Assembly (NCBI GenBank): GCA_963819215.1 | Contig: CAWFVK010000001.1 | Location: 114,671-178,670 of the forward strand | Reading direction: 5' to 3' | Length of the DNA stretch: 64,000 bases | Source of the DNA: an uncultured Actinomycetota bacterium | GTDB taxonomy: Bacteria > Actinomycetota > Actinomycetes > Prado026 | Shown: positions 1 through 64,000 of the stretch, piece by piece | How positions within the stretch are numbered: position 1 is the first letter of the stretch | How the letters are laid out: each line of letters opens with the position of its first letter | The notes under the pieces: generated by a model | Database searches by the model: none | Told to the model about the DNA's origin: nothing | The model's input: only the letters and a program-made list of their open reading frames with translations | Program-made: the position numbers and the translations under genes

Positions 1-84
1 TGCCCGCCGTCAGACACAATGCTGCCGCGCACAGGCAATGGCTTGAGCTGCCCGCGCCCACGATGTTGATCTTGGAGCTGACAG

Positions 85-171
85 CGGAGGGCGAGGGATT
101 CGAACCCTCGGGGAGCTTGCACCCCCAGCAGTTTTCAAGACTGCCGCACTCGGCCACTATGCGAGCCCTCC
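85..171 (-). tRNA. tRNA-Ser (anticodon UGA), long variable arm, CCA not encoded
   Basis: Reverse complement folds as a tRNA: GGAGGGC/GCCCTCC acceptor stem, anticodon arm GCAGT-CT-TGA-AA-ACTGC, long variable arm, GGTTCGAATCC T-loop, G discriminator. Confidence 0.96.
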
Positions 172-286
172 CGGCAGCCCCAAGCCTAGCCCGGCCACCG
201 GAGACCCCTCCCCGACTTGGTAGACAGGGCGCGAGCTCAGACTCGCGTTCTGCCTACCAACTCGAGCGTCGAGTCCGCCTAGCAGC

Positions 287-953
287 TCAAGCCGAGAGCA
301 CGAGGCTGTCCAGCACCTCACGAGCGCGCCGATCCAGGGTCTTCGCGGCGCGTGGCGTCGCCGGCGAGGTGGTGCAGCAGGGCCTGCTGGAAGAGACCGT
401 CGAACAAGGCGTACGCCACCGGCGAGGACACGGCGAGCGTGACGCCTGCGAGCTCGGCGTAGCGCGTGACGATGCGGAAGATCATGTGCTCGAGCTTGCC
501 GTCCAGCTCGATGACGTCGGCGCGCAGCGAGGGCTCGAACAGGGCCTGCGAGCGGAGGTCGTACCAGAGGCGGTGCATGGTGCCGTCGACGACCAGGGTG
601 TCCGCGAGCGCGGCAGCGAAAGCCCGTGCGCAGCTGCCGGGCCGTCCGGGCGGTGTCCACGATCTCGTCGTAGCGGGTGATGCAGACGGCCTTGTACTGG
701 CGGACGCCATGCAGGATGAGGTCGATCTTGTCGGTGAAGTAGTAGTGCAGGACGCCGTGCGAGAACTCGCTGTTGTCGGCGATGTCGCGCAGGCTGGTCT
801 TGCGCGTAGCCGAGCTCGGACAGCGTCTGCAGCGCGGACTCGGCGAGCTGGCGCCCGGCGCTCGGCGAACTTGTCGACCTGGCTGCGCGAGAGGCGGTCG
901 CGAGCTCGTCGCGGAGCTGGGCGCGGTCGCTCGTCCACGAGCACCTCCGTCAC
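287..953 (-). CDS. TetR/AcrR family regulator (frameshifted)
   Basis: HTH segment TSLRDIADNSEFSHGVLHYYFTDK in ORF 157..1071 and C-terminal LWYDLRSQALFE in ORF 318..1049; divergent from the SDR operon. Confidence 0.85.
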
Positions 954-1041
954 TGCGCGCCACGATCGGCTGCCTCGACCTGGTTGACGGCCCCGACTGT
1001 ACCCGAGCAGGCTCGCCGCTCCCTGAGCGGCACCTGCGAAT

Positions 1042-1092
1042 CTTGACAAGTGTCCAGGAATCTCTTGACACCCGTCAAACGCTCGCTAGCGT
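1042..1092 (+). promoter_or_regulatory. Divergent promoter with two TTGAC-N4-GTC(A/C)A operator-like dyads
   Basis: TTGACaagtGTCCA at 1043-1056 and TTGACacccGTCAA at 1065-1078; TTGACA (1065-1070) and TAGCGT (1087-1092) resemble -35 and -10 boxes. Confidence 0.6.
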
Positions 1093-1170
1093 GACTGCCA
1101 CATGACCGCGCAAGGCCCCTCAGGTCGAGAGTCGGTCCCAGATCAGTCCGAAGGTCAAAGGAGATCTCGG

Positions 1171-1979
1171 ATGAGCGGAGCTGTGCTGGACGGTCGCAAG
1201 GCCATGGTGACCGGCGGGGCGAAGGGGCTGGGAGAGGGGATCGCCAGGGCCTTCGCCGGGGCGGGCGCGGCAGTGGTGATCGCTGACGTGCTCGGCCGAG
1301 GAGGGTCAGGCGACCGCCGCCTCGATCAAGGACAGCGGCGGCAGCGCGTCCTTCGTGAAGCTCGACGTCACCGACGACGAGGGCTGGGAGACCGCCGTCG
1401 CCAAGGCCGTCGCCGACATGGGCGGCCTCGACGTCCTGGTCAACAACGCCGGCGTCGAGATCACCGCGCTGATCATCGACATCGACGCCGACGACGCTGC
1501 GCACGATGCTCGACGTCAACATCGTCGGCACCGCGCTCGGCATCAAGCACGCCTTCCGCGCCATGCGCCCGGCGGGACCGCCGGCAACGGCGGCGCGATC
1601 GTCAACGTCGCCTCGGTGGCGGCCACGATCGCGTTCCCCGGCATCGCCGGCTACTCCGGCACCAAGTCGGCGGTCGACCGGATGACCCGGGTCGCGGCCA
1701 TGGAGTCCGGCAAGCTCGGCTACGGCGTCCGGGTCAACTGCATCTACCCCGGGCTCGTGCCCACCGCGATGGGCATGAAGCCTGGCCAGCGACGTGGCCG
1801 AGCTCGGCCTGTTCGCCGAGCCCGGAGGCCGCCGTCGGGCGACGTCATCGGGCTCACGCCGCTCGGGCCGGCTCGGCGAGGTCGCCGACATGGCGGACGC
1901 GGTGGTGTTCCTGGCCTCCGACGCCGCCCGGTTCATCACCGGCATCGGCCTGCCCGTCGACGGCGGAATGGGGATGTGA
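1171..1979 (+). CDS. SDR family NAD(P)-dependent oxidoreductase (frameshifted)
   Basis: TGGAKGLG, VLVNNAG, catalytic YSGTK and ITGIGLPVDGG motifs spread over three frames. Confidence 0.9.
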
Positions 1980-1988
1980 GCATCGGAC

Positions 1989-3114
1989 ATGCACTGACAA
2001 GCCCGTCGTCGTCTACGGCGCCTCCGGCTACACCGGCCGGCTCGATCTGCGAGTACCTGCGCGAGTACAACGTCCCCTTCGTCGCCGCCGGCCGCGACAA
2101 GGACCGCGTCCAGGAGGCGATCTCCACGGTCCCCGGCATCGAGACCGCCGAGCACGAGGTCGTCGCAGGTCGAGCACACGTCGAGGCGCTCACCGAGCTG
2201 TTCACCGGCGCCCAGGTCGTCTGCAACACGGTCGGCCCGTTCATCAAGTACGGCCCCGAGGTGGTCGAGGCCTGCCTGGCCGCCGGCATGCACTACCTCG
2301 ACACGACCGGCGAGCAGGACTGGGTGATCGCATGCGAGCCAGAACTGGGGCAAGCGAGTTCGCCGACGAAGGGCCTGCTGCTCTCCCCCGGCATCGCGCA
2401 GATGTACACGACCGGCGAGATCGCGGCCCAGATCTGCCTGGAGACACCCGGGCCTGGACACCCTCGACATCGCGGTGCTTCTGGGGGGCATCCCGACCAT
2501 CGCCTCGACCCAGACGATCTTCACCGATCCTCAACGCGGACTGGTACTACCTCGAGCAGAACCAGTACGTCCCGTTGGACCCTGACGGCGGCACTACGAG
2601 GTCGTCGGTGCCCGGCCAGCACGAGCTCGGCGCTCGCGCTGCCCTGGGGCGGCACCAGTCGCACCCCGTCTGGTTCAAGAACGACCCGCGCGTGGCCAAC
2701 TGCAGGGTCATCGGCGGCGTGCTTCAACCGCACGCGTGATGGAGGGCGTGCTCGCGACGGTCGACGATGGTGGACACGACAGATCAAGACGCTGCCGACG
2801 GACGAGCAGGGACGCCGCGCTGGCAGGCGATCGCGGCGACCATCGAGTCCGGCATGCCGCCGCGGGAGAACCCGCGGATCAACAAGTCGGTCGACTCGGT
2901 GCACGCCTCCGGGCCGCTCGGCCGCGCCCACTGCGTCATCCACGGCAACAGCAACTACAAGCAGACCGGGCTGCTGCAGGCCTACGCCGCGTACTCGCTG
3001 CTGCAGCAGCCGCCCCGACGGGTCGGCTTCGCCTCGGGCTGCCAGGCCTTCGGCCACCGCGAGCTGCTCGGCGTGCTGCGCGAGTTCGGGCTGGTGCTGG
3101 AGCCCGTCAGCTGA
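1989..3114 (+). CDS. Saccharopine dehydrogenase-like / trans-acting enoyl reductase family oxidoreductase (frameshifted)
   Basis: VVVYGASGYTGRL, NTVGPFIKYG and HYLDTTGE motifs. Confidence 0.8.
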
Positions 3115-3117
3115 CCG

Positions 3118-4714
3118 ATGACGAGCCGGCTGACCGGGCTGGCGGAGCCGATGCGGCTGGCCGACTACCTCGACAAGGGCGCCTCGCTCGGCGCCGGACG
3201 CGCCGTGCCTGACGACCGACGGCGAGGTGCTCTGACCTACGCCGAGGTGCAGGCGTGTCCCGCCGGGTCGCGGCGCGCGCTGCGCCGCTCGGGCGTCGCA
3301 GCCGGGCGACAAGGTCGCGATCCTCTCGGCGAACGACCCGCACGCGTTCACCTGCGTGTTCGGCATCTCCCGGGCCGGCGCGGTGTGGTGCCCGATCAAC
3401 CCGCGCAACGAGGCGTGCGGAGAACCGCGAGCTGCTCGACGCTCTTCGACTGCGCGGCGCTGATCTTCCAGAGCGCGTTCGCCGCCCTGGTCGAGCGAGA
3501 TCCGCGCCGACGCTGCCGGGGCTGACGCACGCTGGTCTGCCTCGACGAGCCGCTCGGCGCTCGGCGCCGTCGCTCGCACGAGTGGCTGGCCTCGGAGCCG
3601 GCGCACCCGCTCGAGCGTCCGACGCCGGTCGACGACGTCGCGATGATCGTCGGCACCGGCGGCACCACGGGCGACCCCGAAGGGGGTGATGCTCACCGGG
3701 CGCAACCTCGAGACGATGACGGCGCTGACGCTGATGGGCTATCCGTTCGGCGGCCGTCCGGTCTACCTCGCGCTCGCGCCGCTCACCCACGCCGCCGGCG
3801 TGCTGTGCTTCCCGATGCTGGCGCTGGGCGGCGAGATCGTGATCATGCGCGCCGCCGACCTCGGCGCGTTCCTCGAGCTGGTCGGCGCGCACCGCGTCAC
3901 CCACACGTTCCTGCCGCCGACGCTGATCTACATGCTGCTCGGCGCACCCGACGCTCGACGACGCGGACCTGCAGCTCGCTGCAGTGCTTCTGGTACGGCG
4001 CGGCGCCGATGTCGGCGGCCCGGCTGGAGGAGGCGCTCGACCGGATCGGGCCGGTGATGGCGCAGCTGTTCGGGCAGACCGAGGCGCCGATGATGATCTC
4101 GACGATGGCGCCCGCGCGACCACTTCGCGCGCCGACGGCACGCATCGCGCGCGAGCGGCTCGCGCTCGGCCGGCCGGCCGGCGCCGCTGGTGCACCGTCG
4201 CGATCATGGACGACGACGGGCGCGCTGCTGCCGCACGGCGAGCGCGGCGAGATCGTGCGTCCGCAGCTCGCTGGTGATGGCCGGCTACTACAAGAACCCC
4301 GAGGCGACCGCCGAGGCGCAGCCGGCACGGCTGGCACCACACCGGCGACATCGGCTACCTCGACGAGGACGGCTTCCTCTTCATCGTCGACCGCGCCAAG
4401 GACATGATCATCACCGGCGGCTTCAACGTCTACTCGGCCGAGGTCGAGCAGGCCCTGATGCAGCACCCGGCGATCCAGGACTGCGCGGTCGATCGGGCTG
4501 CCCGACGACAAGTGGGGCGAGCGGGTGACCGCGGTCGCTGCAGCTGCAGCCGGGCCGCACGGTCGACCCGCTGCGAGGTGCAGGCGTTCGTGAAGGCGCG
4601 CCTCGGCGCGTCAAGGCGCCCAAGCAGGTCGAGGTCTGGGCCGACCTGCCGCGCTCGAAGGTCGGCAAGGTGCTCAAGAACGACATCCGCGAGCAGCTCA
4701 GCCGGACGAGCTGA
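3118..4714 (+). CDS. Acyl-CoA synthetase, AMP-binding (frameshifted)
   Basis: TGGTTGxPKG P-loop, [34 protein letters not shown] and PRSKVGK. Confidence 0.88.
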
Positions 4715-4759
4715 GCTGCCCGCGGACCTTCCCCCAGAGTAGGTTCGGGGAGCGCCCTG

Positions 4760-7700
4760 CTACGCGGACGCGAGCACGATCGTGAAGGCCGTGCCCGCTC
4801 CCGCGGAGCCGTTGATGGTCGTCGCCAGACCACCCACGCTGCCGGCCGGGGCCTGCGCACCGCCGTCGGTCGCGAAGACCGCCGTGTGGCCACCCGACGT
4901 GCCCGCGGTCGAGCTGCGGGCCTGCTGGCCGGACGGCGTGCTGAAGCGTCGGTCGCGTCCGAGGTCTTCACCTGCCACAGCGAGACCACCCACGCCGGTG
5001 CACCGATCGTCGTCGTCGGGGTGGTCTCCGTCGACGTGCGTCGTCCGGTTCGACGACGACACGAAGGAGGCGACCGGGTTCGACGCGCTGGTGCCGCTGT
5101 AGGCGAGCACCTGCACGCTGCCCGTCAGCGCCAGAGCCGAAGCCTGCCGTGACCGTGCTGCCGGAGTCACCGGCCGTGGCGACCTTCTGGTAGACGGCCG
5201 TGGTGAGCACGCTGCCGGTCGTGGTCTGCGACCCCACCAGCGACCAGCCGGCCGGAGCCGACGGGAACAGCTAGCCGACGCGGTCGGTCGCCGACGAGGA
5301 CCAGGCCGTTGCCGGCCGCGACCGTGCTCGGGACGACCACCGACAAGCTGTCGCGGCCTTTCCGCTGGTCGCCGCAGATCCGACGAAGCCGACGCTGCTG
5401 GCGTTGGCCGGCATAACGACGTGCTGGACGCTGCTCGTCTGGGCCACGCCGTCGGTGATCGTCAACGCGACGGTGTAGTTGCCCGCCGAGGCCGTAGGTG
5501 TGCTGCGGCATGGCCCCGGTGGTGGTGTCCGTCGTGCCGTCACCGAAGTCCCAGGCGTACTGCTGGATCGCCGCCGCTGGGTGCCGGTCGAGGCGGAGGC
5601 GTCAAAGCTGCACTGGAGCAGGGTGCACGTGCAGGTGAACGAGGCGGTCGGCGGTGGGCCGAGCGTCGGGTTCGCGAGGTGGATCACCTGCGCCGTCTGG
5701 TTGAGGCCGTCGGTGACGGTGAGCGTCACGGACTTCGTGCCCGGGGTCAGGTACGTGTGGCTCGCCGTGACGCCGCTGTCCGTGGCGCCGTCGCCGTAGG
5801 TCCAGGCGTAGGTGAGGCCGGTCGACGGCGTCGAGGCCGAGGCGTCGAAGCAGCACACCATCAGGGTGCAGCTCACCGAGAAGGCAGCCACCGGCTGGGT
5901 CAGGGTGCCGCCGTAGAGGAACATCCCGCGGGTGCGGAAGTCCACGCCGGTGATGCCCGTGCCGGACAGCGTCTGGTCGGTGCCGGCCTGCATCGAGCCA
6001 CCCGAGAAGGTGACCGTGTGCAGGCTGCCGTCGACGGCGCTCGCGTAGTAGAAGGTCGAGCCGGAGAGGGTGCCGCCCTCGACGTTGCTGAGGTCGACGC
6101 CGCCGGTCTGCTGTCTCGTCCTCGGTCAGGATCCCCGAGTCGGGGCTGAACGAGCGCGAGTACAAGTTCTGCTGCCCGCTCGAGCGTGTAGTAGAGACGC
6201 CCGCCGGAGTAGAACATCGAGGTGACGTTCTGCATCTCGGCGCCGTACATCCCGGACTTCACGCCCTGGAAGGTCTGGCCGGAGCCGGTGTCGACGCCGT
6301 ACCAGATCGGGTCGTCGTAGGGGTCGAGCAGGCGTCGGCGTGCCGAACGTCGTGCCGTCGTAGGTCGTGACGTAGAGGTTGCCGTCGGTCGAGCCGAAGA
6401 ACAGCTTGTTGCCGATCATCGCCGTGCCACGGACCGTGGACCACGCGATGCCGGTGCCGGGGATGCTCGTGCCACCGCCAGCGGCGCTGCCCGTGAAGGC
6501 CCGCTTGGTCAACGTGTCGAGCGAGGACTGGCTCGGCAACGGGATGGATCGGTTGATGATCTCGATGCCGTTGATCAGCGGGTTCTCGGTCTCGTGGGTG
6601 AAGTCGATGTTCACCGTGCCGTCCGAGGTGATGTCGTACGACTTCATGGTCCCGGTCTGGTCACCGGCCGTCGCGACGATGTCGAAGTGGTTGAGGACCG
6701 TCGTGCCGTCCAGCGCGACGTCGAAGACTCGTTGGCCCACCCCGCTGGTGCAGCCACACCGGTTGGCGAAGTAGAGCCGCACCGTGATCGGGGTGCCCGC
6801 AGCGACCGGGAAGGCGAAGTGCATCTCGCCGCCGTCACCATTGCTGCCCGGATCCCAACGCTCCGTGCTGAAGATGCCGGACGGGGTCGTCGACGGAACG
6901 GTCGAGTCGACGTGCGCGACCGGGCCGTAGCTCGCGGCGTTGCTGCCGGAGTTGCGGTACGACACGGGGTCGCTGGTGTCGTCCTGCCAGTTCGGGCCGG
7001 CGTCGACGGACTGGATCGACGGGCCGCCGGTGTCGACGCGGTACAGGTACGGCTGCGTCGTCGTGTCGTTGATGATCTCGATGCCGTTGATGAGCGGGTT
7101 CTCGACCTCGTGCGAGAAGTCGATGTTGACCGTGCCGTCCGAGGTGGTGTCGAAGGACCGCATCGTGCCGACCTGGTCACCTGCCGCGGCCGTGATGTCG
7201 AAGTGGTCGAGGACCGTGGTGCCGTCCAGCGCGACGTCGAACACCCGGTTACCCGGCGCTCCGGTGCACTCGCACCGGTTCGCGAAGTAGAGGCGCACCG
7301 TGATCGGCGTGCCGGCCGCGACCGGGAAGGCCCAGCTCATCTCGCCGCCGTCACCGTTGCTGCCCGGGTCCCAGCGTTCCGAGTCGAAGATCGAGGACGG
7401 AGTGGTGGCGGGGACGGTGGAGTCGACGCTGCCGACGTGGCTGTAACCGGCGGTGTTGCTGCCCGAGTTGCGGTACGGGCTCGGGTCGCTCTGGTCCGCC
7501 TGCCAGGCCGGCCCGCCGTCGAGCGAGGCGATCGCGGGACCGCCCGCGTCCACCCGGTAGAGGACGTTGCTCGGGGGCAACGAGCCGGCGCTGTAGAGGT
7601 TCGACGGCAGCTGGGCCGTCGTGTAGGTCGGGGCGGCGGTGCCGCCGGCGAGCGGGAAGAACGCGATGCGGCCGCGGTAGTACTTGCGGTTGCCGATGTA

Positions 7701-8993
7701 CTGCGTGTCGCTACCGACCCACAAGCCCGTCGACGTAGCCAGCAGGGACGCCGCACCGGATCCCCGCGGGTTACGGCCGGGGTTCCAGGCCAGCGGCACA
7801 CCGGACTGCGGGTCGAGCGCACCCAGACCGGGGCGGGGCACCGCGCCGGTGCCCGCGTAGTCGAAGCCGGCCGGGTTGTTCAGCCAGCGCTGGTGACCGC
7901 CGACGTAGACCGCGCTTCCGGTAACGGCGACGGAGGCGATGGTGTCCTGGCCCGAGTAATCGGCCCAGGTCGGCTTGACGTTCTGACCTGAGGAGCTGGT
8001 CTCCCAGCGGGTGGCGGAGTCGCAGAGCGAGCGCGTCCCGTCGGTGTTGGTACCGCTGCCACCGGTAGCCGCGATGACGAAGTAGGAGCCGTCCGGTGAG
8101 AAGTCGACGTCCTGCATGTAGGTGTCGAAGGCACCGTTGAAACAGAGGGCCGTGAACTGCAACGTGTTCCAGTTCGGATCGATCGTCGCGGCCGGGGAGG
8201 AGCCGATCAGCACGTTGATGATCTGGTCGTGCAGCGTGCCGTTTGCATTCTTGAAGTTCCCGATGACGATGAGCCGGCTGCCGTCCGGCGCGAGAGCCAT
8301 CTTGCGCGCGCCGACGCCACCCTGGGCACCTGATCCGCTGTCGTTGTGGTGGCCCGTGAGCTGGATGTTGACGTAGGGGTCGAGCGCACCAGTGGTCGGG
8401 TTCAACGACGCGAGGCCTGCGTGGGCCGCGCCGCCGACCGTCGTGAACGCGCCGCCGATGAACAGGTGGCCGCCGCTGGAGCGGACGCTGTAGACGATGC
8501 CATTGAGCGTGGCGGGCTTGAACGTCGAGACCAGGGCGCCCGTCACGGTGCTGAGCAGCGCCACGCCCTTGGCCTTGACCCCGTTGACGTTGTTGAAGGC
8601 ACCGGCGATGTAGATGGTGTCGGGGCTCGGGCCCGGCCACTCGTCCCAGACCGTGCCGTCCACGGTCGGGTGGAAGCCGGTGTCGATCGCGCCAGTCGAA
8701 GCGCTGAAGGCCAGGACATTCGGCCGGCTGACCGACTGGGTCCCGTTGGTCACCCCTGGCGGGCTGACGGTGGTGAACGTGCCGCCCAGCACCATCCGCG
8801 TGCCGATCTGCATGATCGCGTAGGTCTGGCCGTCATTGATGTTCGGACTGGTCGTGGCCGGGACGGCGGAGACGATCGTGGCCTGGGCCACGCCACCGAC
8901 CGCGTTCGCGCTGCCGGCCGTCAAGCCGATCGCCATGGTCGCCACCGCGAGGACTGGGATTCCTACTTTTGCCAGGCGACCGAACATGACCAT
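4760..8993 (-). CDS. Large secreted protein: signal peptide, beta-propeller-like region, two malectin-like domains, two PKD domains, C-terminal beta domain (frameshifted in the 3' third)
   Basis: Signal peptide ending ANA; IAGAFNNVNG / IGGAFTTVGG repeats; two LYRVD.GGP...VRLYFA...RVFDVALDG...NPLINGIEII units; FDASAS..YAWTYGDG..ASHTY PKD motifs. ORFs 6126..8993, 5900..6262, 5271..5993 and 4760..5170 join up. Confidence 0.82.
6552..7562 (-). repeat. Intragenic tandem duplication of a ~495-bp malectin-like module (6552-7046 and 7068-7562)
   Basis: Both copies run LYRVD to EIIN at a 516-bp period and share ERWDPGSNGDGGEM, AFPVAAGTPITVRLYFANRC and RVFDVALDGTTVL. Confidence 0.9.
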
Positions 8994-9024
8994 TCCTCCC
9001 CATGGCGCGGCCAGCTCAGGGCCG

Positions 9025-9083
9025 TGCGACCACGCGACAGTAGGAGCGTCCGAGCGACGGTTTCAAGGAGTCGCGTGGTCGCA
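9025..9083. promoter_or_regulatory. 14-bp perfect inverted repeat with 31-nt loop in the leader of the secreted-protein gene
   Basis: TGCGACCACGCGAC (9025-9038) and GTCGCGTGGTCGCA (9070-9083). Confidence 0.6.
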
Positions 9084-9327
9084 GAACCGGCCACGCGGAA
9101 ACTCTGACCGAACGGATGACCTGGGGGCCGGGTCGGCGCTGCGCAGGAGGCGCAACCCGCCACGCTCGCCTCACCAGCGCTCACGCTTGGTGATCACCTC
9201 GTTCGGGAACCGTGGTGCGCGGATGATCTTCAGTCACGGTGGGTGATGACGCAACAATTTCTCGGAAGATCAGATCTGTACCTAAGATGGTACGGACATC
9301 TTGCAGGGATCACGTGAGCCTTCTTCG

Positions 9328-9633
9328 GTGGCCCGACCTCGCCCTGACCGCGTGCACGAGCGTCGTGCTGGCTTCGGCGACGCCGTTCGAGATCATCGCG
9401 TGGCCGAGGGCCTCACCCAGGAGGCTTTGGCCGAGCGCGCGGGGATCGACCGCAAGAGCATCAGCCGGATCGAGAACGGCGCGTTCTCACCGAGCCTCGA
9501 CCGCGTCTGGCTCATCGCCGACGCCCTCCGCGTCTCGGTGACCGACCTCGTCGGCACCAGCGCCGAGATCCCGACCTCGGTGCTGCGGCGGCGGCTGGCC
9601 CAGCAGGACAGGCCGGCTAAACCCGGCCGCTGA
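9328..9633 (+). CDS. XRE family HTH regulator
   Basis: GLTQEALAERAGIDRKSISRIENG HTH_3 signature; probable GTG start at 9328. Confidence 0.88.
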   Translation: MARPRPDRVHERRAGFGDAVRDHRVAEGLTQEALAERAGIDRKSISRIENGAFSPSLDRVWLIADALRVSVTDLVGTSAEIPTSVLRRRLAQQDRPAKPGR

Positions 9634-10003
9634 CGTCGAGCCGGTCGGGGAGGGACACCGTCGCGAGGACGCGCGGACCCGAGGCGTCCACCCGGACCTC
9701 GACGTACACCGTCAGCCCCACCGCCCACATCCCCTCGACGGCGCGGCGGTAGGCCCTCCACGACCACGGATGAAGCCGGCCGACCCTGGTGCCGTCGATC
9801 ACGACCCACACCGATGAGCCGCCGGAGGTGCGCTCCAGCGTGGCGAACGCCGTGCCCGCCCGACGCCCTTGCCGGCGCATGAAGTCGACGAGGAAGCGCT
9901 GGGCGGGCGCCGCACCGAAGAGTGAGCGAGGTCGTCCGACTGGAAGGACGACGCCGCCGGCTACCGGGCCGTCGTTGAGGACGCTCGGCAGGACGGAGCT
10001 CAT
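9617..10003 (-). CDS. Hypothetical protein, HIRAN-like
   Basis: VWVVIDGTRVGRL...AYRRAV..G..VYVEVRV resembles the HIRAN core; AGGA-like RBS upstream not clear. Confidence 0.45.
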   Translation of the reverse strand: MSSVLPSVLNDGPVAGGVVLPVGRPRSLFGAAPAQRFLVDFMRRQGRRAGTAFATLERTSGGSSVWVVIDGTRVGRLHPWSWRAYRRAVEGMWAVGLTVYVEVRVDASGPRVLATVSLPDRLDVSGRV

Positions 10004-10311
10004 GTCCAGCGCCAGTCGGCCAACGGACCGACGAGGCCCACCCCCAGGCGCCCAGCGGCGACCGTGAGACGAGCCGCCAGGACGCTCAGCGGCGGTATCA
10101 GATCTGCTGTCCGGTTCACGACATGACTGAGTGTGGACACGGCGGCCTGATACGTCCGGCGACTTCGCCGGTGCGGAGGTCGGTCGTCGGCGAAGGCGTA
10201 CCTACACTGGCGATGCGTCGAGCCGCAGCCAGCTGGGCCTCAGGTGGTGTGGGGGTGGTCGTCGCAGAGTCAGCTCGACCGGGCATCGAGCTCCGCCGGA
10301 AGGTTGCCGCC

Positions 10312-11478
10312 ATGAGCGTCAACAAGTCTGCCGCGCACGCCGAGCTCGACGACCGCACCGGTCCGCAGGGACGCCGGCGCACCCCGGACGAGCAGTCGTC
10401 GGCCCGCGTCACCGGCCTCGTCGGCCTGTCGAGCAGCAGCCTGTCGGCGCTCGGCCTCTCCCCGCTGGAGGAGCGCGTCTACCGCCAGGTGGTGGGCTCG
10501 ACCGGCAGCACGGCCTTCGCCATCGCGCGACGGCTGCGCGCGGGCGTCCCGGAGATCGAGGGCATCCTCGGGCAGCTGGTCCGCAGCGGTCTCGTCACCG
10601 CCGCCAGGGCGGACGTCCCCGCCTACGTACGCGGGCGCGGCGTCGAGCCGTCCGGCAGCAGCGAGGTCAGGTACGTCCCCGAACCGCCGGCGAACCGGCT
10701 CAGCCGGCTGCTCCAGCTGCAGGCCGCCCGGCTCGTCAACGCGGGCAACGCCGTCGAACAGCTGACCCAGCTCTACGGCGCCATGCAGGAGGACTGGGCG
10801 GCCCCGGACTCGGTGCGAGTCGTGCACGGGGCGGACGAGGTGAACCGGACCGTCTTCGAGCTGTTGTCGCTCACCTCGACCGAGCTGGTGCAGCTCGACC
10901 GCGAGCCGTTCGTGCGCGCCGGCCGGCCTTGCCTGCTGCCCCAGGCGATGTTCGACGCGCTCGACCGGGACGTAGCGATCCGCACCATCTACGCGGAGGA
11001 CGCCTTCAGGGTCGAGGGCTACGCGGACTACATGGCCGAGGCAGCGCGATCCGGCGAGCAGGCCCGGACGATGAAGCACCTCCCGCTGCGGATGCTCGTG
11101 TCCGACGCCAGGACCGCGATGCTGCCGCTCGCCGCCGACGGTCCGTGGGTGAGTGCGGCGCTGGTGGTCCGTGGCCGCGAGCTCGTCGAGGGTCTCGGCC
11201 GGCTCTTCGACGAGCTGTGGGAGCACGCCAGCCCGCGCACCGCTGAAGTCACCGCCGAGGAGGTGCCCCGCGAGGCAAGCACGGGCGCCGACTACACCGA
11301 GCAGGATGTCGCGCTGCTACGGATGCTGGCCGCCGACCTCACGGAGGACGCCATCGGCCGGCACCTCGGGACGTCGTCGCGCACGATCGGCCGGCGCTTG
11401 GCGGTGCTGCAGCGCCGGATGGGCGTGCACACCCGCTTCACGATGGGCGCCGAGGCTTCCCGGCTGGGCCTGCTCTGA
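10312..11478 (+). CDS. TrmB-like N-terminal HTH / LuxR-type C-terminal HTH regulator
   Basis: LSALGLSPLEERVYRQ, central LPLRMLVSDARTAMLPL..ALVVR, C-terminal LTEDAIGRHLGTSSRTIGRR. Confidence 0.85.
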   Translation: MSVNKSAAHAELDDRTGPQGRRRTPDEQSSARVTGLVGLSSSSLSALGLSPLEERVYRQVVGSTGSTAFAIARRLRAGVPEIEGILGQLVRSGLVTAARADVPAYVRGRGVEPSGSSEVRYVPEPPANRLSRLLQLQAARLVNAGNAVEQLTQLYGAMQEDWAAPDSVRVVHGADEVNRTVFELLSLTSTELVQLDREPFVRAGRPCLLPQAMFDALDRDVAIRTIYAEDAFRVEGYADYMAEAARSGEQARTMKHLPLRMLVSDARTAMLPLAADGPWVSAALVVRGRELVEGLGRLFDELWEHASPRTAEVTAEEVPREASTGADYTEQDVALLRMLAADLTEDAIGRHLGTSSRTIGRRLAVLQRRMGVHTRFTMGAEASRLGLL

Positions 11479-11482
11479 GGAC

Positions 11483-11508
11483 AGCCGCGACCCTGCAGGG
11501 TCGCGGCT
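11483..11508. terminator. 26-bp perfect palindrome, probable terminator or stabilising hairpin
   Basis: AGCCGCGACCCTG/CAGGGTCGCGGCT begins 5 nt after the regulator stop; no long U-tract. Confidence 0.55.
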
Positions 11509-11546
11509 TGCGCTCGTGCGGCGGCGGCATCGGGCAGGCTGTCGGC

Positions 11547-12290
11547 ATGACCAGTCAGCCACGCACCCTCGCGATCGACTGCGGGGGGAGCGGGTTGAAG
11601 GCTGCGGTCTTCGACGCGGCCGCCACCCAGCTCAGCGAGCGCGTCCGCGTGCCGACGCCCTACCCGTTGCCACCGGACCGTTTTGTCGACGAGCTCCTCG
11701 CTCTGGTGGCCGCGCTGCCAGCGGCCGACCGCGTCACCGTCGGACTGCCGGGGATGATCAGGCACGGCACCGTGGTGAGCACCCCGCACTACCCCACGGT
11801 CGCTGGGCCGTTCACCGAAAAGGACCCCGCCCTGGTCAAGGCGTGGTCAGGCTTCGACGTCCAGGACGCCCTGGCCCGAGCATTCGGCCGCCCGACCCTG
11901 GTGCTCAACGACGCCGAGGTGCAGGGGGCGGCCGTGCAGACCGGTCAGGGGCTCGAGCTCGTGCTCACGCTGGGGACCGGTCTCGGTTGCGCGGTGTTCG
12001 ACGACGGCCGACTGGCCCCGCACCTCGAGCTCTCGCACGCCCCGTTCCGGAAGGGTGCGACGTACGACGGCCAGCTGGGTAACGCGTCGCGGCGCCGCGT
12101 CGGCAACGCGAAGTGGAGCCGGCGGGTGCAGCGCGCCGTGGACGGCCTCCGGCCCGTCTTCGGGTTCGACCGGCTCTTCCTCGGAGGGGGCAACGCCCGG
12201 CACCTCACCCTCGACCTCGGCGCAGATGTCGTGCTGGTCCCCAACACGTCGGGCCTGGTCGGTGGCGTCAGCGCCTGGGCCCTGCGATAG
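11547..12290 (+). CDS. ROK family kinase (polyphosphate glucokinase-like)
   Basis: LAIDCGGSGLKA, LNDAEVQG, LTLGTGLG, HLELSH. Confidence 0.88.
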   Translation: MTSQPRTLAIDCGGSGLKAAVFDAAATQLSERVRVPTPYPLPPDRFVDELLALVAALPAADRVTVGLPGMIRHGTVVSTPHYPTVAGPFTEKDPALVKAWSGFDVQDALARAFGRPTLVLNDAEVQGAAVQTGQGLELVLTLGTGLGCAVFDDGRLAPHLELSHAPFRKGATYDGQLGNASRRRVGNAKWSRRVQRAVDGLRPVFGFDRLFLGGGNARHLTLDLGADVVLVPNTSGLVGGVSAWALR

Positions 12291-12305
12291 CGGCCTGCGC
12301 ACCGC

Positions 12306-13199
12306 CTACGCAGGTGCGGTGACGGCGAGGAGCTCCGCGACCTGCTCGTCCGTCACCGCGTCGAAGAACCCCCCGACGACGTCCTCGACCTCGTCGAACG
12401 AGTCGGCGCAGAAGAGCAGCGGCTGGTAGTGCGTGATGTCGTAGGTCTGCACGCCCATCCGGGCGAGGTCGAGCGGGCGGAGATCGGCGTGCGCGATCTG
12501 CTGGATCTCGCCGTAGGACGACAGCAGGCCCGCGCCGTACGTCCTGACCTCGCCGTCCTCGCGGAGCACGCCGAACTCCAGGGAGAACCAGAAGACCTTG
12601 GACACGAACTCCAGCGCCTGCTGCGACTCGACCCTGCGCGCGGCCGCGCCGGCCGAGCGGTAGAGCGCCGCGAACCGCGGCTCGGCCAGGCAGGCGCCGT
12701 GGCCCAGCACCTCGTGGACGATGTCCGGCTCAGGGGTGTACAGCGGGACCGAGTGGTGCCGGATGTACTGCGTCGAGTGGAACGTGCCGTCGTCGAGGGC
12801 ACCGTAGAACTGCCGGAGCGGGACCAGCCCGGCGGCCGGGACGTACCGGAAGCCGGTGAGCGGCTCCAGCGAGGCCGAGACCTCGTCGAGCTGGGGGATG
12901 TGGTCCGTCGGGAGGGCGAGCAGCTCGGCTCCCTCGCGGTAGGCCCGGCAGGCGAGCGAGCGGTGGAGCACCGCGAGCTCCGAGCAGGCGAGCCGCCAGA
13001 CCTCGTGCTCGTCGTCGGTGTACGTCGCGTGCGGGATCGGGTCGCCGGGCTGCCAGCTGAGAGCGAGCTCGGCGATGGCGTTCCGTCGGGCGCGGTACAC
13101 GGGGTCGCTGGCGCCGGGGTGGGTGTCACCGAGGTCGACCTCGACGGTGCCGTCCGCCCTACGGGTGATGGGCGCGTACAGCTGGCCTTCTTCGAACAT
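12306..13199 (-). CDS. phhA: Phenylalanine 4-hydroxylase (pterin-dependent)
   Basis: STQYIRH, YTPEPDIVHEVLGH, FWFSLEFG, YGAGLLSSYGE, YDITHYQP. Confidence 0.93.
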   Translation of the reverse strand: MFEEGQLYAPITRRADGTVEVDLGDTHPGASDPVYRARRNAIAELALSWQPGDPIPHATYTDDEHEVWRLACSELAVLHRSLACRAYREGAELLALPTDHIPQLDEVSASLEPLTGFRYVPAAGLVPLRQFYGALDDGTFHSTQYIRHHSVPLYTPEPDIVHEVLGHGACLAEPRFAALYRSAGAAARRVESQQALEFVSKVFWFSLEFGVLREDGEVRTYGAGLLSSYGEIQQIAHADLRPLDLARMGVQTYDITHYQPLLFCADSFDEVEDVVGGFFDAVTDEQVAELLAVTAPA

Positions 13200-13274
13200 G
13201 TGGATGCCTCCTGCAACGCTTCCGGGATCGCCGTACCGCGTATGACACGAGACTCGCACATCAGACCTCGGCTG

Positions 13275-14125
13275 TCACACCCAGATCGCGGTCGTCCGCG
13301 GGCTCGTCCGCGGTCGCGCCGGCGCAGCCGGACCCAGGACGCGTAGCGGCGCATGAGCAGGGTGACGACCACGATGGCCACCACGTCGAGCGAGGACGCC
13401 ACGATCCCGTCCAGCCACCAGTGGTTGGCCGTGAGCACCACCACCAGCGCGGTGACGACCGGGTGGGCGATGATCAGCCAGCGCCAGCGGCTCGGGCTGA
13501 TCTTGATCACCACGATCGCGATGAGGACGGCCCAGCCCACGTGCACCGAGGGCATCGCCGACAGCTGGTCGGCGATCCCGCTCCCGAAGGCGCCGTAGAC
13601 GGACTGGCCGTACAGCAACGCGGTGTCGACGAAACCGAGCTGCGGAAGCATGCGCGGCGGCGCCACCGGGATCAGCTGCACGAGCAGGCACATCCCGGTC
13701 GCCAGGGCCAGCACGTTGCGCACCCACGGGAAGCGGTCACGGTGGCGGATGAACACCCAGACCAGGAAGATCACGATGCTGTTCAGGTGGACGTACAGGT
13801 AGAACGTGTTGGCTGCCTTGACCAGGTCCGGGTGCGGGAGCGCCCAGCCCTGGACGGTGAGCTCGCTCGGCAGCGGCAGGTGCTGGTCGAAGGCGAAGAT
13901 CCAGTGCGCGCGGTCGAACGCCCCCGTCACCCGGCGCAGCGCGAGCCCACCGGCGACCTGCCAGAGCGAGTAGAGCGCCAGCACGATCGAGGTCTCCCTC
14001 GCGGCGGCGACGAAGAACGACCACACCTTGCCCCGCATGCGGTGGAACAGCAGGGCGAAGGTCGCCAGCACGCTCGCCACGAGCAGCGACGACTGCCAGG
14101 TCAGCAGCAGGTCCGGGATCTTCAT
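13275..14125 (-). CDS. PAP2-superfamily membrane protein (Aur1/IPC-synthase-like); 3' end uncertain
   Basis: PVAPPRML, AMPSVHVGWA, TANHWWLD; multiple TM helices. Confidence 0.82.
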
Positions 14126-14128
14126 CGC

Positions 14129-15322
14129 CTAGCGCGCCGCCTCGCGGGCCTCGGTGAAGGCGGTCACGGCACGGTCGACGTCGGCGTCGGTGTGCGCCGC
14201 CGAGAGCTGGACACGGATCCGGGCCTGCCCCTGGGGAACCACCGGGAACGAGAACGCCACCGCGTAGACGCCACGGGCGAACAGCTCCTCCGCGACCCGC
14301 CCTGCCAGCACCGCGTCGCCGAACATCACCGGGACGATCGGGTGCTCGCCCGGCAGCAGCTCGAAGCCCGCCTCGGTCATGCCGGCCCGGAAGCGGGCGG
14401 CGTTCCCCCGGAGCTGCTCGCGCAGGCCGTCCCCGTCGCCGACGAGGTCGAGCACCCGCAGCGCGGCACCCACGATCGCCGGCGGCACCGAGTTCGAGAA
14501 CAGGTACGGCCGCGCCCGCTGCCGCAGCACCTGCACGATCTCGGCGCGCGCCGCGACGTACCCGCCGGAGGCGCCGCCCAACGCCTTGCCCAGCGTGCCC
14601 GTGAGGATGTCCACCCGCTCGCCGACCCCGAACAGTGCGGGCGTGCCGGCCCCGCCCGGACCCATGAAGCCGACGGCGTGCGAGTCGTCGACCATCACCA
14701 GGGCGCCGTAGCGGTCCGCCAGCGCACAGATCTCGTCGAGCGGAGCGAGATACCCGTCCATCGAGAAGACGCCGTCGGTGACGATCAGCCGGTAGCGGGC
14801 ATCGGCGGCCTCGACCAGCGCGGCCTCGAGCTCGGCCATGCTCCGGTTCGCGTACCGCAGCCGCCGCGCCTTGCAGAGCCTGATCCCGTCGATGAGCGAG
14901 GCGTGGTTCAGCGCGTCCGAGATCACCGCGTCCCGCTCGTCGAGCAGCGCCTCGAACACGCCACCGTTGGCGTCGAAGCAGGAGCCGAAGAGGATCGTGT
15001 CCTCGGTGCCGAGGAACGCGCTCAGGCGCTCCTCGAGGGTGCGGTGGATCGTCTGGGTCCCGCAGATGAAACGCACCGAGGCCATCCCGAAGCCCCACCG
15101 GTCGAGCGTCTCGTGGGCCGCGGCCACGACGTCCGGGTGGTCGGCCAGCCCGAGATAGTTGTTGGCGCAGAAGTTCAGGAGCGGCTTGCCGTCGGCGTCC
15201 ACGTGCGTGCCCTGGGGTGACCCGATCACCCGCTCCGGCTTGAACACGCCGGTCTCGCGCATCTCGCTGAGCCGGCCGGTGAGCTCGGCCCGCAGGCCGT
15301 CGAGGGTCGCGTCGTGCGGCAT
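14129..15322 (-). CDS. kbl: Glycine C-acetyltransferase (2-amino-3-ketobutyrate CoA ligase)
   Basis: [42 protein letters not shown]; follows tdh. Confidence 0.95.
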
Positions 15323-15325
15323 CCG

Positions 15326-16363
15326 TCAGGCCTCCGACCACTCGAGGATCACTTTGCCGCACCGGCCGCTGGTCGCGATGTCGAAGGCGGCGTCGAAGTC
15401 ACGGTAGGAGAAGCGATGGGTGATCACCGGCGAGATGTCGAGACCGGCTTCCACGAGCACGGACATCGCGTACCACGTCTCGTACATCTCACGGCCGAAG
15501 ATCCCCTTGACCGTGAGCATCGAGTGGATGACGCGGTCCCAGTCGAACGGCACCTCGTTCTTCGCCGGCACCCCCAGCAGGGCGATCCGTCCGCCGTGCG
15601 CCATCGCGTCGATGAGCGAGTGCAGCGCCGCGGGGGCGCCGGACATCTCCAGGCCGACGTCGAAGCCCTCACGCATGTCGAGCTGGTCGTAGACGTCGTC
15701 GAGGTCACCGGTGGCGACGTTGAGGGCCATCGTCACGGCGCCCATGCTGCGGGCGAGGTCGAGGCGTTCCTCGCTGACGTCGGTGATGACGATGTTGCGC
15801 GCGCCCGCGTGCCGCACGACGGACGCGGCCATGATCCCGATCGGCCCGGCCCCGGTGATCAGGACGTCCTCGCCGAGCACCGGGAAGCTCAACGCGCAGT
15901 GCACGGCGTTGCCGAAGGGGTCGAAGATCGCCGCGACGTCCGGGTCCAGCTCGGTGCGATGCCGCCAGACGTTCGAGGCGGGGACCGCGACGTACTCCGC
16001 GAACCCCCCGTTGCGGTCGACCCCGACGCTCACCGTGTTCGGGCACAGCTGACGGCGACCGGCCAGGCAGTTCCGGCAACGCCCGCAGACGATGTGTCCC
16101 TCCACGCTCACGAGCTCGCCGACGGCGAGGGTGTCCACCCCGCGACCGAGCGCCTCGATCCGGCCGGCGATCTCGTGGCCGATGGTGACCGGCACCTTGA
16201 TGGCGCCCTGCGCCCAGGCGTCCCACGAGCGGATGTGCAGGTCGGTGCCGCAGATCCCGGTGCGCAGCACCCGGATGAGCACCTCACCAGGGCCAGGCTC
16301 GGGAACGGGGACGTCCATCAGCCACAGACCGGGGGCCGCCTCAGCTTTCACGAGCGCTTTCAT
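15326..16363 (-). CDS. tdh: L-threonine 3-dehydrogenase
   Basis: [40 protein letters not shown]. Confidence 0.95.
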
Positions 16364-16403
16364 CAGAGCAGTGTCTCCCGACCGGGCACCCGGAGGTAGC
16401 CGG

Positions 16404-17492
16404 CTACGCGTCGAGCAGCGCGGCCGCGACGGTCTCGCGATGCCGCGCCGGCAGGCCCGCCCAGGACTGGTCGGCGAGGGCACGCTTGTAGAAGCGGTGA
16501 GCGACGTGCTCCCACGTCATGCCGATGCCGCCGAGCACCTGGATCGCGCCCTCGGCGGCGAACACGGCGGCCTCGGTCGCCGCCGCCTTGGCGGCGGCGC
16601 ACGCGCTGTCGACCTCCCCTTCGGACAGGCTCCCGGGGTCTCCCTCCAGCGCGTCGATGCACCAGGCCGCGCGATACGCGAGGGAGCGCGCCAGCTCGGT
16701 CCGCAGGTACATGTCGGCGACGTGGTGCGAGACCGCCTGGTAGGTGCCGATGACGCGACCGAACTGCTCCCGGGTGCTCGCCTGGGTCGTCGCCGTGGCC
16801 AGCATCCGGGCGGCGAGCCCGACCGACTCGAGCGCGATGCCGGCCAGGGCCCGGCGCCGCATCGACGCCAGCAGGGCGGGGGTGTCCGCGGCATCGGCGA
16901 GCAGGGTCGCTGGCGCGTGGTCGAGGGTCAGCTCGCCGATCCGTCGGGTCCCGTCCGTGGTGTGCAACGTGAGCCGGCCGTCGAGGGCCGTCGTCAGGAA
17001 GAGCGCCGGCCCCGCGGTGGTGCGGGCCAGCACGACGACCTGCTGCGCGCCGCCGAGGTCGGGGAGGTCGGACTTCGTGCCGGTGAGGGACCAGCCGCCG
17101 GGGCCGTCGTCAGCGGTCGTCTCGACGCGATCCGGTTCCTCGAAGGCCAGCGGGCCGCTCGGCTCGGCCCACGCAAGGACGGTCGCGGTCGTCGCGTCCT
17201 GGTCGCCCCGCACCAGCGCCGGCTCGGCGATCACCGTGGCCAGCAGGGGTGCCGGCAGCAACGCGTACCCGGCCTCCTCGAGCAGCACGGCCTCGTCGAG
17301 GAAGCTCCCGCCTCCTGCCGGTGCGGAGAGCCCGACCCAGCCGAGCCCGACGAGCTCGGCCCACAGCGCGGGGTCGGTCCCGTCGGCGGAGTCGGCGAGC
17401 TCGTGCAGCCGGGCGTCGGGCAGCCGATCGGTCAGCAGCCGGCGCGCTGCAGCGCGGAGCTCGTCCTGGTCGTCCGAGAAGGCGAAGTCCAT
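16404..17492 (-). CDS. Acyl-CoA dehydrogenase family protein (short partner-subunit type)
   Basis: MDFAFSDDQ start, [29 protein letters not shown]. Confidence 0.88.
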
Positions 17493-17509
17493 CGGAGGCT
17501 CACTTCCTG

Positions 17510-18696
17510 CTAGCGGGAGCGCGGGCAGGCCGACGACGCGCTCGGCGATGATGTTGCGCAGGATCTCGGAGGTGCCGGCCTCGATCGTGTTGCCGCGGCT
17601 GCGCAGCTGCTGGTAGGTCCAGAAGCCGTCCCAGACGGCCTCGTCGCCGTCGAGCTGCCCGGCCGGACCGACCAGCTCCTGCGCGAGCTTCGTGAGCCGC
17701 TGGTTGGTCTCGGACCAGTGCAGCTTCGCGATCGAGCCCTCCGGGCCGGGGACGCCGGTCTTCTCCAGCGCCGTCAGCGAGCGGTAGTTGGTGAACCGCA
17801 GCGCCTGCAGGTCGATCCAGAGCTGGGCGATCTGGTCGCGGACCAGCGGGTCGTCGGCCGGGCCGGATGCCGTCGGGCCGCGTGGTGCGTGCGGTGGTGA
17901 CGAGCCGGCCGAGCAGCTGCTCGAAGCGCGGCCGTGAGCGCGAAGCCGAGGGTGCCGCGCTCGTGCAGCAGCGTCGTCATCGCGACCTACCAGCCGTCGC
18001 CCGGCTTGCCGAGCATCGACTCGCGCGGGACGCGGACGTCGGTGAAGAAGATCTCGTTGAACTCGGGGTCGCCGGTGATCTGCCGCAGCGGCCGGACCTC
18101 GACGCCCGGGGGCGTGCATGTCGACCAGCAGGTACGACAGCCCGCGGTGCTTCTCGGCCTCCGGGTCGGTGCGGACGACGAGGATGCACCAGTCGGCGAT
18201 GTGCGCGTAGGACGACCACACCTTCTGCCCGTTGACCACCCACTCGTCGCCGTCGAGGACGGCCCGGGTGCGCGCGCCGGCGAGGTCGGAGCCGCTGCCC
18301 GGCTCGGAGAAGCCCTGGCACCAGATCTCCTCGCCGGACAGCAGCGTCGGCAGGTAGCGCTTCTTCTGCTCGTCGCTGCCCCAGGCGATGATCGTCGGGC
18401 CGGCCATGCCGAGCCCGATCACGCCGATGTGGTCAGGCGCCTCGACGCGGGCGGACTCCTCGAGGAAGATGCCCTGGAACGTCGGCGGCAGCGCCGAGCC
18501 CGCCGTACTCCTTGGGCCAGGTGATCCCCGCGTAGCCGGCCGAGTAGAGCGTGGCGCTCCACGCACGGGCGAAGTCGACGTCCTCCAGCCCGACGGACGG
18601 CTCGCGGTCGGCCCAGCCGGCCGGCAGGTTGGCGGCGAACCAGGCGCGCAGCTCGGCGCGGAAGGCGGCCTCTTCCGGGGTGTCTCTGAAGTCCAC
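17510..18696 (-). CDS. Acyl-CoA dehydrogenase (frameshifted)
   Basis: WCQGFSEPGSGSDLA, NGQKVWSSYAH, FNEIFFTDVRVP, TIEAGTSEILRNIIAER. Confidence 0.88.
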
Positions 18697-18760
18697 AGCT
18701 GCACGTTACTCGCGGGTAGGCGCACGTGCGGGGCGAACGGTGCCGCGGCGACGGGCTGGC

Positions 18761-19663
18761 TCAGAGCCGGCGCAGGAGCTCGGCCAGCCCGACGTCGAAC
18801 GCATCGGCCGCGGCGGCCTCGATGTCCGGCACCACGCCAGTGCCTTCCCAGTCGGTCTCGGTGACCGGGTGGAAGGAGCGAGCGACGGGGATGGTGAGCT
18901 CGAGGTGCGGGTGGACGGGAAAGCCCTCCCGCGGGTGCGCGCCGCCGCCGGTGCGCTCGCCGACGACCAGGGCCCTGCCGTGCTGCTGCAGGTCGAACGC
19001 CAGCTCCTCGCCACCGGAGAAGGTCGTGCCACTGGTCAGCACGACGATCGGTTTGGCCGCGCCGAAGCGCGGACCCGGGACGAACGGCAGCGTCCACGAC
19101 TGCGCCGCCACCACGGACTCCCGCTCGCTGGTGCTGATCAGGTGCACCGGCCCCTCGAAGAAGTAGCTGCACACGAAGGCGACCGACGGCGGACTGCCGC
19201 CCACCAGGTTCCGCACGTCCAGGAGCAGGCCCGACGCCGGCGCCACCAGGTTCATCGCGGCGACCAGCGAGTCCGCGGCGAGCTCCAATGGGAACAGGAT
19301 CGGCGCGAGCTCGAGCAGGGCAGCGCCGTGCTCGAGGCTGCGGATCGCGGCGATCCCACCGAGCGTGAGCTGAGCCTTCGTGGTCAGCCACGCGCGGGTG
19401 CTGTCCTCGGCTTCGAGGTCCTGGGCCTGGACGTGATGGATGAGCCGCAGGTGGCGGTCGCCGTTCACGGACTGCAGGTCCGCGGTCACCAGCTGCGCGA
19501 GCTCGTCAAGATCAGCGGCCTCGTCGTACGCCCCGCTCTCGGTCCGCTCGCGCAGGAGCTCGGCGAGCGCGAGCGCGACGTCCTCGAAGACGTACGTCGC
19601 CGCCACCAGGCTCGCCGACTCACCGAGGACGCGCCGCAGCTCCGCGTGCTCAAGCACCGGCAT
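18761..19663 (-). CDS. S41 family peptidase (IRBP-like, no signal peptide)
   Basis: DRHLRL, LDVRNLVGG, TFSGGEE, GERTGGG, WEGTGVVPD. Confidence 0.85.
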   Translation of the reverse strand: MPVLEHAELRRVLGESASLVAATYVFEDVALALAELLRERTESGAYDEAADLDELAQLVTADLQSVNGDRHLRLIHHVQAQDLEAEDSTRAWLTTKAQLTLGGIAAIRSLEHGAALLELAPILFPLELAADSLVAAMNLVAPASGLLLDVRNLVGGSPPSVAFVCSYFFEGPVHLISTSERESVVAAQSWTLPFVPGPRFGAAKPIVVLTSGTTFSGGEELAFDLQQHGRALVVGERTGGGAHPREGFPVHPHLELTIPVARSFHPVTETDWEGTGVVPDIEAAAADAFDVGLAELLRRL

Positions 19664-19671
19664 CGCCCGTC

Positions 19672-21141
19672 TCAGCTGCGCGGCGTGGAGACGTACTTGA
19701 TGTCGAGGTACTCGTTGATGCCCTCGGGCCCGCCCTCGCGGCCGAAGCCGGACTGCTTGACGCCGCCGAAGGGTGCAGCCGGGTTCGAGACGAGCCCGCG
19801 GTTCAGCCCGAGCATGCCGGTCTCGAGCGCCTCGATCACCTTCAGCCCGCGGGTCCAGGACTCGGTGTAGGCGTAGGCGACGAGGCCGAACTCGGTGTCG
19901 TTGGCGGCGGCGATCGCCTCGTCGTCGGTCTCGAAGGTCGCGATCGGCGCGACGGGGCCGAAGACCTCCTCGGCCAGGATGCGCGAGCCTGGCTCGACCC
20001 CGGCGAGGACGGTCGGCGGGTAGAAGTAGCCAGCGCCGTCGGGAGTGCTGCCGCCGGCCAGCGTCTTGGCACCCCGGTCGGTGGCGTCGGCGACGAGCTC
20101 GGCGATCTTGTCCCGTCCCGCGCCGTCGATCATCGGCCCGACCTGGACGCCGTCCTCGGTCCCGCGGCCCACCACCAGTGCGGCCATACGCTCGGCCAGC
20201 CGGTGCGAGAACTCGTCGGCCACCGACGCGTGCACGTGGAACCGGTTCGCCGCGGTGCAGGCCTCTCCCATGTTGCGCATCTTCGCGAGCATCGCGCCCT
20301 CGACGGCCTTGTCCAGGTCGGCGTCCTCGAAGACGAGGAACGGCGCGTTGCCGCCCAGCTCCATCGACGTCCGCAGCAGCTGGTCCGCGGCGTCCTTCAC
20401 CAGTCCGCGCCCGACCTCGGTGGACCCGGTGAACGAGAGCTTGCGCAGCCGGGCGTCCTTGATGAGCGGGCCGGTCAGCCGCGACGCGCTGCTCGTGGTG
20501 AGCACCGACAGCACGCCCTCGGGCAGGCCGGCCTCGCTCAGGATGCCGGCCAGCGCGAGCATGGACAGCGGCGTCTGCTTCGCCGGCTTGACGATCATGG
20601 TGCAGCCGGCCGCGATCGCCGGGCCGATCTTGCGGGTCCCCATCGCGAGCGGGAAGTTCCACGGCGTGATGAACAGGCAAGGGCCGACCGGCTGCTTGAG
20701 CACCATGAGGTGGCTGCCGCCGTCGGGGGCGAGCCCGAACCGGCCGTCGATGCGGACGGCCTCCTCGGAGAACCAGCGGAGGAACTCGGCCGCGTAGGTC
20801 ACCTCGCCGCGCGACTCGGCGATCGGCTTGCCCATCTCCAGGGTCATCAGCAGGGCGAGGTCGTCGGCGCGCTCGACCATGAGCTCGAACGCCCGGCGCA
20901 GGATCTCGCCGCGATCGCGCGGCGCTGTCCGAGCCCAGGCGTGCTGGTGCTCGGTGGCGATGCGGAGCGCCTCCAGGCCCTCGTCGGTGGTGGCGTCGGC
21001 GACCTCGGCGATCGTCTCCCCGGTCGACGGGTCTTCGACCGCCACCGTCCGGCCACTCGTCGACGGCCCCCACTGCCCTCCCAGGAACAGCTCGGTCCGG
21101 ACCCCGGCGAGGACGGTGGACTCAGCACTGGAGAGAGACAT
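19672..21141 (-). CDS. gabD: NAD(P)-dependent succinate-semialdehyde dehydrogenase
   Basis: ITPWNFP, FTGSTEVG, MELGGNAP, MRNMGEACTAANR, EEVFGP, PFGGVKQSGFGREG. Confidence 0.88.
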   Translation of the reverse strand: MSLSSAESTVLAGVRTELFLGGQWGPSTSGRTVAVEDPSTGETIAEVADATTDEGLEALRIATEHQHAWARTAPRDRGEILRRAFELMVERADDLALLMTLEMGKPIAESRGEVTYAAEFLRWFSEEAVRIDGRFGLAPDGGSHLMVLKQPVGPCLFITPWNFPLAMGTRKIGPAIAAGCTMIVKPAKQTPLSMLALAGILSEAGLPEGVLSVLTTSSASRLTGPLIKDARLRKLSFTGSTEVGRGLVKDAADQLLRTSMELGGNAPFLVFEDADLDKAVEGAMLAKMRNMGEACTAANRFHVHASVADEFSHRLAERMAALVVGRGTEDGVQVGPMIDGAGRDKIAELVADATDRGAKTLAGGSTPDGAGYFYPPTVLAGVEPGSRILAEEVFGPVAPIATFETDDEAIAAANDTEFGLVAYAYTESWTRGLKVIEALETGMLGLNRGLVSNPAAPFGGVKQSGFGREGGPEGINEYLDIKYVSTPRS

Positions 21142-21209
21142 CTGCGCACTCCTTCGTGGCGGTGGCCTGACACTGCTGACGATGCCAGACAACGGCCTAG
21201 GCTGCGCGG

Positions 21210-22235
21210 GTGGCGACGCAGACTCCTTGCACGGTGATCGTGGTCGCGGGCGGCCGATCCACCCGGTTCGGCTCCGACAAGCTCGACACCCTGTTGGGTC
21301 CGACGCTCGACGGGCTCCCGGCTGACTGCTCCGTCGTCTGCGTGGGCCCGGCGCGGCCTACGGCCCGCGCGGTGCGTTGGGTGCGTGAGGAGCCCGCGTT
21401 CGCCGGGCCGCTCGCCGCGGTGGCTGCCGGGCTGGTCGCGAGTGACTCCGCGGTGGTCGTGCTGGTGGGCGGCGACATGACCGGCGTGGGGGCCGCCGCC
21501 CCAGCGCTGCGCGCGATCGCCACGGCTGGCCGGCCCGCCGCGCTGGTCGACGCGTCAGGCCGGCGGCAGCCGCTGGCGTCGGCATGGCCGCGTGCGGAGC
21601 TCGAGGGTCGGCTCGCCGCCATCGGCGAGACCGTGGGTCGCCCCCTGTCGTTGCTGCTGGACGTTGACGGCCTGGTCGAGGTCGCCGATCTCTGGGGCGC
21701 CGCGCGGGACCTCGACCAGGCGCCGCCGGCAGTCCGGCTGGAGCCGATGGACGCGGCCGGCTACGAGGCCTACGCCGACACGGTGAAGCTCGCCTATGCG
21801 ACGGAGCTGGCCGAAGCCACCGATCGTCCGCTCGCCGAGGTCCTGCCCGAAGCCGGCGACGAGCTCAGGCGGTTGCTGCCGTCCGGTGCTGCCACGCCCG
21901 GGCACCACGTCACGCACGTCGTCGACGTCGCCGAGGGCGGCCGCGTCGGCGTGCTCTGGGTGGGACCCAGCAGGCAGGAACCGACCCAGGCCTGGGTGTT
22001 CGACGTGGAGCTCGACGAGTCCGCCCGCGGCCGAGGGCTCGGACGGGCGGCGATGCTCGCCGCGGAGGACCTCGCGCGGGCGGACGGCTACGCGTCGGTG
22101 GGTCTCAACGTCTTCGGCCCGAACCGGCGGGCCCGCGCGCTGTACGACTCGCTCGGCTACCGGACGGTCCGGACGCAGATGAGCAAGGAGCTGGGGACCG
22201 TCACCGGGCCCAGCGCGGAGGGCGGCGCTCGATGA
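21210..22235 (+). CDS. MobA-like NTP transferase fused to a GNAT acetyltransferase
   Basis: N-terminal VAGGRSTRFGSDK, EEPAFAGPLAA, GDM; C-terminal RGRGLGRAAM, GLNVFGPN..ARALYDSLGY. Confidence 0.8.
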   Translation: MATQTPCTVIVVAGGRSTRFGSDKLDTLLGPTLDGLPADCSVVCVGPARPTARAVRWVREEPAFAGPLAAVAAGLVASDSAVVVLVGGDMTGVGAAAPALRAIATAGRPAALVDASGRRQPLASAWPRAELEGRLAAIGETVGRPLSLLLDVDGLVEVADLWGAARDLDQAPPAVRLEPMDAAGYEAYADTVKLAYATELAEATDRPLAEVLPEAGDELRRLLPSGAATPGHHVTHVVDVAEGGRVGVLWVGPSRQEPTQAWVFDVELDESARGRGLGRAAMLAAEDLARADGYASVGLNVFGPNRRARALYDSLGYRTVRTQMSKELGTVTGPSAEGGAR

Positions 22236-23016
22236 ACGCGGCCATGCCCTCGGCCGCTTCCGCGCTCGCGAACAGGGCCGCCGAGAGCTCCGCCGTCCAA
22301 CGGAACGCCTGATCGCGGTCGAGCACCGGCACCCGTCGCAGCAGCTGCTTGGTGGCTGCCAGCCCCTCGGGCCCCCCGAGCATGAGCTGCTCGACCCACC
22401 CCGCGACGGTCGCGTCCAACGCGTCGGCCTCGACCACTCGCGTCAGCAGGCCAGCCGCCCGCGCGCGCTCGGCCGAGACCCGCTCACCGGTGAGCATCAG
22501 CTCCGCAGCAGCCCGCGGGTCGAGCACGCCCAGGACGACCACCGAGATCACGGCCGGGGCGACGCCCACGCGCACCTCGGAGAACGCGAAGCGCGCGCCC
22601 GCGGCCGCGACCGCCAGGTCGCACGCGGCCACCAGCCCGTTGCCGCCGCCCGCCACGTGCCCCTGGACCCGGGCGATGGTCGGCTTGGGATGGTCGAGCA
22701 GGGCCTCGAGCACGGCGACGAGCTGCTGCGGGCCGGCCCCGCTGAAGCCGTCGGCCTGCTGGGCGGCTCGCAGGTCGGCCCCTGCGCAGAACACTGGACC
22801 CGTCGCGGTGAGCACGACCACCCGCACGCTGTCATCGACGGCCGCCTGCTGCAGGGCGGCGAGCAGCTGCATCAGCGCCTCCGCGCCGAGCACGTTGCGT
22901 GCATCCGGCCGGTCGAGCGTCACGGTGGCCAGGCCGTCGCGCACCTCGTAGCGCACGGCCGGTGCATCCGGGGCCGGTGCACCCGCGGCAGGTGCATCCG
23001 CGGCAGGCTCGGTCAT
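22201..23016 (-). CDS. Enoyl-CoA hydratase (AtuE/LiuC-like)
   Basis: FCAGADL, GGGNGLVAACD, FSEVRVG. Confidence 0.88.
   Translation of the reverse strand: MTEPAADAPAAGAPAPDAPAVRYEVRDGLATVTLDRPDARNVLGAEALMQLLAALQQAAVDDSVRVVVLTATGPVFCAGADLRAAQQADGFSGAGPQQLVAVLEALLDHPKPTIARVQGHVAGGGNGLVAACDLAVAAAGARFAFSEVRVGVAPAVISVVVLGVLDPRAAAELMLTGERVSAERARAAGLLTRVVEADALDATVAGWVEQLMLGGPEGLAATKQLLRRVPVLDRDQAFRWTAELSAALFASAEAAEGMAAFIERRPPRWAR
22961..23005. repeat. 3 x 15-bp imperfect tandem repeat coding the low-complexity N-terminus of the hydratase
   Basis: ggtgcatccggggcc / ggtgcacccgcggca / ggtgcatccgcggca. Confidence 0.75.
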
Positions 23017-24161
23017 CGGCGTCCCATCCCTTCGAGCAGGGCGATCACGCGCAGCATCACCTCGTCGGCACCCCCGCCGATGCTGAGCAGCCGGGAGTCA
23101 CGGAAGTATCGCGCGGTCCACGTCTCCTCCATGTAGCCCATGCCTCCGTGGTACTGCACCGCGATGTCGGCGACCTCGCGGGCCAGCCGACCGGCCTTGA
23201 GCTTGGCGACGGTGGCGAACTTGGTGACGTCCTGCCCGGCGACGTAGGCCTCCGCCGCGGCGTAGCAGTAGTGCCGCAGCAGGTCGACCTCGGCGAACAG
23301 CTCGGCCAGCCGGTACTGGAGGTGCTGGTTGGCCAGCAGCGGTTTGCCGAAGGCCGGCCGCTCGCGCAGGTACTCGACGGTCCGCCTCAGGGCACGCTCC
23401 ATGCCGGTCACCGCGATGTAGCAGCCGATGAGGCGCTCGTCCTGGAACTGCGCCATCTGCTGCTGGAACCCACGCCCCACCTCGCCGATGACGTTCTCGA
23501 CGGGCACCCGTGCGTCGGTGAACACGAGCTCAGCGGTGTCGGACGACCGGTTGCCCAGCTTGTCCAGCCGTCGCGACACGGTGAAGCCCTCGGTGTCCGT
23601 CGGGAACGCCAGCATCGACATCCCCTGGTAGCCGCCCTCGTCGGACGTCCGCACCAGCAGGCACAGCCAGTCCGCCTGGGTCCCGTTGGTGATCCACATC
23701 TTGCTGCCGTTGACGACCCACTCGTCACCGTCGCGGACCGCCCGGGTGCGGATGCCGGCGACATCGGATCCGGCTCCTGGCTCCGAGACGGCGACCGAGC
23801 AGACCTGGGTCCCAGCGATGGCTGGCGCGAGGAACCGGCGCTTCAGCTCGTCGCTGCCGAAGCGTGCCAGCGCGGGGGTGGCCATGTTCGACTGCACGGC
23901 GATCGCCATCGGGACCCCCGCGCACTCCGCGCGCCCGAGCTCCTCGCCCAGCACGACGGTGAACGAGTGGTCGACGCCGCCACCGCCGTACTCCTCGCTG
24001 TACTCGAGGCCGAGCATCCCCGCGGCTCCCAGCTTCGGGAACAGCTCGTGCGCAGGGAAGACCCCGGCCTGCTCCCAGGCGTCCACGTGCGGGTTGATCT
24101 CGCGGTCGACGACGGCGCGAACCGTCGCCCGGAACTGCTCGTGCTCCTCGGTGAACCTCAT
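23013..24161 (-). CDS. Acyl-CoA dehydrogenase (AtuD/citronellyl-CoA dehydrogenase-like)
   Basis: MRFTEEH, VSEPGAGSDVAGI, FQQQMAQFQDERL, SIGGGADEVML. Confidence 0.88.
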   Translation of the reverse strand: MRFTEEHEQFRATVRAVVDREINPHVDAWEQAGVFPAHELFPKLGAAGMLGLEYSEEYGGGGVDHSFTVVLGEELGRAECAGVPMAIAVQSNMATPALARFGSDELKRRFLAPAIAGTQVCSVAVSEPGAGSDVAGIRTRAVRDGDEWVVNGSKMWITNGTQADWLCLLVRTSDEGGYQGMSMLAFPTDTEGFTVSRRLDKLGNRSSDTAELVFTDARVPVENVIGEVGRGFQQQMAQFQDERLIGCYIAVTGMERALRRTVEYLRERPAFGKPLLANQHLQYRLAELFAEVDLLRHYCYAAAEAYVAGQDVTKFATVAKLKAGRLAREVADIAVQYHGGMGYMEETWTARYFRDSRLLSIGGGADEVMLRVIALLEGMGRR

Positions 24162-24832
24162 GCCTGCCACCCTCTCGTCCGTCCCGCGCCGACCGGTGCC
24201 GTGCTCGGATGCCCGCCCGCTGCCCCGTGCAGCCCGATCGCGCCGGCCCAGAGCTGGCTCAACGTGTGCACCACCTGCTCGACGTCGAAGGTCTCGCCGA
24301 GGTCGTGCCACCGGCGCGCGAAGCTCTCGACCATCCCGACCAGAGCGGGTGCAGCGAGGTCCGGATCGAGCGTGCTGTCGGCCAGCCCCTCGGCCTGGAA
24401 CCGGGTGAGGGTGCCGCGCGCCTTCTCGATGAAGGCGGTGCGAATGCCGTCCACCTGCTCGCGGAACACCGCGTCCGCCGCGGCCGCCTGCTCGACGACC
24501 TCCAGCATCCTGGCGTGCGTGGAGTACACGTGCAGGTAGCGGCGGTTGCCTTCCTCGATCCGCACCAGCGGGTCGCCGCGGAGGTCGTCCGGGACCTTGA
24601 CCGCCGTGAAGACCTCGGTGCGCAGCGCCGAGCACACCGCGAGGAGCAGTGCCTCCTTGCTGGGGAAGTACGTGTAGACGGTCCCGTGGCTGACGCCGGT
24701 CGCATCCGCGACGTCGGACATCCGGGTGTCGTTGAAGCCGCGCTCCTCGAAAACGCCACGGGCGGCCCCGATCAGGGCGTCCCTGGTCCGTCGGCCGCGG
24801 GCGGTGACCGGCAGGTCGGGCTGCGCGCTCAT
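24158..24832 (-). CDS. TetR/AcrR family regulator embedded in the Atu-like operon
   Basis: RGRRTRDALI..GFNDTRMSDVADATGVSHGTVYTYFPSKE; 4-nt overlaps with both neighbours. Confidence 0.9.
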   Translation of the reverse strand: MSAQPDLPVTARGRRTRDALIGAARGVFEERGFNDTRMSDVADATGVSHGTVYTYFPSKEALLLAVCSALRTEVFTAVKVPDDLRGDPLVRIEEGNRRYLHVYSTHARMLEVVEQAAAADAVFREQVDGIRTAFIEKARGTLTRFQAEGLADSTLDPDLAAPALVGMVESFARRWHDLGETFDVEQVVHTLSQLWAGAIGLHGAAGGHPSTAPVGAGRTRGWQA

Positions 24833-26656
24833 CCGGACTCTCCTGGCGAACGGGCCTCGAGCAGCGACTGCGGGAGGTCGACGAGCTTGGCGCGGAGGTA
24901 CTCCCCCAGCGCCTTGCCCTGCGGGTCGGTGCTGACGTTGTCGGCCACCCCGCGCCCGAGCAGGCCGTGCACGACGACGTTGACCGCGTGCAGGTTCGGC
25001 AGCTGGTGCACGTCGACCCGGTGTGGCTTCGTCTCAGGGAGCAGCTCGTGCACGCGGGAGGGGTCGAGGAAGGTGCGCAGCCAGCGGTAGTCCCGTTCGT
25101 CTCGTCCCCAGACGCCGATGTTCGCGTTGCCGCCCTTGTCCCCGGACCTCGCGCCGAACACTCGGCCGAGGGGCGCGCGGACCTGTGCCCCGCCCAGCCC
25201 AGCCAACGGGTCTGACGTTCAGGCCGGTCCGCGTCCGGCGTCGCGAGCAGCGCACCGGCCACGGCACTGCGTGCCTCGACGGCAACGGCTGGTCCCGCGC
25301 CGACGGTGACCCACTCCGTCACCTGCCGGGCAGCGACCGTCGTCGGCCAGTAGACGCCGTAGGGCGAAGCGCCCGTCGGGGCAGCCGGCGGGGTAGAGGC
25401 CCGGCACCGAGGCCAGCGCGAGCTCGACCAGCGGAGCCGTGAACGCCTTGCCCACCTTGGCCTGGTCGCGGTCCTTCACCGTCACCACGAGCTCGGCCTG
25501 CGCGGCGTGCTCCGTCACCGAGGGCGCGACGCCGGCATCGGAGCTGCCCGCACCGTGGCCCAGGAGCTGGACGTCCACGGCATCGAAGCCCTCCCGCCCG
25601 CCGGACAGCGCCGCCCACACCTGCCGCTCGACGAGCGCAGCCTTCGCGGGGATGTCCAGGCCGGTCAGCACGAACGTCATCGAGTTCCGGAAGCCGCCCA
25701 CCGTGGTGACGGCGACCTTGGCGGAGGTCGGGGCCGGAGCGCCACGCACGCCGCTGATCGCCACGCGGTCGCGGGCGAGCTCGGTCAGCTGGATCGTGTC
25801 GAACCGGGCGACGACGTCGGGGTTCGGGTACGGCGCACCGTCGATCTCGTAGAGGAGCTGCGCGGTCACGGTCCCGACCGAGACCAGCCCGCCGCTGCCC
25901 GGGTGCTTGGTGATGACCGACGAGCCGTCCGCGGCGACCTCGGCGATCGGGAACCCGACGTGCTCCAGGCCTGGCACCTCCGCGAAGAAGGGGTAGTTGC
26001 CGCCGGTCGCCTGTGCCCCGCACTCGATGACGTGACCGGCCACCACCGCACCGGCGAGCGCGTCCCAGGTCGTCGCGCGCCCAGCCGTGCTGCCAGGCCG
26101 CCGGACCGACGACCAGCGCGGCGTCGGTGACCCGGCCGGTGATCGACGATGTCGGCCCCGCCGCCCAGCGCCGCGGCGATGCCCCAGCCGCCGAGGTAGG
26201 CGTTGGCGGTCACGCCGGCGCGCCGAGCACCCGAGCGGCTCGCCGGTGTCGAGGTTGTCGAAGCGTGCCCCGGCCGCACGCAGCTCAGTCCAGCCGCGGC
26301 AGCAGGTCGTCGCCGGTCGACGTGGCGATCGTCGGCGCCAGGCCGAGCCGTCCCGCGAGCTCGTGCACGGCGTCGGCGCAGCCCGCGCGGGTCCAGGCCG
26401 CCGGCGTTGGAGACGACCCGGATGCCGCGCTCCAGGCAGGTGCCCATCACCTCCTCCATCTGGGTCACGAAGGTGCGGGCGAAGCCGCCGCCGGGACCGT
26501 CTTCATCCGGTGCCGCGCCAGGATGAGCATGGTCAGCTCGGCGAGCCAGTCGCCGGTGAGGACGTCGATCGGGCCGCCCTCGACCATCTCGCGAGCGGCG
26601 GCCAGCCGGTCGCCGAAGAAGCCGCTGCAGTTGGCGATCCGGACCGGCTCAGCCAT
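24829..26656 (-). CDS. atuA: Acyclic terpene utilization AtuA family protein (frameshifted)
   Basis: VRIANCSGFFGDR, GDWLAELTM, ANAYLGGWGI, GHVIECGAQATGGNY, ARSGDKGGNANIG, DPQGKALGE. Confidence 0.85.
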
Positions 26657-28712
26657 CGCCTGACCCGATGCTGTTCCTCGGGCTCCACCACGGCCAGCAC
26701 CTGGTGGGCCTCGACCGAGTCCCCGACCGCGACGGCCAGCCTGCTCACGACGCCGGCGAGCGCGGACCGGATCCGGTGCTCCATCTTCATGGCTTCCAGC
26801 ACCACGAAGGTCTGGCCGACGGTCACCACGTCGCCCACGCGACCTCGACCGCGCTGACCGTCCCTGGCATCGGCGCGATCGGCCCAGCGGCGGCGCCCCG
26901 GCCGTCGTGGTCGCTGAAGCGCGGCAGCTCGACGAGCTCGGCTCGACCCGCCACCTGCCGTCGACGCACACGAGCATGGCGTCCCCCTCGGGATAGCGAG
27001 CCACCGGTAGAGGCGCGGAGCCCGTCGAGCTCCAGGTCGATCGACGCCGGCCGCGGTCGCGCTGGGCGCGCAGTCGATGCCGCACCTCGCCGCACCTCGA
27101 GATCGAGCCATGGACCCCTAAGCCGGTAGCTGACCGACTGCGCGAGACCGTCGGCCTCGAACCGCACCGTCGGCGCACGCTCGACCTGCACGTTGCGCCA
27201 CCCGGCCGCGGCGAACCCGGCACTCGCCCGTGCAGGCCGAGCGCTCCTCGATCGCAGCAACCAGGGCGGCAGCTGAGGTGCGCCAGCGCGACGCGCGGAC
27301 GGCAGCGACGGGCAGGCCAGCTCGGGATGCCGGTCGAGGAAGTCGGTCGGGGTGTCACCGGCGAGGAAGGCCGATGACTCCAGGACGGCCACCAGCTGAT
27401 CCCTGTTCGTGGTCAGGCCGTGCATGCGGGTGCTGACGCAATGCAGCGGCCAGTCGGGCTGCGGCCGTCGCCCGGTCCGGACCAGTAGCCACCACCTTGG
27501 CGAGCAGCGGGTCGAAGTACGTGACACCACCGAACCCGGCCCCACGCTGACGTCCCAGCGAAGTCGGCACCGCCCGGCTCGAAGAGGCGCAGCAGGCCCG
27601 CCGACGGCAGGTAGCCGCCGCTGGGTCCTCCGCGTACAGCCGAGCCTCGATCGCGTGCCCGGCTCCGACCGGCACACGAGCCAGGGTCCGGAGCGACCCT
27701 GGGCGACCTCGAGCTGGACCCGCACGAGGTCGAGCCCGGTGACGGCCTCGGTGACGGCGTGCTCCACCTGCAGCCGGGTGTTCATCTCGAGGAAGAAGAA
27801 CTCCTGCCCGGCGCAGCAGGAACTCGACCGTGCCGACGCCGAGGTAGTCCACGCTGCTCGCCAGCGCGACGGCGGCGGCCAGCATCGCCTCACGCGCGGA
27901 GCCGGTCAGCCCCGGCGACGGCGTCTCCTCGACGATCTTCTGGTGCCTGCGCTGGATCGAGCACTCGCGCTCCAGCAGGTGCACCGCACGGCCGAGCCGT
28001 CGCCGAGCACCTGCACCTCCACGTGCCGAGCCCCGGCGAGGTACCGCTCGAGGAAGACCGTGGGGTCGCCGAACGCCGACTGCGCCTCCCGCCGGCCCGA
28101 CCCTGACGGCGTCGGCGAGCCGTCCTCGGCGCGCCGACCAGGCGCATGCCCCGGCCGCCGCCACCCGCAGAGGCCTTGACCAGCAACGGGAATCCGACCG
28201 TCTGCGCGGCCTCCAGCCAGGTGCCCGCATCGTCGCCGACCAGCTCGACGGACGGCGCGACGGGCACGCCCGCGGCGACGGCGAGACGCTTCGCCTCGAC
28301 CTTCGAACCCATCGCCCGGATCGACTCCGGCCGCGGACCCACCCAGAGCAGTCCGGCGTCGAGCACTGCCTGCGCGAAGGCGGCGTTCTCCGCGAGGAAC
28401 CCGTACCCGGGATGAATCGCGTCAGCGCCGGCCACGCGGGCCGCGGCGAGCAGCTGGGCGACGTCGAGGTAGGTCTCGGCAGCGGTCGAGCCGGTCAACG
28501 GCACGGCGACGTCCGCCTGCCGCACGAACGGCAGCTGGCCATCCGGCTCCGCGAAGACCGCTGCCGTGCTGATGCCCAGCTCGGCGCAGGTCCGGAAGAT
28601 CCGGCTCGCGATCTCGCCGCGGTTGGCCACGAGCAGCCGACGGATCGACCGAACCACCGGGCTCCTGCACGGGAAGCCCTTCGACTGGAGCCCCTTCCAC
28701 CGGCGCGCTCAC
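26649..28712 (-). CDS. Acyl-CoA carboxylase alpha subunit (biotin carboxylase + BCCP; AtuF-like; frameshifted)
   Basis: [49 protein letters not shown] biotinylation site. Confidence 0.88.
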
Positions 28713-30306
28713 ATCCGGAAGACGCCGAAGCTCGACGTCCCCTTCACCTCCGCGCTGTGACAGGCCGACAACGCGAGACCGAACGCGGTGCGGGTCTCGC
28801 GCGGATCGAGGATGCCGTCGTCCCAGACCCGCCCGGTGGCGAACAGTGCGGTGGACTCGCGTTCCACCTGGTCCTCGAAAGCCTCGCGGAACGGCCGGAA
28901 GGCCTCGGCGTCGAAGGCCGCGCCCGCACCGGCGGCACGCTGCTCGGCCACGATCGACATGACCCCGCCGAGCTGCTTCGGGCCCATCACCGCGATCCGG
29001 TGGTTCGGCCAGCTGAAGACGAACCGGGGGTCGTAGGCACGGCCGCTCATGCCGTAGTTGCCGGCGCCGTAGGACGCCCCGACCATGAGCGTCAGGTGCG
29101 GGACCGTGGAGTTGGACACCGCGTTGATCAGCTTCGCGCCGTCCTTGATGATGCCGCCCTGCTCGTACCGCGTGCCGACCATGAAGCCGGTGATGTTCTG
29201 CAGGAAGAGCAGCGGGGTGTCGGTGCGGTTGCAGAGCTGGATGAACTGCGCACCCTTCTGCGCCTCCTCGGAGAACAGGATGCCGTTGTTCGCCACGATG
29301 CCCAGCGGGTAGCCGCAGAGCTCGGCCCAGCCGGTCACCAGGGTCGATCCGTAGAGCGGCTTGAACTCCTCGAAGCGGCTGCCGTCGACCAGCCGGGCGA
29401 TGACCTCGCGTACCTCGAACGGCTGCCGCACGTCCGCCGAGACGATGCCCAGGAGCTCGTCCGGGTCGTAGGCGGGCAGCTCGGTGCCGCCTCGACGGGG
29501 ATGGGGCCGAGCTTGCGCCACCGCAGGTGCCCGACGATGTCGCGCCCGATGCGGATCGTGTCCGGCTCGTCCGCACCCAGGTAGTCGGCCAGGCCCGAGA
29601 CCCGCGCATGCATCGCGGCGCCACCGAGCTCCTCCTCGTCCGCGTCCTCGTCGGTCGCCATCTTCACCAGCGGCGGGCCCCCGAGGTAGACGCGTGCGGC
29701 TCCCGCCTGCAGCACGGTGTAGTCGCTCATGCCTGGCACGTAGGCGCCCCCGGCGGTGCTGCTGCCGAAGACCAGCGCCACCGTGGGGATCCCCGCTGCG
29801 GACAGCTGGGTGAGGTTCTTGAACGCGGCGCCCCCGGGCACGAAGATCTCCGACTGCCGCGTCAGGTCCGCACCGGCCGACTCGGTCAGGTTGATCAGCG
29901 GCAGCCGGTTGACCCGAGCGATCTCCATCGAGCGCAGCACCTTCGCCACCGAGGTCGGCGACTGGGCCCCGCCCTTGACGGTGGGGTCGTTCGCGACCAC
30001 GAGGCACTCGACGCCCTGCACGAGCCCGATGCCGGTGACGACCCCACCACCCAGCGGATCGCCGGTGCCATGGCCGGCGAGCGCGGAGAGCTCGAGGAAC
30101 GGGCTGTCCTGGTCGAGCAGCAGGTCGATCCGCTCACGCGGCAGGAGCTTGCCGCGCGATCGCAGGGTCGCCACCGACCGCTCGCTGCCGCCGGCCATCA
30201 CCTGCAGGTTCAGCGCGTCGATCTCGGCGAGCGCAGCGAGCATCGCCGCCCGGTTGGCGAGGTGGTCGGCTGCCGCGACGTCGACGGCTGAGGTGAGCGT
30301 GCGCAC
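28709..30306 (-). CDS. Acyl-CoA carboxylase carboxyltransferase subunit (AtuC-like; one frameshift)
   Basis: [49 protein letters not shown]. Confidence 0.9.
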
Positions 30307-30333
30307 GAACTTGACGCTAGCGTCAAGTTCGTG
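30304..30333. promoter_or_regulatory. 30-bp perfect palindrome covering the -10 box and GTG start of the Atu-like operon (probable TetR operator)
   Basis: CACGAACTTGACGCT/AGCGTCAAGTTCGTG; minus-strand TAGCGT at 30314-30319 lies 7 nt before the GTG at 30306. Confidence 0.8.
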
Positions 30334-30443
30334 TCGACGCCAGGCCTGGAAGCAGGACTGAGCCTCGAGCCGAGACGGTGTCCCGAAGCAGGACAGAATG
30401 CGAGGAGACCGGAACGCCCGGTCGCCTGAAGGGGAGGCTCGCG

Positions 30444-30725
30444 ATGGACGGCACGACCGCCGGACCGCTCGACCGCTGGGTAGCCGAGCTGTCGGCCGAG
30501 CTCGGGATCGACGTCGACGTCGACGTCCGGCTGCTGCTCGAGGTCGCGCGGGACGCCGCGCACCAGGTCGACCGCCCCGCCGCGCCGCTCACCACGTTCC
30601 TGGTCGGCTACGCCGCAGCGCTGCGGACCGCCGCCAACCCGAGCGAGCCGTCGTCCGCCGCCGTCGAGGAGGCCGCGGCCCGTGCGCAACAGCTCGCGGC
30701 GCGATGGACCCCGCCCGAGTCGTGA
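30444..30725 (+). CDS. DUF6457-type small protein (MobA-associated domain)
   Basis: W...ELGID....LLLEVARDAAHQVDRPAAPLTTFLVGYAAA; GGAGG RBS. Confidence 0.8.
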   Translation: MDGTTAGPLDRWVAELSAELGIDVDVDVRLLLEVARDAAHQVDRPAAPLTTFLVGYAAALRTAANPSEPSSAAVEEAAARAQQLAARWTPPES

Positions 30726-31885
30726 GCCAGAGCTGGTTCGACGCGCGAGCGGCCGCTGCCTCGTTCGCGCCGCTCGAAGCTGCGGCTGTCCCGCTCGTCG
30801 CCAGCGAGGGCTTGGTGCTGGCTGCGGAGGTCCGCGCCGCCGCAGACCTGCCTGGCTTCGACACCTCGGCCATGGACGGCTGGGCCGTCTGCGGCGACCC
30901 GCCCTGGGACGTGATCGGCGCACGCCTGGCGGGGGCGACATCACCCTCGGGCAGGGCGCTGGCCGGCGAGCCGTTGCGGCCGGGGCAGGCCCTGGTCATC
31001 GCGACCGGGGCGCGCGTGCCGTCGGGCGCTGACGCGGTGCTCCGCAGCGAGGTCGGCCGGCTGGTCGACGGGCAGCTCGGCACCGCGCAGGTGCCCCCAG
31101 CGGGCTGGGACATCCGGCGCAGGGGCAGCGAATGCGTGGAGGGGGACGTCATCGCCGAGCCGGGCATGGTCGTCACGCCCGCCGTGCTCGGCCTGGTCGC
31201 CGCGGCCGGGGCCGACACCGTCGTGGTCGTCCGCCGGCCCGTGGTCCAGGTGCTGGTCCTCGGGGACGAGCTGGTGACCCGCGGCACCCCCGCGGGAGGC
31301 AGCGTGCGCGACGCGCTCGGCCCGATGGTGCCCGCGTGGTTGCGCGGGTCCGGTGCCGAGGTGCTGCCGTTGCGCTATGTCCCCGACACGGCCGACGCCC
31401 TGCGTCGCGAGCTCGACGAGCTCGCCGGGGCTGACCTGGTCGTGACGACCGGCTCGACCGCCCGGGGCCCGGTCGACCATCTGCATGCCGTGCTCGACGA
31501 CGCCAAGGCTGAGCTGCTCGTCGACGGGGTGGACGTCCGGCCCGGGCACCCGATGCTGCTGGCACGGCTGGTCGGTGGGGTGCCGCTCGTGGGTCTGCCC
31601 GGCAACCCGCTCGCCGCGGTGGCCGGGTTGCTGACCTTGGCCCTGCCCGCCCTGCGCGCGCTGCGGGGCCTGGAGCCCGCCGAGCTCGGCTCGGTGCTGC
31701 TGACCGAGGCCGTGGTCGGGCACCCCCGCGACACCCGCCTCGTGCCGCTGCGCGCCGGCGCTCCCGTGCGGCACGTCGGCCCGGCCATGCTGCGCGGACT
31801 CGTGCACGCCGATGCGATGGCCGTGATCGCCGCCGGCGGCGCGCCGAGCGGCGCCGTCGTCCCGACGCTGTCGCTGCCTCGCTGA
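30722..31885 (+). CDS. moeA: Molybdopterin molybdotransferase
   Basis: DLPGFDTSAMDGWAV, TGARVP, GDEL, VRPGHP, LPGNP. Confidence 0.9.
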   Translation: MSQSWFDARAAAASFAPLEAAAVPLVASEGLVLAAEVRAAADLPGFDTSAMDGWAVCGDPPWDVIGARLAGATSPSGRALAGEPLRPGQALVIATGARVPSGADAVLRSEVGRLVDGQLGTAQVPPAGWDIRRRGSECVEGDVIAEPGMVVTPAVLGLVAAAGADTVVVVRRPVVQVLVLGDELVTRGTPAGGSVRDALGPMVPAWLRGSGAEVLPLRYVPDTADALRRELDELAGADLVVTTGSTARGPVDHLHAVLDDAKAELLVDGVDVRPGHPMLLARLVGGVPLVGLPGNPLAAVAGLLTLALPALRALRGLEPAELGSVLLTEAVVGHPRDTRLVPLRAGAPVRHVGPAMLRGLVHADAMAVIAAGGAPSGAVVPTLSLPR

Positions 31886-31964
31886 CGTCAGACGGTGGGG
31901 CACCGTCAGGTGGCTCGCGCGCCGTCGACTCGCGTGCCGTTCCTCGGACCCTAGGCTGCAGAGC

Positions 31965-32948
31965 ATGCGCGCCGTCGTCATCTCCAAGCCTGGCAAGCCC
32001 GAGGTCCTCGTCTGGTCGGAGGTCCCGGACCTCCCGCCGCCCGGCCCGGGCGATGTCCTCATCAAGGTCGCGGCCAGTGCGGTGAACCGGGCCGACATCA
32101 GCCAGCGCCAGGGGTTCTACCCACCCCCGGCGGGCGCGTCGGAGTATCCCGGCCTCGAGTGCTCCGGCGTCGTCGCGGCGCTCGGCGATGGCGTCGAGGG
32201 CTTTGCCGTCGGCGACGCGGTCTGCGCGCTGCTGACCGGCGGCGGGTACGCGGAGCAGGTGCTGGTCCCGGCCGGCCAGGTGCTGCCGGTGCCCTCCGGC
32301 GTGGACGTCGAAGCCGCCGCCGCGCTGCCCGAGGTCGCCTGCACGGTGTGGTCCAACATCTTCATGCTGGCCGGCCTTGCGCCGGGCGAGACGCTGCTCG
32401 TGCACGGCGGCAGCTCGGGCATCGGGACGATGGCCATCCAGCTCGGCAAGGCGATCGGGGCGCGGGTCGTGGTCACCGCGGGCTCGGCGGCCAAGCTCGC
32501 TGCCTGCGCCGAGCTCGGCGCCGACGTCGGCATCAACTACCGCGAGCAGGACTTCGTGCGCGAGCTCGCCACGGCGACCGACGGGCACGGCGCCGACGTC
32601 ATCCTCGACCTCATCGGCGCGAAGTACCTCAGCCGCAACGTCGAGGCGCTCGCGACCGAGGGCAGGCTCGTGGTCATCGGCATGCAGGGCGGACGCAAGG
32701 CTGAGCTCGACCTCGGGATGCTGATGGTCAAGCGCGCCGCCCTGCTGTCGACGACGCTGCGCGCCCGTCCCGCGGGCGAGAAGGCGACGATCGTCGCCGC
32801 CGTGGGCGCGCACGTGTGGCCGCTGGTCGAGGCTGGGGCGGTGCGGCCGGTGATCGACCGGGCGTTGCCGATGAGCCAGGCAGCGCAGGCGCACCGGCTC
32901 GTCGAGTCCAGCGACCACATCGGCAAGGTGCTGCTCACCACGTCGTAG
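31965..32948 (+). CDS. NAD(P)H-quinone oxidoreductase, PIG3 family
   Basis: VNRADISQRQGFYPPP, PEVACTVWSN, HGGSSGIG, HIGKVLL. Confidence 0.92.
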   Translation: MRAVVISKPGKPEVLVWSEVPDLPPPGPGDVLIKVAASAVNRADISQRQGFYPPPAGASEYPGLECSGVVAALGDGVEGFAVGDAVCALLTGGGYAEQVLVPAGQVLPVPSGVDVEAAAALPEVACTVWSNIFMLAGLAPGETLLVHGGSSGIGTMAIQLGKAIGARVVVTAGSAAKLAACAELGADVGINYREQDFVRELATATDGHGADVILDLIGAKYLSRNVEALATEGRLVVIGMQGGRKAELDLGMLMVKRAALLSTTLRARPAGEKATIVAAVGAHVWPLVEAGAVRPVIDRALPMSQAAQAHRLVESSDHIGKVLLTTS

Positions 32949-33005
32949 CGTCGCGGCGCCTAGCTCTCGTCGCGGCGCCTAGCGTTCGTCGCGGCGCCTA
33001 GCGTT
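32949..33005. repeat. 3 x 19-bp tandem repeat between convergent genes
   Basis: cgtcgcggcgcctagc(tct/gtt) at 32949, 32968 and 32987. Confidence 0.85.
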
Positions 33006-33969
33006 GGCGCGGCCCGGCCCGGCCGCGCCACACGAGCCGGATCTCCTCGACCGACATGCCCACGGCCTCGTACAGCTTGGTCGCGCCGGTGGCGCTCTCC
33101 GCGTCCACGCTGAGCCGCACGATGGCCCGCCCGCGTGCGGCGAACTCGGCGAACGCGTGGCGGAGCAACGTCTTGGCCACCCGGCGGCGACGGAAGGTGT
33201 CGAGCACCCCGAGCGTGCCGATGTAGCCGGCACCGGCAGCCGCCTGGTGGTCGTCCGCCATCAGCACCCCGGCCGGCTCACCGTCGACCGTCGCGATCCA
33301 CCACAGCGTCGGGTCGTAGCCGGCGCTGGCCCGCAGGCGTTCCAGCCACTCGTCGTACGGCCGGGCCTGGAAGTGCCAGTGGCCGGCGAAGGACTCGGTC
33401 ACCAGGGCGTGCAGCAGGCGCAGGTCCGCATCCTCCTCGCTGGCGACGCGAACGGTCACGCCGGGCGCAGGCTCGTACCGCGGCTCCAGCGAGCGGCTCC
33501 AGCCGTCGAGGTCGACCCGCATCCGCCAGAACTCGCGGCTCAGCTTGAGGCCGGCGCTGCGGTACGCCTCGACCAGGTCGACGTCCGTGGCGAAGCAGCC
33601 AGCGATGAGGTCGAGCCCGCTTCCACGTTCCGCCGCGACCCGGTCGGCGTGGCTCATCCCCTCGGCCAGCAGCCACCGCAGGACTGCCGGATCGAGCGCG
33701 TACGGATCGAGGGCCAGCTCGGCGCCGTCAGGTTCCGCGTCGTCAAGCTCCGACCAGAGCCAGCCGACGATCGTCGCACCGTCGAGCACGACCCAGGCTG
33801 CGCCGTCGAGGTCGTAGTGCGGGCTCGCGAGATCCGCCTGCACCTCCTCGAAGGAGTCGTCGCTCCGGCCCCGGGTGGCGAGGTCCACGGCGTCCACCAG
33901 GTCAGCGAGCGCCCGCGCGTCGCCCAGGGTGGGCCGCCGCGCCTGCAGAGAACCAGGAAGCGGGCGCAT
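32998..33969 (-). CDS. Tandem-domain GNAT acetyltransferase
   Basis: ESFAGHW, YIGTLGV..FRRRRVAKTLL, LSVDAESATGATKLYEAVGM. Confidence 0.85.
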   Translation of the reverse strand: MRPLPGSLQARRPTLGDARALADLVDAVDLATRGRSDDSFEEVQADLASPHYDLDGAAWVVLDGATIVGWLWSELDDAEPDGAELALDPYALDPAVLRWLLAEGMSHADRVAAERGSGLDLIAGCFATDVDLVEAYRSAGLKLSREFWRMRVDLDGWSRSLEPRYEPAPGVTVRVASEEDADLRLLHALVTESFAGHWHFQARPYDEWLERLRASAGYDPTLWWIATVDGEPAGVLMADDHQAAAGAGYIGTLGVLDTFRRRRVAKTLLRHAFAEFAARGRAIVRLSVDAESATGATKLYEAVGMSVEEIRLVWRGRAGPRQR

Positions 33970-34088
33970 GTCAGCAGACTGCTGTCGGGTCGCGCATGGC
34001 ACAAGCGGTTTTGTGCCTGTCTGGCGGGCTTGCCGCCCCTGGGCCAGGCCGGGGTGACGCGCTCGTGCCCATCGGGTTGGATGAAGCC

Positions 34089-34646
34089 ATGACCGAACCC
34101 ATCAGCACGAACGAACCGCAGGTCGTCATCATCGGGCCCGACGGCTCGCCGGTTCCCGTCGAGGCGCAGGCCGTGCAGGGTGAGGAGGTTGCCGAGCGTT
34201 CGGTCGTCGAGCTCGTGGAGCAGCCCGCCAAGGTCATGCGGATCGGCAGCATGATCAAGCAGCTGCTCGACGAGGTGAGGGCGGCGCCGCTGGACGAGGC
34301 CGGGCGGCTGCGGCTGCGCGAGATCCACCGGCGTTCCATCGCCGAGCTGGAGGACGGCCTCGCGCCCGAGCTCGTCGACGAGCTGGAGCGGATCAGCCTG
34401 CCGTTCAGCGAGGACACCGTGCCGAGCGAGGCGGAGCTGCGGATCGCCCAGGCGCAGCTCGTCGGCTGGCTCGAGGGGCTGTTCCACGGGATCCAGACGG
34501 CGCTGTTCGCCCAGCAGATGCAGGCGCAGGCGCAGTTCGAGGAGATCCGCCGGCGGGCGCTGCCGCCAGGAGCAAGCCCGGACGGGCGTGGCCAGCCTGC
34601 GCACGCGGAGGAGCAGCAGGGTCGCGGCGGCGGGCTCTACCTCTGA
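34089..34646 (+). CDS. bpa: Bacterial proteasome activator (Bpa/PafE)
   Basis: VEQPAKVMRIGSMIKQLLDEV, ELRIAQAQLVGWLEGLFHGIQ, C-terminal GLYL HbYX motif. Confidence 0.93.
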   Translation: MTEPISTNEPQVVIIGPDGSPVPVEAQAVQGEEVAERSVVELVEQPAKVMRIGSMIKQLLDEVRAAPLDEAGRLRLREIHRRSIAELEDGLAPELVDELERISLPFSEDTVPSEAELRIAQAQLVGWLEGLFHGIQTALFAQQMQAQAQFEEIRRRALPPGASPDGRGQPAHAEEQQGRGGGLYL

Positions 34647-34647
34647 C

Positions 34648-35166
34648 TCAGCGCGCGCGTGGTGCCAGCTCCTGCGCGGCGGCGATGCGGCGCGCGAGGT
34701 ACGGCGAGAACCACCCTGCGTACTTGGCCTGCAGCTCAGGCAGCATCCAGTCGCGGCCGGTGACGGTGCCTCGGCAGGTGGCGGACTCGCACGCGCAGGT
34801 GAACTCGTCGTAGTCGCTGGAGTCGCAGGTCGCGTAGTCGAAGGTGAGCTCCTCGCCGGGAGCCACCTCGCCGAGCGTCACGAGCACGGTCGCACCCACG
34901 AGCCCGAGGTTCGGCTCGCACGAGTGGTTCAGCATGTCGCCCGCCTCGGGCTGCTCGCCGCTGACGAGGTAGAGGTCGTCGTCGATCTGGATCGATCGCC
35001 CCTGGCGTTCCTCGGGCAGCGTCGCGAGCACGGCGCCGGTGGTCACGTGACCACCGAAGGCCGCGACCGTGGTGCCGGCGGGGATGGCCTCGACAGCGAA
35101 GCTGCCCCAGCCCTTGGTCCCGGCAGGGCGGGCCTCGGCCATGGGACCGAGCCAGTTCAGATCCAT
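34648..35166 (-). CDS. SET domain protein-lysine methyltransferase-like protein
   Basis: KGWGSFA, LNHSCEPN, GEELTFDY, post-SET CACESATC. Confidence 0.9.
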   Translation of the reverse strand: MDLNWLGPMAEARPAGTKGWGSFAVEAIPAGTTVAAFGGHVTTGAVLATLPEERQGRSIQIDDDLYLVSGEQPEAGDMLNHSCEPNLGLVGATVLVTLGEVAPGEELTFDYATCDSSDYDEFTCACESATCRGTVTGRDWMLPELQAKYAGWFSPYLARRIAAAQELAPRAR

Positions 35167-35990
35167 CAGAGCAGTGTTCCAGAGCCGGACCCGGCCACTG
35201 CGCTCAGCACCTGCTCGATGACCTCGGCCACGCCGTCGTCCGCCACCGAGCCCGCGTGCAGCGGCACGGCGGCGAGCACGTCAGGGTGGGCGTTCCCCAT
35301 GGCATAGCCGGAGCCTGCCCACTGCAGCATGCCAACGTCGTTCGGCTGGTCGCCGAACGCGAGCACCTCGGTCGCCGTGATGCCGTGCTCAGCCGCGACC
35401 CGCGCGAGCGTCGAGGCCTTGGTCACGCCGAGCGCGGAGATCTCGAGCAGGCAGTCCGCGGCGTTCGAGTGCGTGACCTCGACCAGGCCCGCGAGCGCCG
35501 GGCGCGCGAGCTCAAGCATCCGGTCGCCCGTGCTGGACTCGTCGCGCACCAGCATCTTGAACACCGGCCTGCGGTAGAGCTCGGACAGGGGGGCGGGCGC
35601 TTCGGCGTCCAGCGCCCAGCGCGGGACGAACGCCGGCTCGTGCGCCAGCCCGGTCGAGCGCTCGACGCCGAAGAACGCGTTCGGCATGAGGTTCCGCAGC
35701 CGCGCCGCGGCTTCCAGCCCTGCGCCCACCGGGATCGGGAACGACTCGAGCTCGGACTCGGAGTGCAGGTCGTAGACGAGGGCGCCGTTCGCGCAGATCG
35801 CCACCCCGCGGTGCCCGGTCGCCTCGACGATGGGGTGCATCCACCGCGCAGGCCGCCCCGTGACGAGCACGAGCAGCAAGCCGGCGTCCTCGACCGCGGC
35901 GAGCGCGCGGACGGTCCGCGGGGACATCGTGCCGTCGGAGCGAACGATCGTCCCGTCGATGTCGGTGGCGACGAGCCGGATCGGAACCAT
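35166..35990 (-). CDS. Cof-type HAD-IIB hydrolase
   Basis: ATDIDGT, VTGR, LEISALGVTK, FGDQPND, MGNA. Confidence 0.92.
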   Translation of the reverse strand: MVPIRLVATDIDGTIVRSDGTMSPRTVRALAAVEDAGLLLVLVTGRPARWMHPIVEATGHRGVAICANGALVYDLHSESELESFPIPVGAGLEAAARLRNLMPNAFFGVERSTGLAHEPAFVPRWALDAEAPAPLSELYRRPVFKMLVRDESSTGDRMLELARPALAGLVEVTHSNAADCLLEISALGVTKASTLARVAAEHGITATEVLAFGDQPNDVGMLQWAGSGYAMGNAHPDVLAAVPLHAGSVADDGVAEVIEQVLSAVAGSGSGTLL

Positions 35991-36074
35991 TGGGTAGACG
36001 CTACGCGACGCCGGCAGCAGCCGACTGCGGCGGTCGCCTGACAAGCGGCACCCTCCGCCACTAGCGTTCGACCC

Positions 36075-37445
36075 ATGGCAGACGCGACGGTGAACCAGCA
36101 CAAGATCATGCTCGACGAGTCCGAGATGCCCACGCAGTGGTACAACCTCATCCCGGACCTGCCGAGCCCACCGCCGCCGCCGCTGCACCCCGGCACGCTG
36201 CAGCCGGTCGGACCGGACGACCTCGCGCCGCTGTTCCCGATGGACCTCATCCTGCAAGAGGTGACGACCGACCGGTACGTCGACATCCCCGGCGAGGTGC
36301 TCGACGTCTACCGCCAGTGGCGGCCGTCGCCGCTGTTCCGCGCGCACCGGCTCGAGAAGGCGCTCGGCACCCCGGCCCGCATCTACTACAAGTACGAGGG
36401 CGTCTCCCCGGCCGGCTCGCACAAGCCGAACACCGCCGTCCCGCAGGCGTTCTACAACGCCAAGGCCGGCGTCAGGAAGCTCACCACCGAGACCGGCGCG
36501 GGCCAGTGGGGCACGGCGCTCGCCTTCGCCTGCGCGCTGTTCGACCTGGAGTGCGAGGTGTGGCAGGTCGGGGCGTCGTACGACCAGAAGCCGTACCGCC
36601 GCCTGATGATCGAGACCTTCGGCGGCACCGTGCACCGCTCGCCGTCGGCGCTCACCGCCGCCGGGCGCGCGCAGCTCGAGCTCAACCCCGACCACACCGG
36701 CTCGCTCGGCATCGCCATCTCCGAGGCGGTCGAGGTCGCGGCGCAGTCCGAGGACACCAAGTACGCCCTCGGCTCGGTGCTCAACCACGTGCTGCTCCAC
36801 CAGACGATCATCGGCGAGGAGGCCCTGCTGCAGCTCGCGAAGGTCGGGGAGACGCCGGACCTGCTCGTCGGCTGCACCGGCGGTGGCTCCAACTTCGCCG
36901 GGCTGTCGTTCCCGTTCCTGCGGGAGAAGCTCGCCGGGAACATGAGCCCGGTGATCCGGGCGGTCGAGCCCGCCTCGTGCCCGTCGCTGACCCAGGGCGT
37001 CTACGCGTACGACTTCGGCGACACCGCCGGCATGACGCCGCTGATGAAGATGCACACGCTCGGCCACGACTTCATCCCGGACCCGATCCACGCGGGCGGC
37101 CTGCGGTACCACGGCATGGCGCCGCTGATCTCGCACGTGTACGAGCTCGGGCTCATGGAGGCGGTAGCGATCGGGCAGTCCGAGTGCTTCGCCGCGGGCG
37201 TGCAGTTCGCGCGGACGGAGGGCATCGTCCCGGCGCCGGAGCCGACGCACGCGCTGGCTGCCTGCATCCGCGAGGCGTTGGCCTGCAAGGAGTCGGGCGA
37301 GGAGAAGGTCATCCTCACGGCGCTCTGCGGCCACGGGCACTTCGACCTCGCGTCGTACGAGGCCTACCTCGACGGCCGGATGACCGACGAGCCCATCACC
37401 GAGGAGCGCTTCGCGGCCGGCCTGGCGACCATCCCGACCGTCTGA
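36075..37445 (+). CDS. trpB2: TrpB2-type tryptophan synthase beta (stand-alone)
   Basis: [49 protein letters not shown]. Confidence 0.92.
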
Positions 37446-37449
37446 GCGG

Positions 37450-37645
37450 CTAGCCCTCGCTCGGCTGCCGCGCGTCGAGCAGCGAGTTCAGCAGGTCCTC
37501 GGTCGGGTCGAAGTTCGCCGGCGGCCTGTCGAACCTGGCCATGCGCGCGCCCGGCCGCGTCCCGGAACGCCAGGCGCCGGCTCAGCGTCGTGACGCCGTC
37601 GGTCGACCGCCGTCGGTCACGAAGACGTAGTGGTAGTCGCCTTGA
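37450..37645 (-). pseudogene. Probable 3' gene remnant of unknown function
   Basis: Codon-biased fragments GDYHYVFVTDG..TDGVTTLSRRLAFRD..MARFDRPPANFDPTEDLLNSLLDARQPSEG* with no 5' part before the MerR promoter. Confidence 0.4.
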
Positions 37646-37663
37646 CCTCAGATCTCGAAGAGC

Positions 37664-37694
37664 TTGACCCTCCCGTAAGGGAAGGCAGCACCGT
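37664..37694 (+). promoter_or_regulatory. MerR-type promoter with 19-bp spacer and dyad
   Basis: TTGACC (37664-37669), 19 nt, CACCGT (37689-37694); imperfect dyad CCCTCCC-gtaa-GGGAAGG. Confidence 0.72.
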
Positions 37695-37731
37695 GGAGCA
37701 GGTCAGCGACCATCGACGAAAGGTTGGCCCC

Positions 37732-38091
37732 ATGCCTGCTCAGCTGGCCCTCGACCCCACGATCGCCGCCCATGTGGCGGCCGTGAACAGCTTCGACGTC
37801 GACGCCATCATGGCGACGTTCGCCGAGGACGCCCTGGTCAACGACGCCGCCCGCGAGCTCTGGGGGCTCGACGCCATCCGAGCCTGGGTCACGACGGAGA
37901 TGGTGGGCGACCACGTCACCCTCGAGCCGGTCGAGGTTGTCGACAACGACGGTCTGGTCGCAGTGCGTTGCCGGTTCGACGGTGACTACGACAAGACTGG
38001 CCTGCCGGACCCGCTGATCATGACGAACTACTTCCGTCTCCGGGACCGCAAGATCGTGACCCTGTTCATCATCAAGAACCGCGACCAGTAG
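37732..38091 (+). CDS. NTF2/SnoaL-like protein
   Basis: AVNSFDVDAIMATFAEDALVND...FRLRDRKIVTL; AAAGG RBS. Confidence 0.85.
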   Translation: MPAQLALDPTIAAHVAAVNSFDVDAIMATFAEDALVNDAARELWGLDAIRAWVTTEMVGDHVTLEPVEVVDNDGLVAVRCRFDGDYDKTGLPDPLIMTNYFRLRDRKIVTLFIIKNRDQ

Positions 38092-38123
38092 GCCGCAGCC
38101 AGGCCGAGAGGAGAGCCACGGCG

Positions 38124-38945
38124 ATGACCACCACCGTGCCGGTCGGACAGTTCTCGACCCTGACCCAGCTGAGCGTGAAGACGTTGCGGCACTACCACGA
38201 GGTCGACCTGCTAGCGCCGGCCCGGGTGGACCCTCAGACGGGGTACCGCTACTACTCCCTCGACCAGCTACCCACCGCTCAGCTCATCCGTCGGCTCCGC
38301 GATCTCAAGATGCCCATTCCTGAGGTGCGCTCCGTGCTCGTCGCCACGGACCCCGCCGAGCGCAACAGGCTGATCAGCGCCCACCTGGACCGGCTCGAGA
38401 CCGAGCTCGCCGACACCCGTGCCGCCGTCACCTCCCTGCGCACCTTGCTCGACACGGCTCGAGCCAGAGCCCCGATCAGCCGACGACACGTGTCGGCGCT
38501 GAACGCCCTGGCGATCACCGACACGGTCGAGCCGGGGGGCCTCGGCCCGTGGTGGGAGGGCGCGCTGCACGAGCTGCGCGCCTTCGCGCGCGACGAGGGC
38601 GTGATCCCTGCCGGGCCGGCCGGCGGGATCTTCGCCGAGGAGGTCTACCAGCAGGAGCCGGCTCAGGCGCTGGTCTACCTCCCTGTCGCAGCCGGGTTCC
38701 CGGGGACATTCAGCAGCGGGCGGATTCGCAGCCTGAAGATTCCGGCGGCTGAGCTGGCGATCACGACACACTTCGGACCAGCCGCGGACATCGACCTCGC
38801 CTACGCCGATCTCGGCAGCTACCTCGCCGAGAACCAGCTCCAGATCGGCAACCAGATCCGCGAGCACTACGTGATCGACCACTCCGAGACGGCGGAGGCA
38901 GCGCGCTGGCAGACGGAGATCGGGTGGCCGATCGTCGGCGGTTGA
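38124..38945 (+). CDS. MerR family regulator with GyrI-like effector domain
   Basis: VGQFSTLTQLSVKTLRHYHEVDLL.PARVDPQTGYRYY; C-terminal HFGP..REHY..TEIGWP. Confidence 0.92.
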   Translation: MTTTVPVGQFSTLTQLSVKTLRHYHEVDLLAPARVDPQTGYRYYSLDQLPTAQLIRRLRDLKMPIPEVRSVLVATDPAERNRLISAHLDRLETELADTRAAVTSLRTLLDTARARAPISRRHVSALNALAITDTVEPGGLGPWWEGALHELRAFARDEGVIPAGPAGGIFAEEVYQQEPAQALVYLPVAAGFPGTFSSGRIRSLKIPAAELAITTHFGPAADIDLAYADLGSYLAENQLQIGNQIREHYVIDHSETAEAARWQTEIGWPIVGG

Positions 38946-39025
38946 CCCGACACCGCATGTATTTCTCAAGCGATCGAATCCTCGTCCTAGGCAACGAGAT
39001 CACGCCATCGCTCAGAGGAGATCCC

Positions 39026-39463
39026 ATGCCCAGCTTCGACGTTCCCGCGCATCTCACCTTCGAGATGACCCAGGTCGCGCGCTACCACGCTTTCGAGGAG
39101 ACCGCGCAAGGCATCTCGGTCCCCAACCCGGGCAGCGGCGAGGACGACTGCCACTTCGAGTTCCCGCTCCCAGGCGCGGTCGGATTCCCAGCGGTTCTGT
39201 TCTACCGGACGCGTCGCTTCGGGACGCCGGAGTTCACCGTCAGGATCAACTCCGCGCACGTCACCATCTACACCTTCACCGACGATGACGTGGACGAGCG
39301 GACCTGGCACGAGATCATCCCGTCGAACCAGCTCCAAGCCGGCGGCAACGAGCTCGTGCTCGCGGTCAGCGGCGAGGGATCGGTCGTCTTCGGCGACGTC
39401 GTCCTGCTCTACACCTCGAACCAGACCACCGTCTCGATCCCGGTCGTCGCCACGGCTCAGTAG
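39026..39463 (+). CDS. Hypothetical beta-rich protein
   Basis: AGGAG RBS, strong GC3 codon bias, WHEII..LQAGGNEL segment. Confidence 0.7.
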   Translation: MPSFDVPAHLTFEMTQVARYHAFEETAQGISVPNPGSGEDDCHFEFPLPGAVGFPAVLFYRTRRFGTPEFTVRINSAHVTIYTFTDDDVDERTWHEIIPSNQLQAGGNELVLAVSGEGSVVFGDVVLLYTSNQTTVSIPVVATAQ

Positions 39464-39515
39464 CGGAGGCCGTCGCGGCTGGGTGCACGCCCGCGGGCGG
39501 CTCCGCCGAACAGGG

Positions 39516-39899
39516 TCACTCGGACCGGTGGATCTCGACCAGCCCCTCTAGACCGAGCAGATCGCTCGGGTTGCGGGTCCAGAGCGTCGCCTGGTGGGCG
39601 GCCGCGGTCGCGGCGATGAGCAGGTCGGCAGCGCGAGCCCCCGGGTGCCGACCTGCCGCCACCGCCGCGGCGGCCAGGCGCCCGTACTCCCGTGCTACCG
39701 ACCCGTCGACCGGCAACGCGTCGAACGTCTTCTCGACGATGCCGAGCCGCCGGAGCCGCTCTGCACGCACGGCAGGCTCGTCTGCCACCAGCACTCCGAA
39801 GTGGAGCTCAGCCAACGAGATCGCGCTGATGGCGACCTCGACGTCGCGCAAGCCGGGATCCGGACCGAGCAGCACGCTGGTGTCGAGGATGACCCTCAT
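39516..39899 (-). CDS. vapC: PIN-domain toxin (VapC)
   Basis: ILDTSVL, ISLAEL, DLLIAATA, TRNPSD. Confidence 0.92.
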   Translation of the reverse strand: MRVILDTSVLLGPDPGLRDVEVAISAISLAELHFGVLVADEPAVRAERLRRLGIVEKTFDALPVDGSVAREYGRLAAAAVAAGRHPGARAADLLIAATAAAHQATLWTRNPSDLLGLEGLVEIHRSE

Positions 39900-40141
39900 C
39901 GCGTGAACGGGTCGGCGAGGGTTCCGTCGATCGCATCGCGATCCCGCGCCCAGTCCTCATCGACTGCCCCGCGGAACAGCTCGGCGATGTCCGCAGCACG
40001 ACGCCAGCGGTTGCGGCGCACCGGACCCAGCTCAGCGACCTCACGGCCCGAGACGGTCACGGTGATGGTCTCGCCCGCCTCGGCTTGCCGCACCAATTCA
40101 CTCGCTTGCTGCCGCAGCTCTCGCAATCCGGTCGTCGTCAT
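39896..40141 (-). CDS. Phd/YefM family antitoxin
   Basis: GLRELRQQASELVRQAEAGETITVTVSGREVAEL; 4-nt overlap with the toxin. Confidence 0.92.
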   Translation of the reverse strand: MTTTGLRELRQQASELVRQAEAGETITVTVSGREVAELGPVRRNRWRRAADIAELFRGAVDEDWARDRDAIDGTLADPFTR

Positions 40142-40148
40142 GTGAGCC

Positions 40149-40166
40149 ACGCTAGCACATGTGCTA
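40149..40166 (-). promoter_or_regulatory. Toxin-antitoxin promoter: 14-bp palindrome overlapping the -10 box
   Basis: TAGCACATGTGCTA at 40153-40166; minus-strand TAGCGT at 40149-40154, 7 nt before the ATG. Confidence 0.72.
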
Positions 40167-40286
40167 CCCAAGAGAAAGAGCAGGCACCACCGCTCCAAGG
40201 CCCCGCCCCCCTCGCGTTGGAGCGGACTTGGAGCGGTCACGAAGACGATGAGCTCGTTGGTCGACCACTACCCGCGAGGAGGATCA

Positions 40287-41683
40287 ATGAACTCCCCGAC
40301 CGTCCAAGGACAACGCCCGCCGTTCGATGAGCTCGCCACCCGCCTTACTGGCAGCGTGGCGCGTCCCGGGGACCCCCACTACGACGAGGCAACGCCGTGG
40401 GACCGCGCCGTTGAGTCTCACCCGATCGCCGTGGTGTACGCGGAATCCGGAACCGACATGGCTGCCGCAGTGCAGTTCGCGAACGAGCACGGCCTCAAGG
40501 TCGCAGTGCGCAGCACCGGTCACGGCGCCGTACCCATCGGCAACGACGTCCTGCTCGTGCACACGCAGCGAATGACGGAGTGCACGGTCGATATCGAGGG
40601 CCGTCAGGCGCGTGTCGAAGCCGGGGTGCGGTGGCAGCAGGTTTTGGACGCCGCGTCCCCGGCCGGGCTGGCTCCGCTGTGCGGGTCGGCTCCCGGGGTC
40701 GGTGTCGTCGGCTTCCTCACCGGCGGCGGGGTCGGGCCGTTCGCCCGCACCTACGGTGTCTCGTCCGATTGCGTGCGCGCGTTCGACGTCGTGACCGGCG
40801 ACGGTCAGCTGCGGCAAGCGACCCCGACGGAGAACAGCGACCTCTTCTGGGGGCTGCGCGGCGGCAAGGCCACCCTCGGCATCGTCACGGCAGTCGCGCT
40901 CGACCTGCCCGAACTGAGCACCTTCTACGGGGGCGCGCTGTGGTTCGGCGCCGAGGACGCAGCCCGCGTCTTCACCGCTTGGCGGAAGCTGGTCACCAAC
41001 CTCCCCGAGCAGGGCACCACCTCGCTCGCCGTGATGAACCTTCCGCCGCTTCCGCAGCTGCCGAAAGCTATCGCCGGACACCAGACCATCGCGGTGCGGT
41101 TTGCCTGGACTGGGACCGCCAAGACGGGCAGCGAGCAGCTGGCCGAGCTTCGACGCATCGCCACGCCGTTGATCGACGATGTCGCCGAGCGGCCGTACGC
41201 GCAGATCGCCCGCATCCATAGCGACCCGGTCGACCCGATGCCGGTCAACTCCTCCTCAGCGCTGCTCGACGACCTCACTCAAGCCGGCATCGATTCGCTC
41301 GTCACAGCCGTCGACGGCAACAACCCCCACACCATCGTCGAGCTCCGCGCCCTCGGTGGCGCCGTTGCACGGGCCCCGCATCACCCGTCAGCCGTCTGCC
41401 ATCGGGACGCCGCGTACGGCCTGTTCATGTCGGCACCGCGTCGAGCCGACACCGTCGCTGCCGTTGCCGAGCACACCGATCGAGTGCTGGCCGCGCTCGC
41501 ACCGAGCGTGATGCCGGGACTGCTGCCCAACTTCGCCGCCAGCGACCAGCCCAGCACCATCGCCCGCTGCTACGACACCGAAACCATTCATCGACTATGC
41601 ACGCTCGCCGACCTGTACGACCCCGGTCACGTTCTTGCCACTGGCCAAGTCCTCCGCACCGCAACCACGAAAGGGAAATCTGA
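40287..41683 (+). CDS. FAD-binding oxidoreductase (VAO/BBE-like); stop probably lost to an indel
   Basis: AVRSTGHG, GVVGFLTGGG, DLFWGLRGG..GIVT, YDP near the C-terminus; GGAGG RBS. Confidence 0.85.
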
Positions 41684-43216
41684 TGGGCACGCCCGTGATC
41701 TCCGTCCCCGCTCGCACCGCTGCGAGCAAAGCTGTCCGCCATGGCGCCGTCACCGCCGTCGTCTGCCTCGCGCTGGCCGCCGTCACCGCCGCGATGTCCT
41801 CGCTCAACGTCGCGTTGCCCGACATCGCCCGCTCGACGCATGCCTCCCAGACCCAGCTGTCGTGGATCATCGACGCCTACTCGCTGACCTTCGCGGCGCT
41901 GCTGCTGCCCGGCGGTGCGCTCGGTGATCGCTACGGCCGCCGGCGGCTGCTGATCATCGGCCTCGCCGTGTTCGGCATCGGCTCGGCCGCCGCGATGATC
42001 GCCTCCGACGCCACCGTGCTGATCGGGCTGCGGGCGGTCATCGGTCTCGGTGCCGCGCTCGTCATGCCGGCGACGCTGTCGACGATCACCGGCACCTTCC
42101 CGCCCGCCCAGCGGGTCAAGGCCGTCAGCATCTGGGCCGGGGTCGCCGGCGGCGCGGCCGTGCTCGGTGTGGTGGTGTCCGGTGCACTGCTCGAGGTCTT
42201 CTCGTGGCGATCGGTGTTCGGCGTCAACGTCGCTCTCGGCGCTGCTCGCCCTGATCGGGACGCTTCATGATCGTGCCCGAGTCGGCCGACCAGGACGCCC
42301 CGCGGCTGGACGTCGCCGGCGCCGTGCTGTCGGTCGCGGGCCTGGTCGCGGTGGTGTACTCGATCATCGAGGCGCCGACGGCTGGCTGGCTCTCGGCCCG
42401 CACGATTGTCGGGTCTGGCTGCTCGGTGTGGCTCGTGCTGGTCGCGTTCGTGCTCGTCGAACTGCGCCACGCCGCACCCGATGCTCGACCCGCGGGTGTT
42501 CACCCACCGTCGACTGAGCGCCGGCAGCCTGTCGATCTTCATTCAGTTCTTCGTGTTCTACGGCTTCATCTTCCTGGTCCTGCAGTACCTGCAGCTCGTG
42601 CGCCGCGACTCGGCCCTGGTGGCAGCGGTCAGCATGCTGCCGATGGCGGTCACGATGATGCCGACGTCGCGGCTGGCACCCAAGCTCGCGGCCCGGTTCG
42701 GGTCCCGCGCGGTGTGCGTCGCCGGCCTGATCGGCATCGCCGCCGCGCTGGCGATCATCGCCCAGCTCGACGCCGACACGGCCGTACTGGCACCTCGCCG
42801 TTGGGCTGCTCGTTCTCGGCGTCGGGATGGGCGCCGCGATGACGCCGGCCACCAGCGCGATCACCAGCGCGCTGCCGAAGGCCGCAGCAGGGCGTCGCCT
42901 CGGCGATGAACGACCTGTCCCGCGAGGTCGGTGGCGCGCTCGGCATCGCCGTCCTCGGCAGCATCGCGACCGCCGTCTACCGCGGCCACCTCGCCTGCCC
43001 GGCCTGCCCACCGGCGTCGCCGACAAGGCGCGGGCCTCCTTCGCGGTCGCCGCCCACCTCGGGCGGCCCGGTCGCCGACCAGGCCAACTCGGCGTTCATC
43101 GACGGCTTCCGGATCGCGTTCCTGATCGCCGCCGGGGCCGCCGTCGTCGCCGCAATCGCCGTGGCGGCGCTGCTCCCCCGCCGCGACGCGCAGCCGATGA
43201 GACGGCGGCAGCGTGA
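41683..43216 (+). CDS. MFS transporter, DHA2 type (frameshifted)
   Basis: LNVALPDI, WIIDAYSL, GALGDRYGRRR, MPATLS, MNDLSREVGGALG. Confidence 0.88.
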
Positions 43217-46185
43217 TCAAGCACTCGGACGGGACGGACGCGCGGCCGGTCGAGCGGGCCGGCCGGCCTCGATATCGTCCGGAGGTGCGACTCTGCGACC
43301 TCGGCGCACTCTCGATCGACATCGACGGGCCACGAGCAGTCACCAGGCGGCAAGCGACCCGCTGCGGTCCTGGCCGTCCTGCTCGTCCACGCCAACCACC
43401 GGGTCTCCGTCGACGCCGTCGTCGACGCCGTGTGGGGCGATCGTGCGTCGGCCGGTTCGGCGTCGACGCTGGAGTCGCACGTGTGGCGGCTGCGGCGCGT
43501 CCTCGAACCCGACCGGCCGCCACGCGAACCGTCCAGCGTGCTGGTCAACCAGGCCGGCGGGTACCGACTGCTGGTCACACCCGAGCAGGTCGATTCGCTG
43601 CGCTTCGCCCAGCTCGCCGACGAGGTCGCCGACCTGATGACGACCGATCAACCCGAACGCGCGCTGCGCCGCTGTGACGAGGCGTTGCGCCTGTGGCGGG
43701 GGCGTCCGTACGGACCGCTCGGCCGACGAGCTGGGCCGCCGCGGCCGTCGCACGGCTGGAAGAGCAGCATCGCCAGATCCAGGAGCGCCGAATCGACGCC
43801 CTGCTGGCCACCGGGCAGGCCGAGCGGGCGCTCGCTGACGTCGAGGCGCTGATCCGCGAGATGCCGTACAACGAGCGCTGCGCGCCGCCAGCACATGCTG
43901 GCCCTCTACCGATGCGGACGGGCCGAGGACGCGCTCAACGCCTATCTCGCCGCCGGGCAGCCCTGCTCGACGAGGTCGGTATCGAGCCCGGCGCCGAGCT
44001 CCAGGACCTGCAGCGCCGGATACTCGAACAGGATCCGACCCTCGCGGCAGGACCACGCGAGCCCGCGCCCGTGCCAGCGTCGAGGTGCACCTCCCGGCGC
44101 GGACTTCAGAGCTACTCGGACGCGAGCGAGAACTGGCTGAGCTCAACCGGCTGCTGGCCGAACCAGCGGTTGATCACGCTGGTCGGACCGGCCGGCGCGG
44201 GAAAGACCCGTCTGGGGCTCGAGGCCGCGGCTGGCTCGGCGGCGTCTGTTTCGGGACGGGGTCTGGTTCGCCGACCTTGCCGCGATCGCCGACCCGGTGC
44301 TGATCGTCGCGACCGTGATGTCGATGATCGGACTGCAGCCACCGCCGGTCGGCAGCTCGCTCGACGCGCTGACCGCTCATCTGCACGGGCGGGCCGCGCT
44401 GCTCGTGCTGGACAACTGCGAACACCTCATGCCGCAGATCAGCGCAGGTGGCGTCCACGCTGGCCGGCGGCGACGGCGAGGTCTCGATCATGGCGACCAG
44501 CCGAGAGCCACTCGGGCTGGCCGGTGAGCGGATCGTCAGTGTTGAACCGCTTGCGCTCGAGCGGCCCGATGGGACGACTGAGTCCTCGCCCGCGATCGAG
44601 TTGTTCCTTCGGCGCGTCCAGGACGCCGCCCCGGCGCGGCTGGCGTCGTTGTCTCCCGAGGCGGCACGCGAGCTGGCGGCCCAGATCTGTACGGCCGTTG
44701 ACGGGTTGCCGCTTGCGATCGAGCTCGCTGCTGCCCGGGCGCAGGCGTACTCGCTGGCCGAGATCGCCGAGCAGGTGCAAGCCGACCCGAGCCGCCTTTC
44801 TCGTCCGGCCGGCGGGCCGGCGAACGCGGCAGCTCGTTGCGCGCCGCCCTGGACTGGAGCGAGCGCCTCCTCAGCGAGCCGGAGCGCCAGCTGCACCGTA
44901 ATCTCACGCGTGCTTCCCGGACCGTTCACCGCCGCCGCGGCTGCCGGTGTCTCGGATCCCTCGGACTGGAACGATCGAGACATCGAGCCGCCGATCTCAT
45001 TCCGCTGCTTGTCGAACGGTCGCTGCTGGTCGCCGCTGCCACCGATCCGACCGGACGGGCCTTCGCTGTTCCGCCAGCTCGCGACCGTTCGGGCGCACGC
45101 GATGCGCGGATTGGTTGACGCTGACGACGTAACGCGCCAACAAGATCGGCGCCGCGCCTGGGTACTGGCCCGGACCGATCGTGGGCCGGCGTTCGGATCG
45201 TTCGCGGAAGCGGGCTGGTTCAACGCGATCGACGATGACCTCGCCGCGGTCCGCGGAGTTCTCGAGGACGAGTTCCGTCCGCGCCATCAACCATCCGGCC
45301 CACTGGCCGACGACGTCGTCCGCGGCCGGTGTCGTCATCACCAGTCGGCTGCTCGACTACTGGTACTACCGATCACAGACGGCCGACGCCGCCGGGTGGC
45401 TCGACCTGGTGACGCAGGCATTGCGGCAAGGCCTGCTGATCGCCCGGGTGGACGAACTGCTTGCACTGGCTGCGATCGCGTCGATTCGCGCGCTGCAGGG
45501 ACGGACCGATCTGGCCACACCGTTCATCGACCGTGCGCTCGCGATGGTGGGCGACGTGCCAGCGAGCCGGCGCCTGGAGGTCGGCCACGCCCTCGGGCGG
45601 CTGGCCTCGGCCGTGTGGTCGACCGACGATCTTGAACTTCTCGGACGAATCCATCGAGCCATGGCGACGCTCGCCGACGACGCCGGTGACGACGGCCTCG
45701 CGGTCTTCAGCGATGCCATCGACTGCCTGCTGGCCATGCCGAGCACGGCCCCCGAAGCCACCGAGCGGCGCGCCACCGACCTCTACGCCCGAGCGATGCG
45801 GTCGATCACGCCTTCGCGGCCTGGACCGCCGCCGGCGCCTGCAGCGTGGCGGCAATACAGCAGGGGCGGCCCAGCCGAAGGCCTGCAGTGGACCGACCGA
45901 ATCATCGACATTCATTGGCGGCTCGGTACGCGGCGTGGTGGCTGGTACCTCGAGACCCGAGCCAACCTGACCTCGCTGGCCGGGAACTACGAGCAGGCCG
46001 CGGCATTGTTCGCCGCCGCCCGGGCGCACAACAAGCGTGGCGGCATCGCGTGGCCCCGGCGTGATTTCACCACGGATCTGCAGAACCGCACAGCCGAAGC
46101 GTTGGGTGAGGAGCGGTTCGCCCGGGCGTGGCGTCGCGGCGAGCAATGGTCGTTGGCGGACGTCCGGCAGGCAGGCCTCACGTGA
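43213..46185 (+). CDS. AfsR/SARP family regulator (wHTH-BTAD-ATPase-helical; frameshifted)
   Basis: LESHVWRLRR, ALRLWRG, MLALYRCGR, GIEPGAELQ, Walker A GPAGAGKT, LVLDNCEH, DGLPLAIELAAA. Confidence 0.85.
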
Positions 46186-46900
46186 GGTCCCCCGCGCGTG
46201 GATCCTGTTGCATGGCACGCCGCTGGACCCTGGCGTCTGGACCGACGTCGTGCCGTTCCTCAGCGAACACCAGCCGGTGCACGCGCCCGACGTGACGCCA
46301 CGCGCCGCCGATCGCCTTCCCCAGCTGGCCATCGCTGAACGTCTGGTGGGCGAGCTGGCCGCCGTCGCCGATCGATGGGACGTGGTCGGTCATTCGTTCG
46401 GCGGTCAGATCGCCATCGAGCTGGCGCTCCTCGCGCCAGAACGCGTCGCCACGCTCGCCGTTATCTGCAGCCGAGACACCCCCTTCCCACCGTTCGCTCA
46501 GACGGCCACCGAACTGCGTGCGGGGGTTCCCGTCGACGTCGATGGTGCGCTGGCGCGGTGGTTCCGTCCGGATGAGCGGCAGTCAAGCGATGGTCTGGTC
46601 ACGCATGCCCGCCAGTGTTTGATGCACGCCGATCGTGCGACCTGGGCCGCCGCCTTGGACGGAATAGCGAGCTATGACCGCGCCGAGCTCATGGGTCGGA
46701 TCCAGGTACCCACGCTTTTGATCTGCGCCGCGCTCGACACGGTGTCCGCTCCGGCGGCGATGACCGCACTCGCTCAACGCCTGCCGAATTCCGATCTGCA
46801 GGTCCTCCCGGACGCCGCCCACCTCTCGCCCCTTCTGCATCCGAGATCTCTTGCCGACCGACTCACCCGTCATCAAACGAGCAGGCCGACAACCCAGTGA
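46182..46900 (+). CDS. Alpha/beta hydrolase (PcaD-like fold)
   Basis: LLHG, nucleophile GHSFGG, PTLLI...D, AAH. Confidence 0.85.
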
Positions 46901-46913
46901 CAACAGACTCGTT

Positions 46914-47219
46914 CTAACTCGTCGGCCGGGCCGGATAGCTTCCGACCACCGTGGCGTCGGCCGCGTCGGTCCTTCGATGCACCGCTCGGCTATACCTGCC
47001 TGGAAGGCCGCGAAGGCTGCTGACCGCGCGAGCGGGTTGTCGTCGGAGTCGTAGGTCACGACGTGGATGAAGTCCTGGCCGTCGCCAGGCGCAGGACGGC
47101 GTACCGAAAGCCTTCGGGTCGGTCCTCCGCCAGCTCCGCGAAGACCGCGCGGATGAGGCTTCGTTCTCCTCTGCCGCGTCGGGCGCCGTGGTGTACCGGA
47201 TGACCTTGGTCGTGGACAT
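46914..47219 (-). CDS. Small hypothetical protein (ABM-like; frameshifted)
   Basis: VIRYTT...AVFAELA...GFRYAV...FIHV...AFAAFQAGI across frames; AGGAG RBS. Confidence 0.6.
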   Translation of the reverse strand: MSTTKVIRYTTAPDAAEENEASSARSSRSWRRTDPKAFGTPSCAWRRPGLHPRRDLRLRRQPARAVSSLRGLPGRYSRAVHRRTDAADATVVGSYPARPTS

Positions 47220-47256
47220 GGCGGTCTTCTCCTCGGTCGCAGACGTGCGGGTAGGG

Positions 47257-47666
47257 CTAGCTCTGCGAATGGCACGCATGCTGTTGTTGCGGGCGTCATG
47301 GGTGAGCTCGGCCAGGCCGAGCTCCTCCAGCAGCGGCGGGAGGTACATGCCGAAGCGGCCGCGATATCCGTTGCGAAGGCCGTACCAGCCACCGACAGGG
47401 TTGTCCGGTGAGCGGCCCCAGCTCTCCACGGTTCCATCGGCGGCCGGCTTCTTCTCGTCGGCCGCGCCGAGCGGAACCCAGTCGCCCTGTTCCAGCAGCC
47501 AGGCGTGCAGATCGTCGATGGCTCGCAGCTGGTATTTCAGCGTGGTCGACCCGACCTGGCACACCAGCGTCGGCGGCTCCGCGCTCTCGTCCCGGTACAT
47601 CGTGTAGCTCGACGAGCCCGGTGGGGTTGTGAGCTCCCACGGGTCTTCCTTGTGCCCTTCGGCCAT
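47257..47666 (-). CDS. DUF6855-type conserved protein
   Basis: DPWELTTPPG, CQVGST, WGRSPDNPVGGWYGLR.GYRGRFGMY, NNSMRA. Confidence 0.72.
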
Positions 47667-48145
47667 CAGACTGATCTCCCTTCGAGACTGCTGCGCGGTA
47701 ATGCGGGAGCACCGCATCCCAGCCGGCGCGGTTGCGTCACGCCATGGGTCGCCGGACGCGTCGATGCGCTGCCAGCCGCCGGTGCTCGATCTCGACCCGG
47801 GTCCGGCTCGGACCCTGTTCGGAGAACCGGATGTCCACGTCGGTGGCGTCGACCGGGTCGCGCATCAGGTGCCAGCGGTAGCCCAGCCGGTGGGGCGGTT
47901 CCCACGCCGTGACCTCGCCCCAGGCATGTTCGGTCGCCCTCGGCGGTCCGCTCGAAGATCCGGCCGCCGCTGTCGCGGTTCGATCACGATCTGTGCATCC
48001 GGCTCGTCCGCTGACCGTGTGATCGGACGGCCACCAGCTGCTCGTCCGCGAGGTCCAGACCGCGAAGGCGTGGTCGACGGGGCATTCGACGTCAAAGGCC
48101 ATAGGTCAACGGCGCGACCGGCCTCGGCCCGCTCGTCGCGGTCAC
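47666..48145 (-). CDS. SRPBCC/AHSA1 domain protein (frameshifted)
   Basis: HAFAVWT..SWWP, WGEVTAWEPPHRL, TRVEIEH, GW. Confidence 0.8.
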
Positions 48146-48491
48146 TCCCCTGCCGCCTTGGTGTTCTCGGCGAGCAGCGTGAACCGTGCTGCCGCATCGC
48201 CCCAGACGCTTTCCAGGTAGAGCGCGAATCGCTTGCAGCCCCTGCTCTTGCAGGTGGTAGATCCGGCGGGTGCCGTCGGCGTGCTCGTCGACCAAGCCCG
48301 CGTCCTTCAGCAGGCGCAGGTGCCGGGACACCGCCGGCCGGCTGATCGGCATGCCGGCTGCGATCTCCGTCACCGGCAGGTCGCCCGCACTGAGCAGGCG
48401 CAGGATCTCCCGGCGATTCGGGTCGCCGAGCGCCTCGAAGGGATCGCCGGCGGCTGCGCCGTCGCTGACAGCGCGGAGGCGCGTCGGCCAT
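48142..48491 (-). CDS. ArsR/SmtB family regulator (frameshifted)
   Basis: FEALGDPNRREIL, ISRPAVSRHLRLLKDAGLV, GTRRIY. Confidence 0.85.
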
Positions 48492-48508
48492 GCGAACCTC
48501 CCAGACTC

Positions 48509-48542
48509 GGTAACCGTCTCGTTACCGTAACAGATGAGTTAC
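48509..48542. promoter_or_regulatory. Two adjacent GTAAC-N6-GTTAC palindromes (probable ArsR operator)
   Basis: GGTAACcgtctcGTTACC (48509-48526) and GTAACagatgaGTTAC (48527-48542) just upstream of the ArsR start. Confidence 0.72.
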
Positions 48543-48559
48543 CCATGCCGAGATCCACA

Positions 48560-49145
48560 TCCAGCTGGGCACGGCGGGTCCCAAGGCCTACCGGCAGATC
48601 GCTCGCCGTGGAATGTCAACGACGAGAGCAGGCCTACAGGTCGGACCCGGATCAGTGGGAGCAAGTGCGGCTGGAGATCGAGGACCTCGTCAACGGCGTC
48701 TGCAACCAAGAGCGGTTTCTCCAGATCCAGCAGGACTTCGTCGCCTTCGACCAGGGCGCGGACGGCTACGCCAAGCGGATCGCCAGGCCGCACCAGTACT
48801 TCGCTGTCACCAAGGCGTTCGGCTCGACGGTGCTCGCCGTCGAGTCCAACGGTAAGGCCGGGGTCGTGTGGCACACCCAGGGTTCCGGCAAGTCGATGGA
48901 GATGGAGCTCTACGCTCACGCCGTTGCTCGGCAGCCGAAGCTGAAGGACCCGACGCTCGTGGTCAGTCACCGACCGCACCGAGCTCGACAGTCAGCTCTT
49001 CGAGGCGTTCAACCGGTCGCAACTGAAGACGACCTCGACGCCGCCGCTGACGAAGCGGTGACCGGTCTCGACCAGGTCCAGCGTGGGCGCATCGGGGCCG
49101 AGTACACCGTGTCCGACCAGGCCAACAAGCCAGTCGGATTCGGTA
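48560..49145 (+). pseudogene. hsdR: Type I restriction endonuclease subunit R remnant
   Basis: HQYFAV, GVVWHTQGSGKS, PTLVVVTDRTELDSQLF; only ~190 codons, no start, no hsdM/S. Confidence 0.82.
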
Positions 49146-49161
49146 TAGCTCGAGCGTGTTT

Positions 49162-50349
49162 TCATCCTCGACGACCGGCCCGTGCTGCGAAGTCGTCAAG
49201 CGCGTCGAGCACCTCCCGGGACTGCCACATCCGGTTGCGGGCGAAGCCGGTGAACTCCTCCAGGATGTCCGCCTCCGCGAGTGGCGTGATGGCGCGCAGC
49301 GCGTTTTGAGGGGTGACGCCGAGTTCGCGCGCCACAGTCGGTGTGTCGATGACTGGCTGGCGAAGCAGGACGTCGGCCAGCTGCCAGGCCGTCGCTCCTC
49401 GCCGGGCCTTGATCTTGTCGTCCCAACCTTGCCGGATCTCTCTGAGGTCGAGCACCAGCTGGCGACCGTTGGCCGCCGCCGCGAAGGACGCGTTCGCCAG
49501 CTTCTCGACGATCGGGGCGGGGTCGCCCTCGCGGTACGCGGTCAAGGCGTCGAAGTACCCGTTGGTGTCAGTCAGCAGGCCGGCTGACACGGGCACCGTG
49601 ACGTTCCTGGTCAGCCCGTGACCGCGCAGCATCGCGTGGATGAGCGCCCGGCCGGTGCGGCCGTTCCCGTCCGGGAAGGGATGGATGGTCTCGAACTGGG
49701 CATGAGCGATCGCGGCCTGGCTGAGCAACGGCAGGTCCGCGCGCCGGGTGAACTTGACCAGGTCAGCCATCAGGGCAGGCACGTGGTCGTGATGAGGCGG
49801 GATGAACGCGGCTCCGTGCGGTCCGAACGAGTCGCCGCCGATCCACACCTGTTCCTCGCGCCAGCGGCCGGCGATCTCGGGCTGGACATCCGCCAGCAGG
49901 GCCGCATGCATGGCCAGGATGGCGTCTTCATCGAGACGGTCGGCGAGGGCGAGCGCGGCGACCATGGCCGCGACGTTGCCGACGATCTCCGTTGCGTTGC
50001 GTTTGTCCTTGCTTCCAAGCTCGGCCAGCGCGATCGACTTCGCACCCGACGTCAGGTTCTCGATCTTGGAGGACGATGCCGACTCCGACCGCAGCAACAC
50101 CGAGGCGAACGGAGCGACCTCAGCACCCAACTCCGCGTCGAACCGGGCGATCTCGACCGACGCATCTTCGGCGAGCGTCGCGACGTCAGCCGGCAGCGTA
50201 AGCACCTGGTCAGCGATCTCCGGGACGAGGGCCGCCCGGTACGGGCCAGAATGCCGCTGGCGGACCCGCGCCGACACCAGGTCCGGCGAGATCTTCGATT
50301 GCCAGGCCCGCTCTTCCGTGCCGAGAGCCGGCCACGACCCTGAAACCAT
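49162..50349 (-). CDS. Fic family protein with internal inhibitory motif and C-terminal wHTH
   Basis: HPFPDGNGRTGR; SSKIEN matches (S/T)xxxE(G/N). Confidence 0.93.
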   Translation of the reverse strand: MVSGSWPALGTEERAWQSKISPDLVSARVRQRHSGPYRAALVPEIADQVLTLPADVATLAEDASVEIARFDAELGAEVAPFASVLLRSESASSSKIENLTSGAKSIALAELGSKDKRNATEIVGNVAAMVAALALADRLDEDAILAMHAALLADVQPEIAGRWREEQVWIGGDSFGPHGAAFIPPHHDHVPALMADLVKFTRRADLPLLSQAAIAHAQFETIHPFPDGNGRTGRALIHAMLRGHGLTRNVTVPVSAGLLTDTNGYFDALTAYREGDPAPIVEKLANASFAAAANGRQLVLDLREIRQGWDDKIKARRGATAWQLADVLLRQPVIDTPTVARELGVTPQNALRAITPLAEADILEEFTGFARNRMWQSREVLDALDDFAARAGRRG

Positions 50350-50398
50350 GCCGCAATCATACGCTCAGAAGATAGCTAAATGAAACTATGGGCACACT

Positions 50399-51213
50399 CT
50401 AAGTCCGAGTTGTGGTCCGACCGGCGGGGGAGACCCCCACACTGCCAGGGCGATAGGCCACCACAGCGGTTGCGTGGAGCTCCTCGTCCGTGACCACCTC
50501 AGCGAGCAAGCCCGCCTGCTCGAAGATCCGCACCGTCTCGCCGGACTGACGTTCGCTCGTCTCGATGAGCAGCAGGCCGTCCGGACGCAAGCCAGTCCAG
50601 GGCGTCCGCTGCCACCCGGCGATGGAAGTCCAGCCCGTCCGGACCGCCATCGAGGGCCACCCGGTGCTCGTGGTCGCGAGCCTCGGGCGGCATCAGCGCG
50701 ATCGCTTCGGTCGGGACGTACGGCGCATTCACCACCAGCAGGTCCACTCGCCCGCGAAGCGACAACGGCAGGGCGGCGTACAGGTCGCCCTCGTAGACCG
50801 AGCCGCCCACCGGTTCGACGTTGCGGCGAGCGCAGTGCACCGCCGCCGGGTCCACATCCGCGGCATGCAGCTCGACGTGCTCCAAGCGGCGAGCCAGCGC
50901 GACGCCGATCGCTCCCGATCCGCAGCAGAGATCGACCACGACGACGGCGGCTGGCCGTCGCGCAACGGCCAGCCGACACGAGAAGCTCGCTGCGACGCCG
51001 AGGCACGAACACCCCCGGCTCCACGAAGATCCGCAGACCGCAGAACTCGGCCCAGCCAAGGATCTGCTCCAGCGGTAGCCCGCCCACACGCTGATCGACC
51101 ATCGACTCGAGCAGAGCCGGCGAGTCCGCACCGTCGATCAGCAGCCGAGCCTCGTCCTCGGCGAACACGCATCCAGCCAGCCGAAGCCGCCGAACGATCG
51201 CTTCCTCGTCCAC
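50399..51213 (-). CDS. PrmC/HemK-like SAM-dependent methyltransferase (frameshifted)
   Basis: LRLAGCVFAEDEA, PLEQILGW, VFVPRRRS, DLCCGSGA, NAPYV, ALDGGPDGL. Confidence 0.85.
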
Positions 51214-51224
51214 GCACGGGCCCG

Positions 51225-53480
51225 CTAGCGCCGGGACTGCGACGACCGAGCGGCTTCCGCGGCCTCCGCCGGACCGCGATGCCCGGCGCGCACGTGGTGG
51301 TGGCCCGAACTCGAGCAGCAGCATGGTCGACGAGGATCCACAACGCCTCGACCGGCTTGAGCACGACGAAGCGCTGCGCGTCGAAGGCGTGGTACTTCCG
51401 CAGGTACCGGTGGAGGCCCTTGAGGTCGATGAACGGGCGCAGCAACCAGACGCCCGCGAGCGAGAACCGATCACCGAGCGATCCGTCGCCGACGCGCAAA
51501 CAGCTCCGGAAACGGCGCGAAGGCCAACGACACGCGCCGGCCGCCTCGCTCCCGGGCCCAGTCGACCACCGCGAGCATCATCAGTTCCTCGGTCCCGTTC
51601 GGGGCGGAGCGCCCGCGCCAAGGGACATCGAGCGAGAGCTCGCGCCCCTGGTCTGCTGACGCGAAACGCGCGACCGCGACCACCGCACCTGCGCGGTCCG
51701 TCGCCACGGCGACCAGCGTGCCCGGGTGGGTGGCGTCCAGCGGATGGTCGAGGATCATCGAGAAGCCACGCGCCGCCTTGATCGAGCCCGCGAACGCCAT
51801 CAGCCGGTCGCGCTCCGGCCCGGCGAGGTCCTGCTCCAGCACGACCGCCACCTGAACCCCGGCGTTCCGAGCCCGTTGCGCAGCCTGGCGAAGGTTCCGG
51901 TACTGCCGCCCCACCAGCTCCAGCTCGTCGACGTGCAGCACGACGTCGCGCCCGATCGGCACCGCGCGCAGACCGAACCGGCGCCAGCGCTGCGGGTGGG
52001 CCGTCCCTAGCCCGGCGACCCGGAAACCCTGACCGAGCGACGTCCTGACGAACGCCTCCAGCGCCGCCGCCGCCTGCGTCGGGTCACCGACTGGGTCACC
52101 GGCAACCACCGCCGTGCCGAGCCCGACCCGGTAGGCGACCGCGGCCCCGCCGTCCGGGCTGAACGCGTAGCTGAGGTCGGTGCGCTGGCTGAACGGCGCC
52201 AGCGGATCGGTGGATGTCTGCATGACGAGCTCCGACACCGCGGCACGCTCGTGCGCCGAGCCGGGAGCCGGAGCCGGCGGCGGCAGCACGAGCACCAGCC
52301 CGGCCAGTGCCAGGTTGAGCCAGACCCACGACCCGGCGCCCACCCAGACCTCGACGCCGCCCAGGACCAGCAGCACCACCGCCAGCGCTAAGCGACGCGA
52401 CAGAATCCGCCGACGCAGAGCGAGCCCGCGGGCCACAAACGCAAGACCCACCACGAGCCCGGCCCCCGCGATGGTGCGCACGCCCACCGACGAGCTGAGC
52501 GTCACCAGCAGCCAGACCACTGACCCGAGCACGAGCACCCAGCCCGCTGCGGCCAGCGGGCGTCGCACCGGCAGCAGGCGCGGGACCGCCGCGACGTGCG
52601 CGGCATAGTCCGGCCGCCGCACGAGGTTGCGCTCCTCCATCAACGGGATGCTCGCCGCGACGAACAGCAGCACCATCACGAGCGGGCCGATCACCGTCCA
52701 CCACCAGGATGGCGCGGCTGCAAGGCCGAACAGCCAGAGCCCCCACCAGAAGGTGATCTCGCCGAGGTAGTTGGGGTGCCGGGACCACGACCACACCCCG
52801 GTCGCGAGGGTCGAGCCGTGGTTCGCCGGATCGGCGGCGAAGGCCCGGCGCTGGTGGTCCGCGAGGCTCTCCAGCGCGACCCCACCGAACGTGACCAACG
52901 CCGCCACGGCGTCGAGCGGGCCCAGCGAGTGCCTCGGCGCACCGAGCGCAGGCCAGAGTGACAGCATCGCCACGAAGACCACGAGCGTCGGCATGAGCTG
53001 GATGCCACCCAGGTTCACCACCCACCAGGGCACCCGGCCGGCCGTCTTTTCGCGCAGGTCGCGGTAGCGCCAGTCCTCGTGGCTCATCCCCTGCCAGCCG
53101 AGCGCCCAGTTGCTGGTCAGCCGCACGCCCCACCACAGCACCAGCAGGACGACGACGCCCTGGCGGACTCGCGCGCCGTCAAGGTCGGGAACCGGGTCCG
53201 CGAGCACGAGGAACACCGCGACGACCGGCGGCACCACGCTCCAGTACGGGTCGTACAGGCTGGAGTTCCCGACCACCATGGAGAGCGCGAACACCACGAG
53301 CGTTGCGGCGAGGTCGGCGGCGAGCACCCCGGTGAGCCGAGCATGGTCGTGCACCCGGAGCAGGGCCACCCCGGCGCCAGCGGCGGCGAGCAGGTAGCAG
53401 CCGGCCACTGCGACGAACGAGGCCGACCGGGAGAGATGTGCGAACGCCCGCCCGGTGTCGAGTGCATCGTGACCCTCCAC
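51225..53480 (-). CDS. Fusion of a DUF1295 membrane domain and a LysX/MprF-like (DUF2156) aminoacyltransferase domain; 3' frameshifts
   Basis: N-half YDPYWS, HEDWRY, LADHQ, WSWSRHPNYLGEITFWW; C-half TDPLAPF..RTD..YAF, AVVAGDPVG, RNLRQA, RGFSM, APNG, SLAFAPF, LHRYLRKY. Confidence 0.75.
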
Positions 53481-53570
53481 AGCCTCCACCGTACCGAGCG
53501 GATCACTGAACGAGCACTGGGGTTTGGCCCGTCGGGACGAGGGGCGACGCGACGGCGCAGGCAGGTACGG

Positions 53571-54404
53571 CTAGCCCTCGCCTGGCGGGATCGTCACGGT
53601 GAGGGTGGCGCGCTTCTGCGCCGCCGACGAACCGGTGCGCGCCGCCCAGCTCTTCGCCCCGCGCATCCAGGCAGGCAGCCCGGCGGGCAGGTCACCCTCG
53701 GGGATCGCGCCGTGCTCGGCCGCAGTGATGCCGTCGCCGTAGTGGACGAGCGGGGTCGGGACGTCCGGGGTGAGCACACCGGGGCCAGGCGCGGTGATGA
53801 GGTCGAGCCCCTTGTTCCAGCTCTCGCACAGCCGTTTCATCGCCGCCGCGAAGGTGGTCTGCCCGCTCGCGCTCGCGGAGTCCGGATAGGTCGGATGGAG
53901 CACGTTGGCGTACCGCCAGGGTGCCGGCGCCGTCCCGGGGACAGCCCGCCAGGCCTGGTAGGTCTCGTCGGCGAGGGTCCCCAGCGAGACCACGACCTGC
54001 AGCGGGTTGTCGGCGGCGATCGCGTCGAACCAGGCGAACCGGTCAGCCAGGATCAGCGGGTCCTTGTGGTGCTTGGTCCCTCCGCTCTGGCCGTACACCG
54101 AGTAGAGGAACGTGTTGACGAACACGTACGACGTCGTCATGCCCAGCTTGTCGAGGAAGCCCTGGATCCGTTGCCCAGCCTCGCCGACGAGGACCCGGCG
54201 GGCGACGTCCTCGTGCGTCGCAGGGTCCTGGCCGATGACCAGGATCCGAGCCGTGCCGTCGAGGCGCCCCCGATGGAAGATCGGGCCCCACTCGGTGCGG
54301 AACGCCGCAGGCGGGTAGGCGTCCTCGCCGGGATAGCCCTCGACCAGTGCCCGGTACGGAGCGCGGTCGTAGCCGGGGCAGAACGGGTGCGACGGAGCAG
54401 TCAT
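53571..54404 (-). CDS. Uracil-DNA glycosylase superfamily protein
   Basis: ILVIGQDP, LVGEAGQR, VNT, VVSLG, HPT. Confidence 0.82.
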   Translation of the reverse strand: MTAPSHPFCPGYDRAPYRALVEGYPGEDAYPPAAFRTEWGPIFHRGRLDGTARILVIGQDPATHEDVARRVLVGEAGQRIQGFLDKLGMTTSYVFVNTFLYSVYGQSGGTKHHKDPLILADRFAWFDAIAADNPLQVVVSLGTLADETYQAWRAVPGTAPAPWRYANVLHPTYPDSASASGQTTFAAAMKRLCESWNKGLDLITAPGPGVLTPDVPTPLVHYGDGITAAEHGAIPEGDLPAGLPAWMRGAKSWAARTGSSAAQKRATLTVTIPPGEG

Positions 54405-54442
54405 CGGGGCGCCGTCCTTTCAAGGGTGAGCAGCTGGCAGGG

Positions 54443-56040
54443 CTAGGCCGGCTTGAGCGCGAGCAGTCCGGCCCGGACGTCGGGCGGCAGGTTCACCTCG
54501 GTGCCGAGGGTGTCGTAGTAGTGCGGGTTGTCGACCGCGGTGAGGGGGTCGAGGGTGAGCGCCGGCAGGTTCGGCGGCGGTCCCGCCAGAGCCGGTGGAG
54601 CGGTGGGGTCCTGGTAGTTCGGGCCCGTCACCTCGCCGTGGAAGGGCAGGTGCGGTCGCGAGGACATGTGGTTGTCGACGAGCCCGTCCACCGCCAGTCG
54701 CAGGTGGCGGGCCGGCAACGCGGTGACCTTCGCGGTCGGCAGGTCGTGCAGCGCCTGGGTGAGCACCGAGCGCGCCTGCGCGAGGGACATCGCTGCCACC
54801 GTCGGGTCGGCCGTCGGCTCGACGAGGTTCAGGACGTGCTGGTGCCCGCCCACGGTGACCTTCTCCGGGTGGGCGGCGGCGGCCGTGAGCCCGAGCGATC
54901 GCATCAGCTTCGAGCTCCCCACCCGCGGCACGCCCTGGATCGCGACCAGGTCCAGATCTGCCTCCGTCGCCTCCAGCAGCGCGGCATAGGGGTCAGTGGT
55001 GGTTCCGTGCACCACCACGAAGTCGGCGCGGTAGCCGGCCTGCAGCCGACCGATCTGGCTCCCCCACCCCAGCATGGCCGCCGGCGTGCTGGTCACCATC
55101 GCGACCAGGTCAGCGCTCGACAGGTCGAGCTGCTGCACCTCGACGACGAGCCGTGCCACCTTCAGCTCGCCGAGCAGGTTCTTGCTCCCCGACGGAGCCC
55201 AGTCCGAGCCGAGCGCCACCGGCACCTGGTGGGCGAGCGCCGCCCCGACGTCGGCGGTCTGCCCGTACAGCAGGAGGTTCGACAGCGGCGACCAGACCAT
55301 GCTGCCGCCGTGCGCGGCCAGGACACCGAAGTCCGCGTCCGTCAGCGCCACGCAGTGGATGCCGATCAGGTTGTCGGTGATCGCCCACGTCCCCGGGTGG
55401 ACCTGCAACGCGGCGAAGTGCTTCGCCGCGGAGTCGTCGGTGCCCTCGGCGAGGTGCAGGATCAGCTTCTTGTCGCCCGAGACGCGTTCGAGGAACTTCT
55501 CGGCGTCGGTCGCCTCGACGTCCGCGATGTGCGTGAGCGCCGCCGGGAGCTTCGGGTCGCCGGTGGACTCGACGTTGCGGACCAGGCCGCGGAAGTGGCT
55601 GACGATGCTCGGGCTGTTGGCGAGCGTGATGCCCTGGCTCGTGGTGGTGCCGCCGAGCAGGCAGCGCGTCTCGGCGAACCGCACCACCGCAGCGGCGACC
55701 TCCGGTTGCGAGCCGAGCACCTGCATCGGACCGGTGATCAACCTGCGGTAGTCGGGGTTGCCCGGGCCGCTCCACTGGTCCCGGTTGCCGTAGACGTGCG
55801 GCACCTGCCACAGCGAGAGGACGTCATACGGGAGATGGTTGTGGAGCTCGACGAGCCCGGGGAAGATCGTGCCGCCGGTGGCGTGACCGTGACGTCCTCG
55901 AAGCCCGCCGGAGCCGGGTCGGTGCGCGGGCGGACGTCGACGACCAAGCCGTCCTCGACGTAGAGGACGGCGTCGTCCAGCACCGTGCGGTGGTCGTCCA
56001 TCGTCACGATGCGTCCAGCCAGTGCCAGGCTCCCGCTCAC
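54443..56040 (-). CDS. Metal-dependent amidohydrolase, deaminase-type (one frameshift near 55880)
   Basis: IFPGLVELHNH, GGTTT, HLAEG, GIHC, WSPLSN, LGSD, GRLQAGYRADF. Confidence 0.85.
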
Positions 56041-56094
56041 CTCGACCAGAGTGGCACCAGCGCCGGCAGATACAAGGCCTAGCTCGGCTGCTGC

Positions 56095-57375
56095 CTAGAG
56101 CGGCTGCAGCAGCTCGCGGCCCCCGAGGTACGGGCGCAGCGCCGGCGGAACCTGCACCGAGCCGTCAGCCTGCTGGTGGTTCTCGAGCAGGCGACGATCG
56201 TCCGCGTCATCGCGCACAGCGTGCCGTTGAGCGGTGGCGACCGGCGCGACGCCGTCGTCGGTGCGCCAGCGGATGGCGAGCCGCCGGGACTGGAACTCGG
56301 TGCAGTTCGACGTCGAGGTGAGCTCGCGGTAGCGCGCCCTGCGTCGGGAACCACGCCTCGCAGTCGAACTTGCGCGCGGCGCTGACGAGCCGAGGTCGCC
56401 GGTCGCGACGTCGAGCACCTGGAACGGCAGCTCGAGCTTGTCGAGGAACTCCTTCTCCCAGCCGAGCAGCCGCGGGTGCTCGGCCTCGGCGTCCTCGGGC
56501 GGCAGTACGAGAACATCTCGACCTTGTCGAACCAGTGCACCCGGATGATGCCCTCGGGTGTCCTTGCCGTAGCGAGCCGGCCTCGCGCCGGAAGCAGGGC
56601 GAGAAGCCGGCGTAGCGGCGCGGCAGCGAGGCGGCGTCGAGGATCTCGTCCATGTGGTACGCCGCGAGCGGGACCTCGGCCGTGCCGACGAGGTAGAGGT
56701 CGTCGTCCTCCAGCCGGTAGACTCTCGGCGGCGTGGCCGAGGAAGCCGGTGCCCTCCATCGCCTCCGGCTTGACCAGCGCCGGCGGCGATGACCGGCGTG
56801 AAGCCGGCCTCGACCGCCTGGCTGATCGCGAGGTTGACCAGCGCGAGCTCCAGCAGCGCGCCGACGCCGGTGAGGAAGTAGAAGCGCGAGCCGGAGACCT
56901 TCGCGCCGCGCTCGAGGTCGATGGCGCCGAGCGCCGTGCCGAGCTCGACGTGGTCGCGCGGGGTGAAGCCCTCGGCCGCGAAGTCGCGCGGCGTGCCGAC
57001 GTGGGTCGATGACGACGGTAGTCGTCCTCGCCGCCGACCGGGGCGTCCGGGTGCGACCAGGTTGCGAGAGCTTGAGCAGCAGCTGCGACGCCTCCGCGGC
57101 GGCCTCGTCCCGCTCGGCCTCGGCCTCGCGTGACGGCGGCCTCGAGCTCCTTGGCCCGCGTCGAGCAGCGCGGTCTTCTCCTCGCCCTTCGCGGCAGCGA
57201 CCTGCTTGCCGAGGGCCTTCTGCTCGCCGCGCAACGTCTCGAAGGCGACGCCGACGAGCCGGCGGCGTTCGTCGGCGGCGACCAGCGCGTCGACCAGCGA
57301 CTCGTCCTCACCGCGGGCGCGCTGCGAGGCACGGACGAGGTCGGGGTTCTCGCGGACGGCGCGGAGGTCGATCAC
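56095..57375 (-). CDS. serS: Serine--tRNA ligase (multiple indels)
   Basis: [65 protein letters not shown]. Confidence 0.95.
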
Positions 57376-57432
57376 GTCGTCACCCTACCGGCGCCCGGAA
57401 CGGCCAGAGCGGCGGTTCAGCTGGGCCGCGAC

Positions 57433-58421
57433 TCAGACCCGGCCGTCACGGATGCGCGCGAGCCAGGCCTGGCCCTCGCTGTACTCGCCGTCGGACACCC
57501 CGCGCCGCAGCGCCGGCCGGACCTGGTCGACCCGGGGGTAGGAGCCGAGGTACCGGACCTCGGCGCAGATCCGGTGCAGGCCGATGAGCGCCTCGCCGAC
57601 CCTGGCCTCGTCGACGTGGCCCTCGGCGTCGATCGAGAAGAAGTAGTCGACCCATGCCCGCCGCCGGTCGGCCGCGACTCGATCCGGGTGAGGTTGACGC
57701 CGCGCACCGCGAACTCGGTGAGGATCTCGAGCAGCGCGCCGGGGTGGTCGTCGCTCGATGACGAGCACGAGCGAGGTCTTGTCGGAGCCGGTGACGGGCT
57801 CCGGGACGACCGGGCTTCGAGACCAGCACGAACCGGGTCTGCGCGCCCACGACGTCGTGCACGCCGTCGGCGAGGACCTCCAGCCCGTAGCACGTCCGCG
57901 GCGAACGCACCCGCCAGCGCGGCGTCGTACTCGACCCTCCGCGACCAGCCGCGCGCCGTCGGCGTTGGACGCCGCCGGCATCCACTGCGCCTGCCGGCAG
58001 GTTCGCGGCGCAGCCAGTTGCGGCACTGCGGCTGCGGCGTGCGGGATGGTCGACGACCGTCCGGACCTCGGGCAGCGTCGTGCCCGGCCGGGCGAGCAGC
58101 GCGAACGACACCGAGAGCAACGTCTCGCGGACGACTACAGCGGGTCGCCGAAGGCGAGCCCGTCCAGCACCGCGGTGACCGAGCCCTCGACCGAGTTCTC
58201 CAGGGCGACCATCCCGCGCGACTGCCGCGCCGTCCCTGACCGCGGCGAGCACGGCCTCGACGCTCGCGAAGGGCAGGAGCGGTGGCGCCGTCCAGCCGGC
58301 CGGTCTCGCGCAGGCAGGACACCAGCGCGGCCTCGGTGAACGTGCCCTCCGGGCCGAGGTAGGCGTAGCCGCGGCTGGCGTCGTCCAGCTGGTCGGGCTC
58401 GGTCGCGGGCGGCTCGCTCAT
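57433..58421 (-). CDS. pheA: Prephenate dehydratase (multiple indels)
   Basis: YLGPEGTFTE, ENSVEG, AQTRFVLV, DHPGALLEIL, NLTRIESRP, LGSYP. Confidence 0.92.
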
Positions 58422-59027
58422 GCCTGCTCCGACGGCTCGCGGCTCTGCGGTCCGGCCGTCGAGCGACTGCTCGTCCGGCTGCTGCGCACCCGCCTTGCCT
58501 GCCGGCTTGCGGGCCGCACGCGGGGTGACGACCGTGGGCGGGTTCCCCCGCAGCGCCCAGCCGACGACCTGCTCCTCCTCGGGCGAGAGCTGGGCCTCCG
58601 ACGAGCCGCTCTTGATCCCCTTGGCGTAGGTCCGCGTCTCGCTGCGACCGTTGATCGAGCTGAAGACCAGGCCGTCGCCGGCGTCGTCGAGCAGCGCGGC
58701 CGAGAACGAGAGCCGCCCGCCCATGTCGCCGAACGCGTCGTAGCGCACGACCGCGACGTGCCGGATCGCGTCGGCGAGGTCCGTGCGGACCTGGTCGACG
58801 CCAGTGGACAGCGAGCCGACCTCGGCCCTGAGCTCCGCGACGCGCTCCTGGGTGCGTGCGGCGGCATCGACGAACGAGCCCTTGGTGCCGTCTCCCTGCA
58901 GGACGGAGTAGAGCCGGCGCATGCGGCCGAGCCGGATCGTGGCGACCAGTGCGAGGAGCAAGCCGAGCACGCCCACCGCAGCCCCCGCGACTGCGACGAT
59001 GCTCGTGACGGACGGGTCGAGCGACAC
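58418..59027 (-). CDS. DUF4446 family membrane-anchored protein
   Basis: N-terminal TM, VVRYDAFGDMGGRLSFSAALLD, RTYAK, LSPEE. Confidence 0.85.
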
Positions 59028-59092
59028 GGTGCTCCTGGCTGGACCAAAACGCGGACGGGTTCGATGAAGGGTAGCCCGCTAGGGTCCGACTC

Positions 59093-59852
59093 ATGACGCA
59101 GGAGACGCCGGGGGTCGTTGACCTGGGATACGCCCGGCTGGACGTCCAGCGTGCCGACCGCACCGGCGACCCCGAGGTCGTGCTCGGCACCGGCAAGACT
59201 CCCGAGCAGGTCGTCGAGCTGCTCACCCGGCTGCACGCGGCCCACCCCGACCGAGCCGTGCTGGCGACCAGGCTCGAGCCGGCGGCGCTGCAGGCCGTCG
59301 AGGCCAGCTGCCCCGGGGCCGTGCTCGACCGGCCGGCACGGGCAGCCGCCTGGGGACCGCTGCCGGCCGCGTCCGGCCTCGTCCGCGTCGTCGCCGCGGG
59401 GACCTCGGACGGCCCGGTCGCGGCGGAGGCCGCGTTCACCGCGCGCGTCTTCGGCGCGGGGGTGGCCCGGATCGACGACGTCGGGGTGGCGGGCATCCAT
59501 CGCCTGCTGGCCGTCCAGGCCGAGCTCGATGACGCGGACTGCCTGATCGTGGTCGCCGGGATGGAGGGCGCGCTGCCCTCGGTCGTCGGCGGTCTCACCG
59601 GGGTGCCCGTCGTGGCGGTGCCCACCTCGCGTCGGCTACGGCGCATCGTTCGACGGGCTGGCCGCGCTGCTCGCCATGCTCAACTCCTGCGCGCCCGGGA
59701 TCGTCGTGACCAACATCGACAACGGCTTCGGGGCTGGCGTGTTCGCTGCCAGGGTGGCCCGGCGGGCGGCTCCCCGACCGGCGTCCGGCCCTGCTTCCCG
59801 ACCCGCTCACTCAGCTGCTCGAGGCTCGGCCGACGAGCGGGCGACGTCGTGA
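59093..59852 (+). CDS. larB: Nickel-pincer cofactor biosynthesis protein LarB (one frameshift)
   Basis: [59 protein letters not shown]. Confidence 0.92.
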
Positions 59853-61035
59853 CGGCTGCCTGGTTCCAGTGCGCCGCGGGCGCGAGCGGGGACATGCTCC
59901 TCGGGGCGCTGCTGGACGTCGGTGCCTCGCTCACGGCCGTCCAGGGTGCTGTCGATGCGGTGGGCGTGGATCCCGTCCGCATCTCGGTCCACCCGGTCGA
60001 GCGGCACGGCGTCGGCGCGAGCAAGGCAGAGGTCGAGGCTCCGCCCTCCGACGTCCTTCGCACCTGGGCGGACGTGCGCGAGCTGCTCGAGCGCGCGCCG
60101 CTCGCCGAGCCCGTCCGGACGCGCGCGCTCGACGTGTTCGCTCGCCTCGCGAGGGCCGAGGGTGCCGTCCACCGGGTCCCCGCGGACGAGGTGCACTTCC
60201 ACGAGGTCGGGGCGCTCGACGCCATCGCTGACGTCGTCGGGGTGAGCGCTGCCTTGGTCGACCTCGGCATCGACGACGTGACGTGCTCGGCGGTGGCGCT
60301 GGGCTCCGGGCTGACCCGCTCCTCGCACGGCGTGCTCGTCGTGCCGGCGCCCGCCGTCGTGGCCATCCTGGCCGAGGCGGGCGCACCGGTGTACTCCGGC
60401 GCCGAGGAGGTCGAGCTCTGCACGCCGACGGGGGCCGCCGTCCTCGCCTCGGTGACCGGCGCCTGGGGTGGCCTCCCGCTCGGCCGGCTGCTGCGGTCCG
60501 GCTACGGCGCTGGCACCCGCGAGCTCGAAGGAGTCCCGAACCTGCTGCGGGTGGTGCTGCTCGAGCGCGTCAGCCCGGCGACGAGGCAGCGCCCACCGAG
60601 CTCGTGATCGAGGCGAACGTCGACGACCTCGACCCTCGGCTCTGGCCGGCGGTGCTCGCCCGGCTGCTCGCCGCCGGTGCGGCAGACGCGTGGCTCGCAC
60701 CGGTCCTGATGAAGAAGGGCCGGCCGGCCCAGGTGCTCTCCGTGCTGGTCGAGCCCGCGCTCGCCGACGTCGTGCGGCGGGTGGTCTTCACCGAGACCTC
60801 GACCCTCGGCGTGCGCGAGCACCTCGTGGACAAGCGTGCCCTCGAGCGTGGGTTCGTGACCGTGCAGGTCGACGGGCATGCTGTACGGGTGAAGACGGCA
60901 CGGTTCGAGGGCGCGGTGGTGAACGTCCAGCCCGAGTACGAGGACGTCATGGCCGTGGCCGAGGACACCGGGCGTCCGGTGAAGGCCGTGCTCGCCGCGG
61001 CGGCCGCAGCCGCGCACGGCCTCGGGATCGGATGA
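59849..61035 (+). CDS. larC: Nickel-pincer cofactor biosynthesis protein LarC (frame break at the C1/C2 boundary)
   Basis: [36 protein letters not shown]; then [25 protein letters not shown]. Confidence 0.92.
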
Positions 61036-61042
61036 GGCAGCC

Positions 61043-62260
61043 GTGGTGATCGTCCGGTGGCTGGCCGCGATCGCCGGCACCGCAGTGGTGATCGGCACGA
61101 TCTCCAGCGTGCTGCGCAACCTCGTCGTCCCGCGGCGGCTGCGCTCCAAGCTGGCCAGGCTCGTCAGTCGTGGGGTGCGCGCACCTTTCCGGCTGGCCGC
61201 GGCCCGGACCCCCTCGTACGAGCGCCGCGACGCCTTCCTGGCCTGGGCGGCGCCGATCACCATCATCGTGATCCTGGTCGTGTGGCTGCTGCTGTTCCTC
61301 CTCGGCTACGGCCTGCTCATCGTCGCGGTCAGCGACCTGCGCCTCGGCGCCGCGCTCAGGGAGGCCGGCTCGAGCCTGTTCACCCTGGGCTTCGCCTCGA
61401 CCGACCGCAGCCAGCTCACCTTCGTCGACTTCGCCGCCGCGCTCACCGGCCCGATCGTCATCGGCCTGCAGATCGGCTACCTGCCGGCGCTGTACAGCGC
61501 GTACAACCGGCGCGAGACCGAGGTCACGATGCTGGAGGCCCGGGCCGGCGAGCCGAACTGGGGCCCGGAGATCCTCGGCCGGCACGCTGGGGTGAACTCG
61601 CTGACGAACCTCACCGACCTCTACAGCGGCTGGGAGCGGTGGGCCGCGGACGTCTCCGAGAGCCACTCCAACTACCCGGTCCTCATCTACTTCCGCTCGC
61701 AGGAGCCGACGCGCAACTGGCTGGTGGGTCTGCTGTCGGTGATGGACTCCGCGGCGCTGACCCTCGCGTTCAACCCGAGCGGGCGGCAGGGTGCGCCGCG
61801 GATGGCGCTGCGGATGGGGTTCACCTGCATGCGTGACCTGGCGGACACCCTCGGCATCCCCTACGAGCAGGACCCGAGCCCCGACGACCCCATCACCTTG
61901 ACGTACGACGAGTTCCTGCAGGGCGTGGCGCGGATGGCCCGGTCCGGCTACCCGATGGAGCGGACGCCCGAGGAAGCCTGGCTGCACTTTCGTGGGTGGC
62001 GGGTCAACTACGAGGCCATCGCCTACGCCATCGCGTACACGATCGAAGCCGTGCCCGCCCTGTGGAGCGGTCCGCGACGTGGCGTCGAGACCGCGTTGGA
62101 GCCGATCGCGCCGGTCAACCGCGAGCCCGGGGGTGCACGGGGTGCCCCGACCGGCTGGCGGAGCGCGGACAACCCGGCGGACCCGGCCGTCGACGCGTCG
62201 GACTCGATCCGGCCGGCCGACGACCTGCCCCCGCTCGCCCCCACGGACCACCGGCCTTGA
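61043..62260 (+). CDS. Membrane protein with a 2-TM ion-channel-like core
   Basis: TM - EAGSSLFTLGF pore-like segment - TM, then IGYLPALYSAYNRRE and ESH..YPVL.YFR. Confidence 0.65.
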   Translation: MVIVRWLAAIAGTAVVIGTISSVLRNLVVPRRLRSKLARLVSRGVRAPFRLAAARTPSYERRDAFLAWAAPITIIVILVVWLLLFLLGYGLLIVAVSDLRLGAALREAGSSLFTLGFASTDRSQLTFVDFAAALTGPIVIGLQIGYLPALYSAYNRRETEVTMLEARAGEPNWGPEILGRHAGVNSLTNLTDLYSGWERWAADVSESHSNYPVLIYFRSQEPTRNWLVGLLSVMDSAALTLAFNPSGRQGAPRMALRMGFTCMRDLADTLGIPYEQDPSPDDPITLTYDEFLQGVARMARSGYPMERTPEEAWLHFRGWRVNYEAIAYAIAYTIEAVPALWSGPRRGVETALEPIAPVNREPGGARGAPTGWRSADNPADPAVDASDSIRPADDLPPLAPTDHRP

Positions 62261-62874
62261 GCGCTCTCGCGCTCGACCTCTCGGTGATGGCCACCACGTT
62301 CGTCGTCATCTTCCCGGCGGAGCTTCCTGACAAGACACTGGTCGCGACCCTGGTGCTCGCGACGCGCTTCAAGCCGCTGCCGGTCTGGGTCGGCGTCTCG
62401 CTGGCCTTCGCCGTGCAGTGCTTCGTCGCTGTCACCTTCGGCGGCCTGCTCGCGCTGCTGCCCCGCGCGGCCGTGCTCTTCTTCGCCGGCGCCCTCTTCG
62501 CGGTCGGCGCGGTGATCATGTACCGCGGTGCCGCGGCCGCCGCCGAGGACGCGGCCTCGGAGGAGGCGGAGGTCGCTGCCGCGGCGCCTGGCTCCACCCG
62601 AGCGGTCGTCACGAGCTTCCTCGTGCTGTTCGCGGCGGAGTGGGGCGACCTCTCGCAGCTGGTCACCGCCGGCCTCGCTGCGCGCTACGACGAACCGCTC
62701 TCGGTCTTCATCGGCTCGCTCGCGGCGCTGTGCACGATCGCCGCCCTCGCCGTGCTCGCCGGTCGGCAGCTCGCCGAGCGGCTCCCCCTGGTGCTGATCC
62801 GGCGGATCGCGGCCGGGCTCTTCGCGTTGCTGTCCGTCGTGACGCTGGTCGAGGCCGTGCACTCACTGCACTGA
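62257..62874 (+). CDS. TMEM165/GDT1 (UPF0016) cation transporter
   Basis: Two motifs AELPDKT and AEWGDLSQ; six TM segments. Confidence 0.9.
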   Translation: MSALALDLSVMATTFVVIFPAELPDKTLVATLVLATRFKPLPVWVGVSLAFAVQCFVAVTFGGLLALLPRAAVLFFAGALFAVGAVIMYRGAAAAAEDAASEEAEVAAAAPGSTRAVVTSFLVLFAAEWGDLSQLVTAGLAARYDEPLSVFIGSLAALCTIAALAVLAGRQLAERLPLVLIRRIAAGLFALLSVVTLVEAVHSLH

Positions 62875-63056
62875 CGCTGCGCCGGGCCCCGGCTGTCATG
62901 AACCGACAGCCCATTCAGCTACGCAGAGTGGCACGGCGTTGCTCCCCGTACTGCCTCTTCCGCCATCCGGGCGGAGGGGCGCAAGGGCGGCTAGCGTGGA
63001 CATCCGGAGTGACGACTTCACCACCACCCGCACCACCTCCTGGGGGGCAAGGCCAC

Positions 63057-64000
63057 ATGCGTCGATCGCTGCTGGTCGGCTCCCTCGCACTCGTCCTCGT
63101 CGTCACGGGCGGTGCAGCGGGCAGCGCCGCCGCGGCGGAAGGAACCGACGCAGCATCAGGCGCCGGCACGCAGGGAACGGCCGCGTCATCGGCCAGCGGT
63201 CCGCTGGTTCAGGTCACCCTGCAGCTGGCGCAGCCGAACGCGCCGCAGCTGAAGGCTCTCGGGCGGGCTCGGGGTCTGTCGCGGGCGGCGCGGCTGGCTC
63301 GCCTGAGCGCCCTGCTGCCGTCGACAGCGACCCGGTCGAGCGTGGCGGCAGCCGCGGCAGCCGCGGGCCTGACCGTCGTGCGGAGCTCGCCGGTAGCCAT
63401 CACCGTCAACGGTACCCAGGCCAGCGTGCGCGCGGCCTTCGGCGACCCGAGCGCCCGATCTGGTCCGCGACCGGCAGCGCTGCACGTACCAGCCTCGATG
63501 CAAGGCATGGTCGCCGCCGCAGTCAGCAGCGAGCAGCGCGTCGTCCAGCAGCCCGCGTTCACCCCGACGACGACGGACGGAAAGCAGGCGGCCGCTGTCT
63601 ACCACGCGCCGGTCGCACCGCCGATCGGCGGCAGCACTCAGACAGTCGCGACGATCCAGCTCACCGGCTGGGACCCGGGTGATCTCACGCAGTACGCCGC
63701 GGACCACAGCGAGCCGCTCGGTGACCCGGTGGCGAGCGGCCAGTACACCGCCGTGCCGATCGACGGTGCCGAGCCGGACGTGCTCGACGGCTCCGGGAAC
63801 GACGTGGAGGTGGCGCTCGACCAGGAGTCGATCCTGGACACGGCGCCGTACGCGAAGCAGCGCGTCTACTTCGCCCCCGACCTCAGCGAGCAGAACTTCA
63901 TCGACGCCTTCGATGCTGTCGCCGCCGATGCCGTGGATCCCGCAGCCGGGTTCTCGCTGACCGCCCTCAGCGTCTCCTGGGGCTCGTGCGAGGACAACAA
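63057..64000 (+). CDS. Secreted S53 (sedolisin) peptidase with prodomain, truncated by the window end
   Basis: Manually translated: signal MRRSLLVGSLALVLVV, prodomain, EVALDQE (E-x3-D), LSVSWGSCE. Confidence 0.85.
   Translation, partial: MRRSLLVGSLALVLVVTGGAAGSAAAAEGTDAASGAGTQGTAASSASGPLVQVTLQLAQPNAPQLKALGRARGLSRAARLARLSALLPSTATRSSVAAAAAAAGLTVVRSSPVAITVNGTQASVRAAFGDPSARSGPRPAALHVPASMQGMVAAAVSSEQRVVQQPAFTPTTTDGKQAAAVYHAPVAPPIGGSTQTVATIQLTGWDPGDLTQYAADHSEPLGDPVASGQYTAVPIDGAEPDVLDGSGNDVEVALDQESILDTAPYAKQRVYFAPDLSEQNFIDAFDAVAADAVDPAAGFSLTALSVSWGSCEDN

Follow-up and report, generated by a model that had tools for sequence, protein, structure and literature searches.

What brings a deaminase-type metal hydrolase and a DNA glycosylase together at one locus, and in what order would two such enzymes act? 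The question is raised by two genes on the minus strand of a 64,000-nucleotide stretch of DNA from an uncultured Actinomycetota bacterium (contig CAWFVK010000001.1 of assembly GCA_963819215.1; hereafter the window), the upstream gene encoding an amidohydrolase and the downstream gene a glycosylase with the UDG fold.

The locus and its setting

The arrangement given in the preliminary description, two co-oriented genes separated by 38 nt with an AAGGA ribosome-binding site ahead of the second and serS directly upstream on the same strand, is present in the sequence as described (Table 1), and genomes G011 and G016 carry glycosylase and amidohydrolase in the same arrangement as the window. The surroundings had been characterised as the edge of an accessory region holding remnants of restriction-modification, Fic and toxin-antitoxin genes. 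A Fic gene and a PIN toxin gene are there; a complete restriction-modification system was not confirmed, a small methyltransferase and a fragment of SWI2_SNF2 being the sole candidates. The pair itself lies outside the accessory insert, within a syntenic backbone running from serS through the pair to trpB2. No peptidase or lipase partner was detected in the window by tblastn with S41, caspase, CHAT, S8 and LCAT queries at E up to 1e-3. Searches for riboswitches and other RNAs gave no Rfam match between positions 50000 and 60000 of the window at E up to 1, and in 11 related loci Rfam matched two tRNAs and nothing else.

The amidohydrolase had been taken as one gene with no break remarked upon, yet its span of 1598 nt is no multiple of three and is read in two frames, one holding the first 56 codons (56040-55873) and the other the remaining 474 (55867-54446). 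With the G011 orthologue as tblastn query, the match passes from frame -2 (56028-55855) to frame -1 (55930-54446), the switch falling inside the conserved stretch '...VTP-x-GGTI(F/Y)PGL(V/I)ELHNH', before the HxH motif, which intact orthologues carry in one uninterrupted frame. The assembly is rich in indels, the neighbouring serS showing at least 11 frame switches, and the single interruption of the amidohydrolase frame is most likely an assembly indel; none of the public sequencing runs covers positions 55500-56100 of the window, the best share being 0.07.

Table 1. Features of the locus and its surroundings, in window coordinates
Feature	Positions	Strand	Basis or remark
BdiUng-family UDG-superfamily glycosylase gene	53571..54404	-	277 aa, ATG start, intact
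HPT with catalytic His, H170 (BdiUng H168)	53889..53897	-	start of the protruding region replacing motif B
Motif A, GQDPA, residues 58-62	54219..54233	-	D60 = BdiUng D57; A62 = BdiUng A59
Intergenic spacer, 38 nt	54405..54442	-	AAGGA at 54419-54415, 10 nt before the glycosylase ATG
Deaminase-type Zn amidohydrolase gene	54443..56040	-	ORFs and translations; ~532 aa if read through
Amidohydrolase stop codon	54443-54445	-	sequence
Third ligand His (GIHC, 55363-55352) and ligand Asp (GSDW, 55210-55199)	55199..55363	-	H240 and D291 invariant in A2
HLAE (HxxE), ligand His and catalytic Glu	55445..55456	-	typical of the deaminase subgroup
HxH (HNH) metal ligands	55835..55843	-	H77 and H79 invariant in A2 and 35 fusions
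Frame break	55877..55881 (approximate)	-	one base fewer than orthologues; three-frame translation, tblastn
serS, directly upstream of the pair	56095..57375	-	Seryl_tRNA_N domain and SerS homology
PIN toxin	39516-39899		
SWI2_SNF2 fragment	48233-49309		
Fic	49162-50349		
Small methyltransferase	50499-51131		

Identity of the two enzymes

The glycosylase, described earlier as the GQDP-type UDG-fold member of a candidate new system, is placed by full-length homology in an already published and crystallised family, that of BdiUng (Blr0248) from Bradyrhizobium diazoefficiens (PDB 5GN2, 5GN3, 5GNW, 5GRK; Chembazhi et al. 2017, NAR, PMC5449639), and is no new kind of enzyme. In a phmmer search of the PDB its residues 8-275 align with residues 5-269 of 5gn2_A (Blr0248) at E 4.1e-86; it is 55% identical to a Bradyrhizobium orthologue and matches Pfam UDG with 28.5 bits (cut-off 24.3). 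Common to BdiUng and the window protein are the GQDPA motif, the catalytic Asp and His, the Asn, a protrusion standing where motif B would be, the hairpin 'KRxT(I/L)xVTIP' near the C-terminus and the lack of an Fe-S cysteine set, just two Cys (C9, C193) being present in the 277 residues and the 4Fe-4S set being absent. D57 of BdiUng is the water-activating Asp and the small A59 widens the base pocket (PMC5449639, Results). The Q, D and P of GQDPA are invariant in the glycosylase alignments A1 and A3, as is the uracil-contacting Asn (N97 in VNTF, BdiUng N94), and H170 varies hardly at all in A1 and not at all in A3. The stretch 'HPTYPDSASASG' aligns with BdiUng 168-178, a polar protrusion in place of motif B (HPSPLS), and 'KRATLTVTIP' aligns with the C-terminal dimerisation hairpin of BdiUng, so that BdiUng-like dimerisation elements are predicted from the alignment. 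The GQDP and HPT motifs of the preliminary description are thus present, whereas the long terminal extensions that it singled out are not peculiar to this protein and correspond to the dimerisation elements of the BdiUng family. Pocket residue M92 of BdiUng is F95 in the window glycosylase, the column holding M, L, F or I across the family.

Two other UDG families were considered and set aside. Family 1 (Ung) has Tyr in GQDPY where the window protein has Ala, and HPSPLS where it has HPTYPD, and no family-1 Ung appears by name among 32 PDB matches at E up to 10. The models for family 4 and UdgX are matched below their cut-offs (TIGR03914, 26.6 bits against 189.95; TIGR00758, 21.2 against 125.3), and the four cysteines are absent. 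The possibility that the protein belongs to a housekeeping clade, raised at the outset, is not borne out, the close glycosylase type occurring in ~2% of sampled genomes and genome G000 carrying three further UDG-superfamily genes.

BdiUng excises uracil, 5-hydroxymethyluracil (5-hmU) and xanthine in vitro, preferring single-stranded DNA, and excises neither hypoxanthine nor thymine; it is insensitive to Ugi, requires pNUNN as its minimal substrate and has a pocket that is enlarged around uracil C5 and accommodates a purine (PMC5449639). It is weakly active, needing a ~320-fold excess of enzyme, does not rescue E. coli ung, and is not reported to be toxic when expressed in E. coli (PMC5449639). 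The same paper presents it as a stand-alone UDG representing a new UDG family and leaves its role open; the available text of the paper mentions no amidohydrolase, deaminase, operon or fusion, and its supplementary homologue list or Table S3 might show genomic contexts. A literature search for the pairing of glycosylase and amidohydrolase found no paper.

The amidohydrolase matches Pfam Amidohydro_1 with 75 bits and is 63% identical to the intact orthologue of G016 and 66% identical to that of G011. The HxH, HxxE, H and D ligands claimed for it were all located in the translation and are conserved in an alignment of 25 homologues (A2) as well as in 35 proteins fusing the two enzymes, in which motif conservation was also scored. 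The His of HLAE is invariant and the Glu nearly invariant in A2, both being invariant in the fusions; in one homologue (L086) Lys replaces the Glu. Profile and structure searches agree with the affinity to nucleobase and nucleoside deaminases suggested at the outset, placing the protein in the structural group formed by these enzymes and the TRZ/ATZ hydrolases. Its AF2 model (pLDDT 86, pTM 0.90) is matched best by MTA/adenosine deaminase homologues (Z 28.5, rmsd 2.7 over 377 residues), next by 8-oxoguanine, isocytosine and guanine deaminases and AtzA/TrzN, with Z of 25-28.5 over ~375 residues across the group, and profile E-values are 2.6e-23 to AtzA and 6.5e-22 to 4F0R. The fold and the mononuclear HxH/H(xxE)/H/D site are shared with 4DYK, 4DZH and 4F0R (MTA/SAH/adenosine deaminase homologues), 3HPA (8-oxoguanine deaminase), Vcz (7WW2, isocytosine deaminase), guanine deaminases, AtzA and TrzN. 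Unlike those enzymes, the family has a lengthy and conserved insertion following the HxH strand (W88, W100, Y108, R131, TTSQG, RNVE), a C-terminal extension of ~100-170 residues that lies outside every structural match, and an obligate pairing with a DNA glycosylase. Sequence profiles and the predicted model identify it as a mononuclear-metal enzyme of the nucleobase/nucleoside-deaminase (TRZ/ATZ-like) group. The 25 sequences are acidic, with a median pI of 5.96 and a net charge of -9. A stored homologue used as query against the ESM Atlas returned its own family only.

As for named activities within this group, guanine deaminase is the best NCBIfam match at 66.8 bits against a cut-off of 375.4, followed by 8-oxoguanine deaminase (52.8 against 532), cytosine deaminase (25.1 against 403) and the curated MTA/SAH deaminase model (18.6 against 779), and none of these assignments was accepted.

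Coupling of the two families and their companions

The preliminary description would have given up the partnership had the two families failed to co-occur elsewhere; they co-occur across phyla and are often fused. By BLAST, the amidohydrolase is found in 71 of 80 glycosylase loci, under ten phylum labels and in three orientations. Confirmed loci number at least 515. It lies within 600 bp of the glycosylase in 65 of these 71 loci (38 downstream co-oriented, 21 divergent and 6 upstream co-oriented) and at 654-2266 bp in the other six. Clustering of ORFs places family members in 74 of the 80 loci, but three of these (L016, L017, L021) rest on unconfirmed transitive links, which is why the BLAST count is used. 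Where a neighbouring amidohydrolase is missing, in nine loci, six of the nine genomes encode one elsewhere. Among 401 sampled genomes of the phylum, this type of UDG is present in 16 and the amidohydrolase in 18, all 16 UDG-positive genomes having both; a variant using profile searches on the same sample gave co-presence in 17 of 18. In a Bradyrhizobium orthologue (~90% identical to crystallised BdiUng) the amidohydrolase follows directly downstream, its start overlapping the glycosylase stop by 4 nt.

Fusion provides a further form of coupling, 41 of 53 long relatives joining glycosylase and amidohydrolase in one protein, in both domain orders and, in the 35 fusions scored, with both active sites invariant. 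A natural 833-aa fusion folded with AF2 using 35 homologues gave confident domains, a pTM of 0.60 and a disordered linker (272-301), and thus no confidently fixed interface between the active sites. Some UDG copies are fused to HhH DNA-binding domains. Variants with two UDG copies in tandem have Glu for the catalytic Asp in the first and have lost this residue in the second. The distances of the two families are correlated (Mantel r = 0.52, reached in 0 of 999 permutations), a value that shared ancestry alone could give. The pair is patchily distributed, and phyla are intermixed in the tree. Glycosylase and amidohydrolase form an obligate pair, being neighbours in several orientations, with coupled translation, shared inheritance and recurrent fusion, a conclusion that we regard as close to certain; the novelty lies in this partnership and not in the glycosylase.

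About one third of the loci add a peptidase, fused or adjacent, of the S41, caspase/CHAT or S8 type. An S41-like domain occurs in 15 of 80 loci, a caspase in ten and CHAT in six, and S8 stands beside the module in four (L044, L094, L095, L097). One protein (P0160) is a caspase-UDG fusion, the caspase gene beside the module is the only one of its genome in four of five genomes tested, and one such caspase is of the 'EACC1-associated' type, with 163.5 bits against a cut-off of 140. The clusters that contain the module also include LCAT-like lipases, patatin and TCAD7.

Enrichment near defence genes, which had been suspected, was not seen for the minimal pair. PADLOC-DB 2.0 returned no family for P0001, P0002 or the G016 amidohydrolase at E up to 0.01, PHROG held no match to the pair, and no relatives were found in 2.9 million viral contigs. 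Specific defence-type matches among 131 flanking proteins from 33 loci comprised a TIR, a caspase, a subtilase and an SduA-like fragment, one of each, with ABC-type ATPases, an HTH, a CARF-labelled model, a desaturase, an oxidoreductase and a trypsin-like protease as likely cross-hits; the flanks are no defence islands. Anti-phage systems offer a comparison, RADAR RdrB, Cad1 and Kongming being described as adenosine deaminases. A metal-dependent deaminase is common to them and the present pair, theirs acting on nucleotides as an immune effector or signal generator, but it belongs to the ADA-like subfamily and is partnered by ATPases, CARF or SIR2 and no glycosylase, and the pair described here matches no PADLOC model.

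Proposed order and purpose of the two reactions

The locus encodes, in its minimal form, a conserved and horizontally mobile module of two enzymes, in which deamination may precede excision. The amidohydrolase would hydrolytically replace an exocyclic amino group, possibly N-substituted, by an oxo group on cytosine-, 5-hydroxymethylcytosine- or guanine-type residues in single-stranded DNA or oligonucleotides; the products, uracil, 5-hmU or xanthine, would be exactly the bases accepted by the glycosylase, which would then cut the N-glycosidic bond and leave an abasic site to be repaired or degraded downstream. The purpose might be the repair of adducts or damage, or else the module might be a regulated effector that damages DNA. 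That both enzymes act in this sequence on one substrate is our tentative preference, held with slightly less than even confidence, the order, the substrate and the role all being deduced. The three bases excised by BdiUng are the hydrolytic deamination products of cytosine, 5-hydroxymethylcytosine and guanine, and the ~320-fold excess that the enzyme requires, together with its failure to rescue E. coli ung, suggests that its true target is something other than pre-existing uracil. Eukaryotes follow a comparable logic of deaminase and then glycosidase, with AID/APOBEC and UNG acting on DNA and DCTD and DNPH1 on 5-hydroxymethyl-dCMP. In both, amino is converted to oxo before N-glycosidic cleavage, and 5-hmU is among the bases; AID/APOBEC and DCTD differ, however, in having the cytidine-deaminase fold and partners neither encoded together with them nor fused, and DNPH1 in its non-UDG fold and its mononucleotide substrate, BdiUng requiring at least pNUNN.

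Several observations count against deamination before excision. We know of no amidohydrolase-fold enzyme that acts on bases within DNA, free bases and nucleosides are the substrates of its nearest relatives of known structure, and the acidic composition of the amidohydrolase gives no predicted sign of general DNA binding. Deamination and excision left unregulated would be mutagenic or toxic if directed at the DNA of the cell itself, and no regulator is evident in the minimal pair of the window. The Lys for Glu replacement in L086 and the lack of a confidently fixed interface in the fusion model (pTM 0.60) also weigh against it, and the altered or lost catalytic Asp in the tandem UDG variants means that excision may be beside the point in those forms.

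A more specific version would make the amidohydrolase the first enzyme of its fold to act on DNA-attached bases, displacing an exocyclic amine or N-linked adduct and leaving cytosine- or guanine-type residues as uracil or xanthine for the BdiUng-type glycosylase. The displacement would resemble that of alkylamines from triazines by TRZ/ATZ enzymes. Where S41, caspase/CHAT or S8 is fused or adjacent, the system could then serve crosslinks between DNA and protein or peptide at exocyclic amines, the peptidase trimming the protein, the amidohydrolase unhooking the peptide by amine displacement and the glycosylase excising the oxo-base. We consider this version distinctly improbable as it stands.

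The reverse order has a smaller but appreciable chance of being right. The glycosylase would free an amino-bearing damaged or modified base that offers a uracil- or xanthine-like face to the wide pocket, and the amidohydrolase would deaminate the free base for detoxification or salvage, much as 8-oxoguanine deaminase acts on excised 8-oxoguanine. This would suit an acidic amidohydrolase whose nearest structural and sequence relatives all use free bases or nucleosides, and the weak in vitro activity on uracil, 5-hmU and xanthine fits surrogate substrates; the enlarged, purine-accepting pocket of BdiUng implies that the true substrate may be bulkier than those assayed. Uracil, 5-hmU and xanthine, however, have no amino group left to remove, no candidate base has been named, and strict co-occurrence, translational coupling and fusion in two orders exceed the usual needs of a pathway with a diffusible product. 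Alternatively, the module might be an effector of conflict or cell suicide that damages DNA or destroys nucleotides, staying inactive until an associated peptidase activates it upon phage attack or in programmed cell death; the two genes of the window would then be a stripped-down or differently regulated version. The recurrent S41-like, caspase, CHAT and S8 partners, the caspase-UDG fusion, the sole-in-genome and 'EACC1-associated' caspases, the clustered lipases, patatin and TCAD7, and the patchy, phylum-mixing distribution speak for such a role, and the deaminases of RADAR, Cad1 and Kongming have the amidohydrolase fold. Yet two thirds of the loci, the window included, have no peptidase, the searches of PADLOC, PHROG and viral contigs found nothing, and defence-type matches are just scattered through the flanks; identities of 50-60% across phyla are unusually high for defence genes, the window pair sits in the conserved serS-trpB2 backbone, and BdiUng is not reported toxic in E. 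coli. On balance an effector role seems improbable. The absence of any partnership, with a back-up uracil repair glycosylase lying beside an unrelated metabolic deaminase such as an MTA/SAH deaminase, is the least credible explanation and very improbable indeed. The source annotation does name the amidohydrolase '5-methylthioadenosine/S-adenosylhomocysteine deaminase', and the 2017 paper treats BdiUng on its own, but adjacency persists across ten phylum labels and three gene orders, the two families co-occur almost perfectly across genomes, 41 clusters are fusions, and the score against the curated MTA/SAH model falls far below its cut-off.

The near-constant pairing and fusion of the two families point to a system, so far undescribed, that processes DNA bases in two steps. 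The open role of BdiUng becomes a testable two-enzyme problem, since the enzyme rarely occurs without the deaminase-type metal hydrolase, thousands of sequence clusters carrying the pair and dozens fusing both into one protein; this suggests that assays of BdiUng to date have lacked its partner and may have used surrogate substrates. Should the hydrolase act on bases still in DNA, as in the preferred order, the DNA deaminases would gain a new fold, base excision repair would gain a new entry, or DNA destruction a new route, and the peptidase partners would hint at crosslink repair or at protease-gated cell suicide. If the released base is the substrate, the pair would combine repair and detoxification in one unit, directed at a lesion yet to be found. 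The pair is present in model organisms, Bradyrhizobium and Streptomyces.

The gene pair in the window

In the window, which has a G+C content of about 71%, the amidohydrolase gene is followed by that of the UDG-fold protein after a spacer of 38 nt, which includes an AAGGA sequence 10 nt ahead of the ATG. The motifs named in the preliminary description are all present: HNH, HLAE, a later His (GIHC) and an Asp (GSDW) in the amidohydrolase, GQDPA and HPT in its partner. Guanine deaminase, TRZ/ATZ hydrolases and 8-oxoguanine deaminase are the nearest NCBIfam models of the amidohydrolase, which scores far under every curated cut-off (at best 66.8 vs 375.4), and the UDG-fold protein likewise remains far under the cut-off of its nearest models, UdgX and family 4.

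The amidohydrolase interval spans 1598 nt, with the initial 56 codons and the other 474 in different frames, while the orthologues in G011 and G016, two close relatives, are uninterrupted across the stretch '...VTPSGGT(I/L)(F/Y)PGLIELHNH' where the switch falls. The source assembly (19 contigs, 68% marker completeness) is rich in indels, the window serS undergoing at least 11 frame changes in 1.28 kb relative to G011 SerS, with local identities of 70-97% and only the N-terminal domain detected by Pfam; the single break in the amidohydrolase is thus probably an assembly error. Among public sequencing runs, none was found to contain this stretch. The UDG gene is intact. A DUF4446/ACT region on the other side of serS looks broken too, and as the 2.4 kb containing the pair hold one break only, the indel density of the contig is very uneven.

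Coordinates of features in the window and in fetched glycosylase loci (L numbers)
Feature	Position	Strand	Remarks
serS	56095-57375	minus	first of gene row; 54 nt to amidohydrolase gene
Amidohydrolase gene	54443-56040	minus	Amidohydro_1, 75 bits (Pfam)
UDG-fold gene	53571-54404	minus	277 aa; UDG, 28.5 bits, cut-off 24.3 (Pfam)
Amidohydrolase frame switch	~55877-55881
DUF4446 / ACT region	57417-59027		prephenate-dehydratase-like
trpB2-like gene	36075-37445
Accessory insert	37500-53500		PIN toxin, MerR regulators, FAD oxidase, MFS and BTAD/TPR gene fragments, DUF6855, AHSA1, SWI2_SNF2 fragment, Fic, small methyltransferase, DUF1295/LPG-synthase fusion (DUF1295+LPG_synthase_C)
DUF6855 protein	46914-47717; L017:2340-2756
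Tandem UDG variants	L095:5741-7507, L096:6002-7822, L097:5519-7336, L098:5409-7472		proteins P0163, P0174, P0238, P0259; long variants overall 588-877 aa
UDG-amidohydrolase fusion	L094:5886-8324		812 aa; complete genome in the sample
Amidohydrolase with HLCKG	L086:7853-9439		Gemmataceae
S41-linked amidohydrolases	L023:7828-11466, L096:2419-5991		and 14 further loci
Small Streptomyces protein	L024:4841-5149, L029:4263-5144, L039:4003-4884		'LVTQLA...QKQAIRDF.PLWQ'
Endonuclease_NS and caspase-WD40 proteins	L041:8684-10603 and 11143-13464		Streptomyces

Families of the two proteins

Judged by its sequence, the window glycosylase adds a member to an already published family and is not a new UDG type: Blr0248 of Bradyrhizobium diazoefficiens (BdiUng, PDB 5GN2) matches it over its full length in a PDB sequence search (E 4.1e-86), the next matches being family 4 and UdgX enzymes at E 1e-3 or worse. 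The dimeric BdiUng has the motif A GQDPA, the catalytic residues D57 and H168 and a pocket widened by A59, and its motif B is replaced by an extended protrusion (Chembazhi et al. 2017, PMC5449639). It releases uracil, 5-hydroxymethyluracil and xanthine, mainly from ssDNA and with pNUNN as the minimal substrate, and removes neither hypoxanthine nor, in the sole context assayed (a G:T pair in dsDNA), thymine; the assays employed ~32 pmol of enzyme vs ~0.1 pmol of substrate, AP-DNA was not inhibitory, and an E. coli ung mutant was not rescued (PMC5449639). The window protein shares D60, H170, N97, A62 (window numbering) and the C-terminal hairpin, differing in one pocket residue only (M92 to Phe), and has two cysteines and therefore no Fe-S cluster. 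Grouped at 90% identity the family has 3212 clusters, and at 50% it has 732 representatives (E up to 0.001). Its distribution is patchy, the close type occurring in 7 and a more distant type in 9 of 401 genomes sampled evenly from the phylum. Since the genome G000 moreover has three further UDG-superfamily genes, the glycosylase is not the housekeeping uracil glycosylase.

In the more distant type (588-690 aa), which likewise adjoins the amidohydrolase, the BdiUng domain is duplicated in tandem, and the protein looks like a covalent pseudo-dimer of the dimeric enzyme. Its first copy carries GQEG vs the family's GQDP, Glu replacing the catalytic Asp, and the second lacks both motif A and the Asn. 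The L094 fusion has ASDPG at the position of GQDP; the next gene downstream encodes an S8 subtilase, and a gene for an adenylate/guanylate cyclase lies on the upstream side.

The amidohydrolase family (3469 matches) bears automatic names such as 'MTA/SAH deaminase' and 'cytosine/adenosine deaminase-related hydrolase'. Across 25 diverse homologues the ligands H77, H79, H206, H240 and D291 are invariant, the Glu of HxxE nearly so, and a long insert past the first strand is conserved (W88, W100, Y108, R131, TTSQG, RNVE). The one exception, in L086, reads HLCKG vs HL(A/S)EG, with Lys for the presumed catalytic Glu. An AlphaFold2 model of the intact G016 protein, 63% identical to that of the window (pLDDT 86.2, pTM 0.90), finds its top structural matches in the MTA/adenosine deaminase homologues 4DYK, 4DZH, 4GBD and 4F0S (Foldseek and VIA; Z 28.4-28.5, rmsd 2.7-2.9, ~375 residues), followed by 3HPA (27.2), TM0936 (26.8), the isocytosine deaminase Vcz (26.4), AtzA (26.2), TrzN (25.5) and E. 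coli guanine deaminase (25.0), all leaving the final ~100 residues uncovered. A profile search of PDB sequences concurs (AtzA 2.6e-23, 4F0R 6.5e-22). A short subtype of ~470 aa clearly falls within this family as well (hhalign probability 100, 35% identity, 386 columns).

Glycosylase and amidohydrolase form an obligate partnership

The two families proposed as a system in the preliminary description were found together far beyond the window, as close neighbours, in phyletic distribution and as fusions, and constitute one unit, an obligate partnership. The gene order of the window is repeated in G011 and G016, and a divergent arrangement with the short amidohydrolase subtype occurs in G002, also a close relative. 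Four genomes flagged as unpublished (G039, G034, G025, G017) count in one tally of weak matches and support no statement made here. Among the best 80 of 515 stretches confirmed by the family profile, which bear ten phylum labels, BLAST with six amidohydrolase queries located a family member within 600 bp of the glycosylase in 65 and at 654-2266 bp in 6 more. Of the 65, 38 have it downstream in the same orientation (with an overlap in 6), 21 have it divergent, and 6 have it upstream in the same orientation, which is the arrangement of the window. The same search returned no neighbouring amidohydrolase in 9 loci; six of these genomes hold one elsewhere, in one case ~9 kb off, and the other three, a 1.6-Mb MAG among them, yielded none. 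All 16 UDG-positive genomes of the 401 are among the 18 with the amidohydrolase (E up to 1e-20), 383 having neither, and a profile search recovered a UDG variant from one of the two amidohydrolase-only genomes. The published enzyme's own lineage has the partner, since in a Bradyrhizobium record encoding a UDG ~90% identical to crystallised BdiUng the amidohydrolase start overlaps the UDG stop by 4 nt. Fusions number seven in the UDG-then-amidohydrolase order and one in reverse among the 150 best representatives; in a search limited to long proteins, 41 of 53 relatives contain amidohydrolase Pfam domains, and both active sites are invariant across 35 aligned fusions. The distance matrices of the two proteins correlate (Mantel r = 0.52, 66 pairs, reached by 0 of 999 permutations), shared ancestry contributing to this value.

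The PMC5449639 text does not mention an amidohydrolase, deaminase, operon or fusion, one review lists BdiUng-like enzymes and nothing more, and the searched passages of two conflict-system papers do not mention UDG, uracil or amidohydrolase. No description of the pairing was found in the searchable literature (subscription journals and supplements lie outside its coverage), where it appears to be undescribed so far.

The suggested enrichment near defence genes was not borne out: 131 flanking proteins from 33 loci gave only scattered defence-type matches, neither protein of the pair matches PADLOC or PHROGs, and the viral contig collection holds no relative. The placement at the edge of an accessory region holds. 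G011 has serS, the pair and a convergent trpB2-like gene in one uninterrupted row, and because the pair belongs to this backbone, which the window shares, it borders and is not part of the insert of ~16 kb lying between the trpB2-like and UDG genes in the window and absent from G011. The insert's DUF6855 protein has a counterpart in an unrelated locus, ~4 kb away from the UDG gene there, probably by coincidence.

Third partners and the possible mechanism

Peptidases accompany the module in 26 of the 80 loci, about a third, and the window has no such partner. In 15 of 80 loci, plus L096 (1190-aa protein), the amidohydrolase carries a fused S41-like domain (C-terminal processing/CPAF-like, ~570 aa) or has one directly after it; this amidohydrolase subtype is 33-48% identical to the other queries. 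Ten of the 80 loci contain a caspase-family gene and six contain CHAT; caspase and UDG are joined in the protein P0160, and the module has S8 subtilases beside it in L044, L094, L095 and L097. The adjacent caspase is the genome's sole caspase-domain gene in four of five genomes tested, and one meets the NCBI 'EACC1-associated' model. Some caspase clusters also hold LCAT-like lipases, a patatin or a TCAD7 domain (L058, L060, L071, L085, L097; within ~1-5 kb of the module). When the S41 and caspase labels are mapped on a quick glycosylase tree (the 80 loci), each requires at least four changes, at least two forced by well-supported branches. A search of the loci for a riboswitch gave none. In several Streptomyces loci a small conserved protein matching no Pfam or NCBIfam family comes after the amidohydrolase, a possible lineage-specific third component. 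Streptomyces locus L041 combines a BdiUng-type gene with Endonuclease_NS and caspase-WD40 neighbours, its genome containing no amidohydrolase.

At the level of role, these peptidases would suit a protease-gated DNA-damaging effector, an unlikely account of the pair. The boldest reading, a displacement of N-linked adducts, protease-trimmed protein crosslinks included, might be proposed by analogy and is slightly less likely still. The main rival to the favoured mechanism, less likely than it, is excision followed by deamination, an order that requires a hypothetical amino-bearing base. Triazine and eukaryotic analogies also feed into the arguments on mechanism.

The favoured mechanism, put forward tentatively, is deamination followed by excision on ssDNA: the amidohydrolase would deaminate bases in ssDNA and the BdiUng-family glycosylase would then excise the deaminated base. 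Against it count the free bases and nucleosides that are the substrates of the amidohydrolase's nearest relatives, the acidity of the amidohydrolase, the predicted fusion model, which has no fixed interface, and the danger that such an activity would pose if unregulated. Deamination before excision is nonetheless preferred because hydrolytic deamination of C, 5hmC and G yields the three bases that BdiUng removes, with hypoxanthine and thymine not removed, because the weak activity of BdiUng alone suggests that a substrate-making step was missing from the assay, and because fusion of the two enzymes would ensure prompt removal of a mutagenic intermediate.
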